Origin: Betaproteobacteria bacterium
GTDB lineage: Bacteria; Pseudomonadota; Gammaproteobacteria; Burkholderiales; Usitatibacteraceae
Assembly (NCBI GenBank): GCA_016708825.1
Contig: JADJEZ010000011.1
Location: 82,171-146,170, forward strand
DNA length: 64,000 nt
Reading direction: 5' to 3'
Positions 1 to 64,000 of the stretch are shown here, piece after piece. A model generated the notes under the pieces. The model saw only the letters and a program-made list of their open reading frames with translations, ran no database searches and was not told the DNA's origin. Both the position numbers and the translations under genes were made by a program. Position 1 is the stretch's first letter. Every line of letters starts with the position of its first letter.

Positions 1-89
1 TTCAGGAAGGCGATGTTGACCAGCTCCCGCAGCCCGACGTGGCGGAGCTTGTAGGCGATGACGTCACGATAACTGTTCTTGTATGCCAT
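1..89 (-). CDS. hypothetical protein, 5' fragment (gene runs off left edge)
   Basis: ATG at 89 (minus strand) opens MAYKNSYRDVIAYKLRHVGLRELVNIAFL.. and runs to the window edge. It lies directly downstream of the flippase-like gene. No motif recognised. Confidence 0.3.
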   Translation of the reverse strand, partial: MAYKNSYRDVIAYKLRHVGLRELVNIAFL

Positions 90-216
90 GCAGAGGTCCC
101 AGTATGCGGGGAGCGGGGCCGTTGCCGATCCCGCGGCGCCCGGGTGTGGACAGGCGGGGCTGCCGTTCCGGGCAATCGCGAGCCGCCAGCATACTATGCA
201 AATATCCCTATGGTCG

Positions 217-1796
217 TCATGGCCTCTTGCCCCGCGCCGCGCCCCTTTGCGCGAGCGAGCGCAGTAGCGAACCCAGCACACCCTTGTCCTGGGCGTTCAG
301 GCCGAGCGTCCACAGCGCCGCCGCATGCACGGCGAGCGCGGCTGCAATGCGAAGGGCCACGGAAAACACATCCCCGCCCTGCGCGATGCCGGCCAGTTCC
401 AGGCCGTAGAAGGTGGCCGTGCCGCTGCCGGCGCTGATCGCGATGATCCTGAGGAAATAGGGCCGGAACGTGCGAAGGCCCATCAGATGGCGCGCCTCGA
501 GGATTCGCGCCACGTTGAGCAGGATGAACGAGAATGTCGCGGCGGCCGCGGCACCAGCCAGCCCGAAGCGGGGAATCAGGACGATCGCCAGCACGATGTT
601 GGAGGTCGTCGTGAGCGCCGCGTTCCAGGTCTCGACCGTCCTGCGCCCGCTCAGCATGAGGATGTAGGCGATCGTTCCGAAGCAGGTGCACAGGGAATAG
701 CCTACGGACATGATCATCAGGGCTTGCGCGCCGGACGCGAACGCGGGGCCGGCCAGCGCGAGGAGGTCGCCGCGGTTCCAGGCGATGGCGATTCCGATCG
801 GAAGCTGGAGCATCACCATCCATCGAATCGCGGTGCCGTACGCTTCCTCGAGCTCCACGATCCGGTTCTCCCTCGACAGTATCGGGTAGACGGGCCCCAT
901 CGCGGCATGGAAAGCGAGCAGGATCATGTCGAGGGGCAGGACGATCTGCAGGCAGAACCGGTAGATGCCCACGGCCTCGCTGCCCAGGAAGAACGCCACG
1001 GCGAACAGGCCCGTCAACGCAAAGACGATGTAGAAGACGGAATTCGCCATGATTCCGGCCGCATACCCGTAGAGGGCGCGGAATCCGTATTTGGGGCTCG
1101 TGCGCCACAGGGCAGGACCCGCGATGCGCACGATCGCGACGATTCCCACCGCACACGCGAGGAGGCTTGCGGCGGCCACCGCGCCGGCGATCCATATCGC
1201 CTGGGCCCGGAAATGCGCCATCGCCCCGAGTGCCGACAGGAAGACCAGCGGCGGCGTGAGGTTCTTCACGATCACGTAATACTTGGCGTGCCCGAATCCC
1301 CGCGTGATCGCCCCCAGGATCTCCGAACCGGCCATGAACGGAACCGCGAAGGCGAGCAGGCGGATGAAGTCCACGACCTGCGCATCGTGAAACAGGTTGA
1401 GCGCGAGCCATGGCGCGAGGAACCAGGCCGCGATCGCGAACGCGGCCCGACGACCAGGGGCAGCAACGCGGCGGCATAGACCGTCCCGATCACGTGCTCG
1501 GTCTGCGCCTTCTGGCGATACGCGGGAATGAAGTGAAATATGGCGACCGGCATGCCGAAGACGGATACGGCTTCGCCGATGCTCGCGACCGCCTTTCCGG
1601 ACGCGTAGAACCCGTAGGCCTGGACCTGCAGCAGTCGCGCCGCAAGGAACTCCGCGAGGATCACCAGCGCCCCGCCGAGCGCGCTTCCCGCCAGGGTTAT
1701 CCCGGCGCTGCGGATTACGGGAGCCTGCCCTTCCGGCTGCGGCTGCGGCGGCGGTTCCCGGCCGGACTGGTCGCGATTCTCGCTCTCCAACTTCAC
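217..1796 (-). CDS. MOP/Wzx-type polysaccharide flippase, frame broken once
   Basis: ORFs 1272..1796 and 217..1374 are both multi-TM hydrophobic. They join as ..VYAAALLPLVVG / AFAIAAWFLAPWLALNLFHDAQVVDFIRLL.. if one base is corrected near 1445-1465. The combined length of about 525 codons fits Wzx-like flippases. Confidence 0.6.
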
Positions 1797-1866
1797 CGGC
1801 TCCGCACGGGCAAATCCATGAAGGCTCCCTTTGCCGCCTGCGGGCAGGTCCCGGGGGCTTCGATGG

Positions 1867-2991
1867 TCAGGAGTCTACCCTGCGGGGAGCGTCCGGAGGC
1901 GGCGTCGATGGACGCTGCGCGGGCTCGCGGCCTCGCCATCCATGACGGGAAAGCGCCCAGGCCACGTGTTCGCGCACCAGCGGCTCGGGATCGTCCGCGC
2001 GCGAGAGCAGGGCGCCTCCGACCGCCGGGGAGGAGGGCGCGTTTCCCAGCGCGACGGCGATGTTGCGCAGCCACCGCGTGTAGCCGATGCGCCGGATGGC
2101 GGATCCCTCCAGCCGCGATTCGAATTCCTCGCGCGTCCAGGAAAAGAGCGTCACGAGCGACGCCGCATCGAGCCCGTTTCGCACGGCGAAATCGGGCGCC
2201 ACCGCCAGGTGCGCGAACTTGTTCCACGGGCAGGCGAGCTGGCAGTCGTCGCAGCCGTAGATGCGGTTGCCCATCGCGACGCGGAACTCCTCGGGGATGG
2301 AGCCGTCGTGCTCGATGGTGAGGTAGGAGATGCAGCGGCGCGCGTCGAGCTGATAGGGCGCCACGATCGCCCGCGTCGGGCACGCCGCGATGCAGCGCTC
2401 GCAGGTGCCGCAGTGGCCGGACACCGGCTCGTCCTTCGCGAGGTCGAGCCCCACGAAGAGTTCCCCGAGGAAATAGTACGAGCCCGCGTCGCGGGACAGG
2501 AGCAGCGTGTGCTTGCCCTGCCAGCCCAGTCCCGCGCGGGCCGCCAGGGCGACTTCCATCACCGGGGCGCTGTCGGTGAAGACGCGGTAGGGGAATTCGC
2601 CCAGCTCGCCGGCCATGCGCTCCGCGAGGCCCTGCAGGCGCGCGCGCATCACCTTGTGGTAGTCGCGCCCGACCGCGTAGCGCGAGACATAGGCGAGCGA
2701 AGCATCGGCCAGGACCTCGTCGGTCCCGCGCGCACCTCCAGGCCAGTAGTTCATGCGCACGGTCACGACGCTCGCGGTGCCGGGCACCAGTTCGGCGGGC
2801 CGCGCGCGGCGCGTGCCATGGCGTGCCATATAATCCATCGCGCCGTGCCAGCCGCGGCCGAGCCACTCGAGGAGACGCGCTTCCTCCCGGGCGAGGTCGA
2901 TGCCCGACACCGCGACGGCATCGAAGCCCGCCTCGAGGCCCCAGCGCTTGACGTGTTGCGCCAGGGCGGCGCGTGATCGGCCCGTGTCCAT
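1867..2991 (-). CDS. queG: epoxyqueuosine reductase
   Basis: Two 4Fe-4S cysteine clusters (GHCGTCERCIAACPT, YGCDDCQLACPWN) in a QueG-like context, with HEAT-like C-terminus. Start set at ATG 2991 (MDTGRSRAALAQHVKRW). Divergent from tsaE, as in many proteobacteria. Confidence 0.85.
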   Translation of the reverse strand: MDTGRSRAALAQHVKRWGLEAGFDAVAVSGIDLAREEARLLEWLGRGWHGAMDYMARHGTRRARPAELVPGTASVVTVRMNYWPGGARGTDEVLADASLAYVSRYAVGRDYHKVMRARLQGLAERMAGELGEFPYRVFTDSAPVMEVALAARAGLGWQGKHTLLLSRDAGSYYFLGELFVGLDLAKDEPVSGHCGTCERCIAACPTRAIVAPYQLDARRCISYLTIEHDGSIPEEFRVAMGNRIYGCDDCQLACPWNKFAHLAVAPDFAVRNGLDAASLVTLFSWTREEFESRLEGSAIRRIGYTRWLRNIAVALGNAPSSPAVGGALLSRADDPEPLVREHVAWALSRHGWRGREPAQRPSTPPPDAPRRVDS

Positions 2992-2998
2992 TTCGCCG

Positions 2999-3490
2999 AT
3001 GGTAATCCGAAGCCAATCCGTCCCCGTGACCACCGCCATCCTTCCCGACGAAAACGCCACGCTCGCGCTGGGTGCCGCCCTGGCGCCGGCGATCGTGCCG
3101 GGGCTGGTGATCACGCTGCGGGGCGAGCTGGGCGCCGGGAAGACCACCCTGGTGCGGGGCCTGGTCCGGGCGCTGGGCCATGGGGGGCGGGTGAAAAGCC
3201 CCACCTATACCCTGGTTGAACTTTATGAGGTTTCGAGGTTAAACTTGTATCACTTTGATTTTTATCGGTTCCACGACCCATCGGAATGGAACTCCACCGG
3301 TTTCCGGGACATCTTCAACGGGCAAAACGTCTGCCTGATCGAATGGCCGGAGCGGGCTGCGGGCCGGCTGCCGCCTGCGGACCTGGAAATTGCGCTCGAA
3401 ATGGCCGACCCGGGACGCCACGCCACGATCACCGCCCGCACGCCCGCTGGAGAGCGCTTGCTCGCCGCCTTGCCGCCAGCCTCGTCCTGA
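2999..3490 (+). CDS. tsaE: tRNA t6A37 biosynthesis ATPase TsaE
   Basis: P-loop GELGAGKTTLVRG, then SPTYTLVELY and HFDFYR motifs. Located upstream of amiC-mutL-miaA. Confidence 0.85.
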   Translation: MVIRSQSVPVTTAILPDENATLALGAALAPAIVPGLVITLRGELGAGKTTLVRGLVRALGHGGRVKSPTYTLVELYEVSRLNLYHFDFYRFHDPSEWNSTGFRDIFNGQNVCLIEWPERAAGRLPPADLEIALEMADPGRHATITARTPAGERLLAALPPASS

Positions 3491-4800
3491 CGCTCGCCTC
3501 GTCCGCGGCGTTCGCCGGGCAGGCGATCCTCGCCTCCCGCGTCTGGCCGGCGCAGGAGTACACGCGCGTCACCTTCGAGACGGCCAAGCCCGTGCGCCAC
3601 CAGTTCTTTTCCGTGCAGGATCCCGAGCGTCTCGTGCTCGACCTCGAGGGCGTGGACATCGACGACGAACTGAAGAGCATCGTCGCCAAGGTGCGCGAGG
3701 ACGATCCCTACATCCGGCAGGTGCGCGTGGCGATCAATCGCCCGAACGTCGTGCGCGTGGTCTTCGACCTGAAGAGCGCGGTGAAGCCCTCGGTGTTCCC
3801 GCTGGCGCCTGCGGGCGCATACCGGCACCGGCTGGTGCTGGATCTCTATCCCGAGACGCCGCGCGATCCGCTGCTCGCGCTCCTGAAGCCCGGCCCGGAC
3901 CCGATCGGCGAAATCGCGAACGCGCCCGTGCTGGAACTCCCGCCCTCCCTGCCAGCCGGGGCCGTCGCGGGAATCCTGACGCCGGAACTCTCCGTCCCGA
4001 CGCAGCCGGGGCTGCCGGTGGTGAAGCTCGAACCCGGCAGGAACACCGCGGTGAAGCCGGCGGGCGCCGCGCCGAAGGTGGTGCGCATGGTGACGATCGT
4101 CATCGATGCGGGCCATGGCGGCGAGGATCCCGGCGCGCGCGGGCGCAGGGGTACGCTGGAGAAGGACGTCACGCTCGCCATCGCCCGGCGCCTGAAGGAG
4201 CGCATCGACCGGGAACCCGGGATGCGCGCGGTGCTCACGAGAGACGGCGACTACTTCATCGGCCTCGCGCAGCGGGTGCAGAAGGCGAGGCGCGTGCAGG
4301 CCGATCTCTTCGTGTCGGTGCACGCCGACGCCTTCGTGCAGTCGCACGCGCACGGTTCCTCCGTTTTCGCGCTCTCGGAGCGCGGCGCGACCTCCGCCGC
4401 GGCGCGCTGGCTCGCCAATCGCGAGAACCAGTCGGACCTGATAGGCGGGGTGAACCTGGACGTGAAGGACCCGGTGCTCGCGAAGACCCTGCTGGACCTG
4501 TCGCAGACCGCGCAGATCAACGATTCCCTGAAGCTCGGCAAGGCCGTGCTGGGGGAGCTGGGCGACATCAACCGGCTGCACAAGAGCGCGGTCGAGCAGG
4601 CGGGCTTCGCGGTGCTGAAGGCCCCCGACGTGCCCTCGATCCTGGTGGAGACGGCGTTCATCTCCAACCCGCAGGAGGAGAAGCGCCTGAAGGACGGCGC
4701 CTACCAGGACAAGATGGCCAATGCGATCTTCCAGGGCATCCGCACCTACCTCGCGCAGAATCCGCCGCTCGCCCGGACGCGGCTTGCGCAGGGCACCTGA
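3343..4800 (+). CDS. amiC: N-acetylmuramoyl-L-alanine amidase (AmiC/AmiB type)
   Basis: Signal-like RRLAASLVLTLASSAAFA, AMIN domain (RVWPAQEYTRVTFE..LVLDL) and Amidase_3 core (VIDAGHGGEDPGA, FVSVHADAF). Start is uncertain: ATG 3343 is the only canonical start in frame and overlaps the tsaE 3' end. Confidence 0.8.
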   Translation: MAGAGCGPAAACGPGNCARNGRPGTPRHDHRPHARWRALARRLAASLVLTLASSAAFAGQAILASRVWPAQEYTRVTFETAKPVRHQFFSVQDPERLVLDLEGVDIDDELKSIVAKVREDDPYIRQVRVAINRPNVVRVVFDLKSAVKPSVFPLAPAGAYRHRLVLDLYPETPRDPLLALLKPGPDPIGEIANAPVLELPPSLPAGAVAGILTPELSVPTQPGLPVVKLEPGRNTAVKPAGAAPKVVRMVTIVIDAGHGGEDPGARGRRGTLEKDVTLAIARRLKERIDREPGMRAVLTRDGDYFIGLAQRVQKARRVQADLFVSVHADAFVQSHAHGSSVFALSERGATSAAARWLANRENQSDLIGGVNLDVKDPVLAKTLLDLSQTAQINDSLKLGKAVLGELGDINRLHKSAVEQAGFAVLKAPDVPSILVETAFISNPQEEKRLKDGAYQDKMANAIFQGIRTYLAQNPPLARTRLAQGT

Positions 4801-7230
4801 TCAGCCGGTGGCCGTTGCCCGCGAGCCCGCCTGCGCACGCAGCATGGCGGAGGCCTCCAGCGCCGTGAGAGGCCTGGAAAAGAGATAGCCCTGGAACGCG
4901 TCGCAGTGCTTCGCGCGCAGGAAATCGAGCTGCGCGCGGGTCTCCACGCCTTCGGCCACGACCCGCAGCTTGAGGCTCCTCGCCATGGCGATGATCGTCT
5001 CGGTGATCGAGCCGCTCGAGGCGTCCTCCGGGACATTGGCGATGAAGGACCTGTCGATCTTCAGACCCGAGGCCGGCAGGCGCTTCAGCTGCGCAAGGGA
5101 GGAATAGCCCACGCCGAAGTCGTCTATCGAGACGCCGATGCCGACGGAGCGTAGCTGGGCGAGGATCTCGATCGACTGCTCCATGCTGCGCATCACCATC
5201 GACTCCGTGATCTCCACGGCGACGCTGCGCGGATCCACGCCGGATTCGCGCACGATCGCGAGGAGCGAGGCCGAGAGCCTTCTCGACATGAACTGGCGCG
5301 GCGAGAGGTTGACCGAAACGACCACGTCGCCGATCCCCTCGGCTTCCCAGGCCTTGAGTTGCCGGCAGGCGGTGCGAAACACCCACTCGCCCAGCTGGAC
5401 GATGAGACCCAGTTCCTCGGCCACGAGGATGAAGTCCGACGGGAGCACCTCGCCCTTCGACGGGTCGTTCCAGCGCACGAGCGCCTCCAGCCCCGCGATG
5501 CGTCCCGTCGCGATGTCGACCTGCGGCTGGTAGCGCAGGAAGAACTCCTCGAGCTCGATGCCCTTGCGCAGGCGCCCCTCCATCTCGAGCCGGCGGGACA
5601 GCAGGTAGTTCAGGTCGCTCGTGTAGAAGCGGGCGGTGTTGCGTCCCGAGTCCTTTGCCTGATACATGGCGCCGTCGGCGTGCTTCAGGAGCTGGTTCAC
5701 GTCCGTGGCATCGTTGGGGTAGTGGCTGATCCCGATCGAAGTCGTGATGTGGACTTCCTGGGAGCCGATCTCCACGGGCCTCGCGAACTCGCGCAGGATC
5801 TTCTCGGCGACGATCCGCGCGTTCTCAGGGCGCTCGAGATCAGGCAGGATCACCACGAATTCGTCGCCGCCCTCGCGGGATACCGTGTCGATCTCGCGCA
5901 CGCAGGAGGCCAGGCGCCTGGCGACGTCCTTGAGCACGTAATCGCCGCTGTCGTGGCCCAGCGTGTCGTTCACCAGCTTGAAGCGGTCGAGGTCGAGGAA
6001 GAGGACCGCAACGTGGCGCTGCTTGCGCCGGGCCTGCATGATCGCCTGGTTCAGGCGGTCCTGCATCAGGCGCCGGTTCGGCAGCCCCGTGAGCGCATCG
6101 TGGTGCGCCATGTAGTGGATGGTGCGCTCGGTGTTCAGGCGCTCGGTGACGTCCTGCACCAGCGAGGCGAAGCCGACGATGCGCCCGCCCGGGTCCACGA
6201 GCGGCGTGTTGTACCACTCGCACTGGATGGAGCGGCCCGCGCGCGTCACGTTGTCGAGCGTGATCTTCGTGCCGTCGCGCGAGAGGCCGAGTTCGCGCCA
6301 CATGGCGTCACGCCTTGCGCCCGAAGCCGGAACGATGAACTCCGTCGCCGTCCGGCCCAGCGCCTCGTGCTCGGGGAAGCCGAAGATCGCCTCGGCCGCG
6401 GGATTCCATGCGGTCACGCGGTGCTGGCGGTCCCACTCGACCACGCCGAGCGGCGTGCGCTCGACGTGCATGCGCAGCTTCTGCGCGGCGAGCAGTTCGG
6501 CCTGCTGGGCCTTCAGGCGCCCGACCATCTCCTCGGCCAGCGCGTCGTTGGCGTGCTCCAGTCGCTCGCGCTCGGTCGCGCGCTCGCTCGAGATCGTCAC
6601 CATTTCCTCGCGTTCTCGCGAGCGACTCGACGAGCGCGCGGTGCAGGCGATCGTGGACGTACGGCAGGACGACCGCGAGCACGAGGATGGCGCCGGAGAG
6701 GAACATCTGGATGCGGTCTCCGGAGGCGCCGAGCGACACCGAGAGCGGGACCAGCGCGACGAAGGCGGTGACCTTGAAGGCGTAGGGGTGGGGCGCGTCG
6801 TAGCCCACTGCGCCCGTGACGAGCAGCGCCACGAGCATGACGACCGTCAGGCGCTGCGCCAGGTGCGCGGTGTCGGGAAAGAGCCCGCTCGCGATCGCCG
6901 CCCAGCACAGCGCGGCGAGGAGCGAGCCGGCGAGGAAGCGGCGCTCCCACCGGGGAAGTTCGGCGCCCGGCGGCTCCCGGTTGATGAAGACCTTGTAGAG
7001 CGCATAGCGGCCCAGGGTGACGGCCGAGATCGCGCCGAACCAGGCGAAGAGCGCCGGCTGCGCGAGCTCCTCCCAGAGAATCGCGCCGAGCACGAACACG
7101 ACGAGCAGGGTGGCGAGATAGCCGATCAGGAGAACCGGTAGAGCAGCCGGACCTGTTCCTCGCGCACGGCCCCGGGAGGTGCGCTCCGGCCGGCGGCCCC
7201 GGGGACTGTGCAGGGGTCCTTTGCGCTCAT
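4801..7230 (-). CDS. membrane-anchored PAS-GGDEF-EAL c-di-GMP turnover protein, frame broken twice
   Basis: ORF 4801..6603 carries PAS (TPLGVVEWD..), GGDEF (SREGGDEFVVIL) and EAL (LEALVRW, DDFGVGYSSL) domains. A multi-TM N-terminal domain (LLIGYLATLLVVFVLGAILW..) lies in another frame at 6604..~7135 and joins at ..LVESLARTRE/MVTISSE.. near 6600. The likely ATG at 7230 (MSAKDPC..) is in a third frame. Confidence 0.7.
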
Positions 7231-7355
7231 GCGGCCCGCAGCCTGCGGGCAGGGAATCGGGGGCGCCCCTGGTTCCAGGTTGAGTGTAACATTCGCCTTG
7301 CTTTCGAGGCCGATTCCTCCCCTGCCGCGGACCGGCTCCGGACCGCGATTCCACG

Positions 7356-9087
7356 ATGGGCCACATCCGCGCGCTACCCGAATTGCTGGTGAACCAGATC
7401 GCCGCCGGCGAGGTGGTGGAACGCCCGGCTTCCGCGCTGAAGGAGCTGGTCGAGAACAGCCTCGACGCGGGCGCGCAGTCGGTTTCGGTCGATCTCGCCG
7501 AGGGCGGGATGCGCCGGATCCGGGTGGCCGACGACGGGGCCGGAATCGACGCGGCGGACCTGCCGCTCGCGCTCGCGCGCTTCGCCACCAGCAAGATAGC
7601 CACGCTCGAGGACCTCGAGCGCGCGGCGACCCTGGGCTTCCGCGGAGAGGCGCTCGCCTCCATCGGCGCGCTGCTCGCGCCTCGCGCTCACCAGCCGGCG
7701 CGCGGGCGAGCGGCACGCCTGGCGCATCGCCTGCGACGGCGGCGCGCTCCGCCGGTCGAACCCGCCGCACTCGCGGCGGGCACCACGGTCGAGGTCGAGG
7801 AGCTCTACTACAACACGCCGGCGCGGCGGAAGTTCCTGAAGAGCGAGGCCACGGAGTTCGCCCGCTGCGAGGACGCCTTTTCGCGCCTGGCGCTTTCGCG
7901 CCCGCAGGTGGCCTTCTCGCTCGCGCACAACGGCCGGCGCGTGGCCCATCTCGCGCCCGGCACCGCGCGGCAGCGGCGCGGCGGCGTGGTGGGCGAGGAT
8001 TTCGCCGGTTCCGCGGTCGAGGTCGACGCGCGCGGCGCCGCGGTCAGGCTCGCCGGCCTCGTGGCGGCCCCCGGTTTCACGCGTGCGACGCGCGACGCGC
8101 AGTATTTCTTCGTGAACGGCCGCTTCGTGCGCGACAAGCTGCTCGCCCACGCCATCCGCGAGGCCTACCGCGACGTCATGCACCACGACCGGCATCCGGC
8201 CTACGTGCTCTTCCTGGACGCGGACCCGCGCCTCGTCGACGTGAACGTGCACCCGGCCAAGAGCGAGGTGCGCTTCCGCGACGCGGGCGCCATCCACCAG
8301 TTCGTCTTCCACGCGCTCTCGCGGGCGCTCGCCTCGCCCTCGCGGGCGCCGGGCGCGCCCCGCCGCCGCCGGCGGGCGCCAGCGGGCCTCCCAGGCCTCC
8401 TCGGCGTTTCGCAGCCGCCGGGCGCTACGAGGCGCTCTCCGCGGCGGCCGGACGCGGCGGCGGCGAGCGCCCGGGCGCCCCGGCGCAGGTCGATCCCGGC
8501 GCCCCGGCCACGCTCGGCTACGCGCTCGCGCAACTGCATGGCGTCTTCGTGCTCGCGCAGAACGCGGCCGGACTCGTGCTGGTGGACATGCACGCGGCCC
8601 ACGAGCGCATCGTCTACGAGAAGCTCAAGGGCGCGCTGGACGTCTCGCGCCTGCCCGCGCAACCGCTGCTCGTGCCCATCGCGATGCCCGCGACGGCCGA
8701 GGAGATCGAGGAGGCCGAGCGTTCCGCCGAGGCGATCGCAAGCCTGGGATTCGAGGCGGGCGCCGCGGGTCCGCGCGAGCTGGTGATTCGCGCGGTGCCG
8801 GCTATGCTCGCCGATCTCGATGCGCCGGCCATGCTGCGCTCGGTCCTCGCCGAGATGCGCGAGTTCGGGGCGAGCCGCGCGCTCGTCGAGCGGCGCAACG
8901 AACTCTCTCCACGATGGCATGCCACGCGGCCGTGCGCGCCAACCGCAGCCTCACCGTGCCGGAGATGAACGCGCTGCTGCGCGAGATGGAGGAGACCGAG
9001 CGGGCCGGCAGCTGCAACCATGGCCGGCCGACCTGGGTGCAGTTCTCGATGGCCGATCTCGACCGCCTGTTCCTGCGCGGCCGCTAG
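7356..9087 (+). CDS. mutL: DNA mismatch repair protein MutL, multiple frame breaks
   Basis: GHKL ATPase N-terminus ([46 protein letters not shown]). C-terminal dimerisation/endonuclease region ([33 protein letters not shown], then [47 protein letters not shown]). The pieces lie in all three frames and the stop is at 9085-9087. Confidence 0.85.
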
Positions 9088-9094
9088 TCTTCCC

Positions 9095-10061
9095 ATGCCG
9101 GGGCAAGCTCCCGCCGTCTTCGTCCTGGGGCCCACCGCGAGCGGCAAGACCGCGGTGTCCCTGGCACTCGCCGCCCGCTTTCCCGTGGAGATCGTGAGCG
9201 TCGATTCGGCGCTCGTCTACCGCGGCATGGACATCGGCACGGCCAAGCCCGACGCGGCGGCGAGGGCCGCGGCGGCGCACCACCTCATCGACATCGTGGA
9301 ACCCACGCAGGCGTACTCGGCTGGGCGTTTTCGCGCCGACGCGCTCCGCATCGCCGAAGAGATCGCCTCGCGCGGGAGGGTGCCGCTCTTCGTGGGCGGC
9401 ACGATGCTCTACGAACGGGCCCTCATGCGCGGCCTGGCGCAGCTTGCCGGCGGCCGATCCCGCGATTGCGCCGGGAGCTGGAGGCGAGGCGCCAGAAGGC
9501 GGCTGGCCGGCGCTGCACGCCGAGCTTGCGCGCATCGATCCGGTCGCGGCGGCCCGGCTCGATCCCCGCGACGCCCAGCGCATCCAGCGGGCGCTGGAGG
9601 TGTTTCGCCTCGCGGGGCGCACCCTCACCGCGATCATCGCGGGCGAGGGACGACCGCCGCCGCCCTTTTCCGCGCTCGCCATCGCGCTCGAGCCGTCGGA
9701 CCGTGCCGTGCTGCACCGCCGGATCGAGGAACGCTTCCACGCGATGCTCGGCGCGGGACTGGTCGAGGAGGTCGTCTCCTTGCGCGCCCGGCACGCGCTC
9801 GCGGCGGGCCTGCCGTCGATGCGGGCGGTGGGCTACCGGCAGGTGTGGGAAACGCTCGAGGGCGCCGCGCCGGCTTCGACGCTGCCCGCGCGCGGCATCG
9901 CGGCCACACGGCAACTGGCCAAGCGCCAGCTCACGTGGTTGCGGGCAATGCGGGAGGTGGAACGGGTGGACTGCCTGCGCCCCGACCTCGCGAAGGAGGT
10001 GGCGGGGCGCGTGGAGCGATTCCTGGGCCAGCGGGGGATCAGTCGTCTCCGTGGTACTTGA
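9095..10061 (+). CDS. miaA: tRNA dimethylallyltransferase, frame broken near 9440-9500
   Basis: P-loop [11 protein letters not shown], then [18 protein letters not shown] and VGGTMLY. The C-terminal half lies in ORF 9444..10061 ([32 protein letters not shown]). A short stretch (AIRRELEAR..) reads in the third frame. Confidence 0.85.
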
Positions 10062-10281
10062 AGCTCACCTTGAGCTTCGCGCGGTAGATGAGCTTGCCGT
10101 TCTCGACCTTCGCGTCCAGCTTGTCGACTTCCGCCACGCGCAGGTCGCGCAGGCTCTTCGAGGCCGCCTTGATGCCGTTGGCTGCCGCATCGGCGAACGA
10201 GGAGGGACTCGTGCCGACGATCTCGGTGATCTTGTAGACGGCGGGCGTGGACGCCCGCGCTTTCTTCGCCTTCTTGGCCAT
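10039..10281 (-). CDS. dodecin-family (flavin-binding-like) small protein
   Basis: 80-aa [76 protein letters not shown].. matches the dodecin pattern. A GGAGGA RBS precedes ATG 10281. Only the tail of track ORF 10039..11583 is real. Confidence 0.75.
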
Positions 10282-10343
10282 GCTGTTTTCCTCCTGGGGT
10301 TGGGTGGCCAATCCACTATACGCCCGGGGCGGGCCGCGAGGAA

Positions 10344-11702
10344 TCAGCGCGGAGAGTCCACCGTGACCTTCGCGCCGCCCTCGGAGAACGTGATGTCGAG
10401 CCCGTCGCCCCGGGCGACCGCTGTCCCCGATCGGATCACCGTGCCGTCGTCGGCCCGCACGATGGCGTAGCCGCGCGAAAGCACCTGCGCGGGATCGAGG
10501 TGCGACACGGAAGCCGCCGCGGCGGAGAGCCGCGCGCGGTGGTCGCGCTGCACGCGGGAGGCCGCAGCGGCGAGACGGCGCCGCAGCCTGTCCAGGTCGC
10601 GCGTGGCTTCGCGCAGCTCGGGCGCGGCGGCGCGAATTCTCGGTGCGAGGCCGCGAATCGCGGCGGCGCGCAGGCCCACGGCCTGGCGAACCTGCAGGCC
10701 CAGGCGCTTCGCCAGGGCCGCCACCTGTTCGCGGCCGCGTGCCAGGCGTTCCGCGGGCGTGAGAAGCCTTCGCGCCGAAAGATCCAGCCGCTGGGCGGCC
10801 TCGTCGACCGCGCGGATCGCCGCGCGCGCGAGGCTCGTTCGGGCGCGGCGCAGCTGCAAGGCAAGCACTTCCCGGTCCGGACTCGCCGCCGCTGCGGCCG
10901 CCGTCGGCGTGGGCGCGCGCAGGTCGGCCACGAAGTCGGCGATGGTGAAGTCGGTCTCGTGGCCCACGCCGCTCACCACGGGAATGGCCGAGCCGGCGAT
11001 GGCGCGCGCGACGCGCTCTTCGTTGAAGGCCCACAGGTCCTCGAGGCTGCCGCCGCCGCGCGCCACGATGAGTACGTCGCACTCGCGCCGGGCATTGGCC
11101 TTCTCGATCGCGCGTGCGACCTGCGCGGCCGCGCCTTCGCCCTGCACGAGCGTCGGATAGAGGATCACCGGGATCATGGGCGCGCGCCGCGCGAGCGTGG
11201 CCAGGATGTCGCGCAGCGCCGCGGCCGCGGGCGAGGTGACGATGCCGATCGTCCCCGGATGGGCGGGAAGGGGTTTGCGGCGCGCTTCGTCGAAGAGGCC
11301 CTCGCGGGCGAGCCGGGCCTTCAGCTTCTCGAAAGCCTCGAACAGCGCGCCGAGGCCCGCATGGCGCATCTGCTCCACGGCGAGCTGGTAGGCGCCGCGG
11401 GGCTCGTAGACCGTCACGCGTGCGCGCACTTCCACCTTCAGCCCGTTTTCCGGCCGGAAGTCCAGGTGCTGGGCGCGGCCCTTGAACATCGCGCAGTCGA
11501 CCGCCGCCGCCTCGTCCTTCAGGACGAAATACCAGTGGCCGGAGCTCGCGAGCGTGGCGCGGGAAATCTCCCCCGTCACCCACACCAGGCCGATCTGGTT
11601 CTCGAGCAGCTGGCGCGAGCGCCGGTCCTCGCGGGGGGGGGGGGGGCGGGGTGGACCGTGGGCGGGGCGCTTCCGGGAGGACGGGAGGGAAATCCGGTGC
11701 AT
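10344..11702 (-). CDS. xseA: exodeoxyribonuclease VII large subunit
   Basis: OB-fold N-terminus ([32 protein letters not shown]), catalytic core ([45 protein letters not shown]) and coiled-coil tail. Start is uncertain (ATG 11702 or upstream 11804), and the 5' end contains a 14-nt homopolymer. Confidence 0.85.
11633..11646. repeat. G14 (C14 on the coding strand) homopolymer inside the xseA 5' region
   Basis: Read directly: gcgGGGGGGGGGGGGGGcgggg. It encodes the PPPP run just before the conserved ..RSRQLLENQ.. segment. Confidence 0.9.
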
Positions 11703-11916
11703 TTCAGAGGGAAAGCGGGAGGCACGGAAGGGCCGGCTATCCACCGTACCGAGGGCCTCGCCGGGAGGGAGGCGCGCGCCCGCGATTCGAACGCCGCTTG
11801 ACATCCGAAAAAAACCTTAAGTGTTTGATTAAATTGCTTTAAGCGATTGCGCTCAAAAAATGAGCGGCGGAAAAAAAAGCCTTATGAGAAGGCCACTTGC
11901 CGAAGCCCCCCGCGAG

Positions 11917-11960
11917 GAATCCACAGGCTTATCCACAGGCTCTGTGGATGATTCGCCACA
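11917..11960. promoter_or_regulatory. cluster of DnaA-box-like 9-mers (one perfect TTATCCACA)
   Basis: GAATCCACA (11917-25), TTATCCACA (11929-37, perfect), tgtggatga = TCATCCACA reversed (11943-51), TTCGCCACA (11952-60). Boxes 2 and 3 form the palindrome ATCCACAG-GCT-CTGTGGAT. An AT-rich tract lies at about 11806-11890. Confidence 0.5.
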
Positions 11961-12193
11961 CCGCCCGCCTGCACCTGTCGCGGCCCGGAGACACGCGAGA
12001 ATCGACGCGACTTTCCGGGGGATTTCGGCCGCGAAGTCGCGCCGGGCCTCGATTCGGGGCCCGCGGGTCCGCCCCGGCTTAAAGTGATTTGTGAGCGCTC
12101 TTGTGTCCGTGCGAGCCTTGCGGCACTAGGGCTTGTGGAACGCGTGTCGGCAGGCGAAAATGCCGTGCGATTTCTCGCAGAGGAACTCCACGC

Positions 12194-12802
12194 GTGCTGT
12201 CGATCATCGAAGCGGCCGGCTGGCCGATCTGGTTCATCATCGCGACTTCCATCGTCGCCCTGGCCATCATCATCGAGCGATTCTGGTCGCTGCGCACGCC
12301 GCTCATCGCGCCGCGCGAGCTGCTCCCGGCGACCATCCGCGAGTACCAGGCGAAGGGCGTGACCCCGGACCTGCTCAACCGCCTGCTGCAGGGGCCCCTC
12401 ATCGGCCGCATCTTCGCCGCGGCGCTGGTCAACGAGAAGAGCCCGCGCGAGGTGATCAAGGACGCGATCGAGGACGCGGGACGCGCCGTCGCCCTCGAAC
12501 TCGAGCGCTTCCTCAACACGCTCGGCACGGTCGCCACGGTGTCCACGCTGCTCGGGCTCTTCGGCACCATCGTCGGGATGATCGAGATCTTCGGCTCGCA
12601 GACGCCGACGGGCGGCAACCCCGGGCAACTGGCGCACGGCATCTCGGTGGCCCTCTACAACACGCTCTTCGGGATCGGCGTGGCCATTCCGGCGGTGATT
12701 TTCTACCGCCACTTCCGCAATCGCGTGGACGTGCTGGTCGTCGAGATGGAGAGCCAGGCGATCAAGCTGGTCGAGATACTCCGGGGCGAACGGCGCGCAT
12801 GA
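12194..12802 (+). CDS. exbB: MotA/TolQ/ExbB-family proton channel
   Basis: VLSIIEAAGWPIWFIIATSIVALAIIIERF.., conserved LGLFGTIVGMI and ALYNTLFGI segments. GTG 12194 follows AGGAA. Located upstream of exbD-lpxK-kdsB-adk. Confidence 0.85.
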   Translation: MLSIIEAAGWPIWFIIATSIVALAIIIERFWSLRTPLIAPRELLPATIREYQAKGVTPDLLNRLLQGPLIGRIFAAALVNEKSPREVIKDAIEDAGRAVALELERFLNTLGTVATVSTLLGLFGTIVGMIEIFGSQTPTGGNPGQLAHGISVALYNTLFGIGVAIPAVIFYRHFRNRVDVLVVEMESQAIKLVEILRGERRA

Positions 12803-13215
12803 ATTTTCGCCGCGGGCGCGCGCGCGAGGAGCCGGAGATCAACCTGATCCCGCTGATCGACATCCTCATCGTCATCCTGATCTTCCTCTTCCTCACCACG
12901 ACCTACAGCCGCTTTGCCGAGCTGCAGATCAACCTGCCGGAATCGGCGGCGGAGAAGTCTCCCGACCGGCCGCAGGTGCTCTCCGTCGCCGTGGACGCGA
13001 ACGGCCGCTACGCGATCAACGGGACGGCGGTCGCGTTCGACAACCCGGCCGGGCTCGCGAGCCGCCTGCAGGACGCCGCCAAGGGCGCAAAGGAGCCGGT
13101 CGTCGCGATCAGCGCCGACGCCGTGGCCACGCACCAGTCCGTGGTGAACGTGATGGAGGCCGCGCGGCTCGCGGGCTACAACCACATCTCCTTCACCACC
13201 CAGTCCCGCAAGTAG
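12799..13215 (+). CDS. exbD: ExbD/TolR-family biopolymer transport protein
   Basis: [30 protein letters not shown].. is a typical ExbD/TolR N-terminus. ATG 12799 overlaps the exbB stop. Confidence 0.85.
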
Positions 13216-13241
13216 GGGCGGGCTCCCGGCGCGGTTCACCC

Positions 13242-14270
13242 ATGCGCGCCTGGCTCGAGGGGAATGGCAGCGCCTCGGCGGCGGCGCGCTCATCTTCCTG
13301 TCGCTCGCAGTGGCTTTCCGCCTGCTGACCACCCTGCGGGCCGCCCTCTATCGCGCCCGCATCCTGCCGTCGTGGCGGGCGCCGGTGCCTGTGATCGTGG
13401 TAGGCAACATCACGGCCGGCGGCACGGGCAAGACCCCGCTGGTCATCGCGATCGTCGACTCGCTGCGCCGTGCGGGAAGGAAGCCGGGCGTCGTCTCGCG
13501 GGGCTACGGGCGCGTGCCACCCACCGACGCCGATCCGCACGGCGTGGTGCGCGTCCTGCCCGGCGTGGCCACCCCGGAATACTTCGGCGACGAGCCGGTC
13601 CTCATCGCGCGGCGCACGCGCGTGCCCGTCTACCTCTCGCCGGACCGTCCGGCGGCGGCGCGCGCGCTCCTGGCCGCCCACCCGGAAACCGACGTCCTGG
13701 TGAGCGACGACGGCCTGCAGCACTACGCGCTGGGTCGGGACATCGAGATCGCGGTCGTCGACGGAGAGCGCGGCTTCGGCAACGGCCTGCCCCTGCCCTC
13801 GGGGCCGCTTCGCGAGCCCGTCTCGCGCCTGAGGCGCGTCGACGCGGCGGTGGTGAACGGCGGGTACTCCGACCGGGTTCCGGCTCCGCGACAGTTCGCG
13901 ATGACGCTCGCAGGCGAGCGCTTCGTCTCCTTTTCCGGCGAGGACCTCGCGCCCGAGGAGTTCGTTCCGGCAGCGCGGGGGCGTCGCATCGCGGCCGTGG
14001 CGGGCATCGGCAACCCAGGGCGCTTCTTTGCCCACCTCGGGCGGCTGGGCGTTGGCTGCCGATCGCCATCCCTTTCCCGACCACCACCAGTTCCAGCCGG
14101 CCGAGCTGCGCCTGCCGGGCGCGGAACTCGTCGTCATGACCGAGAAGGATGCCGTAAAATGCGCGGCATTCGCCGATGCGCGGATGTGGTTCCTTCGCGT
14201 CGAAGCGGTGCTGCCGCCGGATTTCGACGCCTTTCTCCTCGAACGCCTTGCCGCCCGGACCCGCCCCTGA
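13242..14270 (+). CDS. lpxK: tetraacyldisaccharide 4'-kinase, frame broken near 14050 (and possibly near 13255)
   Basis: P-loop [14 protein letters not shown], then VSRGYG, GDEP and SDDGLQH. The C-terminus ([21 protein letters not shown]) lies in ORF 14028..14270. An alternative in-frame start is GTG 13310. The tail of track ORF 13310..14449 is actually the next gene. Confidence 0.8.
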
Positions 14271-14449
14271 TGGACCCCAAGCTCCTCGAGATCCTCGTCT
14301 GCCCGATCTGCAAGGGCCCGCTCGTGCATCGTCGCGAGCCCCATGAGCTCATCTGCAGCGCCGACCGCCTCGCCTTCCCGGTCCGCGACGACATCCCGGT
14401 CATGCTCGAGGAGGAAGCCAGGAAGCTCGCGCCCGACGAGGAGGCCTGA
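14270..14449 (+). CDS. ycaR: Trm112/YcaR-family small zinc-ribbon protein
   Basis: [51 protein letters not shown] matches the UPF0434/Trm112 pattern. Its ATG overlaps the lpxK TGA (TGATG). Confidence 0.8.
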
Positions 14450-14475
14450 CGGCGGGGGCGGGCCGGCGCGGGCCC

Positions 14476-16007
<1,532 letters not shown>

Positions 16008-16012
16008 CCGCC

Positions 16013-17320
16013 ATGCCCCGCAACGCCTTCTATGCGCAGTCCGGCGGCGTCACGGCCGTGATCAACGCGAGCGCGGCCGGCGTCATCGAGACCGCGCGCA
16101 AGCACAAGGCGAAGATCGGCAAGGTCTACGCCGGCCGCAACGGCATCATCGGCGCGCTCACCGAGGACCTGATCGACACCAGCCGCGAGCCGGCGGCGGC
16201 CATCCGCGCGCTGATGCACACGCCCGGCGGCGCCTTCGGCTCCTGCCGCTACAAGCTGAAGGGCTGGAGGAGAATCGCGCCCAGTACGAGCGGCTGATCG
16301 AGGTCTTCCGCGCGCACGACATCGGCTACTTCTTCTACAACGGCGGCAACGATTCGGCCGACACCTGCCTCAAGGTCTCGCGCATGGCGGTCGAGCTGGG
16401 CTATCCGCTCGTCGCCGTGCACGTGCCCAAGACGATCGACAACGACCTGCCGGTCACGGACAACTGCCCCGGGTTCGGCTCGGTCGCCAAGTACGTGGCG
16501 ACCAGCATGCGCGAGGCGGGCATCGACGTGGCCTCGATGGCCAAGACGTCCACGAAGGTGTTCGTCTTCGAGGTCATGGGGCGCCACGCGGGCTGGATCA
16601 CGGCCGCGGTCGGGCTCGCCCAATCGCGGCCGGACGAGGCGCCGCACATCCTGCTCTTCCCCGAGATCGCCTTCGACGAGGCGGCCTTTCTCGCGAAGGT
16701 CGACGACGCGGTGAAGCGTTTCGGCTACTGCGCCGTCGGCGTCTCCGAGGGCCTGCACGGCCCGGACGGCAAGTTCCTGTCGGAGTCGGGCCTGAAGGAT
16801 GCATTCGGCCATTCCCAGCTCGGCGGCGTGGCCCCCATGGTCGCCAACCTCGTGAAGGCGAAGCTCGGCCACAAGTTCCACTGGGCGGTGGCCGACTACC
16901 TGCAGCGCTCGGCGCGCCACATTGCCTCGAAGACCGACCTCGAGCAGTCCTACGCCGTCGGCAAGGCCGCGGTGGAGCTCGCGCTCAAGGGCATGTCGGG
17001 CGTGATGCCTACGATCATCCGGGCCTCGAGCCGGCCCTACCGCTGGAAGATCGGCGTGGCGAAGCTCGAGGACGTGGCCAACGTCGAGAAGAAGCTCCCG
17101 CGGGACTTCATCACGCCCGACGGCTTCCACATCACCGCGAAGTGCCGGCGCTACCTCGAGCCCCTGATCGCGGGCGAAGCCTTCCCGCCTTTCGAGAGGG
17201 GCCTGCCGCGCTACGTGCGCCTGAGGAACGCGCCGGTCCGCAAGAAGACGAAGAACGCCACCGCGCCGAGCGCGCGCGGCGCCCGCAACCAACCCGCACT
17301 CACGAAGCAAGGAGAAGCAG

Positions 17321-17327
<7 letters not shown>
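16013..17327 (+). CDS. pfp: 6-phosphofructokinase, probably PPi-dependent; frame broken near 16260 and again near the 3' end
   Basis: PFK motifs [40 protein letters not shown]. The N-terminus (ORF tail ..16297) joins ORF 16384.. as [23 protein letters not shown]. Neither frame 1 nor frame 2 has a stop before hppA. The only nearby stop is 17325-27 in frame 0, so the 3' end is uncertain. PPi specificity is inferred from the adjacent H+-PPase. Confidence 0.75.
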
Positions 17328-21237
<3,910 letters not shown>

Positions 21238-21366
21238 GCGGGCCTTGCGTTCCCGGTTTCCGGCCCCATGTCGGGTCGAATGCCGCACTCGCGCGTGCTA
21301 GAATCACGTGTTTTCCGGCAAGCCAAGTCCTTGCCGCATCAAGACATTCCGCCCGGAGACCCCCCC

Positions 21367-21689
21367 ATGATCGGAACCGCTTACGCCCAGGCCGCCGGCA
21401 GCCCGGCCAGGGCGACACGCTGATGGGCCTGCTGCCCATCATCCTGATGTTCGTGATCCTCTACTTCCTCATGATCCGGCCGCAGATGAAGAAGGCGAAG
21501 GAGCACAAGACGATGCTCGAAGGGCTGCAGAAGGGCGACGAGGTGGTCGCCGTCGGCATCGTCGGTCGCATCACGAAATTCAACGACAACTACGTGAGCC
21601 TCGAAGTGGCCGACAACGTCGTGATCCAGGTCCAGAAGCAGGCGGTGAACCAGCTGCTTCCCAAGGGAACCCTCAAGGAGACGCTGTAG
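21367..21689 (+). CDS. yajC: preprotein translocase subunit YajC, frame broken near 21400
   Basis: MIGTAYAQAAGSPA.. (ATG 21367) runs into a TGA. The conserved body LMGLLPIILMFVILYFLMIRPQMKKAKEHK.. is in the next frame. Together they give a typical YajC. Confidence 0.85.
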
Positions 21690-21702
21690 CGGAGGGCCTC
21701 GC

Positions 21703-23568
21703 ATGAACAAGTACCCGATCTGGAAGTACGCCATCATCGCGGTCGCGCTGCTGGTGAGCATCGTCTACGCGACGCCGAACCTCTTCGGCGAGGCGCCCGT
21801 GGTGCAGGTCTCCGGGGCGCGCGCCTCCGTGAAGGTGGACGACGCCCTGCGCGCGCAACTCGAGGCCGCCGTCAAGGCGGCGGGCATCGCGCTCGCCGGC
21901 GTCGATGTCGCGGAGGGCCAGGCGACCTTCCACTTTGCCGATACCGACACGCAGATCAAGGCGCGCGAGATCATCCAGGCCAAGGTCGGGCCGGGCTACG
22001 TGGTGGCGCTGAACCTCCAGTCGTCCACGCCCGCGTGGCTGCAGGCGCTCGGGGCCAAGCCCATGTACCTGGGGCTGGATCTCCGGGGCGGCGTGCACTT
22101 CCTGCTCCAGGTCGACATGCGCGCGGCCGCGAACAAGTCGGTGGAGCGTTACCTGGGCGACGTGAGAAGCCTGCTGCGCGACAAGAAGATCTACTACTCC
22201 GGCCTCGCCCGCGAGGGCGATCGCGTGACGATGCGCTTTCGCGAGCGCGACCAGCGCGACGCGGCGCAGAAGCTGATCGTGAAGGAAATGCCGGATCTCA
22301 CGCTTCGCGAGCAGGACGGCGGCGAGGAGTCGGTCATCGTCGCCACCATCCGGCCGGAGGTCGTGAAGCGCGAGCAGGAACTCGCCCTCCAGCAGAACAT
22401 CCAGACGCTTCGCAACCGCGTGAACGAGCTGGGCGTGGCCGAGCCCATCATCCAGCAGCAGGGAGCGGATCGCATCGTGGTGCAGCTCGCGGGCGTGCAG
22501 GATCCGGGCCGTGCCAAGGAGATCCTCGGCCGCACCGCCACGCTCGAGGTGCGAATGGTCTCGGAAGAGCACGCCTCGGGCCCCGGGCAGAACGCGTTCG
22601 CCGCCTACCAGAACCAGCCCGCGCCCTTCGGCACGGACAAGTACCTCGATGCCGAGGGCGCCACGGTGCTCGTGAAGAAGACGGTTGTCATCACGGGAGA
22701 TCGCATCAAGGACGCGCAGCCCGGATTCGACCAGCGCGACAACCGGCCCGTGGTGTCCATGCAGCTCGACGACACGGGCGGGCGCATCATGCGCCAGACC
22801 ACGCGCGAGAACCTGAAGAAGCGCATGGGGATGATGCTGGTGGAGCGCAATTCCGTCGTCGTGCTCACCTGGCCCGTGATCCAGGAGGAGTTCGGCAACC
22901 GCTTCCAGATTTCGGGCATCGGCGACGTGCAGGAGGCCCGCAACCTCGCGCTCCTGCTGCGCGCCGGCGCGCTCGCAGCCCCCATGGACATCATCGAGGA
23001 GCGCACGGTCGGCCCCTCGCTCGGCGCGGAGAACATCACCAAGGGCTTCCGCTCGGTGGTCTACGGCTTCATCGCGATCGGCCTCTTCATGATCGCCTAC
23101 TACGCCCTCTTCGGCGTGATCTCGGTGGTGGCGCTGGCGGCGAACCTGCTCTTCCTGATAGCGCTGCTCTCGATGCTCCAGGCGACACTCACCCTGCCCG
23201 GCATCGCGGCCATCGCGCTCGCGATCGGCATGGCGATCGACGCGAACGTGCTCATCAACGAGCGGGTCCGCGAGGAGTTGCGGGCGGGCATGAGCCCGCA
23301 GATGGCGATCCAGGCCGGCTACGAGCGCGCCTTCGACACGATCTTCGACTCCAACATCACGACGCTCATCGCGGGCCTCGCGCTACTCGCCTTCGGCTCC
23401 GGCCCCGTGCGCGGCTTCGCGGTCGTGCACTGCCTGGGCATCCTCACCTCGATCTTCAGCGCGGTGATGGTCTCGCGCGGCATCGTGAACCTGGTCTACG
23501 GCGGCCGCAGGAAAGTCGCGAAGGTGTCCATCGGCAACACCGAGTGGCACAAGAAGGCCGCGGCCTAG
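21703..23568 (+). CDS. secD: protein translocase subunit SecD
   Basis: 621-aa intact ORF: MNKYPIWKYAIIAVALL.., LGLDLRGGVHFLL, periplasmic domain, C-terminal 6 TM. Follows yajC. Confidence 0.95.
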   Translation: MNKYPIWKYAIIAVALLVSIVYATPNLFGEAPVVQVSGARASVKVDDALRAQLEAAVKAAGIALAGVDVAEGQATFHFADTDTQIKAREIIQAKVGPGYVVALNLQSSTPAWLQALGAKPMYLGLDLRGGVHFLLQVDMRAAANKSVERYLGDVRSLLRDKKIYYSGLAREGDRVTMRFRERDQRDAAQKLIVKEMPDLTLREQDGGEESVIVATIRPEVVKREQELALQQNIQTLRNRVNELGVAEPIIQQQGADRIVVQLAGVQDPGRAKEILGRTATLEVRMVSEEHASGPGQNAFAAYQNQPAPFGTDKYLDAEGATVLVKKTVVITGDRIKDAQPGFDQRDNRPVVSMQLDDTGGRIMRQTTRENLKKRMGMMLVERNSVVVLTWPVIQEEFGNRFQISGIGDVQEARNLALLLRAGALAAPMDIIEERTVGPSLGAENITKGFRSVVYGFIAIGLFMIAYYALFGVISVVALAANLLFLIALLSMLQATLTLPGIAAIALAIGMAIDANVLINERVREELRAGMSPQMAIQAGYERAFDTIFDSNITTLIAGLALLAFGSGPVRGFAVVHCLGILTSIFSAVMVSRGIVNLVYGGRRKVAKVSIGNTEWHKKAAA

Positions 23569-23604
23569 GGCCCGGCACCGAGACGCCCCGAAAAGGACCC
23601 GCAG

Positions 23605-24558
23605 ATGGAATTCTTCAAGATCCGGCGCACGATCCCCTTCATGCGCCACGCGCTGGTGTTCAACGTGATCTCGCTCGTCACGTTCCTGGTGTCGGTGGGG
23701 TTTCTCGCCACGCAGGGGCTGCATTTTTCCATCGAGTTCACCGGCGGGACGGTGATGGAGGTCACGCACGACAAGCCCGCGCAACCCGAGAAGATCCGGG
23801 ATGCGCTGGGTGCTGCGGGTTTCAAGGACATCAACGTGCTCAAGTTCGGCTCGTCGCAGGACGTGCTGATCCGCCTGCCGCTGAAGGCGGGCCCGGACCC
23901 CAAGGTGCAGAACGAGGAGATGCAGAAGCAGAGCAACGCCGCCGTCGAGGTGTTGAAGGGCGTGGACGCCTCCGCGAAGCTCGTGCGCACCGAGTTCGTG
24001 GGCGGGCAGGTGGGCAAGGAGCTCGCCACCGACGGGGCGCTCGCGCTCCTCATGGTGTGCGTGGGCATCATGATCTACCTCGCCTTCCGGTTCGAATGGC
24101 GCTTCGCGGTTGCCACCATCGTCGCCAACCTGCACGACGTGGTGATCATCCTGGGCGTCTTCTCCGCCTTCCAGTGGGAGTTCTCCCTGCCGGTGCTCGC
24201 GGCGGTGCTGGCGGTGCTGGGCTACTCGGTGAACGAGTCCGTGGTGGTCTTCGACCGGGTGCGGGAGAACTTCCGCAAGATGCGCCGCGCCTCCGTGGAC
24301 GAGATCATGGACGCCTCGATCACGGGGACGATCTCGCGCACCATCATCACCCACGGCTCCACGCAGATGATGGTGCTCGCGATCTTCTTCTTCGGCGGCG
24401 CGAGCCTGCACTACTTCGCGCTCGCGCTCACCATCGGCATCTGCTTCGGGATCTACTCCTCGGTGCTGGTCGCCGCCCCGCTCGCCAAGTACCTCGGCGC
24501 CTCGCGCGAGGACTTCGTGAAGCCCGAGAAGAAGACCGTCGAGCCCGTGGTGCCGTGA
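23605..24558 (+). CDS. secF: protein translocase subunit SecF
   Basis: 317-aa intact ORF: FMRHALVFNVISLV.., IEFTGGTVMEV, C-terminal TM bundle. Confidence 0.95.
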   Translation: MEFFKIRRTIPFMRHALVFNVISLVTFLVSVGFLATQGLHFSIEFTGGTVMEVTHDKPAQPEKIRDALGAAGFKDINVLKFGSSQDVLIRLPLKAGPDPKVQNEEMQKQSNAAVEVLKGVDASAKLVRTEFVGGQVGKELATDGALALLMVCVGIMIYLAFRFEWRFAVATIVANLHDVVIILGVFSAFQWEFSLPVLAAVLAVLGYSVNESVVVFDRVRENFRKMRRASVDEIMDASITGTISRTIITHGSTQMMVLAIFFFGGASLHYFALALTIGICFGIYSSVLVAAPLAKYLGASREDFVKPEKKTVEPVVP

Positions 24559-24562
24559 CGGC

Positions 24563-25207
24563 GTGGAGCTGATCGCGGGGCTCGTGGACATCGTCCTTCG
24601 CCTGGACGTCCACCTCGGTGCGCTGGTCGGCGAATACGGCGCGTGGGTGTACGCGATCCTCTTCGCGGTGATCTTTGCGGAGACGGGCCTCGTGGTGACG
24701 CCCTTCCTGCCCGGCGACTCGCTGCTCTTCGTGGCCGGGGCGCTGGCCGCCCTGGGAGGCCTGGACGTGCACATCCTCGCCGCCTCGCTCACCGCGGCGG
24801 CCATTCTCGGCAACACCACGAACTACGCGATCGGGCGCTGGCTCGGGCGGCGCTACTTCGACGCGGGCGCCTCGCGCTGGTTGCGGCGCGAGTACCTCGA
24901 TCGCACCCACGCCTTCTACGAGCGCCACGGCGGCGTCGCCGTGGTGATCTCGCGGTTCGTTCCGATCATCCGCACCTACGTGCCCTTCGTGGCGGGGCTG
25001 GCCCGGATGGGGCCGGGCCGGTTCACCGCCTACAACGTGGGCGGCGCCGTGCTCTGGGTGGCCTCGCTCGCATACGCGGGCTATTTCTTCGGCAACCTCC
25101 CCTGGGTACGGGCGAACCTTTCGCTCCTGATCGTGGCGATCATCATTGCGAGCCTCGTGCCGCTCGCCCTGGCCGCGTGGAAGTCGCGCCGCGCGGCCGG
25201 GACCTGA
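24563..25207 (+). CDS. DedA-family inner membrane protein
   Basis: FAETGLVVTPFLPGDSLLFVAGALA, NYAIGRWLG, SRFVPIIRTYVPFVAG match the SNARE-associated/DedA signature. Confidence 0.85.
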   Translation: MELIAGLVDIVLRLDVHLGALVGEYGAWVYAILFAVIFAETGLVVTPFLPGDSLLFVAGALAALGGLDVHILAASLTAAAILGNTTNYAIGRWLGRRYFDAGASRWLRREYLDRTHAFYERHGGVAVVISRFVPIIRTYVPFVAGLARMGPGRFTAYNVGGAVLWVASLAYAGYFFGNLPWVRANLSLLIVAIIIASLVPLALAAWKSRRAAGT

Positions 25208-25239
25208 CATTCGCGGCCGACTGCGCCCGGAGACCTCCC

Positions 25240-25686
25240 ATGCCGGTTCTCGACTCCCACGTCTTCGACATCACGCGCGCGATCCAGCTCGCGGTCGCGC
25301 CCGTGTTCCTGCTCACCGCGATCGGCACGCTCATCAACGCGCTCACGGGCCGGCTGGGCCGGGCGGTGGACCGTCGCCGCACGCTGGAAGAGCTGCTGTC
25401 CGCATTCGAGGGAGAGACGCGGGCATCGATGGTGCGCGAGCTGGCGATACTCGCCACGCGCATCAAGCTCGTGCTCTGGGCCATGGCTTCGGCCGTGCTT
25501 TCGGCGCTGCTGGTGTGCCTGCTCATCGGCACGGCGTTTCTCGGCGCGTTCGTGGCGCTGGATCTTTCCCGCCCCGTGGCGATCCTCTTCGTGCTGGCCA
25601 TCGGCGTGCTCACGCTCTGCCTGCTCGCGTTCCTGCGCGAGGTCTTCCTCGCCGCCGCCACGGATCGCGCCCGCTTCGTCGCGTGA
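25240..25686 (+). CDS. DUF2721-family membrane protein
   Basis: ITRAIQLAVAPVFLLTAIGTLINALTGRLGRAVDRRRTLEE plus two further TM helices. ATG 25240 lies within track ORF 24643..25686. Confidence 0.65.
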   Translation: MPVLDSHVFDITRAIQLAVAPVFLLTAIGTLINALTGRLGRAVDRRRTLEELLSAFEGETRASMVRELAILATRIKLVLWAMASAVLSALLVCLLIGTAFLGAFVALDLSRPVAILFVLAIGVLTLCLLAFLREVFLAAATDRARFVA

Positions 25687-25693
25687 CGTTGCG

Positions 25694-26664
<971 letters not shown>

Positions 26665-26680
26665 CTATGATACCTGCCGC

Positions 26681-27748
26681 TTGAAGCCGCTCCCCGCCTT
26701 CATACGGGACCCCGCGGGGTTCCTCGCTTTCGTCTTTCGTCGATGGCGCGAGGACCGCTGCCTGCAGATCGCCGGCAGCCTCACCTTCACCACGCTCCTC
26801 GCCCTCGTGCCGCTCTTCACCGTCGTCGTGGTGGTGCTCTCGGCGCTGCCGTTCTTCGAGGACGCGATGGTGCAGGTGAAGGTCTTCCTGCTGCTCAATC
26901 TCGTTCCCGAAATCGCCGGGAAGATCATCACCGTCTACATGGGGCAGTTCGCCGAGGCGGCGGGGCGCCTCACCTCGGTGTCCCTCGTGGCCCTGTTCGT
27001 GATGGCGATCGCCATGCTCTTCACCGTCGACCGGTCGCTCAACGTGATCTGGCGCGTCGAGCGCCACCGGCCCCTGTGGCTATCGGTCACGGGCTACGTG
27101 GCGCTCCTCGCGTTCGGGCCCGCGCTCATGGGCCTGTCGCTCTGGGCGAGTTCGTGGGTGGTGACAGCCTCGCTCGACCGGCTCGTCATGCCCTCCCAGC
27201 TGGAATCGTTCGTGCTGCGGGCCGTGCCCGTTGCCGGAACCGCGCTCGCGTTCTTTCTCGTCTACCGCATCATTCCCAACCGCCATGTGCCGGCCCGTCA
27301 TGCGCTGGCGGGGGGGATCCTCGCGGCCGTGGCGTTCGAGTTCATGAAATCGGCATTCGCGGGGTACCTGCGCGCGGTGCCGGCCTACCGTCTGGTGTAC
27401 GGCGCCTTCGCCGCACTGCCGATCTTCATGCTGTGGATATACCTTTCCTGGCTGGTCGTGCTGTTCGGGGCGGAATTCACCGCGTCCCTCGCCTGGTGGC
27501 GCGGGCGCCGGTGGCGCGGCGGGGACGCGCCGCAACCGGGCCTGGAAGGGGCGTTCGAGATCGGGCGAGCGCTCGCCACCGCCGGCGGCGAGCCCGTGGA
27601 GTTCGCGACACTGCGGCAGACCGTGGATCTTCCCGACGAAAGGCTCGAGGACATCCTGCGCGACCTCGTGCAGACGGGCGCGGTTCGCAGGTCCCGCAAG
27701 GGCTGGGCCCTCGCGTCGCGTGAAGGGAACCGGGAGGCGCCGCCCTGA
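26681..27748 (+). CDS. YihY/BrkB-family membrane protein
   Basis: RWREDRCLQIAGSLTFTTLLALVPL, YGAFAALPIFMLWIYLSWLVVLFGAE, with a C-terminal soluble extension. Confidence 0.8.
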   Translation: MKPLPAFIRDPAGFLAFVFRRWREDRCLQIAGSLTFTTLLALVPLFTVVVVVLSALPFFEDAMVQVKVFLLLNLVPEIAGKIITVYMGQFAEAAGRLTSVSLVALFVMAIAMLFTVDRSLNVIWRVERHRPLWLSVTGYVALLAFGPALMGLSLWASSWVVTASLDRLVMPSQLESFVLRAVPVAGTALAFFLVYRIIPNRHVPARHALAGGILAAVAFEFMKSAFAGYLRAVPAYRLVYGAFAALPIFMLWIYLSWLVVLFGAEFTASLAWWRGRRWRGGDAPQPGLEGAFEIGRALATAGGEPVEFATLRQTVDLPDERLEDILRDLVQTGAVRRSRKGWALASREGNREAPP

Positions 27749-29329
27749 TCAGGACGGCGCGATGTGGAAGAGGTCGAAGCGGCCCGTGCGCTCGATGAGG
27801 CTGGTGGCGCGCACGCGCGTGATGAACCCGTCGTCGTCGATCTCGAATTCGCGAAGGTCGCTGTAGGTCGCGGGTGACGTGAGCAGCATGTCGGCCGAGT
27901 CGACGCCTTCGTCCTCCGAGAGCAGGAGCCCCGGGCGCACCTGGCCCGCCGCGCTGATGGTCGGCTGCACGGCCACGAACCGCGCGGCCGGGGCGAGGAA
28001 CTGGATGCCGAATTCCATCCCGCCCTCGTCGACCATCGTGAGCCAGCGAACCGCGCCGACGGTCCAGTTCGCCTTGCCGATGAACTTGATGCCGACCACT
28101 TCGCCCACCGTCACGGTGTGCGCCGAGGTCCCGGTCCGGCGCACCTTGAGCCCGCCCGCGCTCTGGTTCACCACGTCCCACTCGCTCACGTTCATGCCCT
28201 TCGAAACCTCGTCGTCGGGAACCGAGACGAGCGGAATGGTGATGCCGCTCTCGATGGCCTCGGCCTCCTTGCGCGAGTCGACCTTCGGCGCGACGGAGAT
28301 GAAGTGCGTGATCGCGCGCATGCCCGCGCAGATCGCCACGCTCGTGTCCATGGGGTCGCGGCGCGATGCGCGCTTCGGCGGGTCTCCCCACAGCGTCGTG
28401 AGCTTGGCGATCAGGAGAAGCATCTCGGGGCCCACCGCCTTGCTCGTGGTCGCGGAAACGTTTCCGGTTTCCACGGCCTGGCGGCGCGCACGCAGGCGTT
28501 CCACGATCGGGTTGGCGTCGAGAAGCCGCCAGTTGGGCCCGCCCGGATCGTCGTTCGCCGACAGCAGCGGCTTGGGCGGCTTGTCCTGGTCGCAGGGCAC
28601 GAGGAAGTGCCCGCCGGGCCGCGTCGCCGGTCGCGCCTGCCCGAGCGTGTAGGCCCCGCGCTGGCCGCGAATCACCAGTTCGATCCGCTCGAGGTCGCCG
28701 GGAATGAGGCGGTAGGGATCGGTCAGCGCGACGAGCAGCGTTTCCGCGTAGAGGTCGGCGATGCTCGCCTTCGACTCCGGGTCCGCGGGATCGCCCACGA
28801 ACCCCTCCTTTTCCGCGTGCAGGTAGAGCAGGTGGATCTCACGCCATACGCCCTGCGGGATCGGCGAATAGGACCGGTAGCTCGCGCCCAGCAGCTGCAC
28901 GAGCGCATCCATTGCGCGATGCACGAGCAGCGGCATCTGCTTCTTGGCACCGAACGCGAGGAGCTTGCCGGTCTTCTCCAGGATGAGGATCTTGTAGCCG
29001 TAGGCGAGCTCCGTCGCGAGCTCGCGCGCGAGTGCCAGGGCCTCGCGGGCCTTGGGCGGCAGCGGCAGGAGCGCCTTGCCGAACACCGCGTCGAGCTCGT
29101 CGAAAATCACGAGCATGACGGGCCGGTAGGCCTCCAGGATCTGCACGCGGTCGTCGAACTCCACCTTCGCGCGATTGATGGCGCAGAGGTTCGCGAGGAT
29201 CGCCCGGCCGGCTTCGGCACTTTGGCTGAGCGGCAGCGATTCCACCCACGCCTTGGCCTGCCTGGGACGCAACTCGAGGTCCCGTGGAGGGGCGACGCGC
29301 TCGGTGGGGATGCGGAGTTCGAGAGCCAC
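27749..29329 (-). CDS. PilZ-domain protein with large uncharacterised N-terminal domain
   Basis: Intact 526-aa ORF. The C-terminus has RxxxR (KRASRRD), NxSxxG (VVNQSAGGLKV) and a beta-barrel tail (VGAVRWLTMVDEGGMEFGIQFLA). The first roughly 330 aa have no motif I recognise. Confidence 0.6.
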   Translation of the reverse strand: MALELRIPTERVAPPRDLELRPRQAKAWVESLPLSQSAEAGRAILANLCAINRAKVEFDDRVQILEAYRPVMLVIFDELDAVFGKALLPLPPKAREALALARELATELAYGYKILILEKTGKLLAFGAKKQMPLLVHRAMDALVQLLGASYRSYSPIPQGVWREIHLLYLHAEKEGFVGDPADPESKASIADLYAETLLVALTDPYRLIPGDLERIELVIRGQRGAYTLGQARPATRPGGHFLVPCDQDKPPKPLLSANDDPGGPNWRLLDANPIVERLRARRQAVETGNVSATTSKAVGPEMLLLIAKLTTLWGDPPKRASRRDPMDTSVAICAGMRAITHFISVAPKVDSRKEAEAIESGITIPLVSVPDDEVSKGMNVSEWDVVNQSAGGLKVRRTGTSAHTVTVGEVVGIKFIGKANWTVGAVRWLTMVDEGGMEFGIQFLAPAARFVAVQPTISAAGQVRPGLLLSEDEGVDSADMLLTSPATYSDLREFEIDDDGFITRVRATSLIERTGRFDLFHIAPS

Positions 29330-29424
29330 TATTATGTTAATCTTTGATTTTGAAGGGATTTAACTCGGCCGCCGCGAGGCTGCAACCCGGTCCGCCGGGC
29401 AGGAAAACAGGATAGACGACACCA

Positions 29425-29931
29425 ATGTTTTTGAAAACAAAAGCTTTCCTCTCCATGTCCGCGATTCGGCGTCCGGCGCCGATCCTCGCGTTTGCGTTGG
29501 CCCTGGCCGCGCCGGCTGCGCTCGCGTTCGAAGTCACCGACACCTCGGGCAAGCGCCATCGCCTGGAGGACTACCGCGGCAAATGGGTGGTCGTGAATTT
29601 CTGGGCGACCTGGTGCGCGCCGTGCATCAAGGAAATCCCCGAGATCGCGGAATTCCAGCGCGCCCACGCGCCCGACCGCGCGGTGGTCCTGGGCATCGCC
29701 CTGGACGTCGACGACGAGGACAAGACGCGGCAGTTCGCGAAGAAGGTGGGGCACGCCTACCCGCTGGTGCTCGAGGACGAGCGCACGGAGAAACAATTCG
29801 GCAAGGTAAAGGGCCTGCCCACCACCGTGATCTTCGATCCCGCGGGCCGGCGCGCCTGGGACCGCACCGGCACCGTGACGCGCAAGTCGCTCGAGGAGGC
29901 GACGGGCCTCGCGGCCCGGCCGAAAGCCTAG
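29425..29931 (+). CDS. TlpA/ResA-family periplasmic thiol:disulfide oxidoreductase
   Basis: Signal peptide (..ALALAAPAALA), thioredoxin motif NFWATWCAPCIKEIPE, GLPTTVIFD. Confidence 0.85.
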   Translation: MFLKTKAFLSMSAIRRPAPILAFALALAAPAALAFEVTDTSGKRHRLEDYRGKWVVVNFWATWCAPCIKEIPEIAEFQRAHAPDRAVVLGIALDVDDEDKTRQFAKKVGHAYPLVLEDERTEKQFGKVKGLPTTVIFDPAGRRAWDRTGTVTRKSLEEATGLAARPKA

Positions 29932-30536
29932 GCGCCGGGCGACCAGCGCTCCCGAAGCGCCCGCAGCACCCGTTCGGGGTACTCGGGTCGGCCCAGGCTC
30001 CCGTTGTACCGGCCGAGGGCGTTGTGCAGGTTGCCATCCTCGATGCGCAGGTAGTGGCGCAGGATCACGCAGCCGTAGCGCAGGTTCGTGCGCGGGTGGA
30101 AGAGGTTCTGCCCGGGCATGCCGATCTCGCGAACCCAGAAGGGCATCACCTGCATGTAGCCGCGAGCTCCGGCGGAAGACACGGCGTACTTCCGGAATCC
30201 GCTCTCGACGTCGATTACCGCGAGCACCAGGCGCGGGTCCAGGCCCGCGCGCAGCGCCTCGTAGCGAACCATCTCCAGGAGATCCCGCGCGATCCGCTCG
30301 TCGCGCACGCGACGGTGCACGCGGTCGTACATGGCCCGCATCCAGGCCCGCGCCTCGTGGTCGTCGGGAAGGGTGCGCTCGCGGTCGGTCACCGCCTTGG
30401 CGAGCGTGGCCTGGATGGCCGCCGAGAGGGGTTCGCGCTTCTGCGCGCCGGCCCAGGCCGCACAAGCGCCCGCCAGCGCCACGAGGGCGATCGCGGCTGC
30501 CGCGAGGAAGCGCCGCTCAGGTCGCGAGGCGCTCAC
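29928..30536 (-). CDS. lytic transglycosylase (SLT domain)
   Basis: [28 protein letters not shown] (catalytic E-S), [20 protein letters not shown]. Start is uncertain (GTG 30536 or ATG 30584) and overlaps the proS 3' end. Confidence 0.8.
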
Positions 30537-32232
30537 GCACGTGGGCGGCGGCGCCGGCGAGCGGCACGCGGGTCGCCTGCGCATCGCGGCGGTGCTGGTA
30601 CTCGGCCTCTCCGTCCTTCAGCCCGCGCTCGCCGATGACCAGGCGGTGCGGAATGCCGACCAGCTCCTGGTCGGCGAGGAGGACGCCGGGGCGCTCGTTG
30701 CGATCGTCGAGGAACGCCTCGATGCCGGCCGCCGCGAATTCCGCGTAGAGCCTGTCCGCGGCCGCTTTCACTGCCTCGCTCTTGTGGTATCCGAGCGGAA
30801 TCACCGCCACCGCGAAGGGCGCCATCGGGTCGGGCCAGATGATGCCGCGCTCGTCGTGGTTCTGCTCGATGGCCGCGCCCACGATGCGGGTGATGCCGAT
30901 GCCGTAGCAGCCCATCTCGAAGGCGCGTTGCGTGCCGTCCTCGGCCGCGAAGGTCGCGCCCATGGCCTCCGAGTAGACCCTGCCCAGGGCGAACACATGG
31001 CCCACTTCGATGCCGCGCACCAGGGCGAGGCCGCCCTTGCCGTCGGGGGAGGGATCCCCGGTGACGACGTTCCTCACGTCGGCCACGAGGTCCGGCTCGG
31101 GGCAGTCACGCCCCCAGTTCGCACCGCGCAGGTGGAAGTCCTTCTCGTTCGCGCCGCAGATGAAATCCGCCATCGCCGCCACGGTCCTGTCGGCCACCAC
31201 GGTGATCTTCGCTCGCTCGAGCCCGACGGGCCCGAGGTAGCCGGCCGGCCCGCCGGCGGCGGCGAGGATCTCCTCGTCGGTGGACCAGCGCCACCCCTTC
31301 AGCCCCGGGATCTTGCCCACCTTGATCTCGTTCACGCTGTGGTCGCCGCGGATGAGCAGCATGTGCACGCGATCGTTCGCGGTGAGGAGAATCGCCTTCA
31401 CCGTGCGCGCGAGCGGCTCCTTCCAGAGCCTGGCCACGCCTTCGCACGTGGCGGTGCCGGGCGTGGGGTCCTTCTTCAGGGGCTCGGCGGGCGCGGCGCG
31501 CGGGGCTTCGGGTGCGAGTGCCTCGGCCCGCTCGATGTTGGCCGCGTAGTCGGAGCCGTCGGAATAGGCGATCTGGTCCTCGCCGGAGTCGGCCAGCACC
31601 TGGAACTCGTGCGAGGCGCTGCCGCCGATCTCGCCGCTGTCGGCCGCGACCGGGCGGAACTTCAGGCCCAGGCGCGTGAAGATGCGCACGTAGGCGTCGA
31701 ACATCTTCTGGTACGAGGCGAGCATGCCGGCCTCGTCCGCGTCGAAGGAGTAGGCGTCCTTCATCGAGAATTCGCGGGCCCGCATCACGCCGAAGCGCGG
31801 CCGGATCTCGTCGCGGAACTTGGTCTGGATCTGGTAGAAGTTCACCGGCAACTGGCGGTAGCTCTTGATCTCCTTGCGGGCGATGTCGGTGATGACCTCC
31901 TCGGCGGTCGGTGCGTAGCAGAACTCGCGCTCGGCCCGGTCCTTGATGCGCAGCATCATCGGGCCGTAGAGATCCCAGCGGCCCGTTTCCTGCCAGAGTT
32001 CCGCGGGCTGCACGGGCGGCATGATGACCTCCAGGGCGCCGGCGCGGTCCATTTCCTCGCGAACGATCCGCTCTACCTTGTGCAGCACGCGCATGCCGGT
32101 GGGCAGCCAGGAATAAAGCCCGCTGCCGAGCTTGCGGATGAGCCCCGCCCGCAGCATCAGCTTGTGGCTGGGAAGCTCCGCTTCCTGGGGGGCTTCCTTG
32201 AGGGTGGCGAGGAAGAACTGGCTGGCGCGCAT
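30517..32232 (-). CDS. proS: prolyl-tRNA synthetase
   Basis: Intact 571-aa ORF: [51 protein letters not shown], editing insertion, GCYGIGITR. Confidence 0.95.
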
Positions 32233-32392
32233 GCAATCTCCGGGTTCTGGCGGGGCTGGGAGGCGGTTTTCGGAATCAAATCATTGGCTTGCGAGCCCGT
32301 ATTCTACACGGCCGGCGACCGAACCGAAGCTGGCGGGCGCTCGCAAACTGTGGAAAAATGGCTCCAACTCAACGGATTGGATGGTGACTGCC

Positions 32393-32956
32393 ATGATCGA
32401 TCGGGACGGTTATCGCCCGAACGTCGCCATCGTGCTCGTCAACCACAGGAACCAGGTTTTCTGGGGCAAGCGGATCAAGGAGCACGCCTGGCAGTTCCCC
32501 CAGGGCGGCATCAAGCCGGGGGAATCCCCCGAGCAAGCGATGTACCGCGAGCTCGAGGAAGAAACGGGTCTCAAGCCCGCGCACGTCGAGATCCTCGGCC
32601 GCACGCGCGACTGGCTGCACTATCACGTGCCCAGCCACTGGGTGAAGCGCGAGTGGCGCGGCACCTACAAGGGCCAGAAGCAGATCTGGTTCCTGCTGCG
32701 CCTCGTCGGCCGGGACACGGACGTCTCGCTGCGCGCGAGCGGCCATCCCGAGTTCGACGCGTGGCGCTGGCACGACTACTGGGTGCCCCTGGAGACGGTG
32801 ATCGACTTCAAGCGCGACGTCTACCGCATGGCGCTCGAGCAGCTCGCCATCCACCTCGACGTGAGTGCCCGGCGCCCCGTCGGATTCTCCCCCTACGGGC
32901 GGCGGCGCAAGCCCCGCCCGCGTCCGGGACCGGTTGCGGGGCTCGCCTCGGACTGA
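32393..32956 (+). CDS. rppH: RNA pyrophosphohydrolase
   Basis: [15 protein letters not shown], Nudix box [32 protein letters not shown]. Divergent from proS. Confidence 0.9.
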
Positions 32957-32967
32957 CTCCGCCCCGG

Positions 32968-33549
32968 TCAGAATGCGCCGACGCGGCCCGGCAGCAGGAG
33001 AGCGGAGACGACTCCGACCAGGATCGAGATCACGATGCCCACGACGATCACCACGGCCGTGTAGGGCATCGCCTTTTCGGCGGGCGTCTTCATGAGGCGG
33101 GGCAGGCCCACGTACAGCAGGTAGACGCTGTAGAGCCCGAGGATCGCGAGGATGGAGAGCGCGGGCAGGAGGTGGAACACGCCCGCGAGCCACGATGCCA
33201 CGGGCGCGAACGCCGCCACCTTGAAGGCCTGCAGGAAGTTCTTCTCGCCCCCGAACGTGGGCGACAGCGCATCGATCACCAGCGCGAACACGTAGACGCT
33301 GCCGAGCGCGAGCAGGTACGAGGCGATCGCGTGCGCGATGCCGCTCATCACGGGGACTCGGTACGAAAGGCCGAAGGCGCCCACGCCGACCAGGGAGAAC
33401 CCGACGAAGGTGGCGAGCGCCGGGATGGCGGCGAGGATCATGATCCAGCCGGTGTACAGGTCCTGCACGGTGTGCGTCTCGGCGGAAATCTTGTCCCATT
33501 CCGCGGCCGGCGTGAGGATCAGGTTCTTGGCGCGTTCGACGAGGTTCAC
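32968..33549 (-). CDS. Yip1-domain (DUF1282-like) membrane protein
   Basis: VNLVERAKNLILTPAAEWDKI.. followed by 5 TM helices. GTG 33549 is preceded by GGGAGG. Confidence 0.7.
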   Translation of the reverse strand: MNLVERAKNLILTPAAEWDKISAETHTVQDLYTGWIMILAAIPALATFVGFSLVGVGAFGLSYRVPVMSGIAHAIASYLLALGSVYVFALVIDALSPTFGGEKNFLQAFKVAAFAPVASWLAGVFHLLPALSILAILGLYSVYLLYVGLPRLMKTPAEKAMPYTAVVIVVGIVISILVGVVSALLLPGRVGAF

Positions 33550-33671
33550 GTTTGCCTCCCAAGGCTGTTGTTGTTGGGGGAGAGTGTACCGATTGTGGCC
33601 TGGCCCGCTCCCGGTCGCGCCCGCTTGACTTGCCAGAGGCAGCATTTAGCCTCCACCGCAATCTGGTCGTC

Positions 33672-36465
<2,794 letters not shown>

Positions 36466-36499
36466 TCACGTCGGGTGTCGAGGGAAATCGCACCGGAAA

Positions 36500-36528
36500 C
36501 AAAAAAGCCCCGCGCGAGGACGGGGCTC
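36500..36528 (-). terminator. rho-independent terminator after rpmA
   Basis: Minus strand AGCCCCG-tcctcgcg-CGGGGCT followed by TTTTTT. Confidence 0.75.
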
Positions 36529-36549
36529 TTTCCGGGAGAGAAGGAGCCT

Positions 36550-36813
36550 CTAGGCCTGGGCCGGCTCGATGCTCACGGTGTTCTTGTTCTTCGGGCCGTG
36601 CAGGGCGAACTTCACCTTGCCGTCGACCATCGCGAAGAGGGTGTGGTCCTTGCCGATCCCGACGTGCTGGCCGGGATGGAACGTCGTGCCGCGCTGGCGG
36701 ACGATGATGGAGCCGGCGTTCACGCTCTCGCCGCCGTAGGCCTTGACGCCCAGGCGCTTCGATTCGGAATCGCGGCCGTTGCGGGATGAGCCGCCTGCTT
36801 TCTTGTGTGCCAT
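36550..36813 (-). CDS. rpmA: 50S ribosomal protein L27
   Basis: [32 protein letters not shown]. Confidence 0.97.
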
Positions 36814-36825
36814 GTTCGATTCCCG

Positions 36826-37137
36826 TTATTCGTTGATGGCGTCCACACGGATTTCCGTGTAGTTCTGCCGGTGGCCCTGCGTCTTCTGGTAGTGCTTGCG
36901 GCGGCGCATCTTGAAGATGCGGATCTTCGGGCCCCGCCCGTGGGAGACCACGGTGGCGGAAACCTTCGCGCCGGTGAGCGTGGGCGTTCCGACCTTTACC
37001 GCGTCGCCTTCGGCCACCATGAGCACCTGGTCGAGCACGCTGGTGGCGCCGACGTCGGCCTCAACCTGCTCGATCTTGATGCTCTCGCCCGGGGAAACGC
37101 GATACTGCTTGCCGCCGGTCTTGATGACCGCATACAT
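36826..37137 (-). CDS. rplU: 50S ribosomal protein L21
   Basis: [18 protein letters not shown].., [24 protein letters not shown] 37137 lies within track ORF 36826..37395. Confidence 0.97.
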
Positions 37138-37194
37138 GTCTGATACTCCTGTTTTGGTTTGACAATTCGCGGCCTTTTGCACCGCGAACCCGCT

Positions 37195-37223
37195 ATAATA
37201 CGCGAAATATCCAGCAACGTCAA
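37195..37223 (-). promoter_or_regulatory. sigma70-type promoter for rplU-rpmA-obg
   Basis: Minus strand TTGACG-17 nt-TATTAT, about 50 nt upstream of the rplU ATG. The leader contains TTCGCGG..CCGCGAA pairing. Confidence 0.6.
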
Positions 37224-37270
37224 AGACTTGTCTTCGCCCCCGGCCGGGCGCGAAGGCCCCCGGAACCGAC

Positions 37271-38193
37271 TTGAACCAGTCCCACATCCCCGTGAGCCTC
37301 GAATCGATCCGGGCGCCCATCGCGGCCGACATGCAGGCCGTGGACGAGGTCATCCGGAAGCGGCTCTTCTCCGAGGTGGTCCTCGTCCGGACCATCGCGG
37401 ACTACATCATTGCCGCCGGCGGCAAGCGCCTGCGCCCCGCACTCCTGATGCTCTCGGCGAACGCGGTGGGCGCGACCGGCCCCGTCCGCCACGAGTTCGC
37501 GACCGTCATCGAGTTCATCCACACGGCCACACTCCTCCACGACGACGTGGTGGACGAGTCGAGCCTGCGGCGCGGCCGGCGCACGGCCAATGCCGAGTTC
37601 GGCAATGCCGCCTCGGTCCTGGTGGGGGACTTCCTCTATTCGCGCGCCTTCCAGATGATGGTGTCGGCCGGGAACCTGCGGGTCATGCAGGTGCTCTCGG
37701 ACGCGACCAACGTCATTGCCGAGGGCGAGGTGCTGCAGCTCCTGAACGTCCACGACCCCGACACCGACGAGGAGAGCTACCTGCGTGTCATCCGCTACAA
37801 GACCGCGAAGCTCTTCGAGGCCGCCACCCAGGTGGGCGCGATCCTCGGCAATGCGCCGGCGGATATCGAGCAGGCGCTCGCGGAATTCGGCATGCACCTC
37901 GGCACCGCCTTCCAGGTCATCGACGACGTCCTCGACTATTCGGGCGACCTGGCCGAGACAGGGAAGAACCTGGGCGACGACCTCGCCGAAGGCAAGCCCA
38001 CGCTGCCGCTCATCCGCGCCATCCAGGTGGGAAACGCCGAGGAAAAAGCGCTCGTGCGACGCGCGATCGTGGAGGGCGGGAAAGCCGATGGGAAGCAGCC
38101 CTTGCGACCGCCCGGCTGGAGCGCCTTCCCCGTTCCGCGTGCAAGGACAGTCTGCTACAATTGGCGCACTTTTCCGTCGAAAGGAAGTACTAG
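37271..38193 (+). CDS. ispB: octaprenyl-diphosphate synthase, frame broken near 38090
   Basis: Aspartate-rich motifs [10 protein letters not shown] and [11 protein letters not shown], plus GKRLRPAL. The conserved C-terminus ..[22 protein letters not shown] lies in ORF 37159..38193. The segment between AIVEGG and that tail looks about 20 aa shorter than I expect. Confidence 0.85.
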
Positions 38194-38235
38194 GCGACGG
38201 AATTCCGACGGGCGCGAAAGCGCCCGTCGCGGCCT

Positions 38236-38312
38236 CGGGGTGTAGCTTAGCCTGGTAGAGCGCTACGTTCGGGACGTAGAGGCCGGAGGTTCGAATCCTC
38301 TCACCCCGACCA
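38236..38312 (+). tRNA. tRNA-Pro (anticodon CGG)
   Basis: Cloverleaf folded by hand: acceptor CGGGGTG/CACCCCG, D stem GCTT/GAGC, anticodon stem CTACG/CGTAG with loop TTCGGGA, T arm GGAGG-TTCGAAT-CCTCT, encoded CCA. Confidence 0.95.
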
Positions 38313-38336
38313 TTCCCTCCCCGCAGGGCGCCGGCC

Positions 38337-39658
38337 TCACTCGAGGCCGTAGCGCTTTATCTTCCTCCACAGCGTGGACTTGTCGATGCCGAGGATCTCG
38401 GCGGCGCTCGCCCGGTTGCCCTGCGTCTCCCTCAGCGTCTTCGCGATGAAGTAGGCCTCGATCTCCTCGAGGCTCTGCGGCTCGATCAGCTCCACGGCCC
38501 GGCCCGGGCCGGTGCCCTCCTGCGCGAGCCCCGGCGGCAGCACGTCGGTGTCGAGCATGTCGGTCTCGGTGAGGACGATCATCGACTGGATGGCGTTCTC
38601 GAGTTCCCGAGCGTTGCCGGGCCAGTCGTGGCGCATGAGGGCCGCGAGCGCCCGCGTGGTGATCCCCTTCACGGGCTTGCCCAGGCGCACCGAGTGGCGC
38701 GCCAGGAAATAATTGGCCAGGAGGGGAATGTCGCTGCGCCGGTCGCGAAGCGGAGGCATCACGATTTCCACGATGCGCAGGCGATAGTAGAGATCCATCC
38801 GGAAAGCGCCGCTTTCCACGAGCGCGGGCAGGGGACGGTTGGTCGCGGCGATGAGGCGAACGTCGGCTCGCCTCGGTTCGGTGTCGCCCATCCGGTAGAA
38901 CGTTCCGTCCTGGAGCACGCGCAGGAGCTTCGCCTGGAAGGCGGGCGAGGCGTTGTTGACCTCGTCGAGGAAGAGGGTCCCGTGGTCGGCGGACTCGAAG
39001 AGCCCGGCCTTCGCGCGGTCCGCCCCGGTGAAGGCGCCGCGCTGGTAACCGAAGAGCTCGCTCTCGATCACGTTCTGTGCGCGACCACCTCCTTGCCGGT
39101 TCCCGACTCCCCGGTGATGAGCACGCAGCAGTCGTAGCCAGCCGACGCCCGCACCATGCGGCGCACCTGCTCGACGGCCGCGTTCTTGCCGACCAGGCCG
39201 TCGAGGTCGGCGTAGGCGCGGTTCGTCTCGCGCAAGCGGATGTTCTCGCGATTGAGCTGGTGGAACTCGAGCGCCCGGTCGACTATGCGGCGCAGGTCAT
39301 CGGGCTCGAAGGGCTTGCGCAGGTAGTCGTAGGCGCCGCCCTTGAGCGCTTCCACTGCCGATTCGACCGTGGCGTGCCCCGTGAGCAGGATCACCTGCGT
39401 CATCGCGTCGCGCGCCTTCGCGAAACGCAGCACCTCCAGGCCGCCGATGCGCGGCATGCGCAGGTCCGTGACCACCACCGCGACCTCGTGGTCCTCGAGG
39501 TAGCCGAGCGCGTCCTGGGAGCTGTCGACTTCCACCACTTCCGCAACGGCCGTCGCAAGGACCTCGCGGATCATGCGACGCATGGCGGGATCGTCCTCGA
39601 CCAGCAGGACGGTCGCGCGGGCGGCGCCCTGCTGCGCCTTGGCGATGCTCTCGTCCAC
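38337..39658 (-). pseudogene. NtrC-family sigma54-dependent response regulator with internal approximately 65-nt deletion in the AAA+ domain
   Basis: Receiver (LLVEDDPAMRRMI.., VVTDLRMP, KPF) and Walker A (ITGESGTGKEVVA) lie in ORF 39068..39658. ESELFGY, GAFTGA, GTLFLDEV, RVIAATN-like, GNARELEN and a Fis-type HTH lie in ORF 38337..39071. The roughly 22 residues that normally separate GKE.. from ..ESELFG are missing and the frame changes at about 39068. Confidence 0.8.
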
Positions 39659-39662
39659 GGTC

Positions 39663-41219
39663 CTAGGCCGCGAGGGGGAGCGTTATCACGAAACGCGCGC
39701 CGCCCTGGTAGGCGGCGTCGCAGTGAATGCTGCCGCCGATCCGCGAGACGATGGAATGGCTGATCGCGAGGCCAAGCCCCGTGCCGGCGCTCTCGGTCTT
39801 GGTGGTGAAGAACGGGTCGAAGAGCTTGCCGCGGTTCTCCGGGGCGACGCCCGGCCCGTTGTCCGTGACGGAGACGACCGCGAAGCCGCCCTCGACCGCG
39901 GAAGAGACGTCCACGCGGGGGCTGGACGCCGCCGCGGCTGCCTGCACCGCGTTCACCATCACGTTCACGAGCACGATGTCGAGCTGGCCCGGGCCGCCGC
40001 GCACGAGGAGCTCTCCCTGCACGTCCGTTTCGACCGCGGCGCTGTAGCGCCGTCCCTGGCAGTTGGCGACCGCCTCCACGGACTCCCGGATCAACGCGTT
40101 GATCTCGCACGTCTCCGCGTGGCACACGTCCCGGCGCGCATAGGCAAGGAGGTCGTCGACGATTCGCGCGCAGCGCCGTGTCTCCCCATGGATGACGCTC
40201 GCATACTCGGCGCGTTTCGCCGCGTCGGCGTTGCCTTCATTGAGGAGCTTCGCGTAGCCCAGGATCGTGCCGAGCGGCGTGTTGAGCTCGTGGGCGACGC
40301 CGGCGGCGAGCTGGCCCATGGCGACCAGCTTCTCGGCCTGCTGCGAGATTTCCTCGAGCCGCCGCCAGTCGGTGATGTCCTGCAGGATGATCGCCGCGCT
40401 TGCCTGCGCGGAACGCGGATTCTGGCGGAAGAAGGTGAGGTTGAGCGATACCTGTCGCACCCGCGCGCCGATGTTGAGCGCGAGCACCTGGTTGCTCACC
40501 TGCTGCTCGTAGAGGAACGCCTCGCGCAGCACCTCGCGACCCGGCTCGTCGGATTCCAGGAGGTCGAAGAGGTTGGCCCCGGCCAGTGCTTCGCCGGAAA
40601 CCTCGAAGAGCGCCTCGGCCTGGCGGTTGGAGAGCGTGACGCGGAAATCGCCGTCCACGGCGAGCAGCGCGCCCGGCAGCCCCTGCAGGATGGCCTCGTG
40701 GCGGTTGCGTTCGGCGATGATGGACAGTTGCGCCTGCTCCATCTCGCCGAAGAGCGATCCCAGGTTTCCCGCGAGGGTGTTGTATTCCGTCTCGAGGGGC
40801 GCGAGGAGCGGGCGCGCGACGCCCTGCAGCCGGATCGGCTCGAGCGATCCCTCGTTGGCGTGGTGTACGGCTTCGTGCAGCGCGGCGAAGCCCCGGGCGT
40901 ATCCGCGGAGAACAACCGCCGCACCGGCCAGGACGATGCCGGCGACCACGAGGGCGGCGAGCAAGGCATCGTGGGGCGTTCCCAGTCCGTGAAACGCCGC
41001 GAGCAGTGCCGCAATCGACAGGGATGCGACGGCGCCGAGGGCGACTCCCGCGAAGACGCGCGACCCGGCTCCGGCATGCGCGCGCACGCGCGGCCCGTCG
41101 TCGTGTTCGCTTTCCGCCGGATTCGCCGTGATCTCCACGCTGCCTGTTCCTTCCCCATTCGCGCTCTCGCCGAAACACTCCGGCGCGAGGCGCAGCACTT
41201 CCCTCGGGGATGATGCCAC
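39663..41219 (-). CDS. PAS-domain sensor histidine kinase (partner of the NtrC-type regulator)
   Basis: Two TM helices with a very short loop, a PAS-like region, H-box LAAGVAHELNTPLG, and N/G boxes (NVMVNAVQA, DNGPGV, GTGLGLAIS). Intact 518-aa ORF with uncertain start. Confidence 0.8.
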   Translation of the reverse strand: MASSPREVLRLAPECFGESANGEGTGSVEITANPAESEHDDGPRVRAHAGAGSRVFAGVALGAVASLSIAALLAAFHGLGTPHDALLAALVVAGIVLAGAAVVLRGYARGFAALHEAVHHANEGSLEPIRLQGVARPLLAPLETEYNTLAGNLGSLFGEMEQAQLSIIAERNRHEAILQGLPGALLAVDGDFRVTLSNRQAEALFEVSGEALAGANLFDLLESDEPGREVLREAFLYEQQVSNQVLALNIGARVRQVSLNLTFFRQNPRSAQASAAIILQDITDWRRLEEISQQAEKLVAMGQLAAGVAHELNTPLGTILGYAKLLNEGNADAAKRAEYASVIHGETRRCARIVDDLLAYARRDVCHAETCEINALIRESVEAVANCQGRRYSAAVETDVQGELLVRGGPGQLDIVLVNVMVNAVQAAAAASSPRVDVSSAVEGGFAVVSVTDNGPGVAPENRGKLFDPFFTTKTESAGTGLGLAISHSIVSRIGGSIHCDAAYQGGARFVITLPLAA

Positions 41220-41268
41220 GGACCCGACCGGGGCCCTTGATCCCGGTCAGGTCCGCGCCTTCCGCGCT

Positions 41269-42461
41269 TCAGAAGATGAATTGCAGGCCGAGCGAATACT
41301 GCTTGTAGTCGCGCTGCGACGGGTTGACGGGATTCTGCACGTCGAAGCGGACGTCGGCGTACTCGAAGCTCAGCTTGAGCAGCTGGCCGTCGATGAGGTA
41401 GTGGAAGCCGACGCCGTCCCACTTCTGGTCGCGATACCCGAGGGGAGGTTGTACTCGGAGCGCTCGTGCCGCCCGAACACCTGGAGCCGCCCGGGGCCGA
41501 TCTTGCTGGGCAGCAGGTAGCCGGCCTTCACGTACCAGCCCTCGAGGTCGGTGGTGGTCGGCAGGTTCGGGTCGGGCGAGAGCCCGAAATGCGCCTTGCC
41601 GGTGTCGCGCCGCATCACGGCGGCCGATGCGGTGATGGTGCCGGCCGCGGTCGGCTGCTCGTAGAAGATGTCGGCGGTCCACGCCTTGGTGTCCTTCGCG
41701 TCGTCCTTGCCGACGAAGTCGCCGTAGGCCACCTTCTGCTGGTAGTCGTAGGCCGCGCCGATGGTGAGCACGCGCCTCGTGCCGAGGTAGGTGCCGCGGT
41801 AGCCGAAGTCGTACTCCGGGTCGAGCAGGCTCACGTGGACTCGCGCGGTCAGGCGAGGCGAGTCCTTCACCACCTCGTTGCCCTCGCGGCCGTCGGAAGC
41901 CATGACGCGGTACTGGAACTTCGCGTCGGCCAGGTTGCCCCACATCGCCACGCCCGTGTCGCGGCTGCCGCCCCAGGGCGTGTACGACAGCACCTCCGCG
42001 CGGTCCATGGTGAGTGCGTCGAAGCACGCCTCGAGGTTCTCGCGCGTGAACGTGTTCTTGAACCGCCCCACGATGAATCGCATCGCGTCGCTGTGGTCGA
42101 CCGTGATGTACGCGTCGCGGAAGAAGATGCTCTTGTCGTCGTCGCCTCCCCGGCTGTCGGCGGGCGCGTCGAGGTTCGCGTAGAAGCCCACGAGGTCGTT
42201 GTACTGCCCGGAAAAGGTGAGCCGGTTGCGGCGCAGGAAGAAGTCCGTGGAGCGGCCCGAGTCCGACGAGGAGGTGTAGCCGCGGTCCTGCGCCCAGCCC
42301 TGCACGGAGTAGTTGAACGTGAGACTGCCTTCCTTGCCGAAGGTGAGCGTCGGGCCCGCGGCCGCGGCGCCGGCGAAGCCCGCGAGCGCGAACGCGCAGG
42401 CCGTCGCGAGGCGGGCAGTGCGGCGCTTGCCGCGGTTCGATTCGATGGTGGCACGCTTCAT
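41269..42461 (-). CDS. outer-membrane porin (porin O/P-like beta-barrel), frame broken near 41443
   Basis: Signal peptide (..FALAGFAGAAAA), FFLRRNRLTFSG, alternating beta-strand pattern. After the shift the sequence is ..GYRDQKWDGVGFHYLIDGQLLKLSFEYADVRF..YSLGLQFIF*, ending in an aromatic residue. AGGAGGAGG RBS. Confidence 0.7.
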
Positions 42462-42483
42462 GGTGTTCCCCTCCTCCTAAGGA

Positions 42484-42988
42484 TCACTTCTTGTACGCGT
42501 TCGCGAGCTGCGCCGCGTTTTCGGACTTGTGGCAGTTCGCACACAGCTCGGAGGACCGGGGCCGCGGGTCCTTCACCATCTCCGTGTGCGCCAGTTCCTT
42601 CTTGATCAGCCGCGCGTTGCCCTTGTGGCAGCCGGCGCAGGAGTTGTCGACGCTCTTGTGGTCGGTGTGCCACTTGCGTGCTCGGGGCCGCGGCGCGGGT
42701 GCCGTTGTGGCACTTGAAGCAGGACGAGGCGCCCATGCCGCAGGCGTTCGCCTCGGCGATCGGGGAGTAGGTGCGAAGCGCGTCGCGAACGTCCGCGATG
42801 GCCTCCGCTCCCCATCCCGCGGGTTGCGCGCGGCTCGCCTCGGGGCCGTCGAACCGCTCCGGGCTCGATGCCGCCAGCGACCACGCGAGCGCCACGGCTG
42901 CGCATGCGGCGGTTCCCGCAGCGGTGCGCAGGATGCCGCGCGCGAGTCCGCGAAGCCTGTCGACCAGGGTCGTCTTGCTTTCCTTCAT
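42484..42988 (-). CDS. triheme c-type cytochrome, membrane/signal-anchored, frame broken near 42685
   Basis: Hand translation gives CFKCH, then after a 1-nt shift ..ARKWHTDHKSVDNSCAGCHKGNARLIKKELAHTEMVKDPRPRSSELCANCHKSENAAQLANAYKK*. That is three CxxCH motifs. The N-terminal hydrophobic segment is AAGTAACAAVALAWSLAA. A GGAGGA RBS precedes the ATG, which overlaps the upstream stop. Confidence 0.75.
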
Positions 42989-43242
42989 TTCTCGTTCCTC
43001 CGGGGTGGTGGCTCGGCTGCCGCCTTTTGCTCGGCGGCGGACTGGATATCGCTTTCGCTCAATGCGCTCACGCAGGTGCAGGTGGGCCTGTCGCCCTTGA
43101 ATTTCAGGCGCCGTTTCTTCACGGCCGGGCCGGACGCCGCCTCGCCCTCCCGGGCCGCCCCGGCATCGCGCTTGGGCGCTTCCTCGGCGTGGGCCGCCGG
43201 CGCGAGCATCGCGGCGAGCAGCAACCAGCTGGAAATTCTCAT
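42985..43242 (-). CDS. small secreted protein (85 aa) with CTC motif
   Basis: ATG 43242 follows GGAGG. Signal peptide MRISSWLLLAAMLAPAAHA, then a charged, low-complexity mature part containing ..DRPTCTCVSAL... No family recognised. Confidence 0.5.
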   Translation of the reverse strand: MRISSWLLLAAMLAPAAHAEEAPKRDAGAAREGEAASGPAVKKRRLKFKGDRPTCTCVSALSESDIQSAAEQKAAAEPPPRRNEK

Positions 43243-43279
43243 GGGGCCTCCGGTGAACAAGGTCCGACCCGCGATCATC

Positions 43280-43295
43280 AGCAGATTGCGTGCCA
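43280..43295 (-). promoter_or_regulatory. sigma54 (-24/-12) promoter P3, upstream of small protein-triheme-porin
   Basis: Minus strand TGGCACGCAATCTGCT versus consensus TGGCACG-N4-TTGCW. It lies about 40 nt upstream of ATG 43242. Confidence 0.7.
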
Positions 43296-43382
43296 CTGGC
43301 GCGGACCGTTTTATAAACAGGGAGTTAATGCGCGCCGCCGCCATCACGGCATTGCATTACCCCCTTCGGCGTCCGGGGGCTT

Positions 43383-44642
43383 TCAATTTGCAACCGCGCG
43401 CGCATCGCTTCCCGTCGCGGCGGGCGCAGCGACTTCCACGTCCTCCAGGTAATAGCGCGCGTTCACGGCCCGGGCGAGCGCTTCGTCCAGGGTCGCGCGC
43501 GTTGCGTCGTCGAGCCCGGGGTTGCGACGCCGCATGTCGGCGAACATGCGCTCGTAGTGTTCGCCGGGAGCGACTTCCGTTCGCAGCCGCAGGCGCCATT
43601 GGCCGGGCGCGACCTGGACATCGAATTGCATCTCGTGGCGGGCATCGGGCGCGAGGCGCGTGTCGGCGATTTCCTTGTCGAGCCCCACCGTGAGCTGCCG
43701 GCCGATCGTGTGGTCCCCGACGAGGACGTGCGTTCCCCGGCCGAGCAGGTAGACGCGAACGAGGATCCGGGGAACGACATAGGTGGGCAGGTAATGCCCG
43801 GCGTCCCGGTTGGCGAGGACGACGGTGACGCGAAGCCGGCCCTCGTCCACGCGCGAAACGGAGATCTCGCGGCCGAGCGCGCCGCGCACCATCTGCGCGT
43901 CATGGATGCCGCGCCAGAGGTGGCGCCTCCCAGGCATGTGGCACGACTGGCAGTGGCGGCCTTCGCGCGCGTGGCGGCTGGCGCGCCATTCCTCGTAGGT
44001 GTTTTCGAGGAGCTTGCCGTTCACCTGGCGGCCGTCGGGTGCGAACTGGTGGCAGGTCGAGCAGAACCGGCTGTCGGAGAACGCGGCCTCGGCGACGAAT
44101 CCCCCATGGGGTTGGCGTTCGCTTCCGGCACCGGTGGTCGCCGCGATCGCGGGCCCGAAGCGCTGGTGCCGGCGCACGTGGCAGGCCGCGCACACCAGGC
44201 CCCGCAGGTGCAGGTCGCCGGACACCCAGGGCGGCGGCGCGGACGCGGGCGCGTTGGGCCAGCCGCGTTCTATCGCCATGAGTGCCTTCTGCTCGGCGAG
44301 CGGCGCGTGGCAGCGCAGGCAGTCGTTGCCGTGTTGCTGGTCCATGGTGCGCAACTGCCAGAGGATGCCGGGGCCCATGGCCCGGCTGTGCAGGCTCGTC
44401 TTCCAGTCGGCGAGCTGCGCGGCGTGGCACACGCCGCAGGCTTCCGGCGAGAGGGCCGCTTCTTCGGGAGTGTGCGTGGCGGGAGGATCGCCTTGCGGCG
44501 CGAGGGGCTGCGCCCAGTGGCGCGCGAGAAACGCTGCGATGGCCTTGTCGGCCCGGTGCTCACGGAAAACCGCGATCCCGGCCCACAGGGCAAGGCCGGC
44601 GAGGGCGGCAAGCGCCGCCCCGCCGGCCCGGCGCAGGTTCAG
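43383..44642 (-). CDS. pentaheme c-type cytochrome with non-heme C-terminal domain
   Basis: Five CxxCH motifs (CGVCH, CLRCH, CAACH, CSTCH, CQSCH) after a TM/signal anchor (AALAALAGLALWAGIAVF), followed by about 170 aa without heme sites (..ANRDAGHYLPTY..). There is no ATG/GTG/TTG in frame near the anchor, so the start (CTG 44642/44636?) is unresolved. Confidence 0.75.
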   Translation of the reverse strand: MNLRRAGGAALAALAGLALWAGIAVFREHRADKAIAAFLARHWAQPLAPQGDPPATHTPEEAALSPEACGVCHAAQLADWKTSLHSRAMGPGILWQLRTMDQQHGNDCLRCHAPLAEQKALMAIERGWPNAPASAPPPWVSGDLHLRGLVCAACHVRRHQRFGPAIAATTGAGSERQPHGGFVAEAAFSDSRFCSTCHQFAPDGRQVNGKLLENTYEEWRASRHAREGRHCQSCHMPGRRHLWRGIHDAQMVRGALGREISVSRVDEGRLRVTVVLANRDAGHYLPTYVVPRILVRVYLLGRGTHVLVGDHTIGRQLTVGLDKEIADTRLAPDARHEMQFDVQVAPGQWRLRLRTEVAPGEHYERMFADMRRRNPGLDDATRATLDEALARAVNARYYLEDVEVAAPAATGSDARAVAN

Positions 44643-46135
44643 CCGCAGGGGTTGCCTCCGGGACCGCCGCCTCCGCCGCTGTCGCTCGCGCCGGTGCCGC
44701 CGCGCTTGTACGACTTGTCGTCGAGGATGATCTTGTTGGCGTGGATCGCGTAGGGGTTCACGATCGTGCGCCTGGCCACGTTCGCGGGATTGGCGGCCGG
44801 GCGGAAGAACGACTTCACGTCCGTGCGCCACGGGGAATCGGCCGGCAGGATCGGGTTGCCGGTCGAGTCGGGCAGGCTGGAAAGCGAATGCCATTCGACC
44901 ATGGCGCCGTCATAGAAGCGCACGGGGTAGCCCATGATGCCCGCGGAAGCGAATCCCGTGATCATCGCGCGGAAGGTCGTCTCGCAGTAGGAATAGACCA
45001 CGTCCCCGGCCTGGTAACCCGCACCGTCGCCGACGCCGCCGTAGGTGGCGTCGACGAAGCGGTAGCCGCCCGCGTCCGCGCCGCCGCTCATGTACGTCGC
45101 GATCGCCGCCTTCGGCTTGTAGGAAAAGCCCTTCGTCGAATCGAGCAGGTTGGTGAACTGGAGCTGCAGCGTGCCGCGGGGATGACCCTGGCGCGAGCCG
45201 CTGTTCTGGAACGTGCGCATGTAATCGTAGCCCGTGGGCGGCGCGCAGACCGCCGCGCCGCAGGCGGTGTACCCGGAGTCGCCCGCCTCGAGGCGCTCGC
45301 CGGCGCTGAACTGGCCGACGCTGCGCGCATCCCAGATGAACACGCCGTCGTCGCGCACGTTCACGTCCGTGGAGGGAAGCACCGCGAGCAGGTCCTCGAA
45401 GGTCGCCTGCAGGGCGGTGTTGTCGACGGGGATGTCCTTCACGCTCGCGGTCCCGTTGTTGGGCGGCGTGCTCGCCGTCGCCGTGAAATCCGCGGCCGCC
45501 ATGCCGTTGGTGTTGATCCACTGGTTGCCGCCGTTCAGGACGGCGACGTTGCGCTTGTCGACGCCCCAGTAGCGCAGCGCGTACCAGCAGCGGCCCTGCG
45601 CCATCGCGTTGCCGGTACTGCCCGTTCCCATTCCGCAGACGATCATGTCGTTGGCGGGATCGATGCCGTACTTCTTCAGGAGCGCGTCCATCGACGCCCC
45701 GTCCGGCACCATGCTCACGGTCTCGATCACGCCGTTGGAGCGCGTCTGGACCCATTCGGAGGAGGGCGAGAGGTAGGTGAAGACCGTGGAGTTGTTCGGC
45801 TTCACGTACTCCGCGCCGGCGGGCCCCGTCGTGGCCTGGAAGATCACGAGCTTGCCGCTGATGCCGGCCGGGCGGTTGGCCCCCCAGTTAGAGATCCAGC
45901 GCTTGAGGGTGGCGGCGGTGACGAGGCCGTTCACGTTCTCCTCGTAGTTGTCCGCGGACGCCTGCGCGATCGTGTGCGGCGTGTTCACGGTGATCTTCAC
46001 CACGTTGCCGGCGGACGTGTCCTCGCGGCCGCCGCCCCCGCCGCAAGCCGCCAGTGCGAGGCAGGTCGCGGCGGCGAGGGCCATGCGCGGATTCACGATT
46101 TCACCCAGGGTGCTGCCGTGATGTTGCCTCGTCAT
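44639..46135 (-). CDS. tandem-rhodanese sulfurtransferase-like lipoprotein with Gly-rich C-terminal Cys tail
   Basis: Lipobox ..ATCLALAAC. Domain 1 is ..DMIVCGMGTGS..RCWYALRYWGVDKRNVAVLNGGNQW. Domain 2 is ..VFIWDARS..GHPRG..VVYSYCETTFRAMITG..GYPVRFYDGAMVEW, with a CxxxxR active-site-like loop. The protein ends ..GGGGGPGGNPCG*. ATG 46135 is preceded by GAAGGAGG; ATG 46159 is also possible. Confidence 0.75.
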   Translation of the reverse strand: MTRQHHGSTLGEIVNPRMALAAATCLALAACGGGGGREDTSAGNVVKITVNTPHTIAQASADNYEENVNGLVTAATLKRWISNWGANRPAGISGKLVIFQATTGPAGAEYVKPNNSTVFTYLSPSSEWVQTRSNGVIETVSMVPDGASMDALLKKYGIDPANDMIVCGMGTGSTGNAMAQGRCWYALRYWGVDKRNVAVLNGGNQWINTNGMAAADFTATASTPPNNGTASVKDIPVDNTALQATFEDLLAVLPSTDVNVRDDGVFIWDARSVGQFSAGERLEAGDSGYTACGAAVCAPPTGYDYMRTFQNSGSRQGHPRGTLQLQFTNLLDSTKGFSYKPKAAIATYMSGGADAGGYRFVDATYGGVGDGAGYQAGDVVYSYCETTFRAMITGFASAGIMGYPVRFYDGAMVEWHSLSSLPDSTGNPILPADSPWRTDVKSFFRPAANPANVARRTIVNPYAIHANKIILDDKSYKRGGTGASDSGGGGGPGGNPCG

Positions 46136-46197
46136 TTTCTGGCCTCCTTCACTGTGCATTCCGGTTGTCGCGGGTCAAGCCCGTCCGTACATGCGCT

Positions 46198-46213
46198 AGC
46201 ACATTGCGTGCCG
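46198..46213 (-). promoter_or_regulatory. sigma54 (-24/-12) promoter P1, upstream of rhodanese lipoprotein-pentaheme
   Basis: Minus strand CGGCACGCAATGTGCT, with GG and GC correctly spaced. It lies about 65 nt upstream of ATG 46135. Confidence 0.7.
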
Positions 46214-46457
46214 AACCCGATTCCCGAAGGAAAACAAGCCCTTGAGTATTGCCGGGCGGACGCGGCCCGTTGCACATTTCATCGGCCGGGGCGGTCCGTC
46301 GACATTTTGCAAGTTCCGGATCGCGCCTTCCGCGAGACGCGCGGCCGATTGCATTATCCAATCCGCCCATGACGTGGTGCGCCCCGATTGCGACATGCAC
46401 GCGCGTCGCATTCTCCCTGCCCGCGCGCCGCGCAGGGAAACCACGCTTCGGGGCCCG

Positions 46458-46473
46458 CGGCACGCAACTTGCT
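46458..46473 (+). promoter_or_regulatory. sigma54 (-24/-12) promoter P2, upstream of the TusA-like/YeeE operon
   Basis: Plus strand CGGCACGCAACTTGCT, about 40 nt upstream of the 46513 start. Divergent from P1. Confidence 0.7.
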
Positions 46474-46512
46474 ACCTTGCTTCACGGGTAGACTGCACGC
46501 AGGTGGGCAAGG

Positions 46513-46902
46513 GTGTTGAACAGAATGATCGGTCCGTTTGGCTGGTTCCTGCCGTCCCTTCGCGGCCGCGGCGATGCACGCTCCGGCCCGGCGAAGACCG
46601 TGGAGATCCCCGGGCACGGCGCGATGGTCGCCGACAACTCGGTCGATCTCACGGGCGCGACATGCCTGCGGACCAACCTCGTCACGAAGCGGGCGCTCGA
46701 CGCGGCGTTGCCCGGCTCGGTGATCGAGATCGTCTCGGACAACCTGAGTTCGGTGGAAACGATCCCCTTCATGCTGGCGGGACACAACTGCGTCCACCTG
46801 GGAACGCTCCACCTGGAGAGCGGCTGGAAGATCTATGCGCGCAAGGGCGCCGGCGAGGGCGCGTGCGACGGACCTGACGACGAAGGAGGCAAGGCAAGAT
46901 GA
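46513..46902 (+). CDS. TusA/SirA-fold protein with non-canonical cysteine motif
   Basis: ..VDLTGATCLRTNLVTKRALDAALPGSVIEIVSDNLSSVETIPFMLAGHNCVHL.. follows the TusA pattern but has C-L-R-T where TusA has C-P-x-P. An extra N-terminal extension of about 40 aa is present. The stop overlaps the yeeE ATG (ATGA). Confidence 0.6.
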   Translation: MLNRMIGPFGWFLPSLRGRGDARSGPAKTVEIPGHGAMVADNSVDLTGATCLRTNLVTKRALDAALPGSVIEIVSDNLSSVETIPFMLAGHNCVHLGTLHLESGWKIYARKGAGEGACDGPDDEGGKAR

Positions 46903-48348
46903 GTGAAGGCGTGGTCGACACCACCGAAGGGGTGGGTTCGGCGGTGGGCCGGGCGAATGCCCTGCGGGCTTCCGCCGTGGTGGGATTCTTCGTGCTGGTC
47001 ACGGCGTGGACGTTCGCCGTCGATACGCGCTACCTCTATTTTTCCGCCTACCTGTGGTTCGGGTTCGTCTACGGCATGAGCCTGCAGTACGGCAGGTTCT
47101 GCATGGCCTCGGCGATCCGCGACCTCTTCGCCGTGGGCGTGCCACGCATGGCGGTGGGCATCATGATCGCCGTGGTGCTCTTCAGCCTCGTGTCCGCCGC
47201 CGTCACCGTCGCCGGCAAGAGCACCTTCCACGCCTCCCCCATCGGCCTGTACTCGGTGGTCGGCGGCGCGATCTTCGGGTTCGGCATGGTGTTCACCGGC
47301 GGCTGCGCCACCGGGTCCTCTACAAGACGGGGAGGGCAGCGTCTCGGCGCTCCTCGTGGTGCTCTCGCTCAGTTTCGCGCAGGCGTACTTCGTGGACATC
47401 GGGGGCGCGCTCGACGCGCTGGTTCCCGCCTCGTGGGCCGCCTCGGCCGCCGCGAAGGGGATGCCGGCCGCGGTGTCGGCCACCCAAGGCTGGTACGACC
47501 AGTTCCTCGCGGGCTACGTGTGGGACCTGAAGAGCCTCACCGTGGGCGAGGCGCTCGGCTTCACGAGCCCGATGGCGAAAGCCTTCATCGGCAACTCCCT
47601 CATCAACGCGATCCTGCCGGCCATCGTGATCCTCGCGGTGATCTACGCCATCTGGTACCGGAAGGGCTACCTGCGCAAGCGCAAGGACGGCGCGCGCGGT
47701 GCCTCGGTGGAGCTGGCCGGCTGGTGGAGCATGGTCACCGCCTCGAAGCGCACGGCGATCGCGGGCCTCATCCTGGGCGTGGCCGCCGGCCTGCAGATGT
47801 GGGTGGTGCAGACCCTGCAGCAGAAGTTCGGCATCTCGAACGCGGGCGAGCTGCTCCAGGCGCTCGGCCATACCGAGGGGCTGAGCCTGCAGGACACGGT
47901 CTTCGACCCCGGCTACTTCTACGTGACGACCCAGGAGGCGCAGGGCGCGGCCTGGGTGCTCGCGAAGCTGGGCATCGACATCACGGACAACATCTTCTTC
48001 GGGCTGGAGAACGGCATTCCCAACCCGCTCTACAACCCGGTGCTGTGGATGTCGTTCTCGGTGATCGGCGGGGCGATGGTGATGGCGCTGCTCGCCAACG
48101 AGTTCAAGCTGAAGATGCCCACGCGCGAGATAGCGTTCTGGGCCATCTCCGGCGGCATCCTCATGGGCATCGGCGCGCGCGTCGGCCTGGGCTGCAACAT
48201 CGGCGCGTTCTTCGCGACGGTCACCAACGGCGACCCCTCGGGCTGGCTCTTCGGGCTGGGCATGACGGGCGGCGGCTACATCGGGGTGAAGTTCTTCAAC
48301 TGGTGGATCGAGCGCAAGATGGCAAAGGACACGCCGCTCGGGTTCTAG
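46899..48348 (+). CDS. YeeE/YedE-family sulfur-compound (thiosulfate-type) transporter, frame broken near 47317
   Basis: Three conserved Cys segments: GRFCMASAIRD, FTGGCATGS and GLGCNIGAF. Multi-TM. ORFs 46899.. and 47356..48348 join as GGCATGS/LYKTGEGSVSALLVVLSLSF if a C is restored in tCCtc. At about 483 codons it is longer than the E. coli-type YeeE I remember. Confidence 0.75.
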
Positions 48349-48387
48349 TTTCACCGGGCGGTATCGAAATCACGGCAACGGAGGCAA

Positions 48388-48648
48388 GTGGAAATGGCAG
48401 CCAAGTTCGAGAAGCTGGAAGAGGGCAACTACCAACTGGATGTCCAGGGCTATGTCTGCCCGCATCCGCAGATCTACGCGAAGAAGGCGCTGGAGAAGCT
48501 GAAGTCGGGCGATACGCTGCAGCTGCTGTTCGACAACCCGGCCTCGGGCGAGTCGATCCACGCGATGTGCGAGACGGAGGGCAACGACATCGTCGAGCGG
48601 GTGCAGGACGCCGGCAAGACGATGCGCTGGACCATCCGCAAGCACTGA
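48388..48648 (+). CDS. TusA-family sulfur carrier (YeeD-like)
   Basis: ..YQLDVQGYVCPHPQIYAKKALEKLKSGDTLQLLFDNPASGESI.. has the canonical CPxP motif. Located immediately after yeeE. Confidence 0.8.
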   Translation: MEMAAKFEKLEEGNYQLDVQGYVCPHPQIYAKKALEKLKSGDTLQLLFDNPASGESIHAMCETEGNDIVERVQDAGKTMRWTIRKH

Positions 48649-48667
48649 GACCGGCGCGAACGCACCC

Positions 48668-48976
48668 ATGCGCCTCGGCATCGTCGCCACGCACGAATCG
48701 GCGGGCCCGCAGCTGGCCGGGCTCGCCGCCGCCGCCGCGGCACGCGGCTGGCCCCTGCGCTGCTTCCTCACCGATTCCGGCGTGAAGCTCGCCGCGAACG
48801 GCGCGCTCCTCGCGCTCGCGCAATCCGGCAAGCTCCGGCTCGACGTCTGCGAGCACAGCTGGCAGCACCTGGGGATGGGAGAAGCGCCCGAGGGCGCCAC
48901 CCTCGGCAGCCAGTTCCAGAACGCGGAACTGGTGCGCGAGTGCGACCGCGTCCTGGTGCTCCCGGGCGGCGCATGA
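48668..48976 (+). CDS. DsrE/TusD-like small protein
   Basis: [50 protein letters not shown].. has a DsrE-fold-like beta-alpha pattern with a Cys after the second strand block. Short at 102 aa. Confidence 0.45.
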   Translation: MRLGIVATHESAGPQLAGLAAAAAARGWPLRCFLTDSGVKLAANGALLALAQSGKLRLDVCEHSWQHLGMGEAPEGATLGSQFQNAELVRECDRVLVLPGGA

Positions 48977-49220
48977 AGCGCATCCTCGTGATCGCGCGCC
49001 ACAACCAGGCCGAGGCGCTGCGGGTCGCGGCGGGCCTCACGCTCTTGAGCGACCCGGTGCAGGTCGCGGTGCTGGGTGCATTCGAGGACACGCCCGCCAT
49101 CGCGGAGCACCGCGAACTGCTGGAGTTCGCCGAGGTGCCCTGCGAGGTCGTGGACGATCAGCCCTGGGCGAGCGGCTCGCGGGCGCCATCCACGAGGCCG
49201 ACGTGGTCTACCTGATATGA
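48973..49220 (+). CDS. DsrF/TusC-like small protein, frame broken near 49165
   Basis: MKRILVIARHNQAEALRVAAGLTLLSDPVQVAVLGAFEDT..CEVVDDQP, then in the next frame LGERLAGAIHEADVVYLI*. ATGA overlaps at both ends. Confidence 0.4.
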
Positions 49221-49399
49221 GCGCGGGCCGGAAGATCCTCCTCCTCCACGATGCGGGCGATGCTCCAGAGGGGCTGGACGCCATCGCGGAGGCGATGCGC
49301 GCCCTGGGCGACGAGGTCGTGTTGCGCCCCTGCGCGGAGCCCTACGACGCCGTATTGGATGCGCTGGCCGCCGTCGACTCGGTCGTTTTCTGGCGGTAG
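49217..49399 (+). CDS. DsrH/TusB-like mini-protein
   Basis: MSAGRKILLLHDAGDAPEGLDAIAEAMRALGDEVVLRPCAEPYDAVLDALAAVDSVVFWR. The ..LLL.D.. and ..YD.V...L.....VV.W ending resemble the TusB/DsrH C-terminus. Only 60 aa. Confidence 0.4.
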   Translation: MSAGRKILLLHDAGDAPEGLDAIAEAMRALGDEVVLRPCAEPYDAVLDALAAVDSVVFWR

Positions 49400-49463
49400 C
49401 CCGTGGGAGTCAGGCGCTGGATGAGCCTGAGCCGGTTCACCGCGTCCGCAGCACCGTGGTCGA

Positions 49464-49491
49464 TTGGCTCTCTCCGGGCGCGGCGTACAAT
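49464..49491 (+). promoter_or_regulatory. possible sigma70 promoter for the 49522 gene
   Basis: TTGGCT-16 nt-TACAAT, about 30 nt upstream of the GGAGGG RBS and ATG 49522. Confidence 0.35.
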
Positions 49492-49521
49492 TATCCCAAT
49501 GCGTTGATCGGGAGGGTTTGC

Positions 49522-50350
49522 ATGTTCCGGAATATTTCCTTCTTCCTCGCGAGTCTCTGCCTGTCCGTCGCGCCGGCCCACGCGACCGGGTACCTTGAAA
49601 CCCCGCAACCGCGTTCCTTCCAGTCCGGTATCGGGGTCGTGAGCGGATGGCACTGCACCGCCACGACGATCCAGGTTCGGATCGACGATGCCGCGCCCTT
49701 GAGCGCCGGCACCCGCACGCAACGCAACGATACCGTTCCGGTCTGCGGTCACGCCGACACGGGCTTTTCGCTTCTCGTGAATTTCAATTCGCCTCGACCC
49801 GGCGAGACCGCACCGCATCGTGGTTTACGCGGATGGCCTCGAGTTCGCACGCGTCGACGAGTTCCACGCCCGCAATCTCGGGGCCGACTTCCTGACGGGG
49901 CGGCAGTCGATGACGCAGCTCCTCAACTTTCCGAACGTCGGGGAGCGGATCCACCTCGGCTGGTCGGAGGAGGCCCAGAACTTCTCGATCGCCGGCAGGG
50001 ACGCCGCTCCCTCGCTTTCGGGCGTCTACTACGGCGCCGAATTCGTCGACCAGTTCGCGGCGTGCTCCACGGCGCCCGCCCAGGCGCCACGAAAGGCCCA
50101 GTTCTCGGTGGCGATCGCGGAGGGCAGGCTGACGCTCGCGTCGCTGCTGGACGACGGCACGCGATGCACGCTTTCCGCACCGGGCAGGCTCGAGCCGGAC
50201 GGCTACTTCCGCACCTTCGTCGATGAGACCCTGTCGAGCAGCTGCGTCTTCTACAGCGGGGGTTTCCGGCTTGCCGTCAATGGCGAACGTCTCGAGGGAA
50301 GAAGCGTCGACGGCGTCTGCCAGAATCATCGCGCGGTGGGCGCCAAGTAG
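49522..50350 (+). CDS. secreted hypothetical protein, frame broken near 49800
   Basis: Signal peptide MFRNISFFLASLCLSVAPAHA, then ..GIGVVSGWHCTATTIQVRIDD..VCGHADTGFSLLVNFN. It continues in ORF 49820..50350 (..IVVYADGLEFARVDEF..). No family recognised. Confidence 0.5.
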
Positions 50351-50412
50351 CCGTCGGGAATCCTTGAACTGTTTCAAGGCGCCCGACATCCCCGGCGGGC
50401 GATCATCGCGGG

Positions 50413-51672
50413 ATGGTCATTCCCATTTCCCGCGCCGGTCCTTCGCCCACCGGGCCGCAGTCGACCTGGGCCGTCTGGACCTCGTGCCCGCACCGCGTGA
50501 TGTTCCTGCCGGGCGCGCTCCAGCTCATCGCCGCGATCGCGCTCGTCGCCTGGGAAGTCGGCGGGCGAAGCCTGGGGCTCTGGGCCACGCCGGCCTGGAC
50601 CGTGCCTCCCGCCTGGAGCCACGCGTACCTGATGCTCTTCGGCCTGTTTCCGTGGTTCGTGTTCGGATTCGCGATGACCGCGATCCCGAACTGGACGAAC
50701 GTGCGCATCGCGCGCGGGGCGTGGCTCGCCTGCGCGCTGCCCATGATCGCCGGGCTCGTGCTCTTCCACGCGGGGCTCGTCGCGCACCGTGAACTCGTGG
50801 TGGCGGGCGGCGCCTTGCAGCTCGCGGGCTGGCTCGCGGGTTGCGTTGCGCTCGCGCGGATCGTGTTCGCGGGCGCGGGGCGCGATGCCCAGGCGATATC
50901 GATCGTGGTGCTGCTCTTCGTCGGCGGCCTCTCGGCGGCGTTCTTCCTCGCGGCCATCGCGCGCCTGGACGCGGACTGCGTAGCCCTTTCCGCGAACGCC
51001 GGCCTGTGGCTCTTCCTGCTGCCGCTCTTCCTGGTCGTGGGCCACCGGATGATCCCGTTCTTCTCGAGCCGCGTGCTGTCCGGCTACGCGATGTACCGGC
51101 CGTCGTTCTCGCTGCCGTTCCTGGGTGCGGCCTGCGTCACCCACTACCTCCTCGAGAGCGCCTCGGCGACGGGCTGGACGTGGATCGCGGACGCGCCCAT
51201 GGCCGCGTGGGTGGGCTGGCTCGTGTGGAAGTGGGGGCTCGCGCAAAGCTTTCGGGCGCGGCTCCTCGCGATGCTGCACGTCTCGCTCACCGTGCTCGCC
51301 GCGGCGCTCGCGTTTTCGGCCGTCGCGAGCCTCGCGACACTCGCGGGATACCCCGGCCTTTTCGGGCGCGGCCCGCTGCACCTGCTCGCCGTGGGCTACA
51401 TCGCGGCCATGACGCTGGGCATGGTCTCGCGCGTCTCCCTCGGGCACGCGGGGCGCGCGCTCGAAGCGGACGCGATGACCTGGTACGGGTTCCTCGCGCT
51501 GATCGGCGTGGGCGTGGTCCGCGCCGCCGCGGATTTCGCGCCGCTGGCCGGCGCGCCACGGGCGGCGCTGCTCGGCGTCTCCGCGCTCGCCTGGATCGTC
51601 GTCGTGACGAGCTGGGCGGTGCGCTTCGTGCCCTTGTACCTCCAGCCGCGCCGCGACGCCCGGCCCGGCTAG
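50413..51672 (+). CDS. nnrS: NnrS-family heme/copper membrane protein
   Basis: SHAYLMLFGLFPWFVFGFAMTAIPNWT, GHRMIPFFS, LLAVGYIAAMTLGMVSRVSLGHAG. About 12 TM. Intact; start uncertain. Confidence 0.8.
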   Translation: MVIPISRAGPSPTGPQSTWAVWTSCPHRVMFLPGALQLIAAIALVAWEVGGRSLGLWATPAWTVPPAWSHAYLMLFGLFPWFVFGFAMTAIPNWTNVRIARGAWLACALPMIAGLVLFHAGLVAHRELVVAGGALQLAGWLAGCVALARIVFAGAGRDAQAISIVVLLFVGGLSAAFFLAAIARLDADCVALSANAGLWLFLLPLFLVVGHRMIPFFSSRVLSGYAMYRPSFSLPFLGAACVTHYLLESASATGWTWIADAPMAAWVGWLVWKWGLAQSFRARLLAMLHVSLTVLAAALAFSAVASLATLAGYPGLFGRGPLHLLAVGYIAAMTLGMVSRVSLGHAGRALEADAMTWYGFLALIGVGVVRAAADFAPLAGAPRAALLGVSALAWIVVVTSWAVRFVPLYLQPRRDARPG

Positions 51673-51697
51673 CTCGCGCGGCAGCCCGCCCGGCGCG

Positions 51698-52237
51698 TTA
51701 CGCGGGAAACGCGACGCCGCGCCGCGCCGCCATGGAGCGCCCGAGGGCCTCCAGGTCGGCGGCTGAGCAATGGCGCTTCACGAGACCGGGAATCGCCCCT
51801 TCCTCCGCCGGGATGTGCGTGTCGTAGATCGCCTGCAGCGCGGCGATGTCGGCCGCGTCCATCGAACGGGCCATGCCGTCGGCGATCGCCTGCAGGGGCT
51901 TGCGGATCTTCGCCCACGCCGGCGCCATGCGGCCGTGGTCATCCTCGAGCCGCGCGCGCAGTGCGCGGAACTGCTCGAGTTCCGCGCCCGGGGGAATCCG
52001 GTTCTCGAGAAGCGGGAAGAGGTCGAGATCCTCGTCCTCGTGGTGGTGCGGCGCCGCCTTCTCGAAATAGCGCAGCACCGCGAGGGCGGCGTTGCTCGCG
52101 TCCGCGTCCACGCCCTTGTCCGCGAGGTGCGCGGGGAGCTTCGCGAGCGTCTTCAGCTGCTTCTCGATCCTGCGGTGGCATCCCATCCACATGCCGATGG
52201 GGTCGTCGAATCCCGCGGGGGTGTCGAAGAGGTTCAT
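51698..52237 (-). CDS. hemerythrin-domain (HHE cation-binding) protein
   Basis: MNLFDTPAGFDDPIGMWMGCHRRIEKQL.., ..APHHHEDEDLDLFPLL.., LEDDHGRM. Convergent with nnrS. Confidence 0.7.
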   Translation of the reverse strand: MNLFDTPAGFDDPIGMWMGCHRRIEKQLKTLAKLPAHLADKGVDADASNAALAVLRYFEKAAPHHHEDEDLDLFPLLENRIPPGAELEQFRALRARLEDDHGRMAPAWAKIRKPLQAIADGMARSMDAADIAALQAIYDTHIPAEEGAIPGLVKRHCSAADLEALGRSMAARRGVAFPA

Positions 52238-52346
52238 GGGCGCAATTTTACGCGCCTGCATTTGGCCGGAGTGCTGCGCTGCAATACGCGATCCTGCCGC
52301 CGGGCGCGGATGCGCCCCCGTGGCGGGAGCGCACGAGTTGCGCGCC

Positions 52347-53018
52347 TCAGCCCCGCGTCCGGTCGGCGATCACGACGTAGCGCTGGTCGGTGCCGGGCTG
52401 CACGGCGTCGAAGGGCCAGCAGGTGATGAGCGTGAGTTGCGGCGAGTCGGCGGGATCGAGGGGCCGCGTGTCGTGCTTGTCCACGACGGCCACCTCGCGC
52501 ACGAGGTAGCGGCTCACGCGCCCGCGCGCGTCCTCGACCAGGATCTCCTCGTTTTCGTGCAGGTCGCGCAGGAACGCGAAGTGCGTGTCGCGGTGGGCGA
52601 CGATCACGCTGTTGCCCTCCGAGCCCGGGGCGGCGGTGCCGTCCACGTGACCCGGGCCGAAGGCGAGGGAGCGCCCGCTGGTGCCGGCGAGCACGAAGAG
52701 CTCGACGTGGCGTGACGGCACCGTGAGCCGCGCCACGGGGTGGGTGTCGGCCCACGGCCACGGGCGCTTCGCACCGTCCTCCTGCATGCCGGACCACGAC
52801 GAGGCGATGAGGCGTTGCGCGAGCGCGGCCTTGGCCTGGATCCACACGGCGCCGCCCAGTTGCCAGCCGGCGAGGGCGACGAGGAGCAGGACGAGCGCGA
52901 CGACGGGCGCCCTCCGGCTGTTGCGCACGGGCCGGCCCGGTGTCGCGGACGGCTCCGTACCGTAGGCACGTCCGCGCAAGGCGTAGCTCGAAGTGCCGTT
53001 CACGTGCCAGGCGCTCAT
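52347..53018 (-). CDS. class GN (proteobacterial) sortase
   Basis: TM anchor (VVALVLLLVALAGW), ..GNSVIVAHRDTHF.. and catalytic ..QLTLITCWPF... ATG 53018 overlaps the stop of the target gene (ATGA). Only the tail of track ORF 52347..54344 is real. Confidence 0.85.
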   Translation of the reverse strand: MSAWHVNGTSSYALRGRAYGTEPSATPGRPVRNSRRAPVVALVLLLVALAGWQLGGAVWIQAKAALAQRLIASSWSGMQEDGAKRPWPWADTHPVARLTVPSRHVELFVLAGTSGRSLAFGPGHVDGTAAPGSEGNSVIVAHRDTHFAFLRDLHENEEILVEDARGRVSRYLVREVAVVDKHDTRPLDPADSPQLTLITCWPFDAVQPGTDQRYVVIADRTRG

Positions 53019-55219
53019 CGCGCGCCCTCCGCCGGTTGCGCGGCGTGTTCGCCACCTCCTGCCGGGATGGATCGCCCGATAAGGGCGCCCACCCCGGCGG
53101 CTGCCAGCGCAAGGAGACCCAGCAGGATCTGCAGGGTGAAGGCGGTGTCGGTCTGCGGAAGCTCGCCGGCGATCATCGAGCGCGGCGCGGAGGTCTTCAC
53201 GAGCGCGCTGCGCTTTTCGCCGCCGGGCGCGGTGGGCGTCACGTCCACGGCGACGAGGCTCGTGTAGCGCGAGACCAGGTGATGCTCCAGGGCGACCTTC
53301 ACCACGGCCGGGCGGATCAGCGCCTCGTCGGCTCCCAGGCGCAGCTCGTCCATCAGGGACGCGATCCTCGCCCTGGCCCAGAGGGCGCCCACGCCGGTCG
53401 GCTCTTCGGCAGCCGTCGGCGTGAGCGCCACGCTCCAGGGTTGGTTTCCGCGCATCCCGGAGACGACGATCGTCCCCTTGAGCGAGGCATGGGCGGCGGC
53501 GACCACGACCGGCTCGCCGAGGTAGAGGTCGGGCACGCGGGCCGGATAGGTCTCCACGGGCGTGCCGTCGGGCCAGCGGATCGAGACGTCCTTCAGCACC
53601 GGCGACTCGATCTTCGCGAAGAGCTTCGACATCTTTTCCTCCACCTCGCGCAGATCGCCGATGTAGGTGAAGCTGCCGCGGCCGAAGAGCGCGGCCTTGG
53701 TCATGAAGTGGCTGTTGGGGGCCGAGCCGATGCCCACGGTGAAGAGCCGCGTGGAGCCCAGGCGCTGCGCGATCAGCTTGAAGAGATGGTCCTCGTTGCC
53801 CACGGCGCCGTCGGTCATGAAGATCACCTGGCGCAGGTACCCGGCGGTGTCGCGCCCGTTCAGCGCGAAGGCGAGTGCGCCCGCCATCTCCGTGCCGCCG
53901 TTGGCCTGGAGCTTCGACACCCAGGCCCTCGCGTACTGCAGGTTTTCGGCGGTGGCGGGAAGCGCGTCGGGCCACATCGGGCGCGTGGATGAGTTGAACT
54001 CCACCACGTTGAAGCGGTCGCGCGCGGTGAGGGTGGAGAGGCCCGTGAGGAGCGCTTCCCGCGCCTGCTGGATCGAGGTGCCCTGCATGGAGCCGGAGGT
54101 GTCGATCACGAACACGGTCTCGCGCGGCAGGGGCGCGATGGCGGCCTTCTCCTGCGCCGTGGGCTGCGGCGGCATCACCAGGAGCAGCGCGTAGTCGGTG
54201 CCGTTGCGCGTCTCCAGGAACGCCGCCGCCAGGGGCGCGGAGCCGCCCGCCGGCGACCACACGAGCTCGAAGTCGCGGTCGGCTTCCTCCTGCTCCTTCT
54301 TGAGGTAGAGCACGGTGCGCGAGCCCGAATCCTTCTCGATCCACGCGTCGTGGTAGGAGCTGGTCACCTTCGCGAGCGGGACACCGAAGTCGATCACCAC
54401 GCCGATCGCCACCGGGTTCACCGCGCCCGCGCCGGCCGGCGCGTAATCCGGGTGAAGGACGGGGTCTGGCCCGGTCGCCGGGGGTGCGCCCAGGGAGTCC
54501 ACGGTCGCCTGATACGCCTCGATCGCCTTCGGTTCATCGGGGATCGCGGCGCCGGCCGGCTCGTAGCGCGGCGTGATCGCGAGCGGGAAGCGCAACCGGT
54601 ACTCGCCATTGTCGATGGCAAGCGTCTGCTGGTACTCGATCATCACGCGCACGTACTCGTGCGGGCCGATGTTCGCGACGGCGTTGGTGAAGAGGTTGGG
54701 GCGCTGCTGCTCGACGAGCGCGGCCTTCTTCCCCTCGCGCTTCGCTTCGGCGTAGATGCGCCGGGCCGCCTCCTTTTCCTTCACCTGCCCCTCGATCACG
54801 CGCTCGCCGATGCGCAGCCGCAGCCGGTCGACCGCGGCGTTCTCCGGGAGCGGAAAGACATAGACGCCCTCGACCCAGTCCTCGCCCGGGTTGTGGAAGG
54901 TCTGGGACACGCGGGTGCGGGCGACGATGCCGGTCACGTGGATCGTGACTTCGGTCTCCACCTTGGGCGCCGGCGCGAAGGCCCCCGCCTCGCCGGTGCG
55001 AAAGAGGAGCGTGCCGGTCCGCGCGTCGTTGGGCTTCGACTGCGCCCGCGCCGAGGTCGCGAGCCCCAGGGCCACGAGGCCGAACACCACGCTCGCGGCG
55101 ATTCCCGAGACGATCGCCTTGCCCAGCAGTTCGATGAAGTCGGCCCGCAACGACTGGAGCCCGCCCTGGTATCCGCCTGACTTGCCCGCCATGTTCTTTC
55201 CCCTGGTGTGCCGACCCAT
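53015..55219 (-). CDS. sortase target protein with VIT and von Willebrand A domains
   Basis: Intact 734-aa ORF. VIT-like N-terminus (..VTGIVARTRVSQTFHN..YVFPLPENAAV), vWA MIDAS (VFVIDTSGSM), C-terminal sorting signal ELPQTDT + TM (LQILLGLLALAAAGVGALIG) + basic residue. Start is ATG 55219 or 55192. Confidence 0.85.
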   Translation of the reverse strand: MGRHTRGKNMAGKSGGYQGGLQSLRADFIELLGKAIVSGIAASVVFGLVALGLATSARAQSKPNDARTGTLLFRTGEAGAFAPAPKVETEVTIHVTGIVARTRVSQTFHNPGEDWVEGVYVFPLPENAAVDRLRLRIGERVIEGQVKEKEAARRIYAEAKREGKKAALVEQQRPNLFTNAVANIGPHEYVRVMIEYQQTLAIDNGEYRLRFPLAITPRYEPAGAAIPDEPKAIEAYQATVDSLGAPPATGPDPVLHPDYAPAGAGAVNPVAIGVVIDFGVPLAKVTSSYHDAWIEKDSGSRTVLYLKKEQEEADRDFELVWSPAGGSAPLAAAFLETRNGTDYALLLVMPPQPTAQEKAAIAPLPRETVFVIDTSGSMQGTSIQQAREALLTGLSTLTARDRFNVVEFNSSTRPMWPDALPATAENLQYARAWVSKLQANGGTEMAGALAFALNGRDTAGYLRQVIFMTDGAVGNEDHLFKLIAQRLGSTRLFTVGIGSAPNSHFMTKAALFGRGSFTYIGDLREVEEKMSKLFAKIESPVLKDVSIRWPDGTPVETYPARVPDLYLGEPVVVAAAHASLKGTIVVSGMRGNQPWSVALTPTAAEEPTGVGALWARARIASLMDELRLGADEALIRPAVVKVALEHHLVSRYTSLVAVDVTPTAPGGEKRSALVKTSAPRSMIAGELPQTDTAFTLQILLGLLALAAAGVGALIGRSIPAGGGEHAAQPAEGAR

Positions 55220-55354
55220 TCGGCAGGCCCATTACGCGCGGGCGGGAGGGCGCCATGCTTGGGGAAAGCGGGAAGGGCGCCGACCAATTCGGGCGGAAAA
55301 ATGACGCGGAAGCGGGGACGCTCCTCCATTCCCGGGAAATAGGGGAGCGTCCCC

Positions 55355-55360
55355 TATAAT
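55355..55360 (+). promoter_or_regulatory. perfect TATAAT hexamer 6 nt upstream of the response-regulator ATG
   Basis: cccc-TATAAT-tcgcgc-ATG. It is preceded by the palindromes TTCCCGGGAA (55329-38) and AGGGGA-gcg-TCCCCT (55341-55). Confidence 0.35.
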
Positions 55361-55366
55361 TCGCGC

Positions 55367-56062
55367 ATGCCGCGCCGCATCGCGCTCGTCGAGGACGACG
55401 CCACCATCCGCCAGAACTACGCCGAGGCGCTCGCCCGCGCGGGCTACGAGGTGCAGGCCTTCGCCGACCGGCCCCAGGCGATGCGCTCGCTCTCCACGCG
55501 GCTGCCGGATCTCGCGATCATCGACATCGGCCTGGGCGCGGAGATCGACGGCGGCTTCACCCTGTGCCGCGAGCTGCGCGCCCTTTCGGCCACGCTTCCG
55601 ATCATCTTCCTGTCGGCGCGCGATTCGGATTTCGACATCGTCTCGGGCCTGCGCCTGGGCGCCGACGACTACCTCACCAAGGACGCGAGCCTGCCGCATC
55701 TCCTCGCCCGCATCGCCGCGCTCTTCCGGCGCGTGGAGGCGGGGCGGGAGCCGGCGAAGGACGACGAGCGGCTGGTGCGCGGGCCGCTCGAGCTCGACGC
55801 CGCGCGCATGACGGCGCTCTGGCACGGCCGGCCCGTGGACCTCACGGTGACGGAGTTCTGGATGGTGCGCTCGCTCGCGCGCCACCCCGGCCACGTGAAG
55901 GACCGCGACACACTCATGCGCGACGCGGAGATGGTCGTCGACGACGGCACCATCACCTCGCACGTGAAGCGCATCCGCCGCAAGTTCCAGGCCGTCGACC
56001 CGGCGTTCGACGCGATCGAGACGGTCTACGGCATGGGCTACCGCTGGACGGAAAGGGCGTGA
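55367..56062 (+). CDS. OmpR-family response regulator (dedicated sortase system type)
   Basis: Receiver (IALVEDDATIRQ.., DLAIIDIGL, SARD) plus winged-helix (..LTVTEFWMVRSLARHPG.., YGMGYRW). Divergent from the sortase target gene. Confidence 0.85.
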   Translation: MPRRIALVEDDATIRQNYAEALARAGYEVQAFADRPQAMRSLSTRLPDLAIIDIGLGAEIDGGFTLCRELRALSATLPIIFLSARDSDFDIVSGLRLGADDYLTKDASLPHLLARIAALFRRVEAGREPAKDDERLVRGPLELDAARMTALWHGRPVDLTVTEFWMVRSLARHPGHVKDRDTLMRDAEMVVDDGTITSHVKRIRRKFQAVDPAFDAIETVYGMGYRWTERA

Positions 56063-56979
56063 GGCGCGCCGCCCTGGCGCTCGCGGCACTGGCTGCGGGA
56101 AGTGCCACCGGCGCGCCGGGAAACCTCTGGCACGCGCAGGTCGACAATGACGTCGCCTTCCACACCGACCGCTGGTACACGAGCGGGGTACGGATCTATC
56201 GCTCGACGCCAGCCGAGGGCGATTCGCCGTTTGCCGCGTTCCTGCGACTGCCGTCCGCGCGGCCCTACCGGATCGACGTGGGCCTCGTGCACGAGGTGCA
56301 CACGGGCGACGGCCGTGCCGATCCCGCGCGCGTCGACCGCCCCAACGCCGCACGGCTGCTCCTTTCCGTGGCGCGTCACGATCTCGGGCCCGACTTGCTG
56401 GCCACCTGGGAGGTGGACGCGGGCGTCTCCGGCCCCGCGGCCCTGGGCAGGCAGACGCAGGAAGCAATCCACCGCATCGCCCCCGCGCCGGCCACCGACT
56501 GGTCGCATCAGGTGGCCAACCGCGCCGACCTGCAGGTGGCGGGCGCATGGTCGCGCCGCTTCGGTCCCAAGGCGCTGCCCGGTTCGCTGGTGATCCATGG
56601 CGGCGCGGTCGCCGGCACGCTCGTCGCCTTCGGCCACGCCGGGATCGAATGGCGAAGCGAGTCGCCGGCCCAGGCGCCCAATGCGCTGCTTCGCTACGCC
56701 GCCACGCCGCCGCTGCCGCGAACCACCCACGGGTGGTCGTTCTTCGGCGGCGCCGGAGTGCGCGCCGTGGCCCGCAATCGCCTCCTGGAGCGGCGCGACG
56801 ACGATCCGCGCACAGAGGCGGCTCACCGGCGCGGTGTTGCCCGCCTCGCCGTGGGGCTCGCGTGGTCCGGCCCCTGGGGCGAGGTCGCGCTGGGCCTCGC
56901 GCAGGACTCGCGCGAGTTCGAGGGCCAGCAGGCGCCGCACCGCTTCGGCTCCCTCACCGTCTCCCTCCCCGTCGATTGA
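56059..56979 (+). CDS. DUF2219 / LpxR-like outer-membrane protein
   Basis: Signal peptide, then ..QVDNDVAFHTDRWYTSGVRIY.. matching the lipid A deacylase LpxR-family N-terminal motif. Beta-rich. GTG 56059 overlaps the regulator stop. Confidence 0.55.
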   Translation: MRRAALALAALAAGSATGAPGNLWHAQVDNDVAFHTDRWYTSGVRIYRSTPAEGDSPFAAFLRLPSARPYRIDVGLVHEVHTGDGRADPARVDRPNAARLLLSVARHDLGPDLLATWEVDAGVSGPAALGRQTQEAIHRIAPAPATDWSHQVANRADLQVAGAWSRRFGPKALPGSLVIHGGAVAGTLVAFGHAGIEWRSESPAQAPNALLRYAATPPLPRTTHGWSFFGGAGVRAVARNRLLERRDDDPRTEAAHRRGVARLAVGLAWSGPWGEVALGLAQDSREFEGQQAPHRFGSLTVSLPVD

Positions 56980-56987
56980 GCGCGACC

Positions 56988-58622
56988 ATGGGCGCGTCCT
57001 TTCCGCACGGCATACGCTTCCGGCTGCTGCTCGCCTCGCTGGTGCTCCTGGCGATTCCCGCGCTCGCCGCGCAGTTCATCAACCGCATGGAAACCTTCCT
57101 GCGCGCCGCACAGGAGCAGGACATCGCGGTCACCGCGCGCGCCGTGGCCTCGGCGCTTTCCGACCGCAACGCGCTCTTTCCCCCGAGCGGCACGGTCGCA
57201 CTCGATCCCGAGGACGAGGAACGCCGCCGCATCGTCGGTCTCTTCGCCGCCGCCGACCCGGAGGCCGCCGCGAGCCTGGGCACGGCCTACGCCCCGTCGG
57301 AGGAGATCGAGCGCTTCCTGGACATCATGGGCCGCCGGGCCTCGCGGCTGTGGGTGGTGGACACGCGCTCGCGCGTGCGCGGGCTGTCCGGGTCGCTGCG
57401 GGAGCCGCCGGCGCAGCGCGCGGAATCCTCGCGCGCGGCGATCGCCTCGTGGCTGAAGCCCGTCGTCTCCCTCGTCGTGTCCTCGCCCGAGGTCCCCGCG
57501 GGGGACGAGTCGAAGCCGGTGCGCTCGCAGATCGACCGCGCGCTGATCGGCGTGTCGTCGACCCACTGGCGCGGCACGCGCGACCGCGAGGCCGCGATCC
57601 TTTCGGCGGCGCAGCCGATCTTCGTGGGCGACGACATCGTGGGCGCGGTGGTGGTGGAGGAGACGACCGCGTCGATCCTGCTGCTGCGCCAGTCCGCGCT
57701 CGAGAACCTCATCGCCTTGACGCTCGCCGTGTGCCTCGCCGCGTTCGCGATCCTGCTCTTCTTCGCGAGCCGGCTCGCCACCCGCATCCGGCGCCTGCAC
57801 ACCGAGGCCGAGGCGGCCATCGACGGCCAGGGGCGCATCCGCGGCGCCATCGCGCCCACGGGCGCCCGCGACGAGATCGGCGACCTGGAGCGCACGATGG
57901 CCGCGATGCTCGGCCGGCTTCGCGACTACAACGCCTGGCTCGAGCAGATGGCCTCGCGGCTCTCCCACGAGCTGCGCACGCCCGTGGCCGTGGTGCGCTC
58001 TTCCCTCGACAACCTGCGCAGCCAGTCCCCGGACGGCGAGGCGCGCGTCTACCTCGACCGCGCGGAGGAGGGCGTCGAGCGGCTCTCGCGCCTCATCTCG
58101 CGGCTCTCGGAGGGCACGCGGCTGGAGAAGATGCTCGAGAGCGCCGAGCGCGAGCCTTTCGACCTCGCGGCGGTAGTGGGCGGTTGCGTCGAGGGCTACC
58201 GCGGCGCCTACCCGGGGCGCGCGTTCGATTTCGAGCCGCCCGGCGGGCCCGTCCCGATGCACGGCGTGCCCGACGCGATAGCGCAACTGCTCGACAAGCT
58301 GGTGGAAAACGCACTCGACTTCGCGCCCGCGGGCAGCGCGATCCGCATCGGCCTCGCCGCCGACGGCCGCGCCGCGAGGCTCTCGGTGGCCAACGACGGG
58401 CCGCCCATCCAGGCCGAGATGCTGCCGCGCCTCTTCGACGCGATGGTCACCGCGCGCGCCGAGGGCGTGGGACGTGGCGGCCACCTGGGCCTCGGGCTCG
58501 CGATCGTGCGTCTCGTGGCCGAGTACCACGGCGGGTCCGCCCGGGCGATCAACCTGCCCGGCGGCAGCGGTGCGCATTTCGAGGTGACGCTGCCTTCCGG
58601 AGGATCGAGGCACCCCGGCTGA
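56988..58622 (+). CDS. sensor histidine kinase (dedicated sortase system type)
   Basis: TM1, periplasmic domain of about 250 aa, TM2, HAMP, H-box MASRLSHELRTPVAV, N/G boxes (LVENALDFA, NDGPPI, GLGLAIV). ATG 56988 lies within track ORF 56547..58622. Confidence 0.85.
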   Translation: MGASFPHGIRFRLLLASLVLLAIPALAAQFINRMETFLRAAQEQDIAVTARAVASALSDRNALFPPSGTVALDPEDEERRRIVGLFAAADPEAAASLGTAYAPSEEIERFLDIMGRRASRLWVVDTRSRVRGLSGSLREPPAQRAESSRAAIASWLKPVVSLVVSSPEVPAGDESKPVRSQIDRALIGVSSTHWRGTRDREAAILSAAQPIFVGDDIVGAVVVEETTASILLLRQSALENLIALTLAVCLAAFAILLFFASRLATRIRRLHTEAEAAIDGQGRIRGAIAPTGARDEIGDLERTMAAMLGRLRDYNAWLEQMASRLSHELRTPVAVVRSSLDNLRSQSPDGEARVYLDRAEEGVERLSRLISRLSEGTRLEKMLESAEREPFDLAAVVGGCVEGYRGAYPGRAFDFEPPGGPVPMHGVPDAIAQLLDKLVENALDFAPAGSAIRIGLAADGRAARLSVANDGPPIQAEMLPRLFDAMVTARAEGVGRGGHLGLGLAIVRLVAEYHGGSARAINLPGGSGAHFEVTLPSGGSRHPG

Positions 58623-58663
58623 GCTAAACTTGCAGGCTGGGAACCACTTCAGGAACCAAGTCC

Positions 58664-58888
58664 TTGGCCCGAATCCTCCTCCTGCTGGCGATCGGCTTCG
58701 TCATCTGGCTCGTCTTCCGCGGCTTCTTCAAGGCCCAGGTGAAGGATGCGGAGTCGTCCGAGCCCCGCGACATCGAGGACATGGTCGCCTGCGCCCACTG
58801 CGGCGTGAACCTGCCGCGCAGCGAATCCCGGGAGGAAGGCGGGCGCATCACCTGCCGCGACCCGGCCACCTGCAAGCACGCGCAATGA
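58664..58888 (+). CDS. PP0621-family small membrane protein with Cys-rich tail
   Basis: ARILLLLAIGFVIWLVFRGFF.. then ..VACAHCGVNLP....ITCRDPATC... Immediately precedes the pilS/pilR-like pair. Confidence 0.65.
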   Translation: MARILLLLAIGFVIWLVFRGFFKAQVKDAESSEPRDIEDMVACAHCGVNLPRSESREEGGRITCRDPATCKHAQ

Positions 58889-60519
58889 CACCTGCCGCGA
58901 TCGCACGCGCCCCCCTGGCCGAAGGCCCGCGACCGGGCGGGCGTGCGCGGATCGCCGCGGTGGGCGACGACACCGCCTGGCGCACGCTCGTCGTCTTCTC
59001 GGCCTATCGCGTCGTCCTGGCCCTGGGCCTTTCGGCCGCCTACGCGTTCCTCAATGCGTTCTTCCAGCTGGGCATCCAGCAGCCCGGGCTCGCGGTGACG
59101 GCGCTGGTGGCCTACGGCGTGGCCTCCGTGCTGCTCATGGTGCCGGCGCTGCTGCGCGAGCCGGGCATTTCGATGCAGGTGACGGCGGCCGTCTTCGTCG
59201 ACGTGCTCGCGATCGTGGTCCTCGTGCACACGAGCGGGGGCATCCGCTCCGGGATCGGGGTCTCGCTCCTCATCTCGCTCGCCGCGGCGGGCCTCATCAC
59301 GCGCGGCCGGCTCGCGTTCTTCCACGCGGCGGTGGCGGCCATCGCGGTCCTGGTGGAGCAGGCCTTCCAGGTGTGGCGCTTCGACGCGCCGGCGAGCGAC
59401 TTCCTGCAGTCGGGGTTGACCAGCATCGCGCTCTTCGCCACCGCGGGGCTCGGCTGGACGCTCGCCCGTTACGCGCGCACCAGCGAGACGATCGCCCGCC
59501 AGCGCACCATCGACCTCGCGAACCTCTCGCAGATCAACGAGCTGGTGATCCGGGACATGCAGGACGGCATGCTGGTCGTCGACCCCGAGGGCACCATCCG
59601 CCAGAGCAACCCGCGCGCGGTCGAGCTCCTGGGCGCGCTGCCGACCGGCCGGCGCCCCCTCCTCGCCGAGTACTCCCCGGAGGTCGCGCGCATGATCGCC
59701 GCGTGGCGGCGTTCCCCGGGCGCCGCGATCCGCACTTTCCGCTCGCCCCGTTCCGCCGCCGAGCTCTCCGTGCACTTCGTGGCCATCGGGACCGACGACC
59801 CGCCGCCGACCGTGGTGTTCGTCGAGGACGTGGGCAGGCTTCGCGAGCAGGCGCAGCAGATGAAGCTGGTCGCGCTCGGCCGCCTCACCGCCTCCATCGC
59901 CCACGAGATCAGGAATCCCCTCTCGTCGATCAACCACGCCGCGGAGCTGCTGGCGGAGAGCGAGCGCGCCCAGGCGGGCGACGACCGGCTCGTCCACATC
60001 ATCCGCGACAACGTCCACCGGCTCGACCGCATCGTGGAGGAGGTGCTGTACCTGAACCGCCGCGACCGCGCCCAGCCCGAGGCGATCGGCCCGCGCGCCT
60101 TCCTCGAGCAGTTCGCCGCCGACTTCTGCGCCACGGAGAAGGTGCCTGCCGAGTGCGTCGCGATCGAGGTGCGCACCACGCTTCGCATGGCCTTCGACCG
60201 CCAGCACCTGCACCAGATCCTGTGGAACCTGCTGCGCAACGCCTGGCGCCACGGCCGCCGGCAGCCGGGGTCGGTGCGCGTGTCGCTCTCGCCCGCCGAA
60301 CTGCCGGGCATGCTCCTGCTCGAGGTGGCCGACGACGGCCCGGGGGTGACCGTCGAGCTGCAGGGCCACCTCTTCGAGCCGTTCTTCACCACCGAGGCGC
60401 AGGGCACGGGTCTCGGCCTCTACATCGCGCGCGAGCTTTGCGAGGGCAACGGCGCCCACATCGAATACCTGGAGGGCGGCCCCGGCTGCCGTTTCCGCAT
60501 CACCCTGAAAGGTACCTGA
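58885..60519 (+). CDS. pilS: PilS-like sensor histidine kinase
   Basis: Six-TM N-terminal domain, PAS-like segment, H-box LTASIAHEIRNPLSS, N/G boxes (NLLRNAWRH, DDGPGV, GTGLGLYIA). ATG 58885 overlaps the PP0621 stop. Confidence 0.6.
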   Translation: MTPAAIARAPLAEGPRPGGRARIAAVGDDTAWRTLVVFSAYRVVLALGLSAAYAFLNAFFQLGIQQPGLAVTALVAYGVASVLLMVPALLREPGISMQVTAAVFVDVLAIVVLVHTSGGIRSGIGVSLLISLAAAGLITRGRLAFFHAAVAAIAVLVEQAFQVWRFDAPASDFLQSGLTSIALFATAGLGWTLARYARTSETIARQRTIDLANLSQINELVIRDMQDGMLVVDPEGTIRQSNPRAVELLGALPTGRRPLLAEYSPEVARMIAAWRRSPGAAIRTFRSPRSAAELSVHFVAIGTDDPPPTVVFVEDVGRLREQAQQMKLVALGRLTASIAHEIRNPLSSINHAAELLAESERAQAGDDRLVHIIRDNVHRLDRIVEEVLYLNRRDRAQPEAIGPRAFLEQFAADFCATEKVPAECVAIEVRTTLRMAFDRQHLHQILWNLLRNAWRHGRRQPGSVRVSLSPAELPGMLLLEVADDGPGVTVELQGHLFEPFFTTEAQGTGLGLYIARELCEGNGAHIEYLEGGPGCRFRITLKGT

Positions 60520-61889
60520 TGAGCGCGAAGGCCGTCCTGATCGTCGACGACGAAGCAGACATCCGCGAGCTGCTCGTGGTCACTCTCTCGCGGATGGGTG
60601 TCGACGCCGACAGCGCCTCGAGCGTCGCGGAGGCGAAGGAGTTCCTCGAGAAGCGGGCCTACGACCTCGCGCTCACCGACATGCGCCTGCCCGACGGCGA
60701 GGGCCTGGACGTGCTGCGCCACATCGCCGAGCACTACGGCAACACGCCGGTGGCGGTGATCACGGCCTACGGTTCGACGGAGAACGCGGTCGCGGCACTC
60801 AAGGCCGGCGCCTTCGACTACCTCGCCAAGCCCATCAAGCTGGAGGAGCTGCGCCCCCTGGTGATGAGCGCGTTGAAGCTCGCCCGCCACCCGCAGGCGC
60901 GGCGCGCCTCGATCGGCGAGGTGGCGCAGCCCGGCGTGCCGCGGATGATCGGGGAATCCGCGCCCATCCAGCGGGCGCGCGAGATGATCGGGCGCCTGGC
61001 GCGGTCCCAGGCGCCGGTCTACATCACCGGCGAATCGGGATCCGGCAAGGAAGTCGCCGCGCGCCTGATACACGCCGGCTCCGCGCGGGCGGACGCGCCT
61101 TTCGTCGCGGTCAACTGCGGCGCGATTCCCGAGAACCTGATGGAGAGCGAGTTCTTCGGCTACCGCAAGGGCGCCTTCACCGGGGCCGAGAACGACCGCG
61201 CCGGCTACCTGCACGCGGCGCAGAAAGGCACGCTCTTCCTGGACGAGGTGGGCGACCTCCCCCTCGCAATGCAGGTGAAGCTGCTGCGCGTGATCCAGGA
61301 GAAGACCTTCCGCCGCCTCGGCGACACGGTGGAGGAGGCCACCGACATGCGCATCATCTCCGCCACGCACCGCTCGCTCGCCGAACAAGTGGTGGCCGGC
61401 CAGTTCCGCCAGGACCTCTTCTATCGCCTGAACGTGATCGAGATGAAGATGCCGAGCCTGCGCGAGATCCCCGAGGACATCCCGCTCATGGTCGCGCAGG
61501 TGGTCGAGCGCCTGGCGCGGCAGAACAAGGTGGGCCCGCCGACCGTGTCCGAGGAGGCGCTGCTGGCGCTGCGGCGCTACGACTTCCCGGGCAACGTGCG
61601 CGAGCTGGAGAACATCCTCGAGCGCGCGCTCGCCCTGTGCAGCGACGCCACGGTGCGCGAAGGCGACCTCTACCTCACGCAGGCCGCGCCCAAGGAGAGG
61701 GCGGCTGCCCTCGAGGGAGCGCTCGGCACGCGCGGGCTTCCCTTGCACGATTTCCTGGACCAGGTGGAGCGCGAGGCGATCCAGAAGGCGCTCGAGGCCA
61801 CGCGCTTCAACAAGACCGCGGCCGCGAAGCTGCTCGGCATCACCTTCCGCAGCCTTCGCTACCGACTCGACCGGCTGGGCATCGACTAG
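60519..61889 (+). CDS. pilR: PilR-like sigma54-dependent response regulator
   Basis: Receiver (VLIVDDEADIRE.., LALTDMRLPDG, KP) and a complete AAA+ domain (ITGESGSGKEVAARLIHAGSARADAPFVAVNCGAIPENLMESEFFGY, GAFTGA, GTLFLDEV, GNVRELEN), plus a Fis HTH. ATG 60519 lies within track ORF 59373..61889. Confidence 0.7.
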   Translation: MSAKAVLIVDDEADIRELLVVTLSRMGVDADSASSVAEAKEFLEKRAYDLALTDMRLPDGEGLDVLRHIAEHYGNTPVAVITAYGSTENAVAALKAGAFDYLAKPIKLEELRPLVMSALKLARHPQARRASIGEVAQPGVPRMIGESAPIQRAREMIGRLARSQAPVYITGESGSGKEVAARLIHAGSARADAPFVAVNCGAIPENLMESEFFGYRKGAFTGAENDRAGYLHAAQKGTLFLDEVGDLPLAMQVKLLRVIQEKTFRRLGDTVEEATDMRIISATHRSLAEQVVAGQFRQDLFYRLNVIEMKMPSLREIPEDIPLMVAQVVERLARQNKVGPPTVSEEALLALRRYDFPGNVRELENILERALALCSDATVREGDLYLTQAAPKERAAALEGALGTRGLPLHDFLDQVEREAIQKALEATRFNKTAAAKLLGITFRSLRYRLDRLGID

Positions 61890-61920
61890 CCCGCCGCATG
61901 GAGACCACGAAGGAGGCGCC

Positions 61921-62286
61921 ATGCCCATATTCGACATCGAGATCGCGACCCGCCACGGCGAGACGCTTGCGCCGCGGCTCGCGAACGACCTCGCCGACGC
62001 CCTGGGCGCCGTCCTGGGCGCAGACGCGGGCAAGGTCTGGGTGCGGCTGCGTGCGCTCGCACCCGAGGCCTACGCCGAGAATCTCGAGGGCGCCGACCGC
62101 CCGTATCCCGTCTTCGTGGAACTGACCGCCTCCGCGCCGCCGCAAGGCGAGCACCTCGACCACGTCGTGCAGCAGGTGGGCGAAGCGGTGGCGCATCTCG
62201 CCGACCGTTCGCCCGAGAACGTCCATGTCCTCGTGCAGCCCGCCGCGAAAGGGCGCATCGCCTTCGGCGGAAAGGTCGCGCGATGA
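61921..62286 (+). CDS. tautomerase-superfamily-like protein
   Basis: Begins MPIFDIEI (Pro-1 after Met removal, beta-alpha-beta pattern). The 121-aa length suggests two fused tautomerase-like repeats. Confidence 0.45.
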   Translation: MPIFDIEIATRHGETLAPRLANDLADALGAVLGADAGKVWVRLRALAPEAYAENLEGADRPYPVFVELTASAPPQGEHLDHVVQQVGEAVAHLADRSPENVHVLVQPAAKGRIAFGGKVAR

Positions 62287-62803
62287 CGGCACGCATCCGC
62301 AAGGTGAACCTCGACCAGTTCGCCGAGTGCCTCCCGCGGCTCGCGGACCTCCTCGTCGACGCGGTCGAGTCCGGGGGCTCGCTCGGCTTCTGGGCGCCGC
62401 TGCCGCAGTCGGAGGCGCTCCTCTACTGGCGCGAGGTGATGCAGGGCATGGTGGAGGAAAACCTCCTGCTTCTCGTCGCCGAGGACGGGCGGGAAGTCGT
62501 CGGCAGCGTGCAGCTGCTCCTCTCCGATCGGCAGAACGGCCGCCACCGCGCCGAAATCCGCAAGCTCATGGTCCACACCTCCCGGCGCGGCTGGGGCTGG
62601 GGCGCGCGCTCCTGTCCGCCGCCCACGTCGAGGCGAGCTTTCTCGGCCGCAAGCTCCTCATCCTCGACACGCGCACCGGCGACACCGGCGAGAATCTCTA
62701 CGAGTCCATGGGCTACACCCGCGCGGCCCAGATTCCCGGCTACACGATCGAGCGCGACGGGACGCTCAACGGCACCACCTTCTTCTACCACCTGCTGCCG
62801 TGA
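62283..62803 (+). CDS. GNAT-family N-acetyltransferase, frame broken near 62585
   Basis: ..VVGSVQLLLSDRQNGRHRAEIRKLMVHTSRRG, then in the next frame LGLGRALLSAAHVEASFLGRKLLILDTRTGDTGENLYESMGY (acetyl-CoA R/Q-x-x-G-x-G/A motif). Confidence 0.75.
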
Positions 62804-62836
62804 TCGAGAATCGCCAGCGGATCGACGTCGGTGATG

Positions 62837-62998
62837 CGAAACGAAGAGGCAGTGGTGGAGTGCGGTCAGGTCGGTGCGATGCCACGGCCGCGAAACGAAG
62901 AGGCAGTGGTGGAGTGCGGTCAGGTCGGTGCGATGCCACGGCCGCGAAACGAAGAGGCAGTGGTGGAGTGCGGTCAGATCGGACCGATGCCACCATGG
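62837..62998. repeat. 54-bp tandem repeat, about 2.9 copies
   Basis: The unit cgaaacgaagaggcagtggtggagtgcggtcaggtcggtgcgatgccacggccg occurs identically at 62837-62890 and 62891-62944. The third copy (62945-) diverges in its 3' half. Confidence 0.9.
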
Positions 62999-63145
62999 GG
63001 TCAGGTGGGTTGGATTTCTTTTTGGTTTTTGGCCAAATGAAATTGCCGAGGTCGTCACGGGGACTCCATCGCGATCTCCCCAAAGTCGATCCTCGACGCA
63101 ATTTAATTTGGCCAAAAACCAAAAAAAACCCAACCCACCTGACCC
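62998..63145. repeat. 148-bp low-GC imperfect palindrome (MITE-like element)
   Basis: The left arm gggtcaggtgggttggatttctttttggtttttggccaaatgaaattgc pairs with the reverse complement of gcaatttaatttggccaaaaaccaaaaaaaacccaacccacctgaccc. The arms are about 50 nt, the centre about 45 nt, and there is no ORF. Confidence 0.7.
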
Positions 63146-63221
63146 ACTGTCGATAAGAATCACAGCTCCATGCACGACGACTGGCGAACCCCTACGTTGA
63201 ACCCTACCCTCCCACTTCCTC

Positions 63222-63755
63222 GTGGACCCTGCCGGCATGTGCTCGGGCGCCCGCTGGATCGCCTCGCCCAACCACGACGAGCGCCCGGAAGGCGCGAAGG
63301 TGGAACTGCTCGTGATCCACAACATCTCCCTGCCACCGGGGGAGTTCGGGGGTGAGTGGATCACGGACCTCTTCCTCGACAGGCTCCACCCCGGTGCGCA
63401 CCCCTGGTTCGCGAGGCTCGCGGGCGTGCACGTCTCCGCGCACTTCCTCATCCGCCGCGACGGCGAGGTGATCCAGTACGTGCCCTGCGGGAAGCGCGCC
63501 TGGCACGCGGGCGCTTCGAGCTGGAACGGTCGCAGCCGCTGCAACGACTTCTCGGTCGGTATCGAGCTCGAGGGCACGGACGAGCTGCCCTTCACGGAGG
63601 CGCAGTACGGGGCGCTCGTGCCCCTCACCACGGCGATCTTCGCGCGCTACGGCAAGCTGGAGCTCGCGGGACACTCCGACATCGCGCCGGGCCGGAAGAC
63701 CGATCCGGGCGCGCACTTCGACTGGAAGCGATACCGCGCCGCCGTCGGCGCCTGA
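63222..63755 (+). CDS. ampD: 1,6-anhydro-N-acetylmuramyl-L-alanine amidase
   Basis: ..SPNHDERPEG..ELLVIHNISLPPGEFGG, SAHFLIRRDGEVIQYV, AWHAGAS, NDFSIGIELEG-like NDFSVGIELEG, GHSDIAPGRKTDPG. Confidence 0.9.
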   Translation: MDPAGMCSGARWIASPNHDERPEGAKVELLVIHNISLPPGEFGGEWITDLFLDRLHPGAHPWFARLAGVHVSAHFLIRRDGEVIQYVPCGKRAWHAGASSWNGRSRCNDFSVGIELEGTDELPFTEAQYGALVPLTTAIFARYGKLELAGHSDIAPGRKTDPGAHFDWKRYRAAVGA

Positions 63756-63775
63756 ACACGAAACGGACCACGCAC

Positions 63776-64000
63776 ATGGACTTCGCACACTCTCCCAAGG
63801 CCGTCGAACTCATCGCCCGCATGTCCGCCTTCATGCGCGACCACGTGCTGCCCGCCGAGGAGGGCTACCGGGACGAGCTCGCGGGCGGGGCCGACTGGCG
63901 CCGCTGGAAGCAGCCGGCGATCATGGAGTCGCTCAAGGAGCGCGCCCGCCGCGAGGGCCTGTGGAACCTGTTCCTGCCGCACGCGGGCCTCGGCGCGGGC
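63776..64000 (+). CDS. acyl-CoA dehydrogenase family protein, N-terminal fragment (runs off right edge)
   Basis: MDFAHSPKAVELIARMSAFMRDHVLPAEEGYRDELAGG..RWKQPAIMESLKERARREGLWNLFLP resembles the N-terminal helical domain of FadE-like acyl-CoA dehydrogenases. Confidence 0.6.
   Translation, partial: MDFAHSPKAVELIARMSAFMRDHVLPAEEGYRDELAGGADWRRWKQPAIMESLKERARREGLWNLFLPHAGLGAG

Follow-up and report, generated by a model that had tools for sequence, protein, structure and literature searches.

What function does a gene cluster perform that joins, back to back, an envelope module of rhodanese lipoprotein, multiheme cytochromes and porin to a sulfur relay of the YeeE-TusA-DsrE type? In the stretch of DNA analysed here (64,000 nucleotides of a betaproteobacterial contig, called the window), all the genes listed in the original prediction made from the sequence were found at 38337-49399, and the two strand halves together form a 13-gene cluster (table 1). 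The best reading of this cluster is an uptake and relay system rather than an electron conduit, and the balance tips slightly towards a system, inducible and spanning the cell envelope, by which sulfur-oxidising Beta- and Gammaproteobacteria take up zero-valent sulfur and pass it on to the cytoplasm.

Table 1. Genes and control elements of the cluster, with positions in the window.
Position	Strand	Feature	Remarks
38337..39658	-	NtrC-type sigma-54 activator	receiver, AAA+ and Fis HTH; intact form 462 aa
39663..41138	-	PAS histidine kinase, 491 aa	Pfam PAS, HisKA, HATPase_c; gene call in L003
41269..42461	-	ExtI-type outer-membrane porin, 397 aa corrected	ends QFIF
42484..42988	-	triheme c-type cytochrome, 168 aa corrected	three CxxCH; N-terminal signal/anchor
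42985..43242	-	small secreted protein, 85 aa	signal peptide; motif RLK[FY][RK]...P.C.C (two Cys)
43281..43295	-	sigma-54 -24/-12 promoter-like element TGGCACGCAATCTGC	ahead of small-protein/triheme/porin genes
43383..44642	-	pentaheme c-type cytochrome, ~419 aa	five CxxCH; MccSep/ExtKL and T. tepidum c552 fold family
44639..46135	-	ExtH-like rhodanese lipoprotein, 498 aa	lipobox Cys31 then Gly; loop YCETTFRA (Cys384)
46199..46213	-	sigma-54 -24/-12 promoter-like element CGGCACGCAATGTGC	ahead of rhodanese gene
46214..46457	.	divergent control region	four conserved TGCAA-containing boxes (seen when eight loci of the window clade are aligned)
46458..46472	+	sigma-54 -24/-12 promoter-like element CGGCACGCAACTTGC	ahead of tusA1-yeeE
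46525..46902	+	atypical TusA-family protein (TusA1), 125 aa	Pfam TusA 32.7 bits, cut-off 28.6
46899..48348	+	YeeE/YedE-family inner-membrane sulfur transporter, 483 aa corrected	Pfam Sulf_transp 129 bits
48394..48648	+	canonical TusA (TusA2), 84 aa	CPHP (Cys22); Pfam TusA 70 bits
48668..48976	+	DsrE-fold protein, 102 aa	invariant Cys61 (VCEHS), 78/78
48973..49220	+	83-aa conserved protein	DsrF position of type II DsrEFH; present in 78 loci
49217..49399	+	60-aa conserved protein	DsrH position of type II DsrEFH; no profile link

The genes of the original prediction are real, but frameshifts in them had been silently read through. In the window, small indels disrupt five genes, and a stretch of 67 nt is missing from each of ntrC and ispB. 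Compared with independent short-read contigs (L001-L006, 99.4-99.7% identical to the window), 1 nt is missing at ~41441 (porin), 2 nt at ~42674 (triheme cytochrome), 1 nt each at ~47316 and ~47328 (yeeE), 4 nt at ~49158 (83-aa gene) and 67 nt at 39076/39077 (ntrC); the second 67-nt gap, at 38089/38090, breaks ispB when compared with L007. The single-base losses sit in runs of C or G. Because the independent contigs carry the cluster genes intact wherever these are covered, we read the indels as assembly errors; two genes are exceptions: L005 has a split yeeE, and the call of the pentaheme gene is truncated on account of its non-canonical start, probably a CTG overlapping the rhodanese stop codon (CTGA; TTGA in L015). 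If the disruption of ntrC were real, the system would be silent in the strain of the window.

The gene set is not a chance association, because all 11 detectable core genes recur in 67 of 80 species-level beta- and gammaproteobacterial loci and because GGCACGCAANNTGC, which occurs three times in the window (none expected), lies each time upstream of an operon head. The remaining 13 loci are cut by contig ends. The co-occurrence of the two divergent operons in relatives, on which the original prediction depended, was also found: the halves are adjacent in every informative locus, they are co-linear on one strand in 56 of the 67 and arranged as in the window, whose divergent layout is an inversion, in 11, and they stay together in a third gene order. 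This supports the view that the two halves belong together. The main hosts are lineages of sulfur and iron oxidisers (Thiobacillus, Sulfuricellaceae, Sideroxydans, Gallionella, Thiogranum, Thiohalomonas and Hydrogenophilus), joined by Rubrivivax and unclassified Burkholderiales. The cluster lies near sat-aprBA in three species-level MAGs (L021/L087, L023 and L084), and in L087 it follows sat-aprBA directly.

A sigma-54-wired envelope module and one regulon for both halves had been predicted, and matching elements do stand at the operon heads, beside a conserved pair of regulatory genes. The activator, which matches Pfam Response_reg, Sigma54_activat (profile positions 41-64 missing), AAA_lid_14 and HTH_8, is intact in L003 and present in 67 loci, and the kinase gene is conserved next to it across loci. 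The PAS domain of the kinase is probably cytoplasmic, since its two N-terminal hydrophobic segments are joined by a very short loop. A sigma-54 element was detected upstream of tusA1 in 62 of 75 loci (71 with a relaxed pattern), upstream of the group formed by the small gene and the triheme gene in 53 of 74, and upstream of the rhodanese gene in 21 of 79, where it is conserved in the clade with the divergent layout. Across loci none was found upstream of the yeeE, tusA2, DsrE-like, 83-aa, pentaheme or kinase genes, and the elements are thus confined to operon heads. The TGCAA-containing boxes of the control region are candidate binding sites of the activator.

The minus-strand half is related to ExtH, ExtI and ExtKL of Geobacter. 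The porin matches the NCBIfam model porin_ExtI (NF040900) over its full length with 330 bits (cut-off 150), whereas the rhodanese and the pentaheme cytochrome are homologous to ExtH and ExtKL at scores below the NCBI cut-offs. The porin also matches Pfam Porin_O_P (E 3.5e-13), but a generic phosphate porin was rejected given the match to the ExtI model, in agreement with the original prediction. Arg and Lys residues are conserved at many of its positions, and its one invariant Cys, Cys146, belongs to the motif FxRENLEAC. In the rhodanese lipoprotein (NCBIfam ExtH 105 bits, E 3.7e-30, cut-off 200) the predicted CETTFR loop is present and its catalytic Cys proved to be conserved, Cys31 and Cys384 being found in 80 of 80 sequences; the claim of two rhodanese domains is weakly supported, as the Pfam Rhodanese match (E 0.001) is below cut-off. 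Against the tandem rhodaneses 8k55 and SseA (1urh) the family profile gives a weak alignment, which puts Cys384 on their catalytic Cys, and the structure model (pLDDT 46) was too poor for use. The protein ends in a Gly-rich tail with NPCG (Cys497, 79 of 80 sequences), and a C-terminal Cys on such a tail recurs among distant ExtH-like proteins.

The profile of the pentaheme cytochrome finds MccSep (9wt8, E 6.7e-10) and 5ze8 (E 6.6e-9) in the PDB. Sec325 of MccSep aligns to Met/Val, and the family has no conserved non-heme Cys. The triheme cytochrome (Pfam Cytochrome_C7, 25.9 bits) has an additional invariant Cys, Cys83, placed seven residues ahead of heme motif 1, and three invariant His as distal ligand candidates; Cys83, His108, His111 and His135 are kept in 75 of 75 sequences. 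Its start is overlapped by 4 nt by the stop of the gene for the 85-aa protein, which has no match in Pfam or NCBIfam and of which a positional homologue with the same CxC motif is found in most of the 68 loci examined. The original prediction, which likened this half to ExtHIJKL, described that system largely correctly but was wrong about a triheme cytochrome: ExtHIJKL has none, and what is called ExtL forms the C-terminal portion of the selenoprotein ExtKL.

The plus-strand half corresponds to the published YTD cluster, that is, yeeE-tusA-dsrEFH type II, and on its own it is already known. The end of tusA1 and the start of yeeE share 4 nt; TusA1 lacks the CPxP motif and has Cys47 in G-x-x-C-x-R in 77 of 77 sequences. 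YeeE has three invariant Cys (C68, C136 and C433), and TusA2 keeps a second Cys59 besides Cys22 in 78 of 78 sequences. Together with the residues of the envelope half (C146 of the porin, C384 and C497 of the rhodanese, the CxC of the small protein, C83 of the triheme cytochrome) and Cys61 of the DsrE-like protein, invariant Cys are found in every component. Three DsrE/F/H-like proteins had been predicted. For the 102-aa protein a DsrE fold is confirmed at the level of an AlphaFold2 model (pLDDT 92.8), for which Foldseek returned YchN (1jx7) and DsrE of A. vinosum (2hy5_A; TM 0.87, rmsd 2.1 A); the 83- and 60-aa proteins are DsrF/H-like by position and size only. Neither sequence nor profile comparison connects the former with DsrE or with PDB entries; for the latter no profile link was found, and a positional homologue of ~60-70 aa is present in most loci. 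Published type II DsrEFH occur mostly with reductive-type DsrAB in Desulfobacterota and Nitrospirota, to whose proteins the DsrE-like family of the window could not be connected by sequence. The prediction that no characterised system has this combination held in literature searches, which found no paper describing the fusion of an ExtHI/KL-like half with a YTD half. The nearest published statement found concerns Desulfurivibrio dismutans, in which a porin, a lipoprotein sulfurtransferase and YeeE are co-localised and a similar role has been proposed.

Which function these components share depends on how the likeness to Geobacter is weighed. Later work identified ExtKL as MccSep, a polysulfide reductase of the periplasm that S0 respiration requires. 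The pentaheme homologue, with its ExtI- and ExtH-like partners, could likewise reduce polysulfide or S0 to sulfide, either to dispose of electrons or to detoxify, the YTD half salvaging only some of the sulfur. However, the entire pentaheme family lacks both residues that MccSep needs for polysulfide reduction (Sec325 and the heme-ligating Cys239), the flanks contain no ExtMNOPQS-type quinol-oxidising or other electron-input module, the hosts are mainly sulfur and iron oxidisers, and strict fusion with an import-and-relay module favours uptake, making this function improbable. The original prediction left the substrate as sulfur or Se/Te; sulfur is favoured and the second option is the weaker. 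Selenite or tellurite could be admitted by the porin and reduced in the periplasm by the rhodanese and the cytochromes, while a pair resembling YedE and YedF brings in selenium, either to detoxify it or to make selenoproteins or selenouridine. NCBIfam names the ExtH and ExtI families 'selenite/tellurite reduction operon', selenite and tellurite reduction is diminished in a Geobacter extI mutant, MccSep reduces selenite too, and the best NCBIfam matches of YeeE and TusA2 are YedE/FdhT and YedF. These last scores are far under the cut-offs (127 vs 350 bits and 50 vs 79), though, and the physiological role of the Geobacter cluster is now assigned to S0 respiration; selD, selA and selB are absent from the flanks examined, the hosts are mainly of sulfur-oxidiser lineages, and the DsrE-type relay and the adjacency to sat-aprBA indicate sulfur. 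We regard the handling of selenium or tellurium as unlikely.

Nutrient-scavenging systems are typically under sigma-54/NtrC control, and sulfur transfer in biosynthesis is another task of TusA and DsrE-type proteins (TusA-TusBCD). Both would suit high-affinity, TsuA/TsuB-like uptake of thiosulfate or sulfane sulfur under sulfur limitation, feeding cysteine, tRNA thiolation or cofactor synthesis. YeeE/YeeD of E. coli is described as importing thiosulfate for assimilation (PMC11073785), and the YeeE of the window matches the TsuA models (E 2.3e-25). Yet the scores, 90 bits (cut-off 400) and 67 (cut-off 645), are far too low for these models, two multiheme cytochromes are unexpected in such an importer, and the cluster adjoins dissimilatory sat-aprBA in several MAGs and is confined to lithotroph-type lineages, so that an assimilatory role has little likelihood. 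Much less probable still is the extracellular electron-transfer conduit (a porin-cytochrome complex) that the ext name and the term 'redox conduit' of the original prediction imply. ExtHIJKL was originally counted as a putative outer-membrane conduit, a Geobacter strain keeping only this cluster retained part of Fe(III)/Mn(IV) oxide reduction, and iron oxidisers such as Sideroxydans and Gallionella are among the carriers. Against this, the Arg/Lys-rich porin is an OprO/P-type channel of ~400 aa, unlike a sheath of 20+ strands; no outer-surface cytochrome is encoded, and the cytochromes have only five and three hemes; ExtI is dispensable for Fe(III) reduction in Geobacter, where ExtKL is a periplasmic enzyme; and the obligatory YeeE-TusA-DsrE link has no role in electron export.

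The gene content, homologies, conserved residues, conserved synteny and promoter elements of the cluster are observed; in the reading as uptake and relay of zero-valent sulfur, we infer what the substrate is, which way electrons flow and each of the transfer steps. The substrate would be polysulfide or persulfide sulfur, with thiosulfate possible. The PAS histidine kinase and the NtrC-type activator would switch on the sigma-54 promoters before tusA1-yeeE and the small-protein/triheme/porin genes and, where the layout is divergent, also that of the rhodanese gene. The porin would admit anionic sulfur species to the periplasm, where the rhodanese lipoprotein, probably anchored in the outer membrane, may take sulfane sulfur on Cys384 and probably carry it on Cys497 at the tip of its Gly-rich arm. 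The pentaheme cytochrome, the c7-like triheme cytochrome with its extra Cys and the small CxC protein could perform the S-S chemistry that makes or trims protein-bound persulfide. The YeeE-family channel, with its three invariant Cys, would then move sulfur across the inner membrane, and the two TusA proteins would hand it to the DsrE-type protein and its two small partners for predicted cytoplasmic oxidation via Dsr or sHdr, followed by APS reductase and Sat.

The authors of the MccSep study state that the route by which polysulfide enters the periplasm is unknown. The cluster described here is a testable candidate for the route of sulfur from the cell exterior to the cytoplasm.

The two halves of the cluster, one resembling the Geobacter ExtH, ExtI and ExtKL proteins and the other the YTD genes, form one conserved unit, as the original prediction had supposed. 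A scan with the lipoprotein family, in which one genome was kept per species, gave 80 loci (125 relatives in all), 79 of which come from metagenome assemblies. All 11 core genes detectable by tblastn with reference proteins are present in 67 of the 80 loci, and in the remaining 13 each absent gene is accounted for by a contig end; two further proteins, the small secreted one and the third small cytoplasmic one, have diverged beyond the reach of tblastn and were scored by position and conserved motifs. In 56 loci the genes lie on one strand in the order tusA1-yeeE-tusA2-(102)-(83)-(~60-70 aa)-rhd-cyt5-small-cyt3-porin-kinase-activator, where tusA1 and tusA2 encode the atypical and the CPxP TusA, rhd the rhodanese lipoprotein, and cyt5 and cyt3 the pentaheme and triheme cytochromes. 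In the divergent layout of the window, found in 11 loci, the first six genes are inverted, and a third order (cyt3-porin-kinase-activator ... tusA1-yeeE-...) likewise holds both halves together. All 80 loci belong to Beta- or Gammaproteobacteria, and the named host lineages include Thiobacillus, Sulfuricellaceae, Sideroxydans, Gallionella, Rubrivivax, Usitatibacteraceae, Hydrogenophilus, Thiogranum and Thiohalomonas.

Owing to the G+C content of the window (~69%), most of its long ORFs are spurious, and family matches, together with comparisons to related contigs, served to pick out the real genes. The gene inventory of the original prediction proved correct, every listed gene being located within 38337-49399.

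Genes of the cluster in the window
Feature	Position	Strand	Basis
NtrC-type activator	38337-39658	minus	family matches and related contigs
PAS histidine kinase	39663-41138	minus	family matches and related contigs
Porin_O_P porin ending QFIF	41269-42461	minus	Porin_O_P family; 397 aa
Triheme cytochrome, three CxxCH	42484-42988	minus	motif count
85-aa secreted protein	42985-43242	minus	no family match
Pentaheme cytochrome, five CxxCH	43383-44642	minus	motif count
498-aa lipoprotein, loop YCETTFRA	44639-46135	minus	lipobox and loop
Atypical TusA	46525-46902	plus	TusA family
YeeE/YedE protein, 483 aa	46899-48348	plus	Pfam Sulf_transp
CPxP TusA	48394-48648	plus	Pfam TusA
Three small ORFs, 102, 83 and 60 aa	48668-49399	plus	conserved trio

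The frameshifts in these genes had been read through silently, and the underlying indels were left unmentioned. Seven metagenome contigs encode a protein identical to the lipoprotein; six of them (L001-L006, including wastewater assemblies) were fetched and are 99.4-99.7% identical to the window. Compared with these, the window lacks 1 nt in the porin gene (~41441), 2 nt in the triheme gene (~42674), 1 nt twice in yeeE (~47316 and ~47328), 4 nt in the 83-aa gene (~49158) and 67 nt in the activator gene (39076/39077), the last deleting Sigma54_activat positions 41-64. A second gap of exactly 67 nt, seen against the closest MAG (L007) at 38089/38090, disrupts the essential gene ispB; the two gaps lie 987 nt apart and, being equally long, point to an artefact of processing or assembly. 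The 1-nt losses all fall in C or G homopolymer runs, as expected for long-read errors. The cluster genes covered by L001-L006 are called intact there with two exceptions: yeeE is split in L005, and the pentaheme gene, in which a canonical start is absent, is called short in L001-L006. Considering the intact genes in independent contigs, the homopolymer losses and the second 67-nt gap in ispB, pseudogenisation of the window copy was rejected, and the indels and gaps are probably assembly errors, not decay. L003 and L001 were taken as the corrected reference sequences.

The control of the cluster is probably shared by both halves. The window contains three copies of the pattern GGCACGCAANNTGC, against zero expected, upstream of tusA1, the rhodanese gene and the small-protein gene. 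Across the loci, a -24/-12 element is located within 250 nt upstream of tusA1 in 62 of 75 cases (71 of 75 with a relaxed pattern), upstream of the small gene or cyt3 in 53 of 74, and upstream of rhd in 21 of 79; none was found across loci upstream of the yeeE, tusA2, 102-aa, 83-aa, cyt5 or kinase genes. These -24 GG/-12 GC elements at operon heads, together with the adjacent AAA+ activator carrying a Sigma54_activat domain, are the features of a predicted sigma-54-dependent operon. At the sequence level there is thus good support for the earlier description of the cluster as sigma-54-wired. Four TGCAA-containing boxes kept between the divergent promoters of the window clade are candidate activator sites. 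The inverted-repeat scan of the control region gave short, weak pairs only, and the terminator and sigma-70 scans were uninformative.

Among the minus-strand proteins, the porin matches a described family over its full length. It scores 330 bits against the NCBIfam ExtI model NF040900 (cut-off 150, E 1.8e-98, model positions 8-403 of 403), keeps many Arg and Lys residues and has one invariant Cys, Cys146, in the motif FxRENLEAC; no PDB sequence match was found for it. The lipoprotein reaches 105 bits with the ExtH model NF040901 (E 3.7e-30, in two stretches), which is below the cut-off of 200, and judged by this score it is an ExtH homologue outside the equivalog. Both the lipoprotein signal and the rhodanese Cys loop of an ExtH-type lipoprotein are present: the lipobox Cys31, followed by Gly, and the catalytic-loop Cys384 (YCETTFRA) are invariant in 80 of 80 sequences, and Cys384 aligns weakly with the catalytic Cys of 8k55 (E 0.008) and of SseA (1urh, E 0.047). 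A further Cys, Cys497, present in 79 of the 80 lipoproteins, lies at the extreme C-terminus behind a Gly-rich tail (...GGGGGPGGNPCG). An exhaustive profile search of the family yielded 354 representative clusters. In many of the distant full-length members the sequence also finishes with a Gly-rich stretch and a Cys at or close to the C-terminus, and in others it ends just after a DKAYK motif. The AlphaFold2 model of the lipoprotein, built with 19 close homologues, had a mean pLDDT of 46 and was excluded from the fold search as unusable, so that the putative two-domain architecture derives from weak sequence matches only.

The pentaheme cytochrome reaches 34 bits with the NCBIfam ExtKL model, under the cut-off of 250. 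Four of its CxxCH motifs are conserved in 72-73 of 73 sequences and the first in 64-67 of 73, a count affected by uncertain N-terminal trimming. The family profile matches the structure of MccSep (9wt8, E 6.7e-10), and the second-best solved relative is the pentaheme cytochrome c552 of Thermochromatium tepidum (5ze8, E 6.6e-9), from a sulfur-oxidising Gammaproteobacterium, which shares the heme motifs and the region after the fifth motif. In the alignment, U325 of MccSep (AGHSIPDG-U) corresponds to Met or Val (AGHHFPTY-M), the CC segment containing Cys239 corresponds to non-Cys residues, and no conserved non-heme Cys was found in the family. The pentaheme protein shares the fold of MccSep and not its catalytic site. 

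The start of the pentaheme gene is peculiar. No ATG, GTG or TTG is present between its overlap with the rhodanese gene (44639-44642) and the first heme motif, and the gene is shortened by gene callers. A CTG overlapping the rhodanese stop (CTGA) and preceded by GGAGG is conserved in the window clade, and L015, a related locus, carries TTGA in its place, which suggests that translation may be coupled from a non-canonical start; readthrough of the rhodanese TGA was rejected because the frames differ. The N-terminus is a lipobox in many homologues (L021, L038, L045, L051, L057 and L083), that of L051 having an Asp at +2 which would favour inner-membrane retention, and in the window clade it is an uncleaved-looking signal anchor, not a lipobox.

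The triheme cytochrome is c7-like. Its three invariant non-motif His residues (H108, H111 and H135) are candidate distal ligands and suggest bis-His ligation; His/Cys ligation by the additional invariant Cys83, seven residues before heme motif 1, was downgraded because these three His residues are available. The small secreted CxC protein, which has no family match, occupies the place matching that of ExtJ.

The plus-strand half corresponds in gene order to the YTD cluster of the literature, which contains YedE, TusA, a DsrE-like protein and two conserved hypothetical proteins. According to a 2026 paper, the last three proteins are DsrEFH type II, not recognisable by sequence; they form a 29-kDa heterotrimer, and in vitro sulfur is passed from TusA to Cys67 of DsrE and on to DsrC. 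Both the published layout and the cluster contain YeeE, a CPxP TusA, a DsrE-like protein with one essential Cys and two small hypothetical proteins, and the ~26.5 kDa of the cluster trio compares with the reported 29 kDa. In the cluster, the YeeE/YedE membrane protein (Pfam Sulf_transp, 129 bits) stands beside the CPxP TusA (70 bits), and their Cys residues are invariant. The modelled 102-aa protein (AlphaFold2 pLDDT 92.8) matches YchN and A. vinosum DsrE (2hy5_A, TM 0.87) in Foldseek, which confirms the DsrE fold at the level of the predicted structure, and its Cys61 is found in 78 of 78 sequences. The 83- and 60-aa ORFs are conserved in the expected order after the 102-aa gene. Profile searches of the three families against PDB sequences gave nothing meaningful, and their profile-profile comparison with one another gave probabilities below 5%; as no sequence method linked the 83- and 60-aa proteins to DsrF or DsrH, their putative DsrF/H identity is positional. 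Protein-database searches from the DsrE-like protein, by single sequence and by profile, did not reach the Desulfobacterota/Nitrospirota type II DsrE, and no sequence-level link was found between the trio and the type II proteins of these phyla. The cluster differs from the YTD layout in having an extra atypical TusA upstream of yeeE, and in being always joined to the ExtH/ExtI-like module and the sigma-54 two-component system, which are unmentioned in the YTD/type II papers examined; published type II genes are mostly found alongside reductive-type DsrAB.

In three species-level MAGs (L021/L087, L023 and L084) sat-aprBA genes are near the cluster, which ties it to dissimilatory sulfite oxidation there: in L087 (1070-6883) tusA1 is immediately preceded by sat-aprB-aprA, a Tll0287-like gene and a CxxCxxCC-domain gene, and genes of the same group are present in the flanks of L023 and L084. 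L087, a Burkholderiaceae MAG, also has two tandem IS110-family transposase genes between the porin and kinase genes (15175-18146). A conserved protein of ~236-260 aa with no family match directly follows the activator gene in L088 (18025-18807) and L092 (18650-19360), is detected by tblastn in L025, L033, L035 and L071, annotated as Thiogranum, Thiohalomonadales or Gammaproteobacteria, and may be an extra clade-specific component. In the window (50413-52261; L001 3894-5718), an NnrS gene and a divergent hemerythrin gene lie just past the DsrE-trio genes, a pair that recurs in most of the window clade and is absent from co-linear loci. Between the 60-aa gene and NnrS (~49523-50350) is a gene for a 275-aa secreted protein, frameshifted by a small indel at ~49792 when compared with independent short-read contigs; L001 and L002, both near-identical to the window, carry it, and it was not detected in the 80 genome loci. 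Further on (~52347-55231; L001 939-3784) come the gene for a VIT/VWA-domain protein and then one of the sortase family, an unusual arrangement for a proteobacterium, and beyond these are an OmpR-type response regulator and LpxR.

Each half of the cluster belongs to a family already described, and the closest described relative of the minus-strand half is ExtHIJKL of Geobacter sulfurreducens, which comprises a lipoprotein of the rhodanese family (ExtH), an OprO/P-like porin (ExtI), a small protein (ExtJ) and a selenoprotein with five hemes (ExtKL). The part types listed in the original prediction are indeed shared, except for the triheme cytochrome, which is an addition of the cluster that ExtHIJKL does not have. 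The porin scores as an ExtI equivalog and the rhodanese and pentaheme proteins are detectable ExtH and MccSep homologues, albeit under the equivalog cut-offs (105 vs 200 and 34 vs 250 bits). The order rhd-cyt5-small-cyt3-porin differs from extH-I-J-KL, control by a sigma-54 two-component system replaces the divergent LysR (or Fur) of Geobacter, and the YeeE-TusA-DsrE module is fused to the cluster, unlike in Geobacter. The bc-type module ExtMNOPQS is also absent: none of its genes (12- and 10-heme cytochromes, Rieske, cytochrome b) was found among the called neighbours in the window clade and three other loci.

An electron conduit, as originally envisaged, is not a good description of the cluster, because the porin is a channel and a surface cytochrome is absent. 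Mtr/Pcc conduits combine a sheath porin, a periplasmic cytochrome of at least 8 hemes and an outer-surface cytochrome, whereas the cluster has a 397-aa Porin_O_P-type porin, cytochromes of 5 and 3 hemes and no surface cytochrome gene. The conserved fusion, the shared promoters, the invariant Cys in every component and the mainly sulfur-oxidising hosts point instead to zero-valent sulfur being taken up and relayed towards cytoplasmic oxidation, and the sat-aprBA genes in three MAGs argue in the same direction. This model is weakest on what the cytochromes do and in which direction, because the known chemistry of MccSep cannot apply. A 2025 preprint identified ExtKL as MccSep, a periplasmic polysulfide reductase essential for S0 respiration, whose catalysis needs Sec325 and the heme-ligating Cys239. 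Periplasmic polysulfide reduction by the cluster is very doubtful; its pentaheme protein has the MccSep fold and lacks both residues, and its hosts are mainly sulfur oxidisers, in contrast to the sulfur reducers of the Geobacter system. Handling of selenium or tellurium by these Ext-like parts is likewise improbable. Assimilatory sulfur scavenging is rated as quite unlikely. YeeE (90 vs 400 and 67 vs 645 bits for TsuA; 127 vs 350 for YedE/FdhT) and TusA2 (37.5 vs 147.5 bits for TsuB/YeeD; 50 vs 79 for YedF) stay under every NCBIfam equivalog cut-off, TsuA/TsuB and YedE/YedF alike.

Sulfur uptake and relay could, in its most complete form, be a cysteine relay over the whole envelope with oxidative cytochromes and persulfide import, although this full version is in itself unlikely. 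Sulfur would pass from Cys146 of the porin to Cys497, on its swinging arm, and Cys384 of the rhodanese, then to the CxC protein and Cys83 of the triheme cytochrome, the three Cys of YeeE, TusA and DsrE. The Sox system provides an analogy: in SoxYZ the carrier Cys sits, flanked by Gly, at the tip of a flexible Gly-rich C-terminal arm and works with the c-type cytochrome SoxXA, in which heme ligation of SoxA is His/Cys. The tail of the lipoprotein recalls this arm by analogy, not homology, and the likeness is one of logic, a Cys-tipped Gly-rich arm together with c-type cytochromes. Unlike in SoxY, the arm is borne by a rhodanese lipoprotein, and the triheme ligation is predicted to be bis-His and not His/Cys. 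The cytochromes would join sulfide or polysulfide to the carrier Cys in a manner like the loading of SoxY by SoxXA, with the respiratory chain receiving the electrons; the persulfide so formed would be imported into the cytoplasm, whereas the Sox product is hydrolysed in the periplasm.

The original prediction knew of no characterised system with this combination, and no description of the two-half fusion was found in the literature searched, nor of the sigma-54 two-component control, of a Cys-less MccSep relative with triheme and CxC partners, or of the C-terminal Cys arm. The nearest published statement is a remark on Desulfurivibrio dismutans, where a porin, a periplasmic lipoprotein sulfurtransferase and YeeE/YedE are co-localised (RS05145-RS05170) and import of polysulfide sulfur was proposed (PMC12142623). 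The likeness is drawn from the description in that paper, which concerns a different phylum living by sulfur disproportionation and leaves cytochromes, a DsrE trio and a sigma-54 two-component system unmentioned at that locus (PMC12142623).

How does insoluble or polymeric zero-valent sulfur cross the outer membrane, and by what path does sulfane sulfur reach the Dsr or sHdr enzymes of the cytoplasm? The cluster brings candidate parts for every step, namely an ExtI-type channel, a Cys-armed rhodanese lipoprotein, cytochromes, YeeE, TusA and DsrE, into one conserved and co-regulated unit, present in at least 67 species-level genomes of sulfur and iron oxidisers that are common in the environment. 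It also links two separate recent discoveries, MccSep/ExtKL (2025), for which the authors regarded the route of polysulfide into the periplasm as unknown, and DsrEFH type II (2026), and points to ExtH and ExtI as the uptake components missing from both. If the complete relay holds true, it would supply the long-sought path from periplasmic or extracellular zero-valent sulfur to cytoplasmic Dsr or sHdr in globule-less sulfur oxidisers.

Follow-up and report, generated by a model that had tools for sequence, protein, structure and literature searches.

A candidate sigma-54 regulon joining an Ext-like porin, rhodanese and cytochrome module to a sulfur-relay operon in Beta- and Gammaproteobacteria

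Three sites (P1, P2 and P3) in a 64,000-nucleotide stretch of a betaproteobacterial genome, hereafter the window, are predicted to be the sigma-54 (RpoN) promoters of a small self-contained regulon, under the control of an NtrC-type enhancer-binding protein (bEBP) and a histidine kinase whose genes close the same gene cluster. From the sequence and its conservation, we give this reading a probability of about 0.85. The sequence elements occur non-randomly, keep their position and orientation in about 80 species and are linked to the kinase and regulator genes; from them we infer transcription starts at the three sites and their sigma-54 dependence. A literature search found no transcript, footprint or genetic data for any member of the cluster.

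At P1, P2 and P3, the GG and GC doublets lie exactly 10 nt apart and all three sites fit the TGGCAC-N5-TTGCW-like sequence with one or two mismatches (Table 1). Each is on the correct strand, and the predicted start precedes the start codon by 27-52 nt (at P1, a start near 46187 and an ATG at 46135). The common 13-base pattern GGCACGCAANNTGCT, a core that the initial annotation had already recognized, is matched three times in the 64-kb window against 0.00 expected, and GGCACG-N5-TGC three times against 1.7. When TGGCACG-N4-TTGCW was searched with up to two mismatches, eight matches were obtained against 8.9 expected. The loose sigma-54 consensus alone is thus no rarer than chance in this window of 69% G+C, and the weight of the argument therefore comes from the shared core, from the location of the sites ahead of genes and in the matching orientation, and from conservation. 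Matches at random frequency had been named beforehand as evidence against the sites: the loose consensus does behave in this way, but the shared core and the combination of promoter and upstream boxes do not. No sigma-70-like promoter was found in 42900-46700, both intergenic regions included, and no Rfam family matched the regions upstream of P1, P2 and P3. These regions have no similarity beyond the promoter and box elements and are therefore not copies of a repeat. All sequences and coordinates originally assigned to the three sites were correct, and geometry, strand, spacing to the genes and conservation argue for their identification as sigma-54 promoters.

Each promoter is preceded by two boxes of the form TTGCA-N3-TGNAA, the candidate activator sites. 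The boxes start about -100 and -62 from the GG at P1 and P3, which share one architecture with the strong half-sites outermost, and at -110 and -71 at P2, where the architecture is different and both boxes are in direct orientation. The window contains only two copies of TTGCAA, one about 95 nt upstream of P1 and one at a similar distance upstream of P3. With up to three mismatches, TTGCAWWWTGCAA has nine matches in the window, five of them in the two upstream regions of about 100-250 bp; the only matches with a single mismatch are the distal boxes of P3 and P2 (12 of 13 positions each), and of the other boxes only the TTGCA half is retained. Since most boxes have only one strongly conserved half, the dyad is in part inferred, and the motif would be better described as a dyad-like TTGCA-N3-TGNAA box whose halves differ in strength, one strong and the other weak. 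Because the P3 distal box extends into the end of the pentaheme cytochrome gene, covering its last codons and the stop (43383-85), coding constraint could explain part of the box's invariance. More speculatively, ATTGCG on the opposite strand of the promoter core (GGCACGCAAT) could be a further half-site for the regulator, overlapping the -24 element.

Individual motifs of this set had been picked out in the initial annotation. TTGCAC at 46270, TTGCAT at 43352 and TTGCAA at 46307 and 43388 are indeed present, the 9-mer ATTGCATTA does occur at 43351-59 and 46348-56, and the offsets of 58 and 94/95 nt were computed correctly. The TTGCA motifs proved to be the cores of invariant footprints at a fixed distance from the GG, and the ATGCAC reported upstream of P2 is the right half of the P2 proximal box (TTGCGACATGCAC).

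Table 1. Predicted regulatory elements and genes of the cluster, in window coordinates; box positions are relative to the GG.
Feature	Coordinates	Strand	Sequence	Remarks
NtrC-type response regulator, proposed activator	38337..39658	-		Pfam, frames: receiver, sigma-54 AAA+ (GAFTGA), Fis-type HTH
Sensor histidine kinase	39663..41219	-		two TM helices, almost no periplasmic loop; cytoplasmic PAS, HisKA, HATPase
ExtI-type outer-membrane porin	41269..42461	-		porin_ExtI and Pfam Porin_O_P
Triheme c-type cytochrome	42484..42988	-		three CxxCH across two frames; 168 aa, intact, in locus L083
Small secreted protein, 85 aa	42985..43242	-		first gene of P3 unit
P3 sigma-54 promoter (predicted)	43280..43295	-	TGGCACGCAATCTGCT	ATG at 43242
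P3 IHF-like block	43309..43327	-	TAACTCCCTGTTT	between P3 boxes and P3; alignment and anchored consensus
P3 proximal box	43352..43364	-	GGGGGTAATGCAA	strong half TGCAA from -62; invariant block GGGTAATGCAATGC
P3 distal box	43381..43393	-	TTGCAAATTGAAA	start -99; invariant block GGTTGCAAATTGAAAG
Pentaheme c-type cytochrome	43383..44640	-		five CxxCH; Pfam MtrC/MtrF domain; start codon uncertain, near rhodanese stop
Rhodanese-like lipoprotein, 498 aa	44639..46135	-		first gene of P1 unit; weak ExtH match
P1 sigma-54 promoter (predicted)	46198..46213	-	CGGCACGCAATGTGCT	-24 GG / -12 GC
P1 IHF-like block	46229..46246	-	CAAnnnnTTGTTTT	between P1 boxes and P1; invariant CAA / TTG / TTT columns
P1 proximal box	46270..46282	-	ATGAAATGTGCAA	strong half TGCAA from -62; invariant block GGAATGTGCAA; distant-taxa PWM match
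P1 distal box	46300..46312	-	TTGCAAAATGTCG	relatives TTGCAATTTGAGA; start -100; invariant TTGCA..TTG block
P2 distal box	46349..46361	+	TTGCATTATCCAA	start -110; invariant block GATTGCATAATCCAAT; top PWM match
P2 proximal box	46388..46400	+	TTGCGACATGCAC	start -71; invariant block GATTGCGACATGCAC
P2 sigma-54 promoter (predicted)	46458..46473	+	CGGCACGCAACTTGCT	ATG at 46525
First P2-unit genes: TusA-like, YeeE/YedE-type transporter, TusA-like, two DsrE-like small proteins	46525..49215	+

A cluster of 12 genes (TusA, YeeE, TusA, two DsrE-like, rhodanese lipoprotein, pentaheme, small protein, triheme, ExtI-type porin, histidine kinase and NtrC-type regulator) recurs in 80 related genomes, mostly of Thiobacillus, Rubrivivax, Sideroxydans, Thiogranum and Hydrogenophilus, with sigma-54 sites at the same places. 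P1, P2 and P3 occupy the same positions in all 12 closest loci of sufficient length; in loci L001-L013, P2 is conserved, and so is P1, some 80 nt ahead of the rhodanese-like gene. Distant loci have a sigma-54 site upstream of tusA, termed Pt (59 instances from distant taxa), and P2 is orthologous to this ancestral tusA promoter. P3 equivalents (63 instances) sit about +2.8 kb from the start of the rhodanese gene; together, Pt and P3 equivalents were seen in some 60 distant loci. Over about 150 orthologous promoter sites, the consensus is TGGCACG-N5-TGCTT. The initial annotation had proposed an alignment of the orthologous intergenic regions as a check, and in this alignment both the promoters and the TTGCA motifs are conserved, the box footprints being invariant amid intergenic DNA that is otherwise 58% identical. 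TTGCA is found at -100..-96 in 54 of the 63 P3 instances and TGCAA at -65..-56 in 57 of them, and the Pt boxes of distant loci lie at -109 and -69. PWMs built from distant taxa only, without the window's own clade, had their top window matches at 43375-96, 43349-63, 46346-64 and 46267-81, which are the boxes; the P3 distal box scored 24.3 against 8.1 for the next match, which lies on the other strand and overlaps this box too. Finally, 1.5 Mb of loci contained 286 sigma-54-like matches, 117 of which have both boxes; apart from one extra site in locus L060, these 117 all occupy Pt, P1 or P3 positions. Across these loci, the box-plus-promoter combination is exclusive to the cluster.

Conserved YAAnnnnTTG(T)TTT blocks are also found upstream of P1 and P3, with one or two mismatches to the IHF consensus WATCAANNNNTTR, and distant loci show an a.c....tg.t signal at -31..-21. 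At P2, the intergenic alignment of this clade contains no IHF-like block. IHF may therefore take part at P1 and P3.

Each of the three promoters lies upstream of the genes that the initial annotation had assigned to it, and three transcription units are proposed. P1 would serve the rhodanese lipoprotein and the pentaheme cytochrome; P3 the small protein, the triheme cytochrome and the ExtI-type porin, possibly with read-through to the kinase and regulator genes; and P2 the TusA/YeeE/TusA/DsrE-like sulfur-relay operon, which also takes in a 275-aa protein and NnrS. The intact porin of locus L083 matches NCBIfam porin_ExtI (NF040900) over its full length with 330 bits, against a cut-off of 150. 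The ExtH model reached 105 bits on the rhodanese lipoprotein, below its cut-off of 200, the ExtKL model 31 bits against 250, and the ExtS model was also far below its cut-off. The pentaheme cytochrome had no sequence match in the PDB.

Almost all loci of sufficient length have the kinase and regulator genes at the end of the cluster, and these are the only regulatory pair consistently linked to it (about 70 loci). The regulator has NtrC1/NtrC4, LuxO and ZraR as relatives in the PDB. Orthology to LuxO was rejected (345.9 bits to the LuxO equivalog, cut-off 800), as was membership in the AtoC, NtrC or ZraR equivalogs (412, 409 and 353 bits against cut-offs of 714, 558.6 and 760), and by these scores the protein is an unnamed member of the NtrC family. 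Its HTH is more conserved than its receiver and AAA+ domains: across 52 orthologues that are no more than 62% identical, conservation of the segment AAEILGIDKSTLWRK(I/V)KRY is 90% or higher. Both this conserved HTH and the linkage at the cluster end support the earlier suggestion of an enhancer shared by the three promoters for the adjacent NtrC-type activator, and the form of the boxes agrees with the ChIP-defined sites of the related bEBP LuxO. This regulator, not another protein, would thus be the one that binds the boxes.

Real promoters could also be combined with boxes that are bound by something else, be it a bEBP from another locus, a nucleoid protein or an accessory factor. A single strongly conserved half-site is present in most boxes, and the recognition helix of the regulator has a motif, S-T-L-W-R-K-I, that is common to the NtrC family in general, so TTGCA is not predicted by the helix alone. 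We nevertheless consider another binder quite improbable: no other regulator is consistently linked to the cluster, the HTH of the adjacent regulator is its most conserved part, paired boxes at about -60 to -110 from the GG are at typical bEBP enhancer positions, and the box-plus-promoter combination is restricted to this cluster. That the three sites and their upstream motifs resemble each other by chance, or as a dispersed repeat without regulatory role, would agree with the loose consensus not being over-represented in the window, but has almost no probability left. It is effectively refuted by the core count, with 0 matches expected, by orthologous sites that keep position, strand and spacing across Beta- and Gammaproteobacteria, by the box positions, which PWMs from distant genomes find again, and by the exclusivity over 1.5 Mb; moreover, the three regions lack extended similarity.

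The regulon might instead be decaying in this organism, its three promoters being relics that are no longer fired. Compared with short-read contigs of 99.4-99.7% identity, the window has seven frame-disrupting indels (39076/39077, 41445, 42675, 47318, 47328-32, 49159 and 49793), all within 38.3-49.8 kb and none in 50.4-56.1 kb. A 67-nt deletion at 39076/39077, within the AAA+ domain, interrupts the regulator gene and leaves it frameshifted, so the activator as written cannot work. Deletions of 1, 2 and 4 nt affect the porin (41445), triheme (42675) and DsrE-like (49159) genes, respectively, the YeeE/YedE-type gene is frameshifted at 47318 and 47328-32, and the gene of the 275-aa protein is also frameshifted in this assembly. 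The confinement of the indels to this part, and a 67-nt deletion that is atypical of homopolymer error, favour decay. However, evenly spread indels would all seven fall in the regulon part of the 17 kb compared with a probability of about 0.06, a rough estimate that is not decisive, and several of them, in which 1 nt is missing from a run of C or G, are of the kind that long-read consensus errors typically produce. Independent assemblies with an identical rhodanese protein have every gene intact, and the promoters and boxes of the window are unmutated relative to the short-read contigs. The regulator itself is intact in locus L083 (462 aa) and in L001. Decay thus appears unlikely, although it retains some weight.

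NtrB/NtrC and the glnAp2 enhancer form the textbook sigma-54 two-component regulon. The system described here resembles it in its kinase, its regulator of receiver, AAA+ and Fis-type HTH domains, its -24 GG / -12 GC promoters, its two activator sites some 100 bp upstream and, as we propose, the bending of DNA between enhancer and promoter. It differs in its operator (TTGCA-N3-TGNAA here, TGCACC-N5-GGTGCA for NtrC), in its targets (sulfur or chalcogen handling genes rather than nitrogen assimilation) and in a regulator score below the NtrC cut-off. LuxO, which acts on the Vibrio qrr promoters, is likewise an NtrC-family bEBP working on sigma-54 promoters (PMC10328515, PMC11407668). Its ChIP-defined sites, ttgcaWWWtgcaa (ttgcaaaatgcaa, ttgcaatttgcaa, ttgcattttgcaa; PMC10328515), differ from our best boxes (TTGCAAATTGAAA, TTGCATTATCCAA) at one position of 13, whereas most boxes here keep one strong half-site only. 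LuxO depends on the LuxU phosphorelay and targets small RNAs, whereas the regulator here has its own cognate kinase and would control protein operons.

In Acidithiobacillus caldus, the two-component system TspS/TspR exerts sigma-54 control over the sox-II cluster (PMC6335251). There too, a sigma-54 two-component system adjoins periplasmic sulfur-oxidation genes that are activated via a UAS, but the UAS reported there, TGTCCCAAATGGGACA (PMC6335251), is unrelated to the TTGCA boxes, and the targets are Sox genes behind one promoter, as against other genes and three promoters here. The gene content recalls Geobacter sulfurreducens extHIJKL, which encodes a rhodanese lipoprotein, the ExtI porin, a small protein and the pentaheme ExtKL/MccSep (PMC6148476, PMC5877670, PMC13510729): both sets include a rhodanese-like lipoprotein, a pentaheme cytochrome, a small periplasmic protein, a further small cytochrome and an ExtI-type porin. 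In contrast to extHIJKL, the ExtH, ExtKL and ExtS models stay far below their cut-offs here, the gene order is different and a TusA/YeeE/DsrE relay operon is attached. Moreover, the ext clusters of Desulfuromonadales have a divergent LysR-type regulator in place of a sigma-54 two-component system.

In the model that we propose, sigma-54 RNA polymerase would form a closed complex on the GG and GC elements. On a membrane or cytoplasmic cue, probably tied to sulfane sulfur or a related chalcogen, the kinase would phosphorylate the regulator, which would then oligomerise on the two TTGCA-N3-TGNAA boxes of each promoter. At P1 and P3, the IHF-like element about 25-30 nt upstream of the GG would bend the DNA, allowing the ATPase of the regulator to reach the polymerase and open the promoter. 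As a switch this is ordinary for bacteria, a conventional sigma-54 enhancer regulon; the regulon itself is widespread and so far unstudied. On the present sequence comparison, we find it reasonably probable that it is a self-contained sigma-54 regulon not described before, with an operator like that of LuxO and conserved in Beta- and Gammaproteobacterial sulfur and iron oxidisers, acting as an on/off switch for an Ext-like porin/rhodanese/cytochrome module coupled to a YeeE/TusA/DsrE relay. If so, the module could be a dedicated route for the uptake and processing of extracellular zero-valent sulfur, polysulfide or selenium.

Re-reading of the window found the three 16-mer sigma-54 sites of the initial annotation, P1, P2 and P3, at the positions and on the strands assigned to them (see table), and every upstream motif and offset quoted with them proved correct. 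The pattern common to the three sites, GGCACGCAANNTGCT, has three matches in the window and none in 100 dinucleotide-preserving shuffles. Looser descriptions were not enriched in the window: GGCACG-N5-TGC gave 3 matches vs 1.7 expected, and the sigma-54 consensus with up to two mismatches gave 8 vs 8.9 expected. Generic consensus counts, which are uninformative in 69% G+C DNA, were thus dropped as evidence, and the case rests on the shared core, the placement of the sites and their conservation. Neither sigma-70-like promoters nor Rfam families were detected in the two intergenic regions, and the Rfam scan of 38-52 kb gave only a tRNA. A recent duplication or a repeat element might also have produced three similar regions. 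When the upstream regions were aligned, their likeness ended at the functional motifs with no extended similarity beyond, which rules out this origin, repeat copies included. A conserved block, GACGGGCnnGACCCGC, is located where the predicted P1 leader starts (46170-46185); an RNA hairpin considered there has a stem of only 4 bp without covariation and is not claimed.

Positions of the promoters and genes of the cluster in the window
Feature	Position	Strand	Remarks
P1	46198-46213	-	16-mer; rhodanese lipoprotein and pentaheme unit
P2	46458-46473	+	16-mer; TusA/YeeE/TusA/DsrE-like operon
P3	43280-43295	-	16-mer; small protein, triheme and porin unit
Genes downstream of P2		+	TusA-like, YeeE/YedE-type transporter, second TusA, two DsrE-like small proteins, two further small genes, NnrS
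Rhodanese-like lipoprotein	44639-46135	-	498 aa
Pentaheme cytochrome	43383 to about 44640	-
Secreted protein	42985-43242	-	85 aa
Triheme cytochrome	42484-42988	-
Porin, ExtI-type	41269-42461	-	passes NCBIfam ExtI equivalog cut-off
PAS histidine kinase	39663-41219	-
NtrC-type response regulator	38337-39658	-
tRNA gene	38236-38309	+	66.7 bits; directly beyond the regulator gene, bounds the cluster

Homologues of the rhodanese-like protein number in the hundreds. An alignment-based scan limited to a single genome for each species yielded 80 loci, and their gene order was read by tblastn with an intact relative's proteins as queries. A 12-gene order (tusA, yeeE, tusA, dsrE-like, dsrE-like, rhodanese, pentaheme, (small), triheme, porin, kinase, regulator) recurs and is kept in practically all loci of sufficient length. 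The carriers, sulfur- and iron-oxidising Beta- and Gammaproteobacteria of about 80 species, include Thiobacillus, Rubrivivax, Sideroxydans, Gallionella, Sulfuricellaceae, Hydrogenophilus, Azohydromonas, Thiogranum and Thiohalomonas, among others. All cluster genes are collinear in most taxa; relative to this common order, the tusA-to-dsrE module is inverted in the window and the rest of its clade (loci L001-L013), hence the divergent P1/P2 region. Among the 12 closest loci, the rhodanese gene is preceded at a distance of about 80 nt (about 140-160 nt in the exceptions, L010-L012) by a sigma-54 site equivalent to P1; a divergent P2 equivalent lies about 240-340 nt upstream of the same gene, and a P3 equivalent about 2.83 kb downstream of its start. 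In distant loci the P3 site is found at about +2.8 kb, and Pt, the orthologue of P2, stands before tusA about 3.1 kb upstream of the rhodanese gene. A P1-like site is also present in some Gammaproteobacteria, and the consensus across all promoter sites is TGGCACG-N5-TGCTT.

Paired putative activator sites, hereafter enhancer boxes, lie upstream of each promoter. The initial annotation had suggested aligning the orthologous intergenic regions; this alignment, with a mean column identity of 58% for the P1/P2 region, revealed sharply bounded invariant blocks: CTTGCAATTTGAGAGG, GGTGGAATGTGCAACGC and CAAnnnnTTGTTTT upstream of P1, TTGGATTATGCAATCG and GTGCATGTCGCAATCG nearer P2, and GGTTGCAAATTGAAAG, GGGTAATGCAATGC and TAACTCCCTGTTT upstream of P3. 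Each TTGCA-type motif listed in that annotation forms the core of one such block. When all promoter instances were anchored on the -24 doublet (GG), TTGCA was found at -100 to -96 in 54 of 63 P3 instances and TGCAA at -65 to -56 in 57 of 63, while TTGCA stood at about -109 and about -69 of Pt (38/59 and 43/59, respectively), although these instances are phylogenetically related and hence not independent events. Given this kinship, three further tests were carried out. Matrices derived without any locus of the window's clade had their top matches in the 64-kb window at 43375-96, 43349-63, 46346-64 and 46267-81. Moreover, TTGCAA has only two copies in the window, one preceding P1 and the other P3, each by about 95 nt. 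Finally, 1.5 Mb of loci contained 286 sigma-54-like matches: the 117 with both boxes were all at Pt, P1 or P3 positions, apart from one extra site in locus L060, and none of the other 169 had both. The extra site, at L060:5735 (+) in a gammaproteobacterial MAG, is ~1 kb further upstream than the usual tusA promoter and possibly marks an additional regulon member there.

The best-conserved boxes have the form TTGCA-N3-TGNAA, namely TTGCAAATTGAAA at P3 and TTGCATTATCCAA at P2, each one mismatch away from TTGCAWWWTGCAA; with up to three mismatches the latter has nine matches in the window, five of them inside the two upstream regions. Just one half-site is strongly conserved in most boxes. At P1 and P3 the boxes start at -100/-99 and -62 from GG with the strong halves outermost, and at P2 and Pt they are found at -110 and -71, both in the same orientation; the spacing within a pair is 37-41 bp. 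The distal box of P3 (43380-43395) extends into the end of the pentaheme gene, sharing its final codons and stop codon (...Ala-Asn-stop = GCA AAT TGA), as it does in close taxa and many distant ones; this stretch is thus apparently read both as protein and as operator. Directly behind the pentaheme stop and between the two boxes of P3 (43360-43379) is an inverted repeat, CCCCC-N10-GGGGG, kept in the window's clade without covariation; Thiobacillus-type loci have GATTGCA...TGCAATC at the equivalent position, with a second ATTGCA pairing with the proximal box.

The intact regulator, encoded on the near-identical contig L083, has 462 aa and combines a receiver with a GAFTGA-bearing sigma-54 AAA+ domain and an HTH of the Fis type; among solved structures, Aquifex NtrC1/NtrC4, LuxO and ZraR are closest to it. 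Across 52 orthologues of at most 62% identity, columns conserved at 90% or more make up 74% of the HTH, 41% of the receiver and 53% of the AAA+ domain, and the high HTH conservation is consistent with an unchanging operator core. The regulator passed the cut-off of no named equivalog model; its assignment as a LuxO orthologue was rejected, the LuxO cut-off not being reached, and comparison of the recognition helix with LuxO residues (PMC11407668) showed family-wide similarity only and was left out of the evidence. The sites defined by ChIP for LuxO, an NtrC-family activator (PMC10328515), have the same form as the boxes described here. Since the regulator is no LuxO orthologue and passes no named cut-off, this resemblance tells how the regulator probably works, not its family. 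The kinase has two transmembrane helices ~5 residues apart followed by a cytoplasmic PAS domain, so the signal is probably sensed in the membrane or the cytoplasm.

Against the NCBIfam ExtI equivalog (cut-off 150 bits) the porin scored 330 bits, and likeness to ExtH, ExtKL and ExtS is no more than weak in the rhodanese, pentaheme and triheme proteins, respectively; a membership test of the pentaheme cytochrome for MccSep/ExtKL gave no match among PDB sequences. On this basis, the cluster is classed as a relative of the Geobacter extHIJKL system, with similar parts, and not as its orthologue. SoxY has a C-terminal GGCGG cysteine arm. The C-terminus of the lipoprotein (44639-44700) consists of a Gly-rich linker and an N-P-C-G(G) end that is invariant in 18/18 aligned homologues; its resemblance to the SoxY arm suggests a carrier arm for covalently bound sulfur. 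Stop and start codons overlap between the small and triheme genes and apparently also between the rhodanese and pentaheme genes, suggesting translational coupling within units. The porin-kinase gap (the 130-nt stretch in front of the kinase gene) had no recognisable promoter or terminator. At about 41225-41265 it contains a conserved stem-loop, ACCGGG...CCCGGT, followed by GTGGCATCATC, a candidate attenuator or processing site that may control read-through of P3 transcripts into the kinase and regulator genes.

Comparison with five independent short-read contigs, which encode an identical rhodanese protein and share 99.4-99.7% DNA identity with the window, revealed seven frame-disrupting indels (39076/39077, 41445, 42675, 47318, 47328-47332, 49159 and 49793), all inside the regulon, with none in the 5.8 kb beyond. 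They comprise a 67-nt deletion in the AAA+ domain of the regulator (39076/77), deletions of 1 to 4 nt in the porin, triheme, YeeE and DsrE-like genes, and a 1-nt insertion in a 275-aa gene. Either these are long-read consensus errors, of which the several homopolymer losses are typical but the 67-nt deletion is not, or the regulon is really decaying in this strain. Whichever their origin, the promoters and boxes are intact in the window.

The mechanism predicted from these elements is conventional, a textbook combination of sigma-54 promoter, paired enhancer, IHF-like bend and two-component enhancer-binding protein. Sigma-54 polymerase would form a closed complex on each GG/GC promoter, and the phosphorylated regulator would assemble on the paired boxes; a putative IHF-like bend ~25-30 nt upstream of GG would act at P1 and P3, and ATP-driven promoter opening would come last. 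Three transcription units would be served, as initially proposed. The closest analogues of this regulon are NtrC/glnAp2, LuxO/qrr and TspS/TspR, which exerts sigma-54 control over sox-II in Acidithiobacillus; the UAS of TspR, TGTCCCAAATGGGACA (PMC6335251), is unrelated to the boxes here. Geobacter extHIJKL has been linked to selenite and tellurite reduction and uptake, and the respiration of elemental sulfur requires its ExtKL/MccSep pentaheme, which is a polysulfide reductase (PMC6148476, PMC5877670, PMC13510729). The Geobacter ext clusters have a divergent LysR regulator in place of the sigma-54 two-component control predicted here.

A literature search for the cluster or its regulation in sulfur oxidisers returned only analogues (TspR, ExtHIJKL and YeeE/TusA work). 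All together, the promoter and enhancer annotation is well supported; the mechanism is ordinary, and the regulon is widespread and unstudied in the literature searched. What results is a map that places operators and promoters precisely along a 12-gene cluster whose carriers, sulfur and iron oxidisers of environmental importance, number at least 80 species. This map supplies ready-made reporter constructs and a testable regulon boundary, and the PAS kinase offers a handle on the inducing signal of a system that combines an ExtI-type porin, a rhodanese and multiheme cytochromes.
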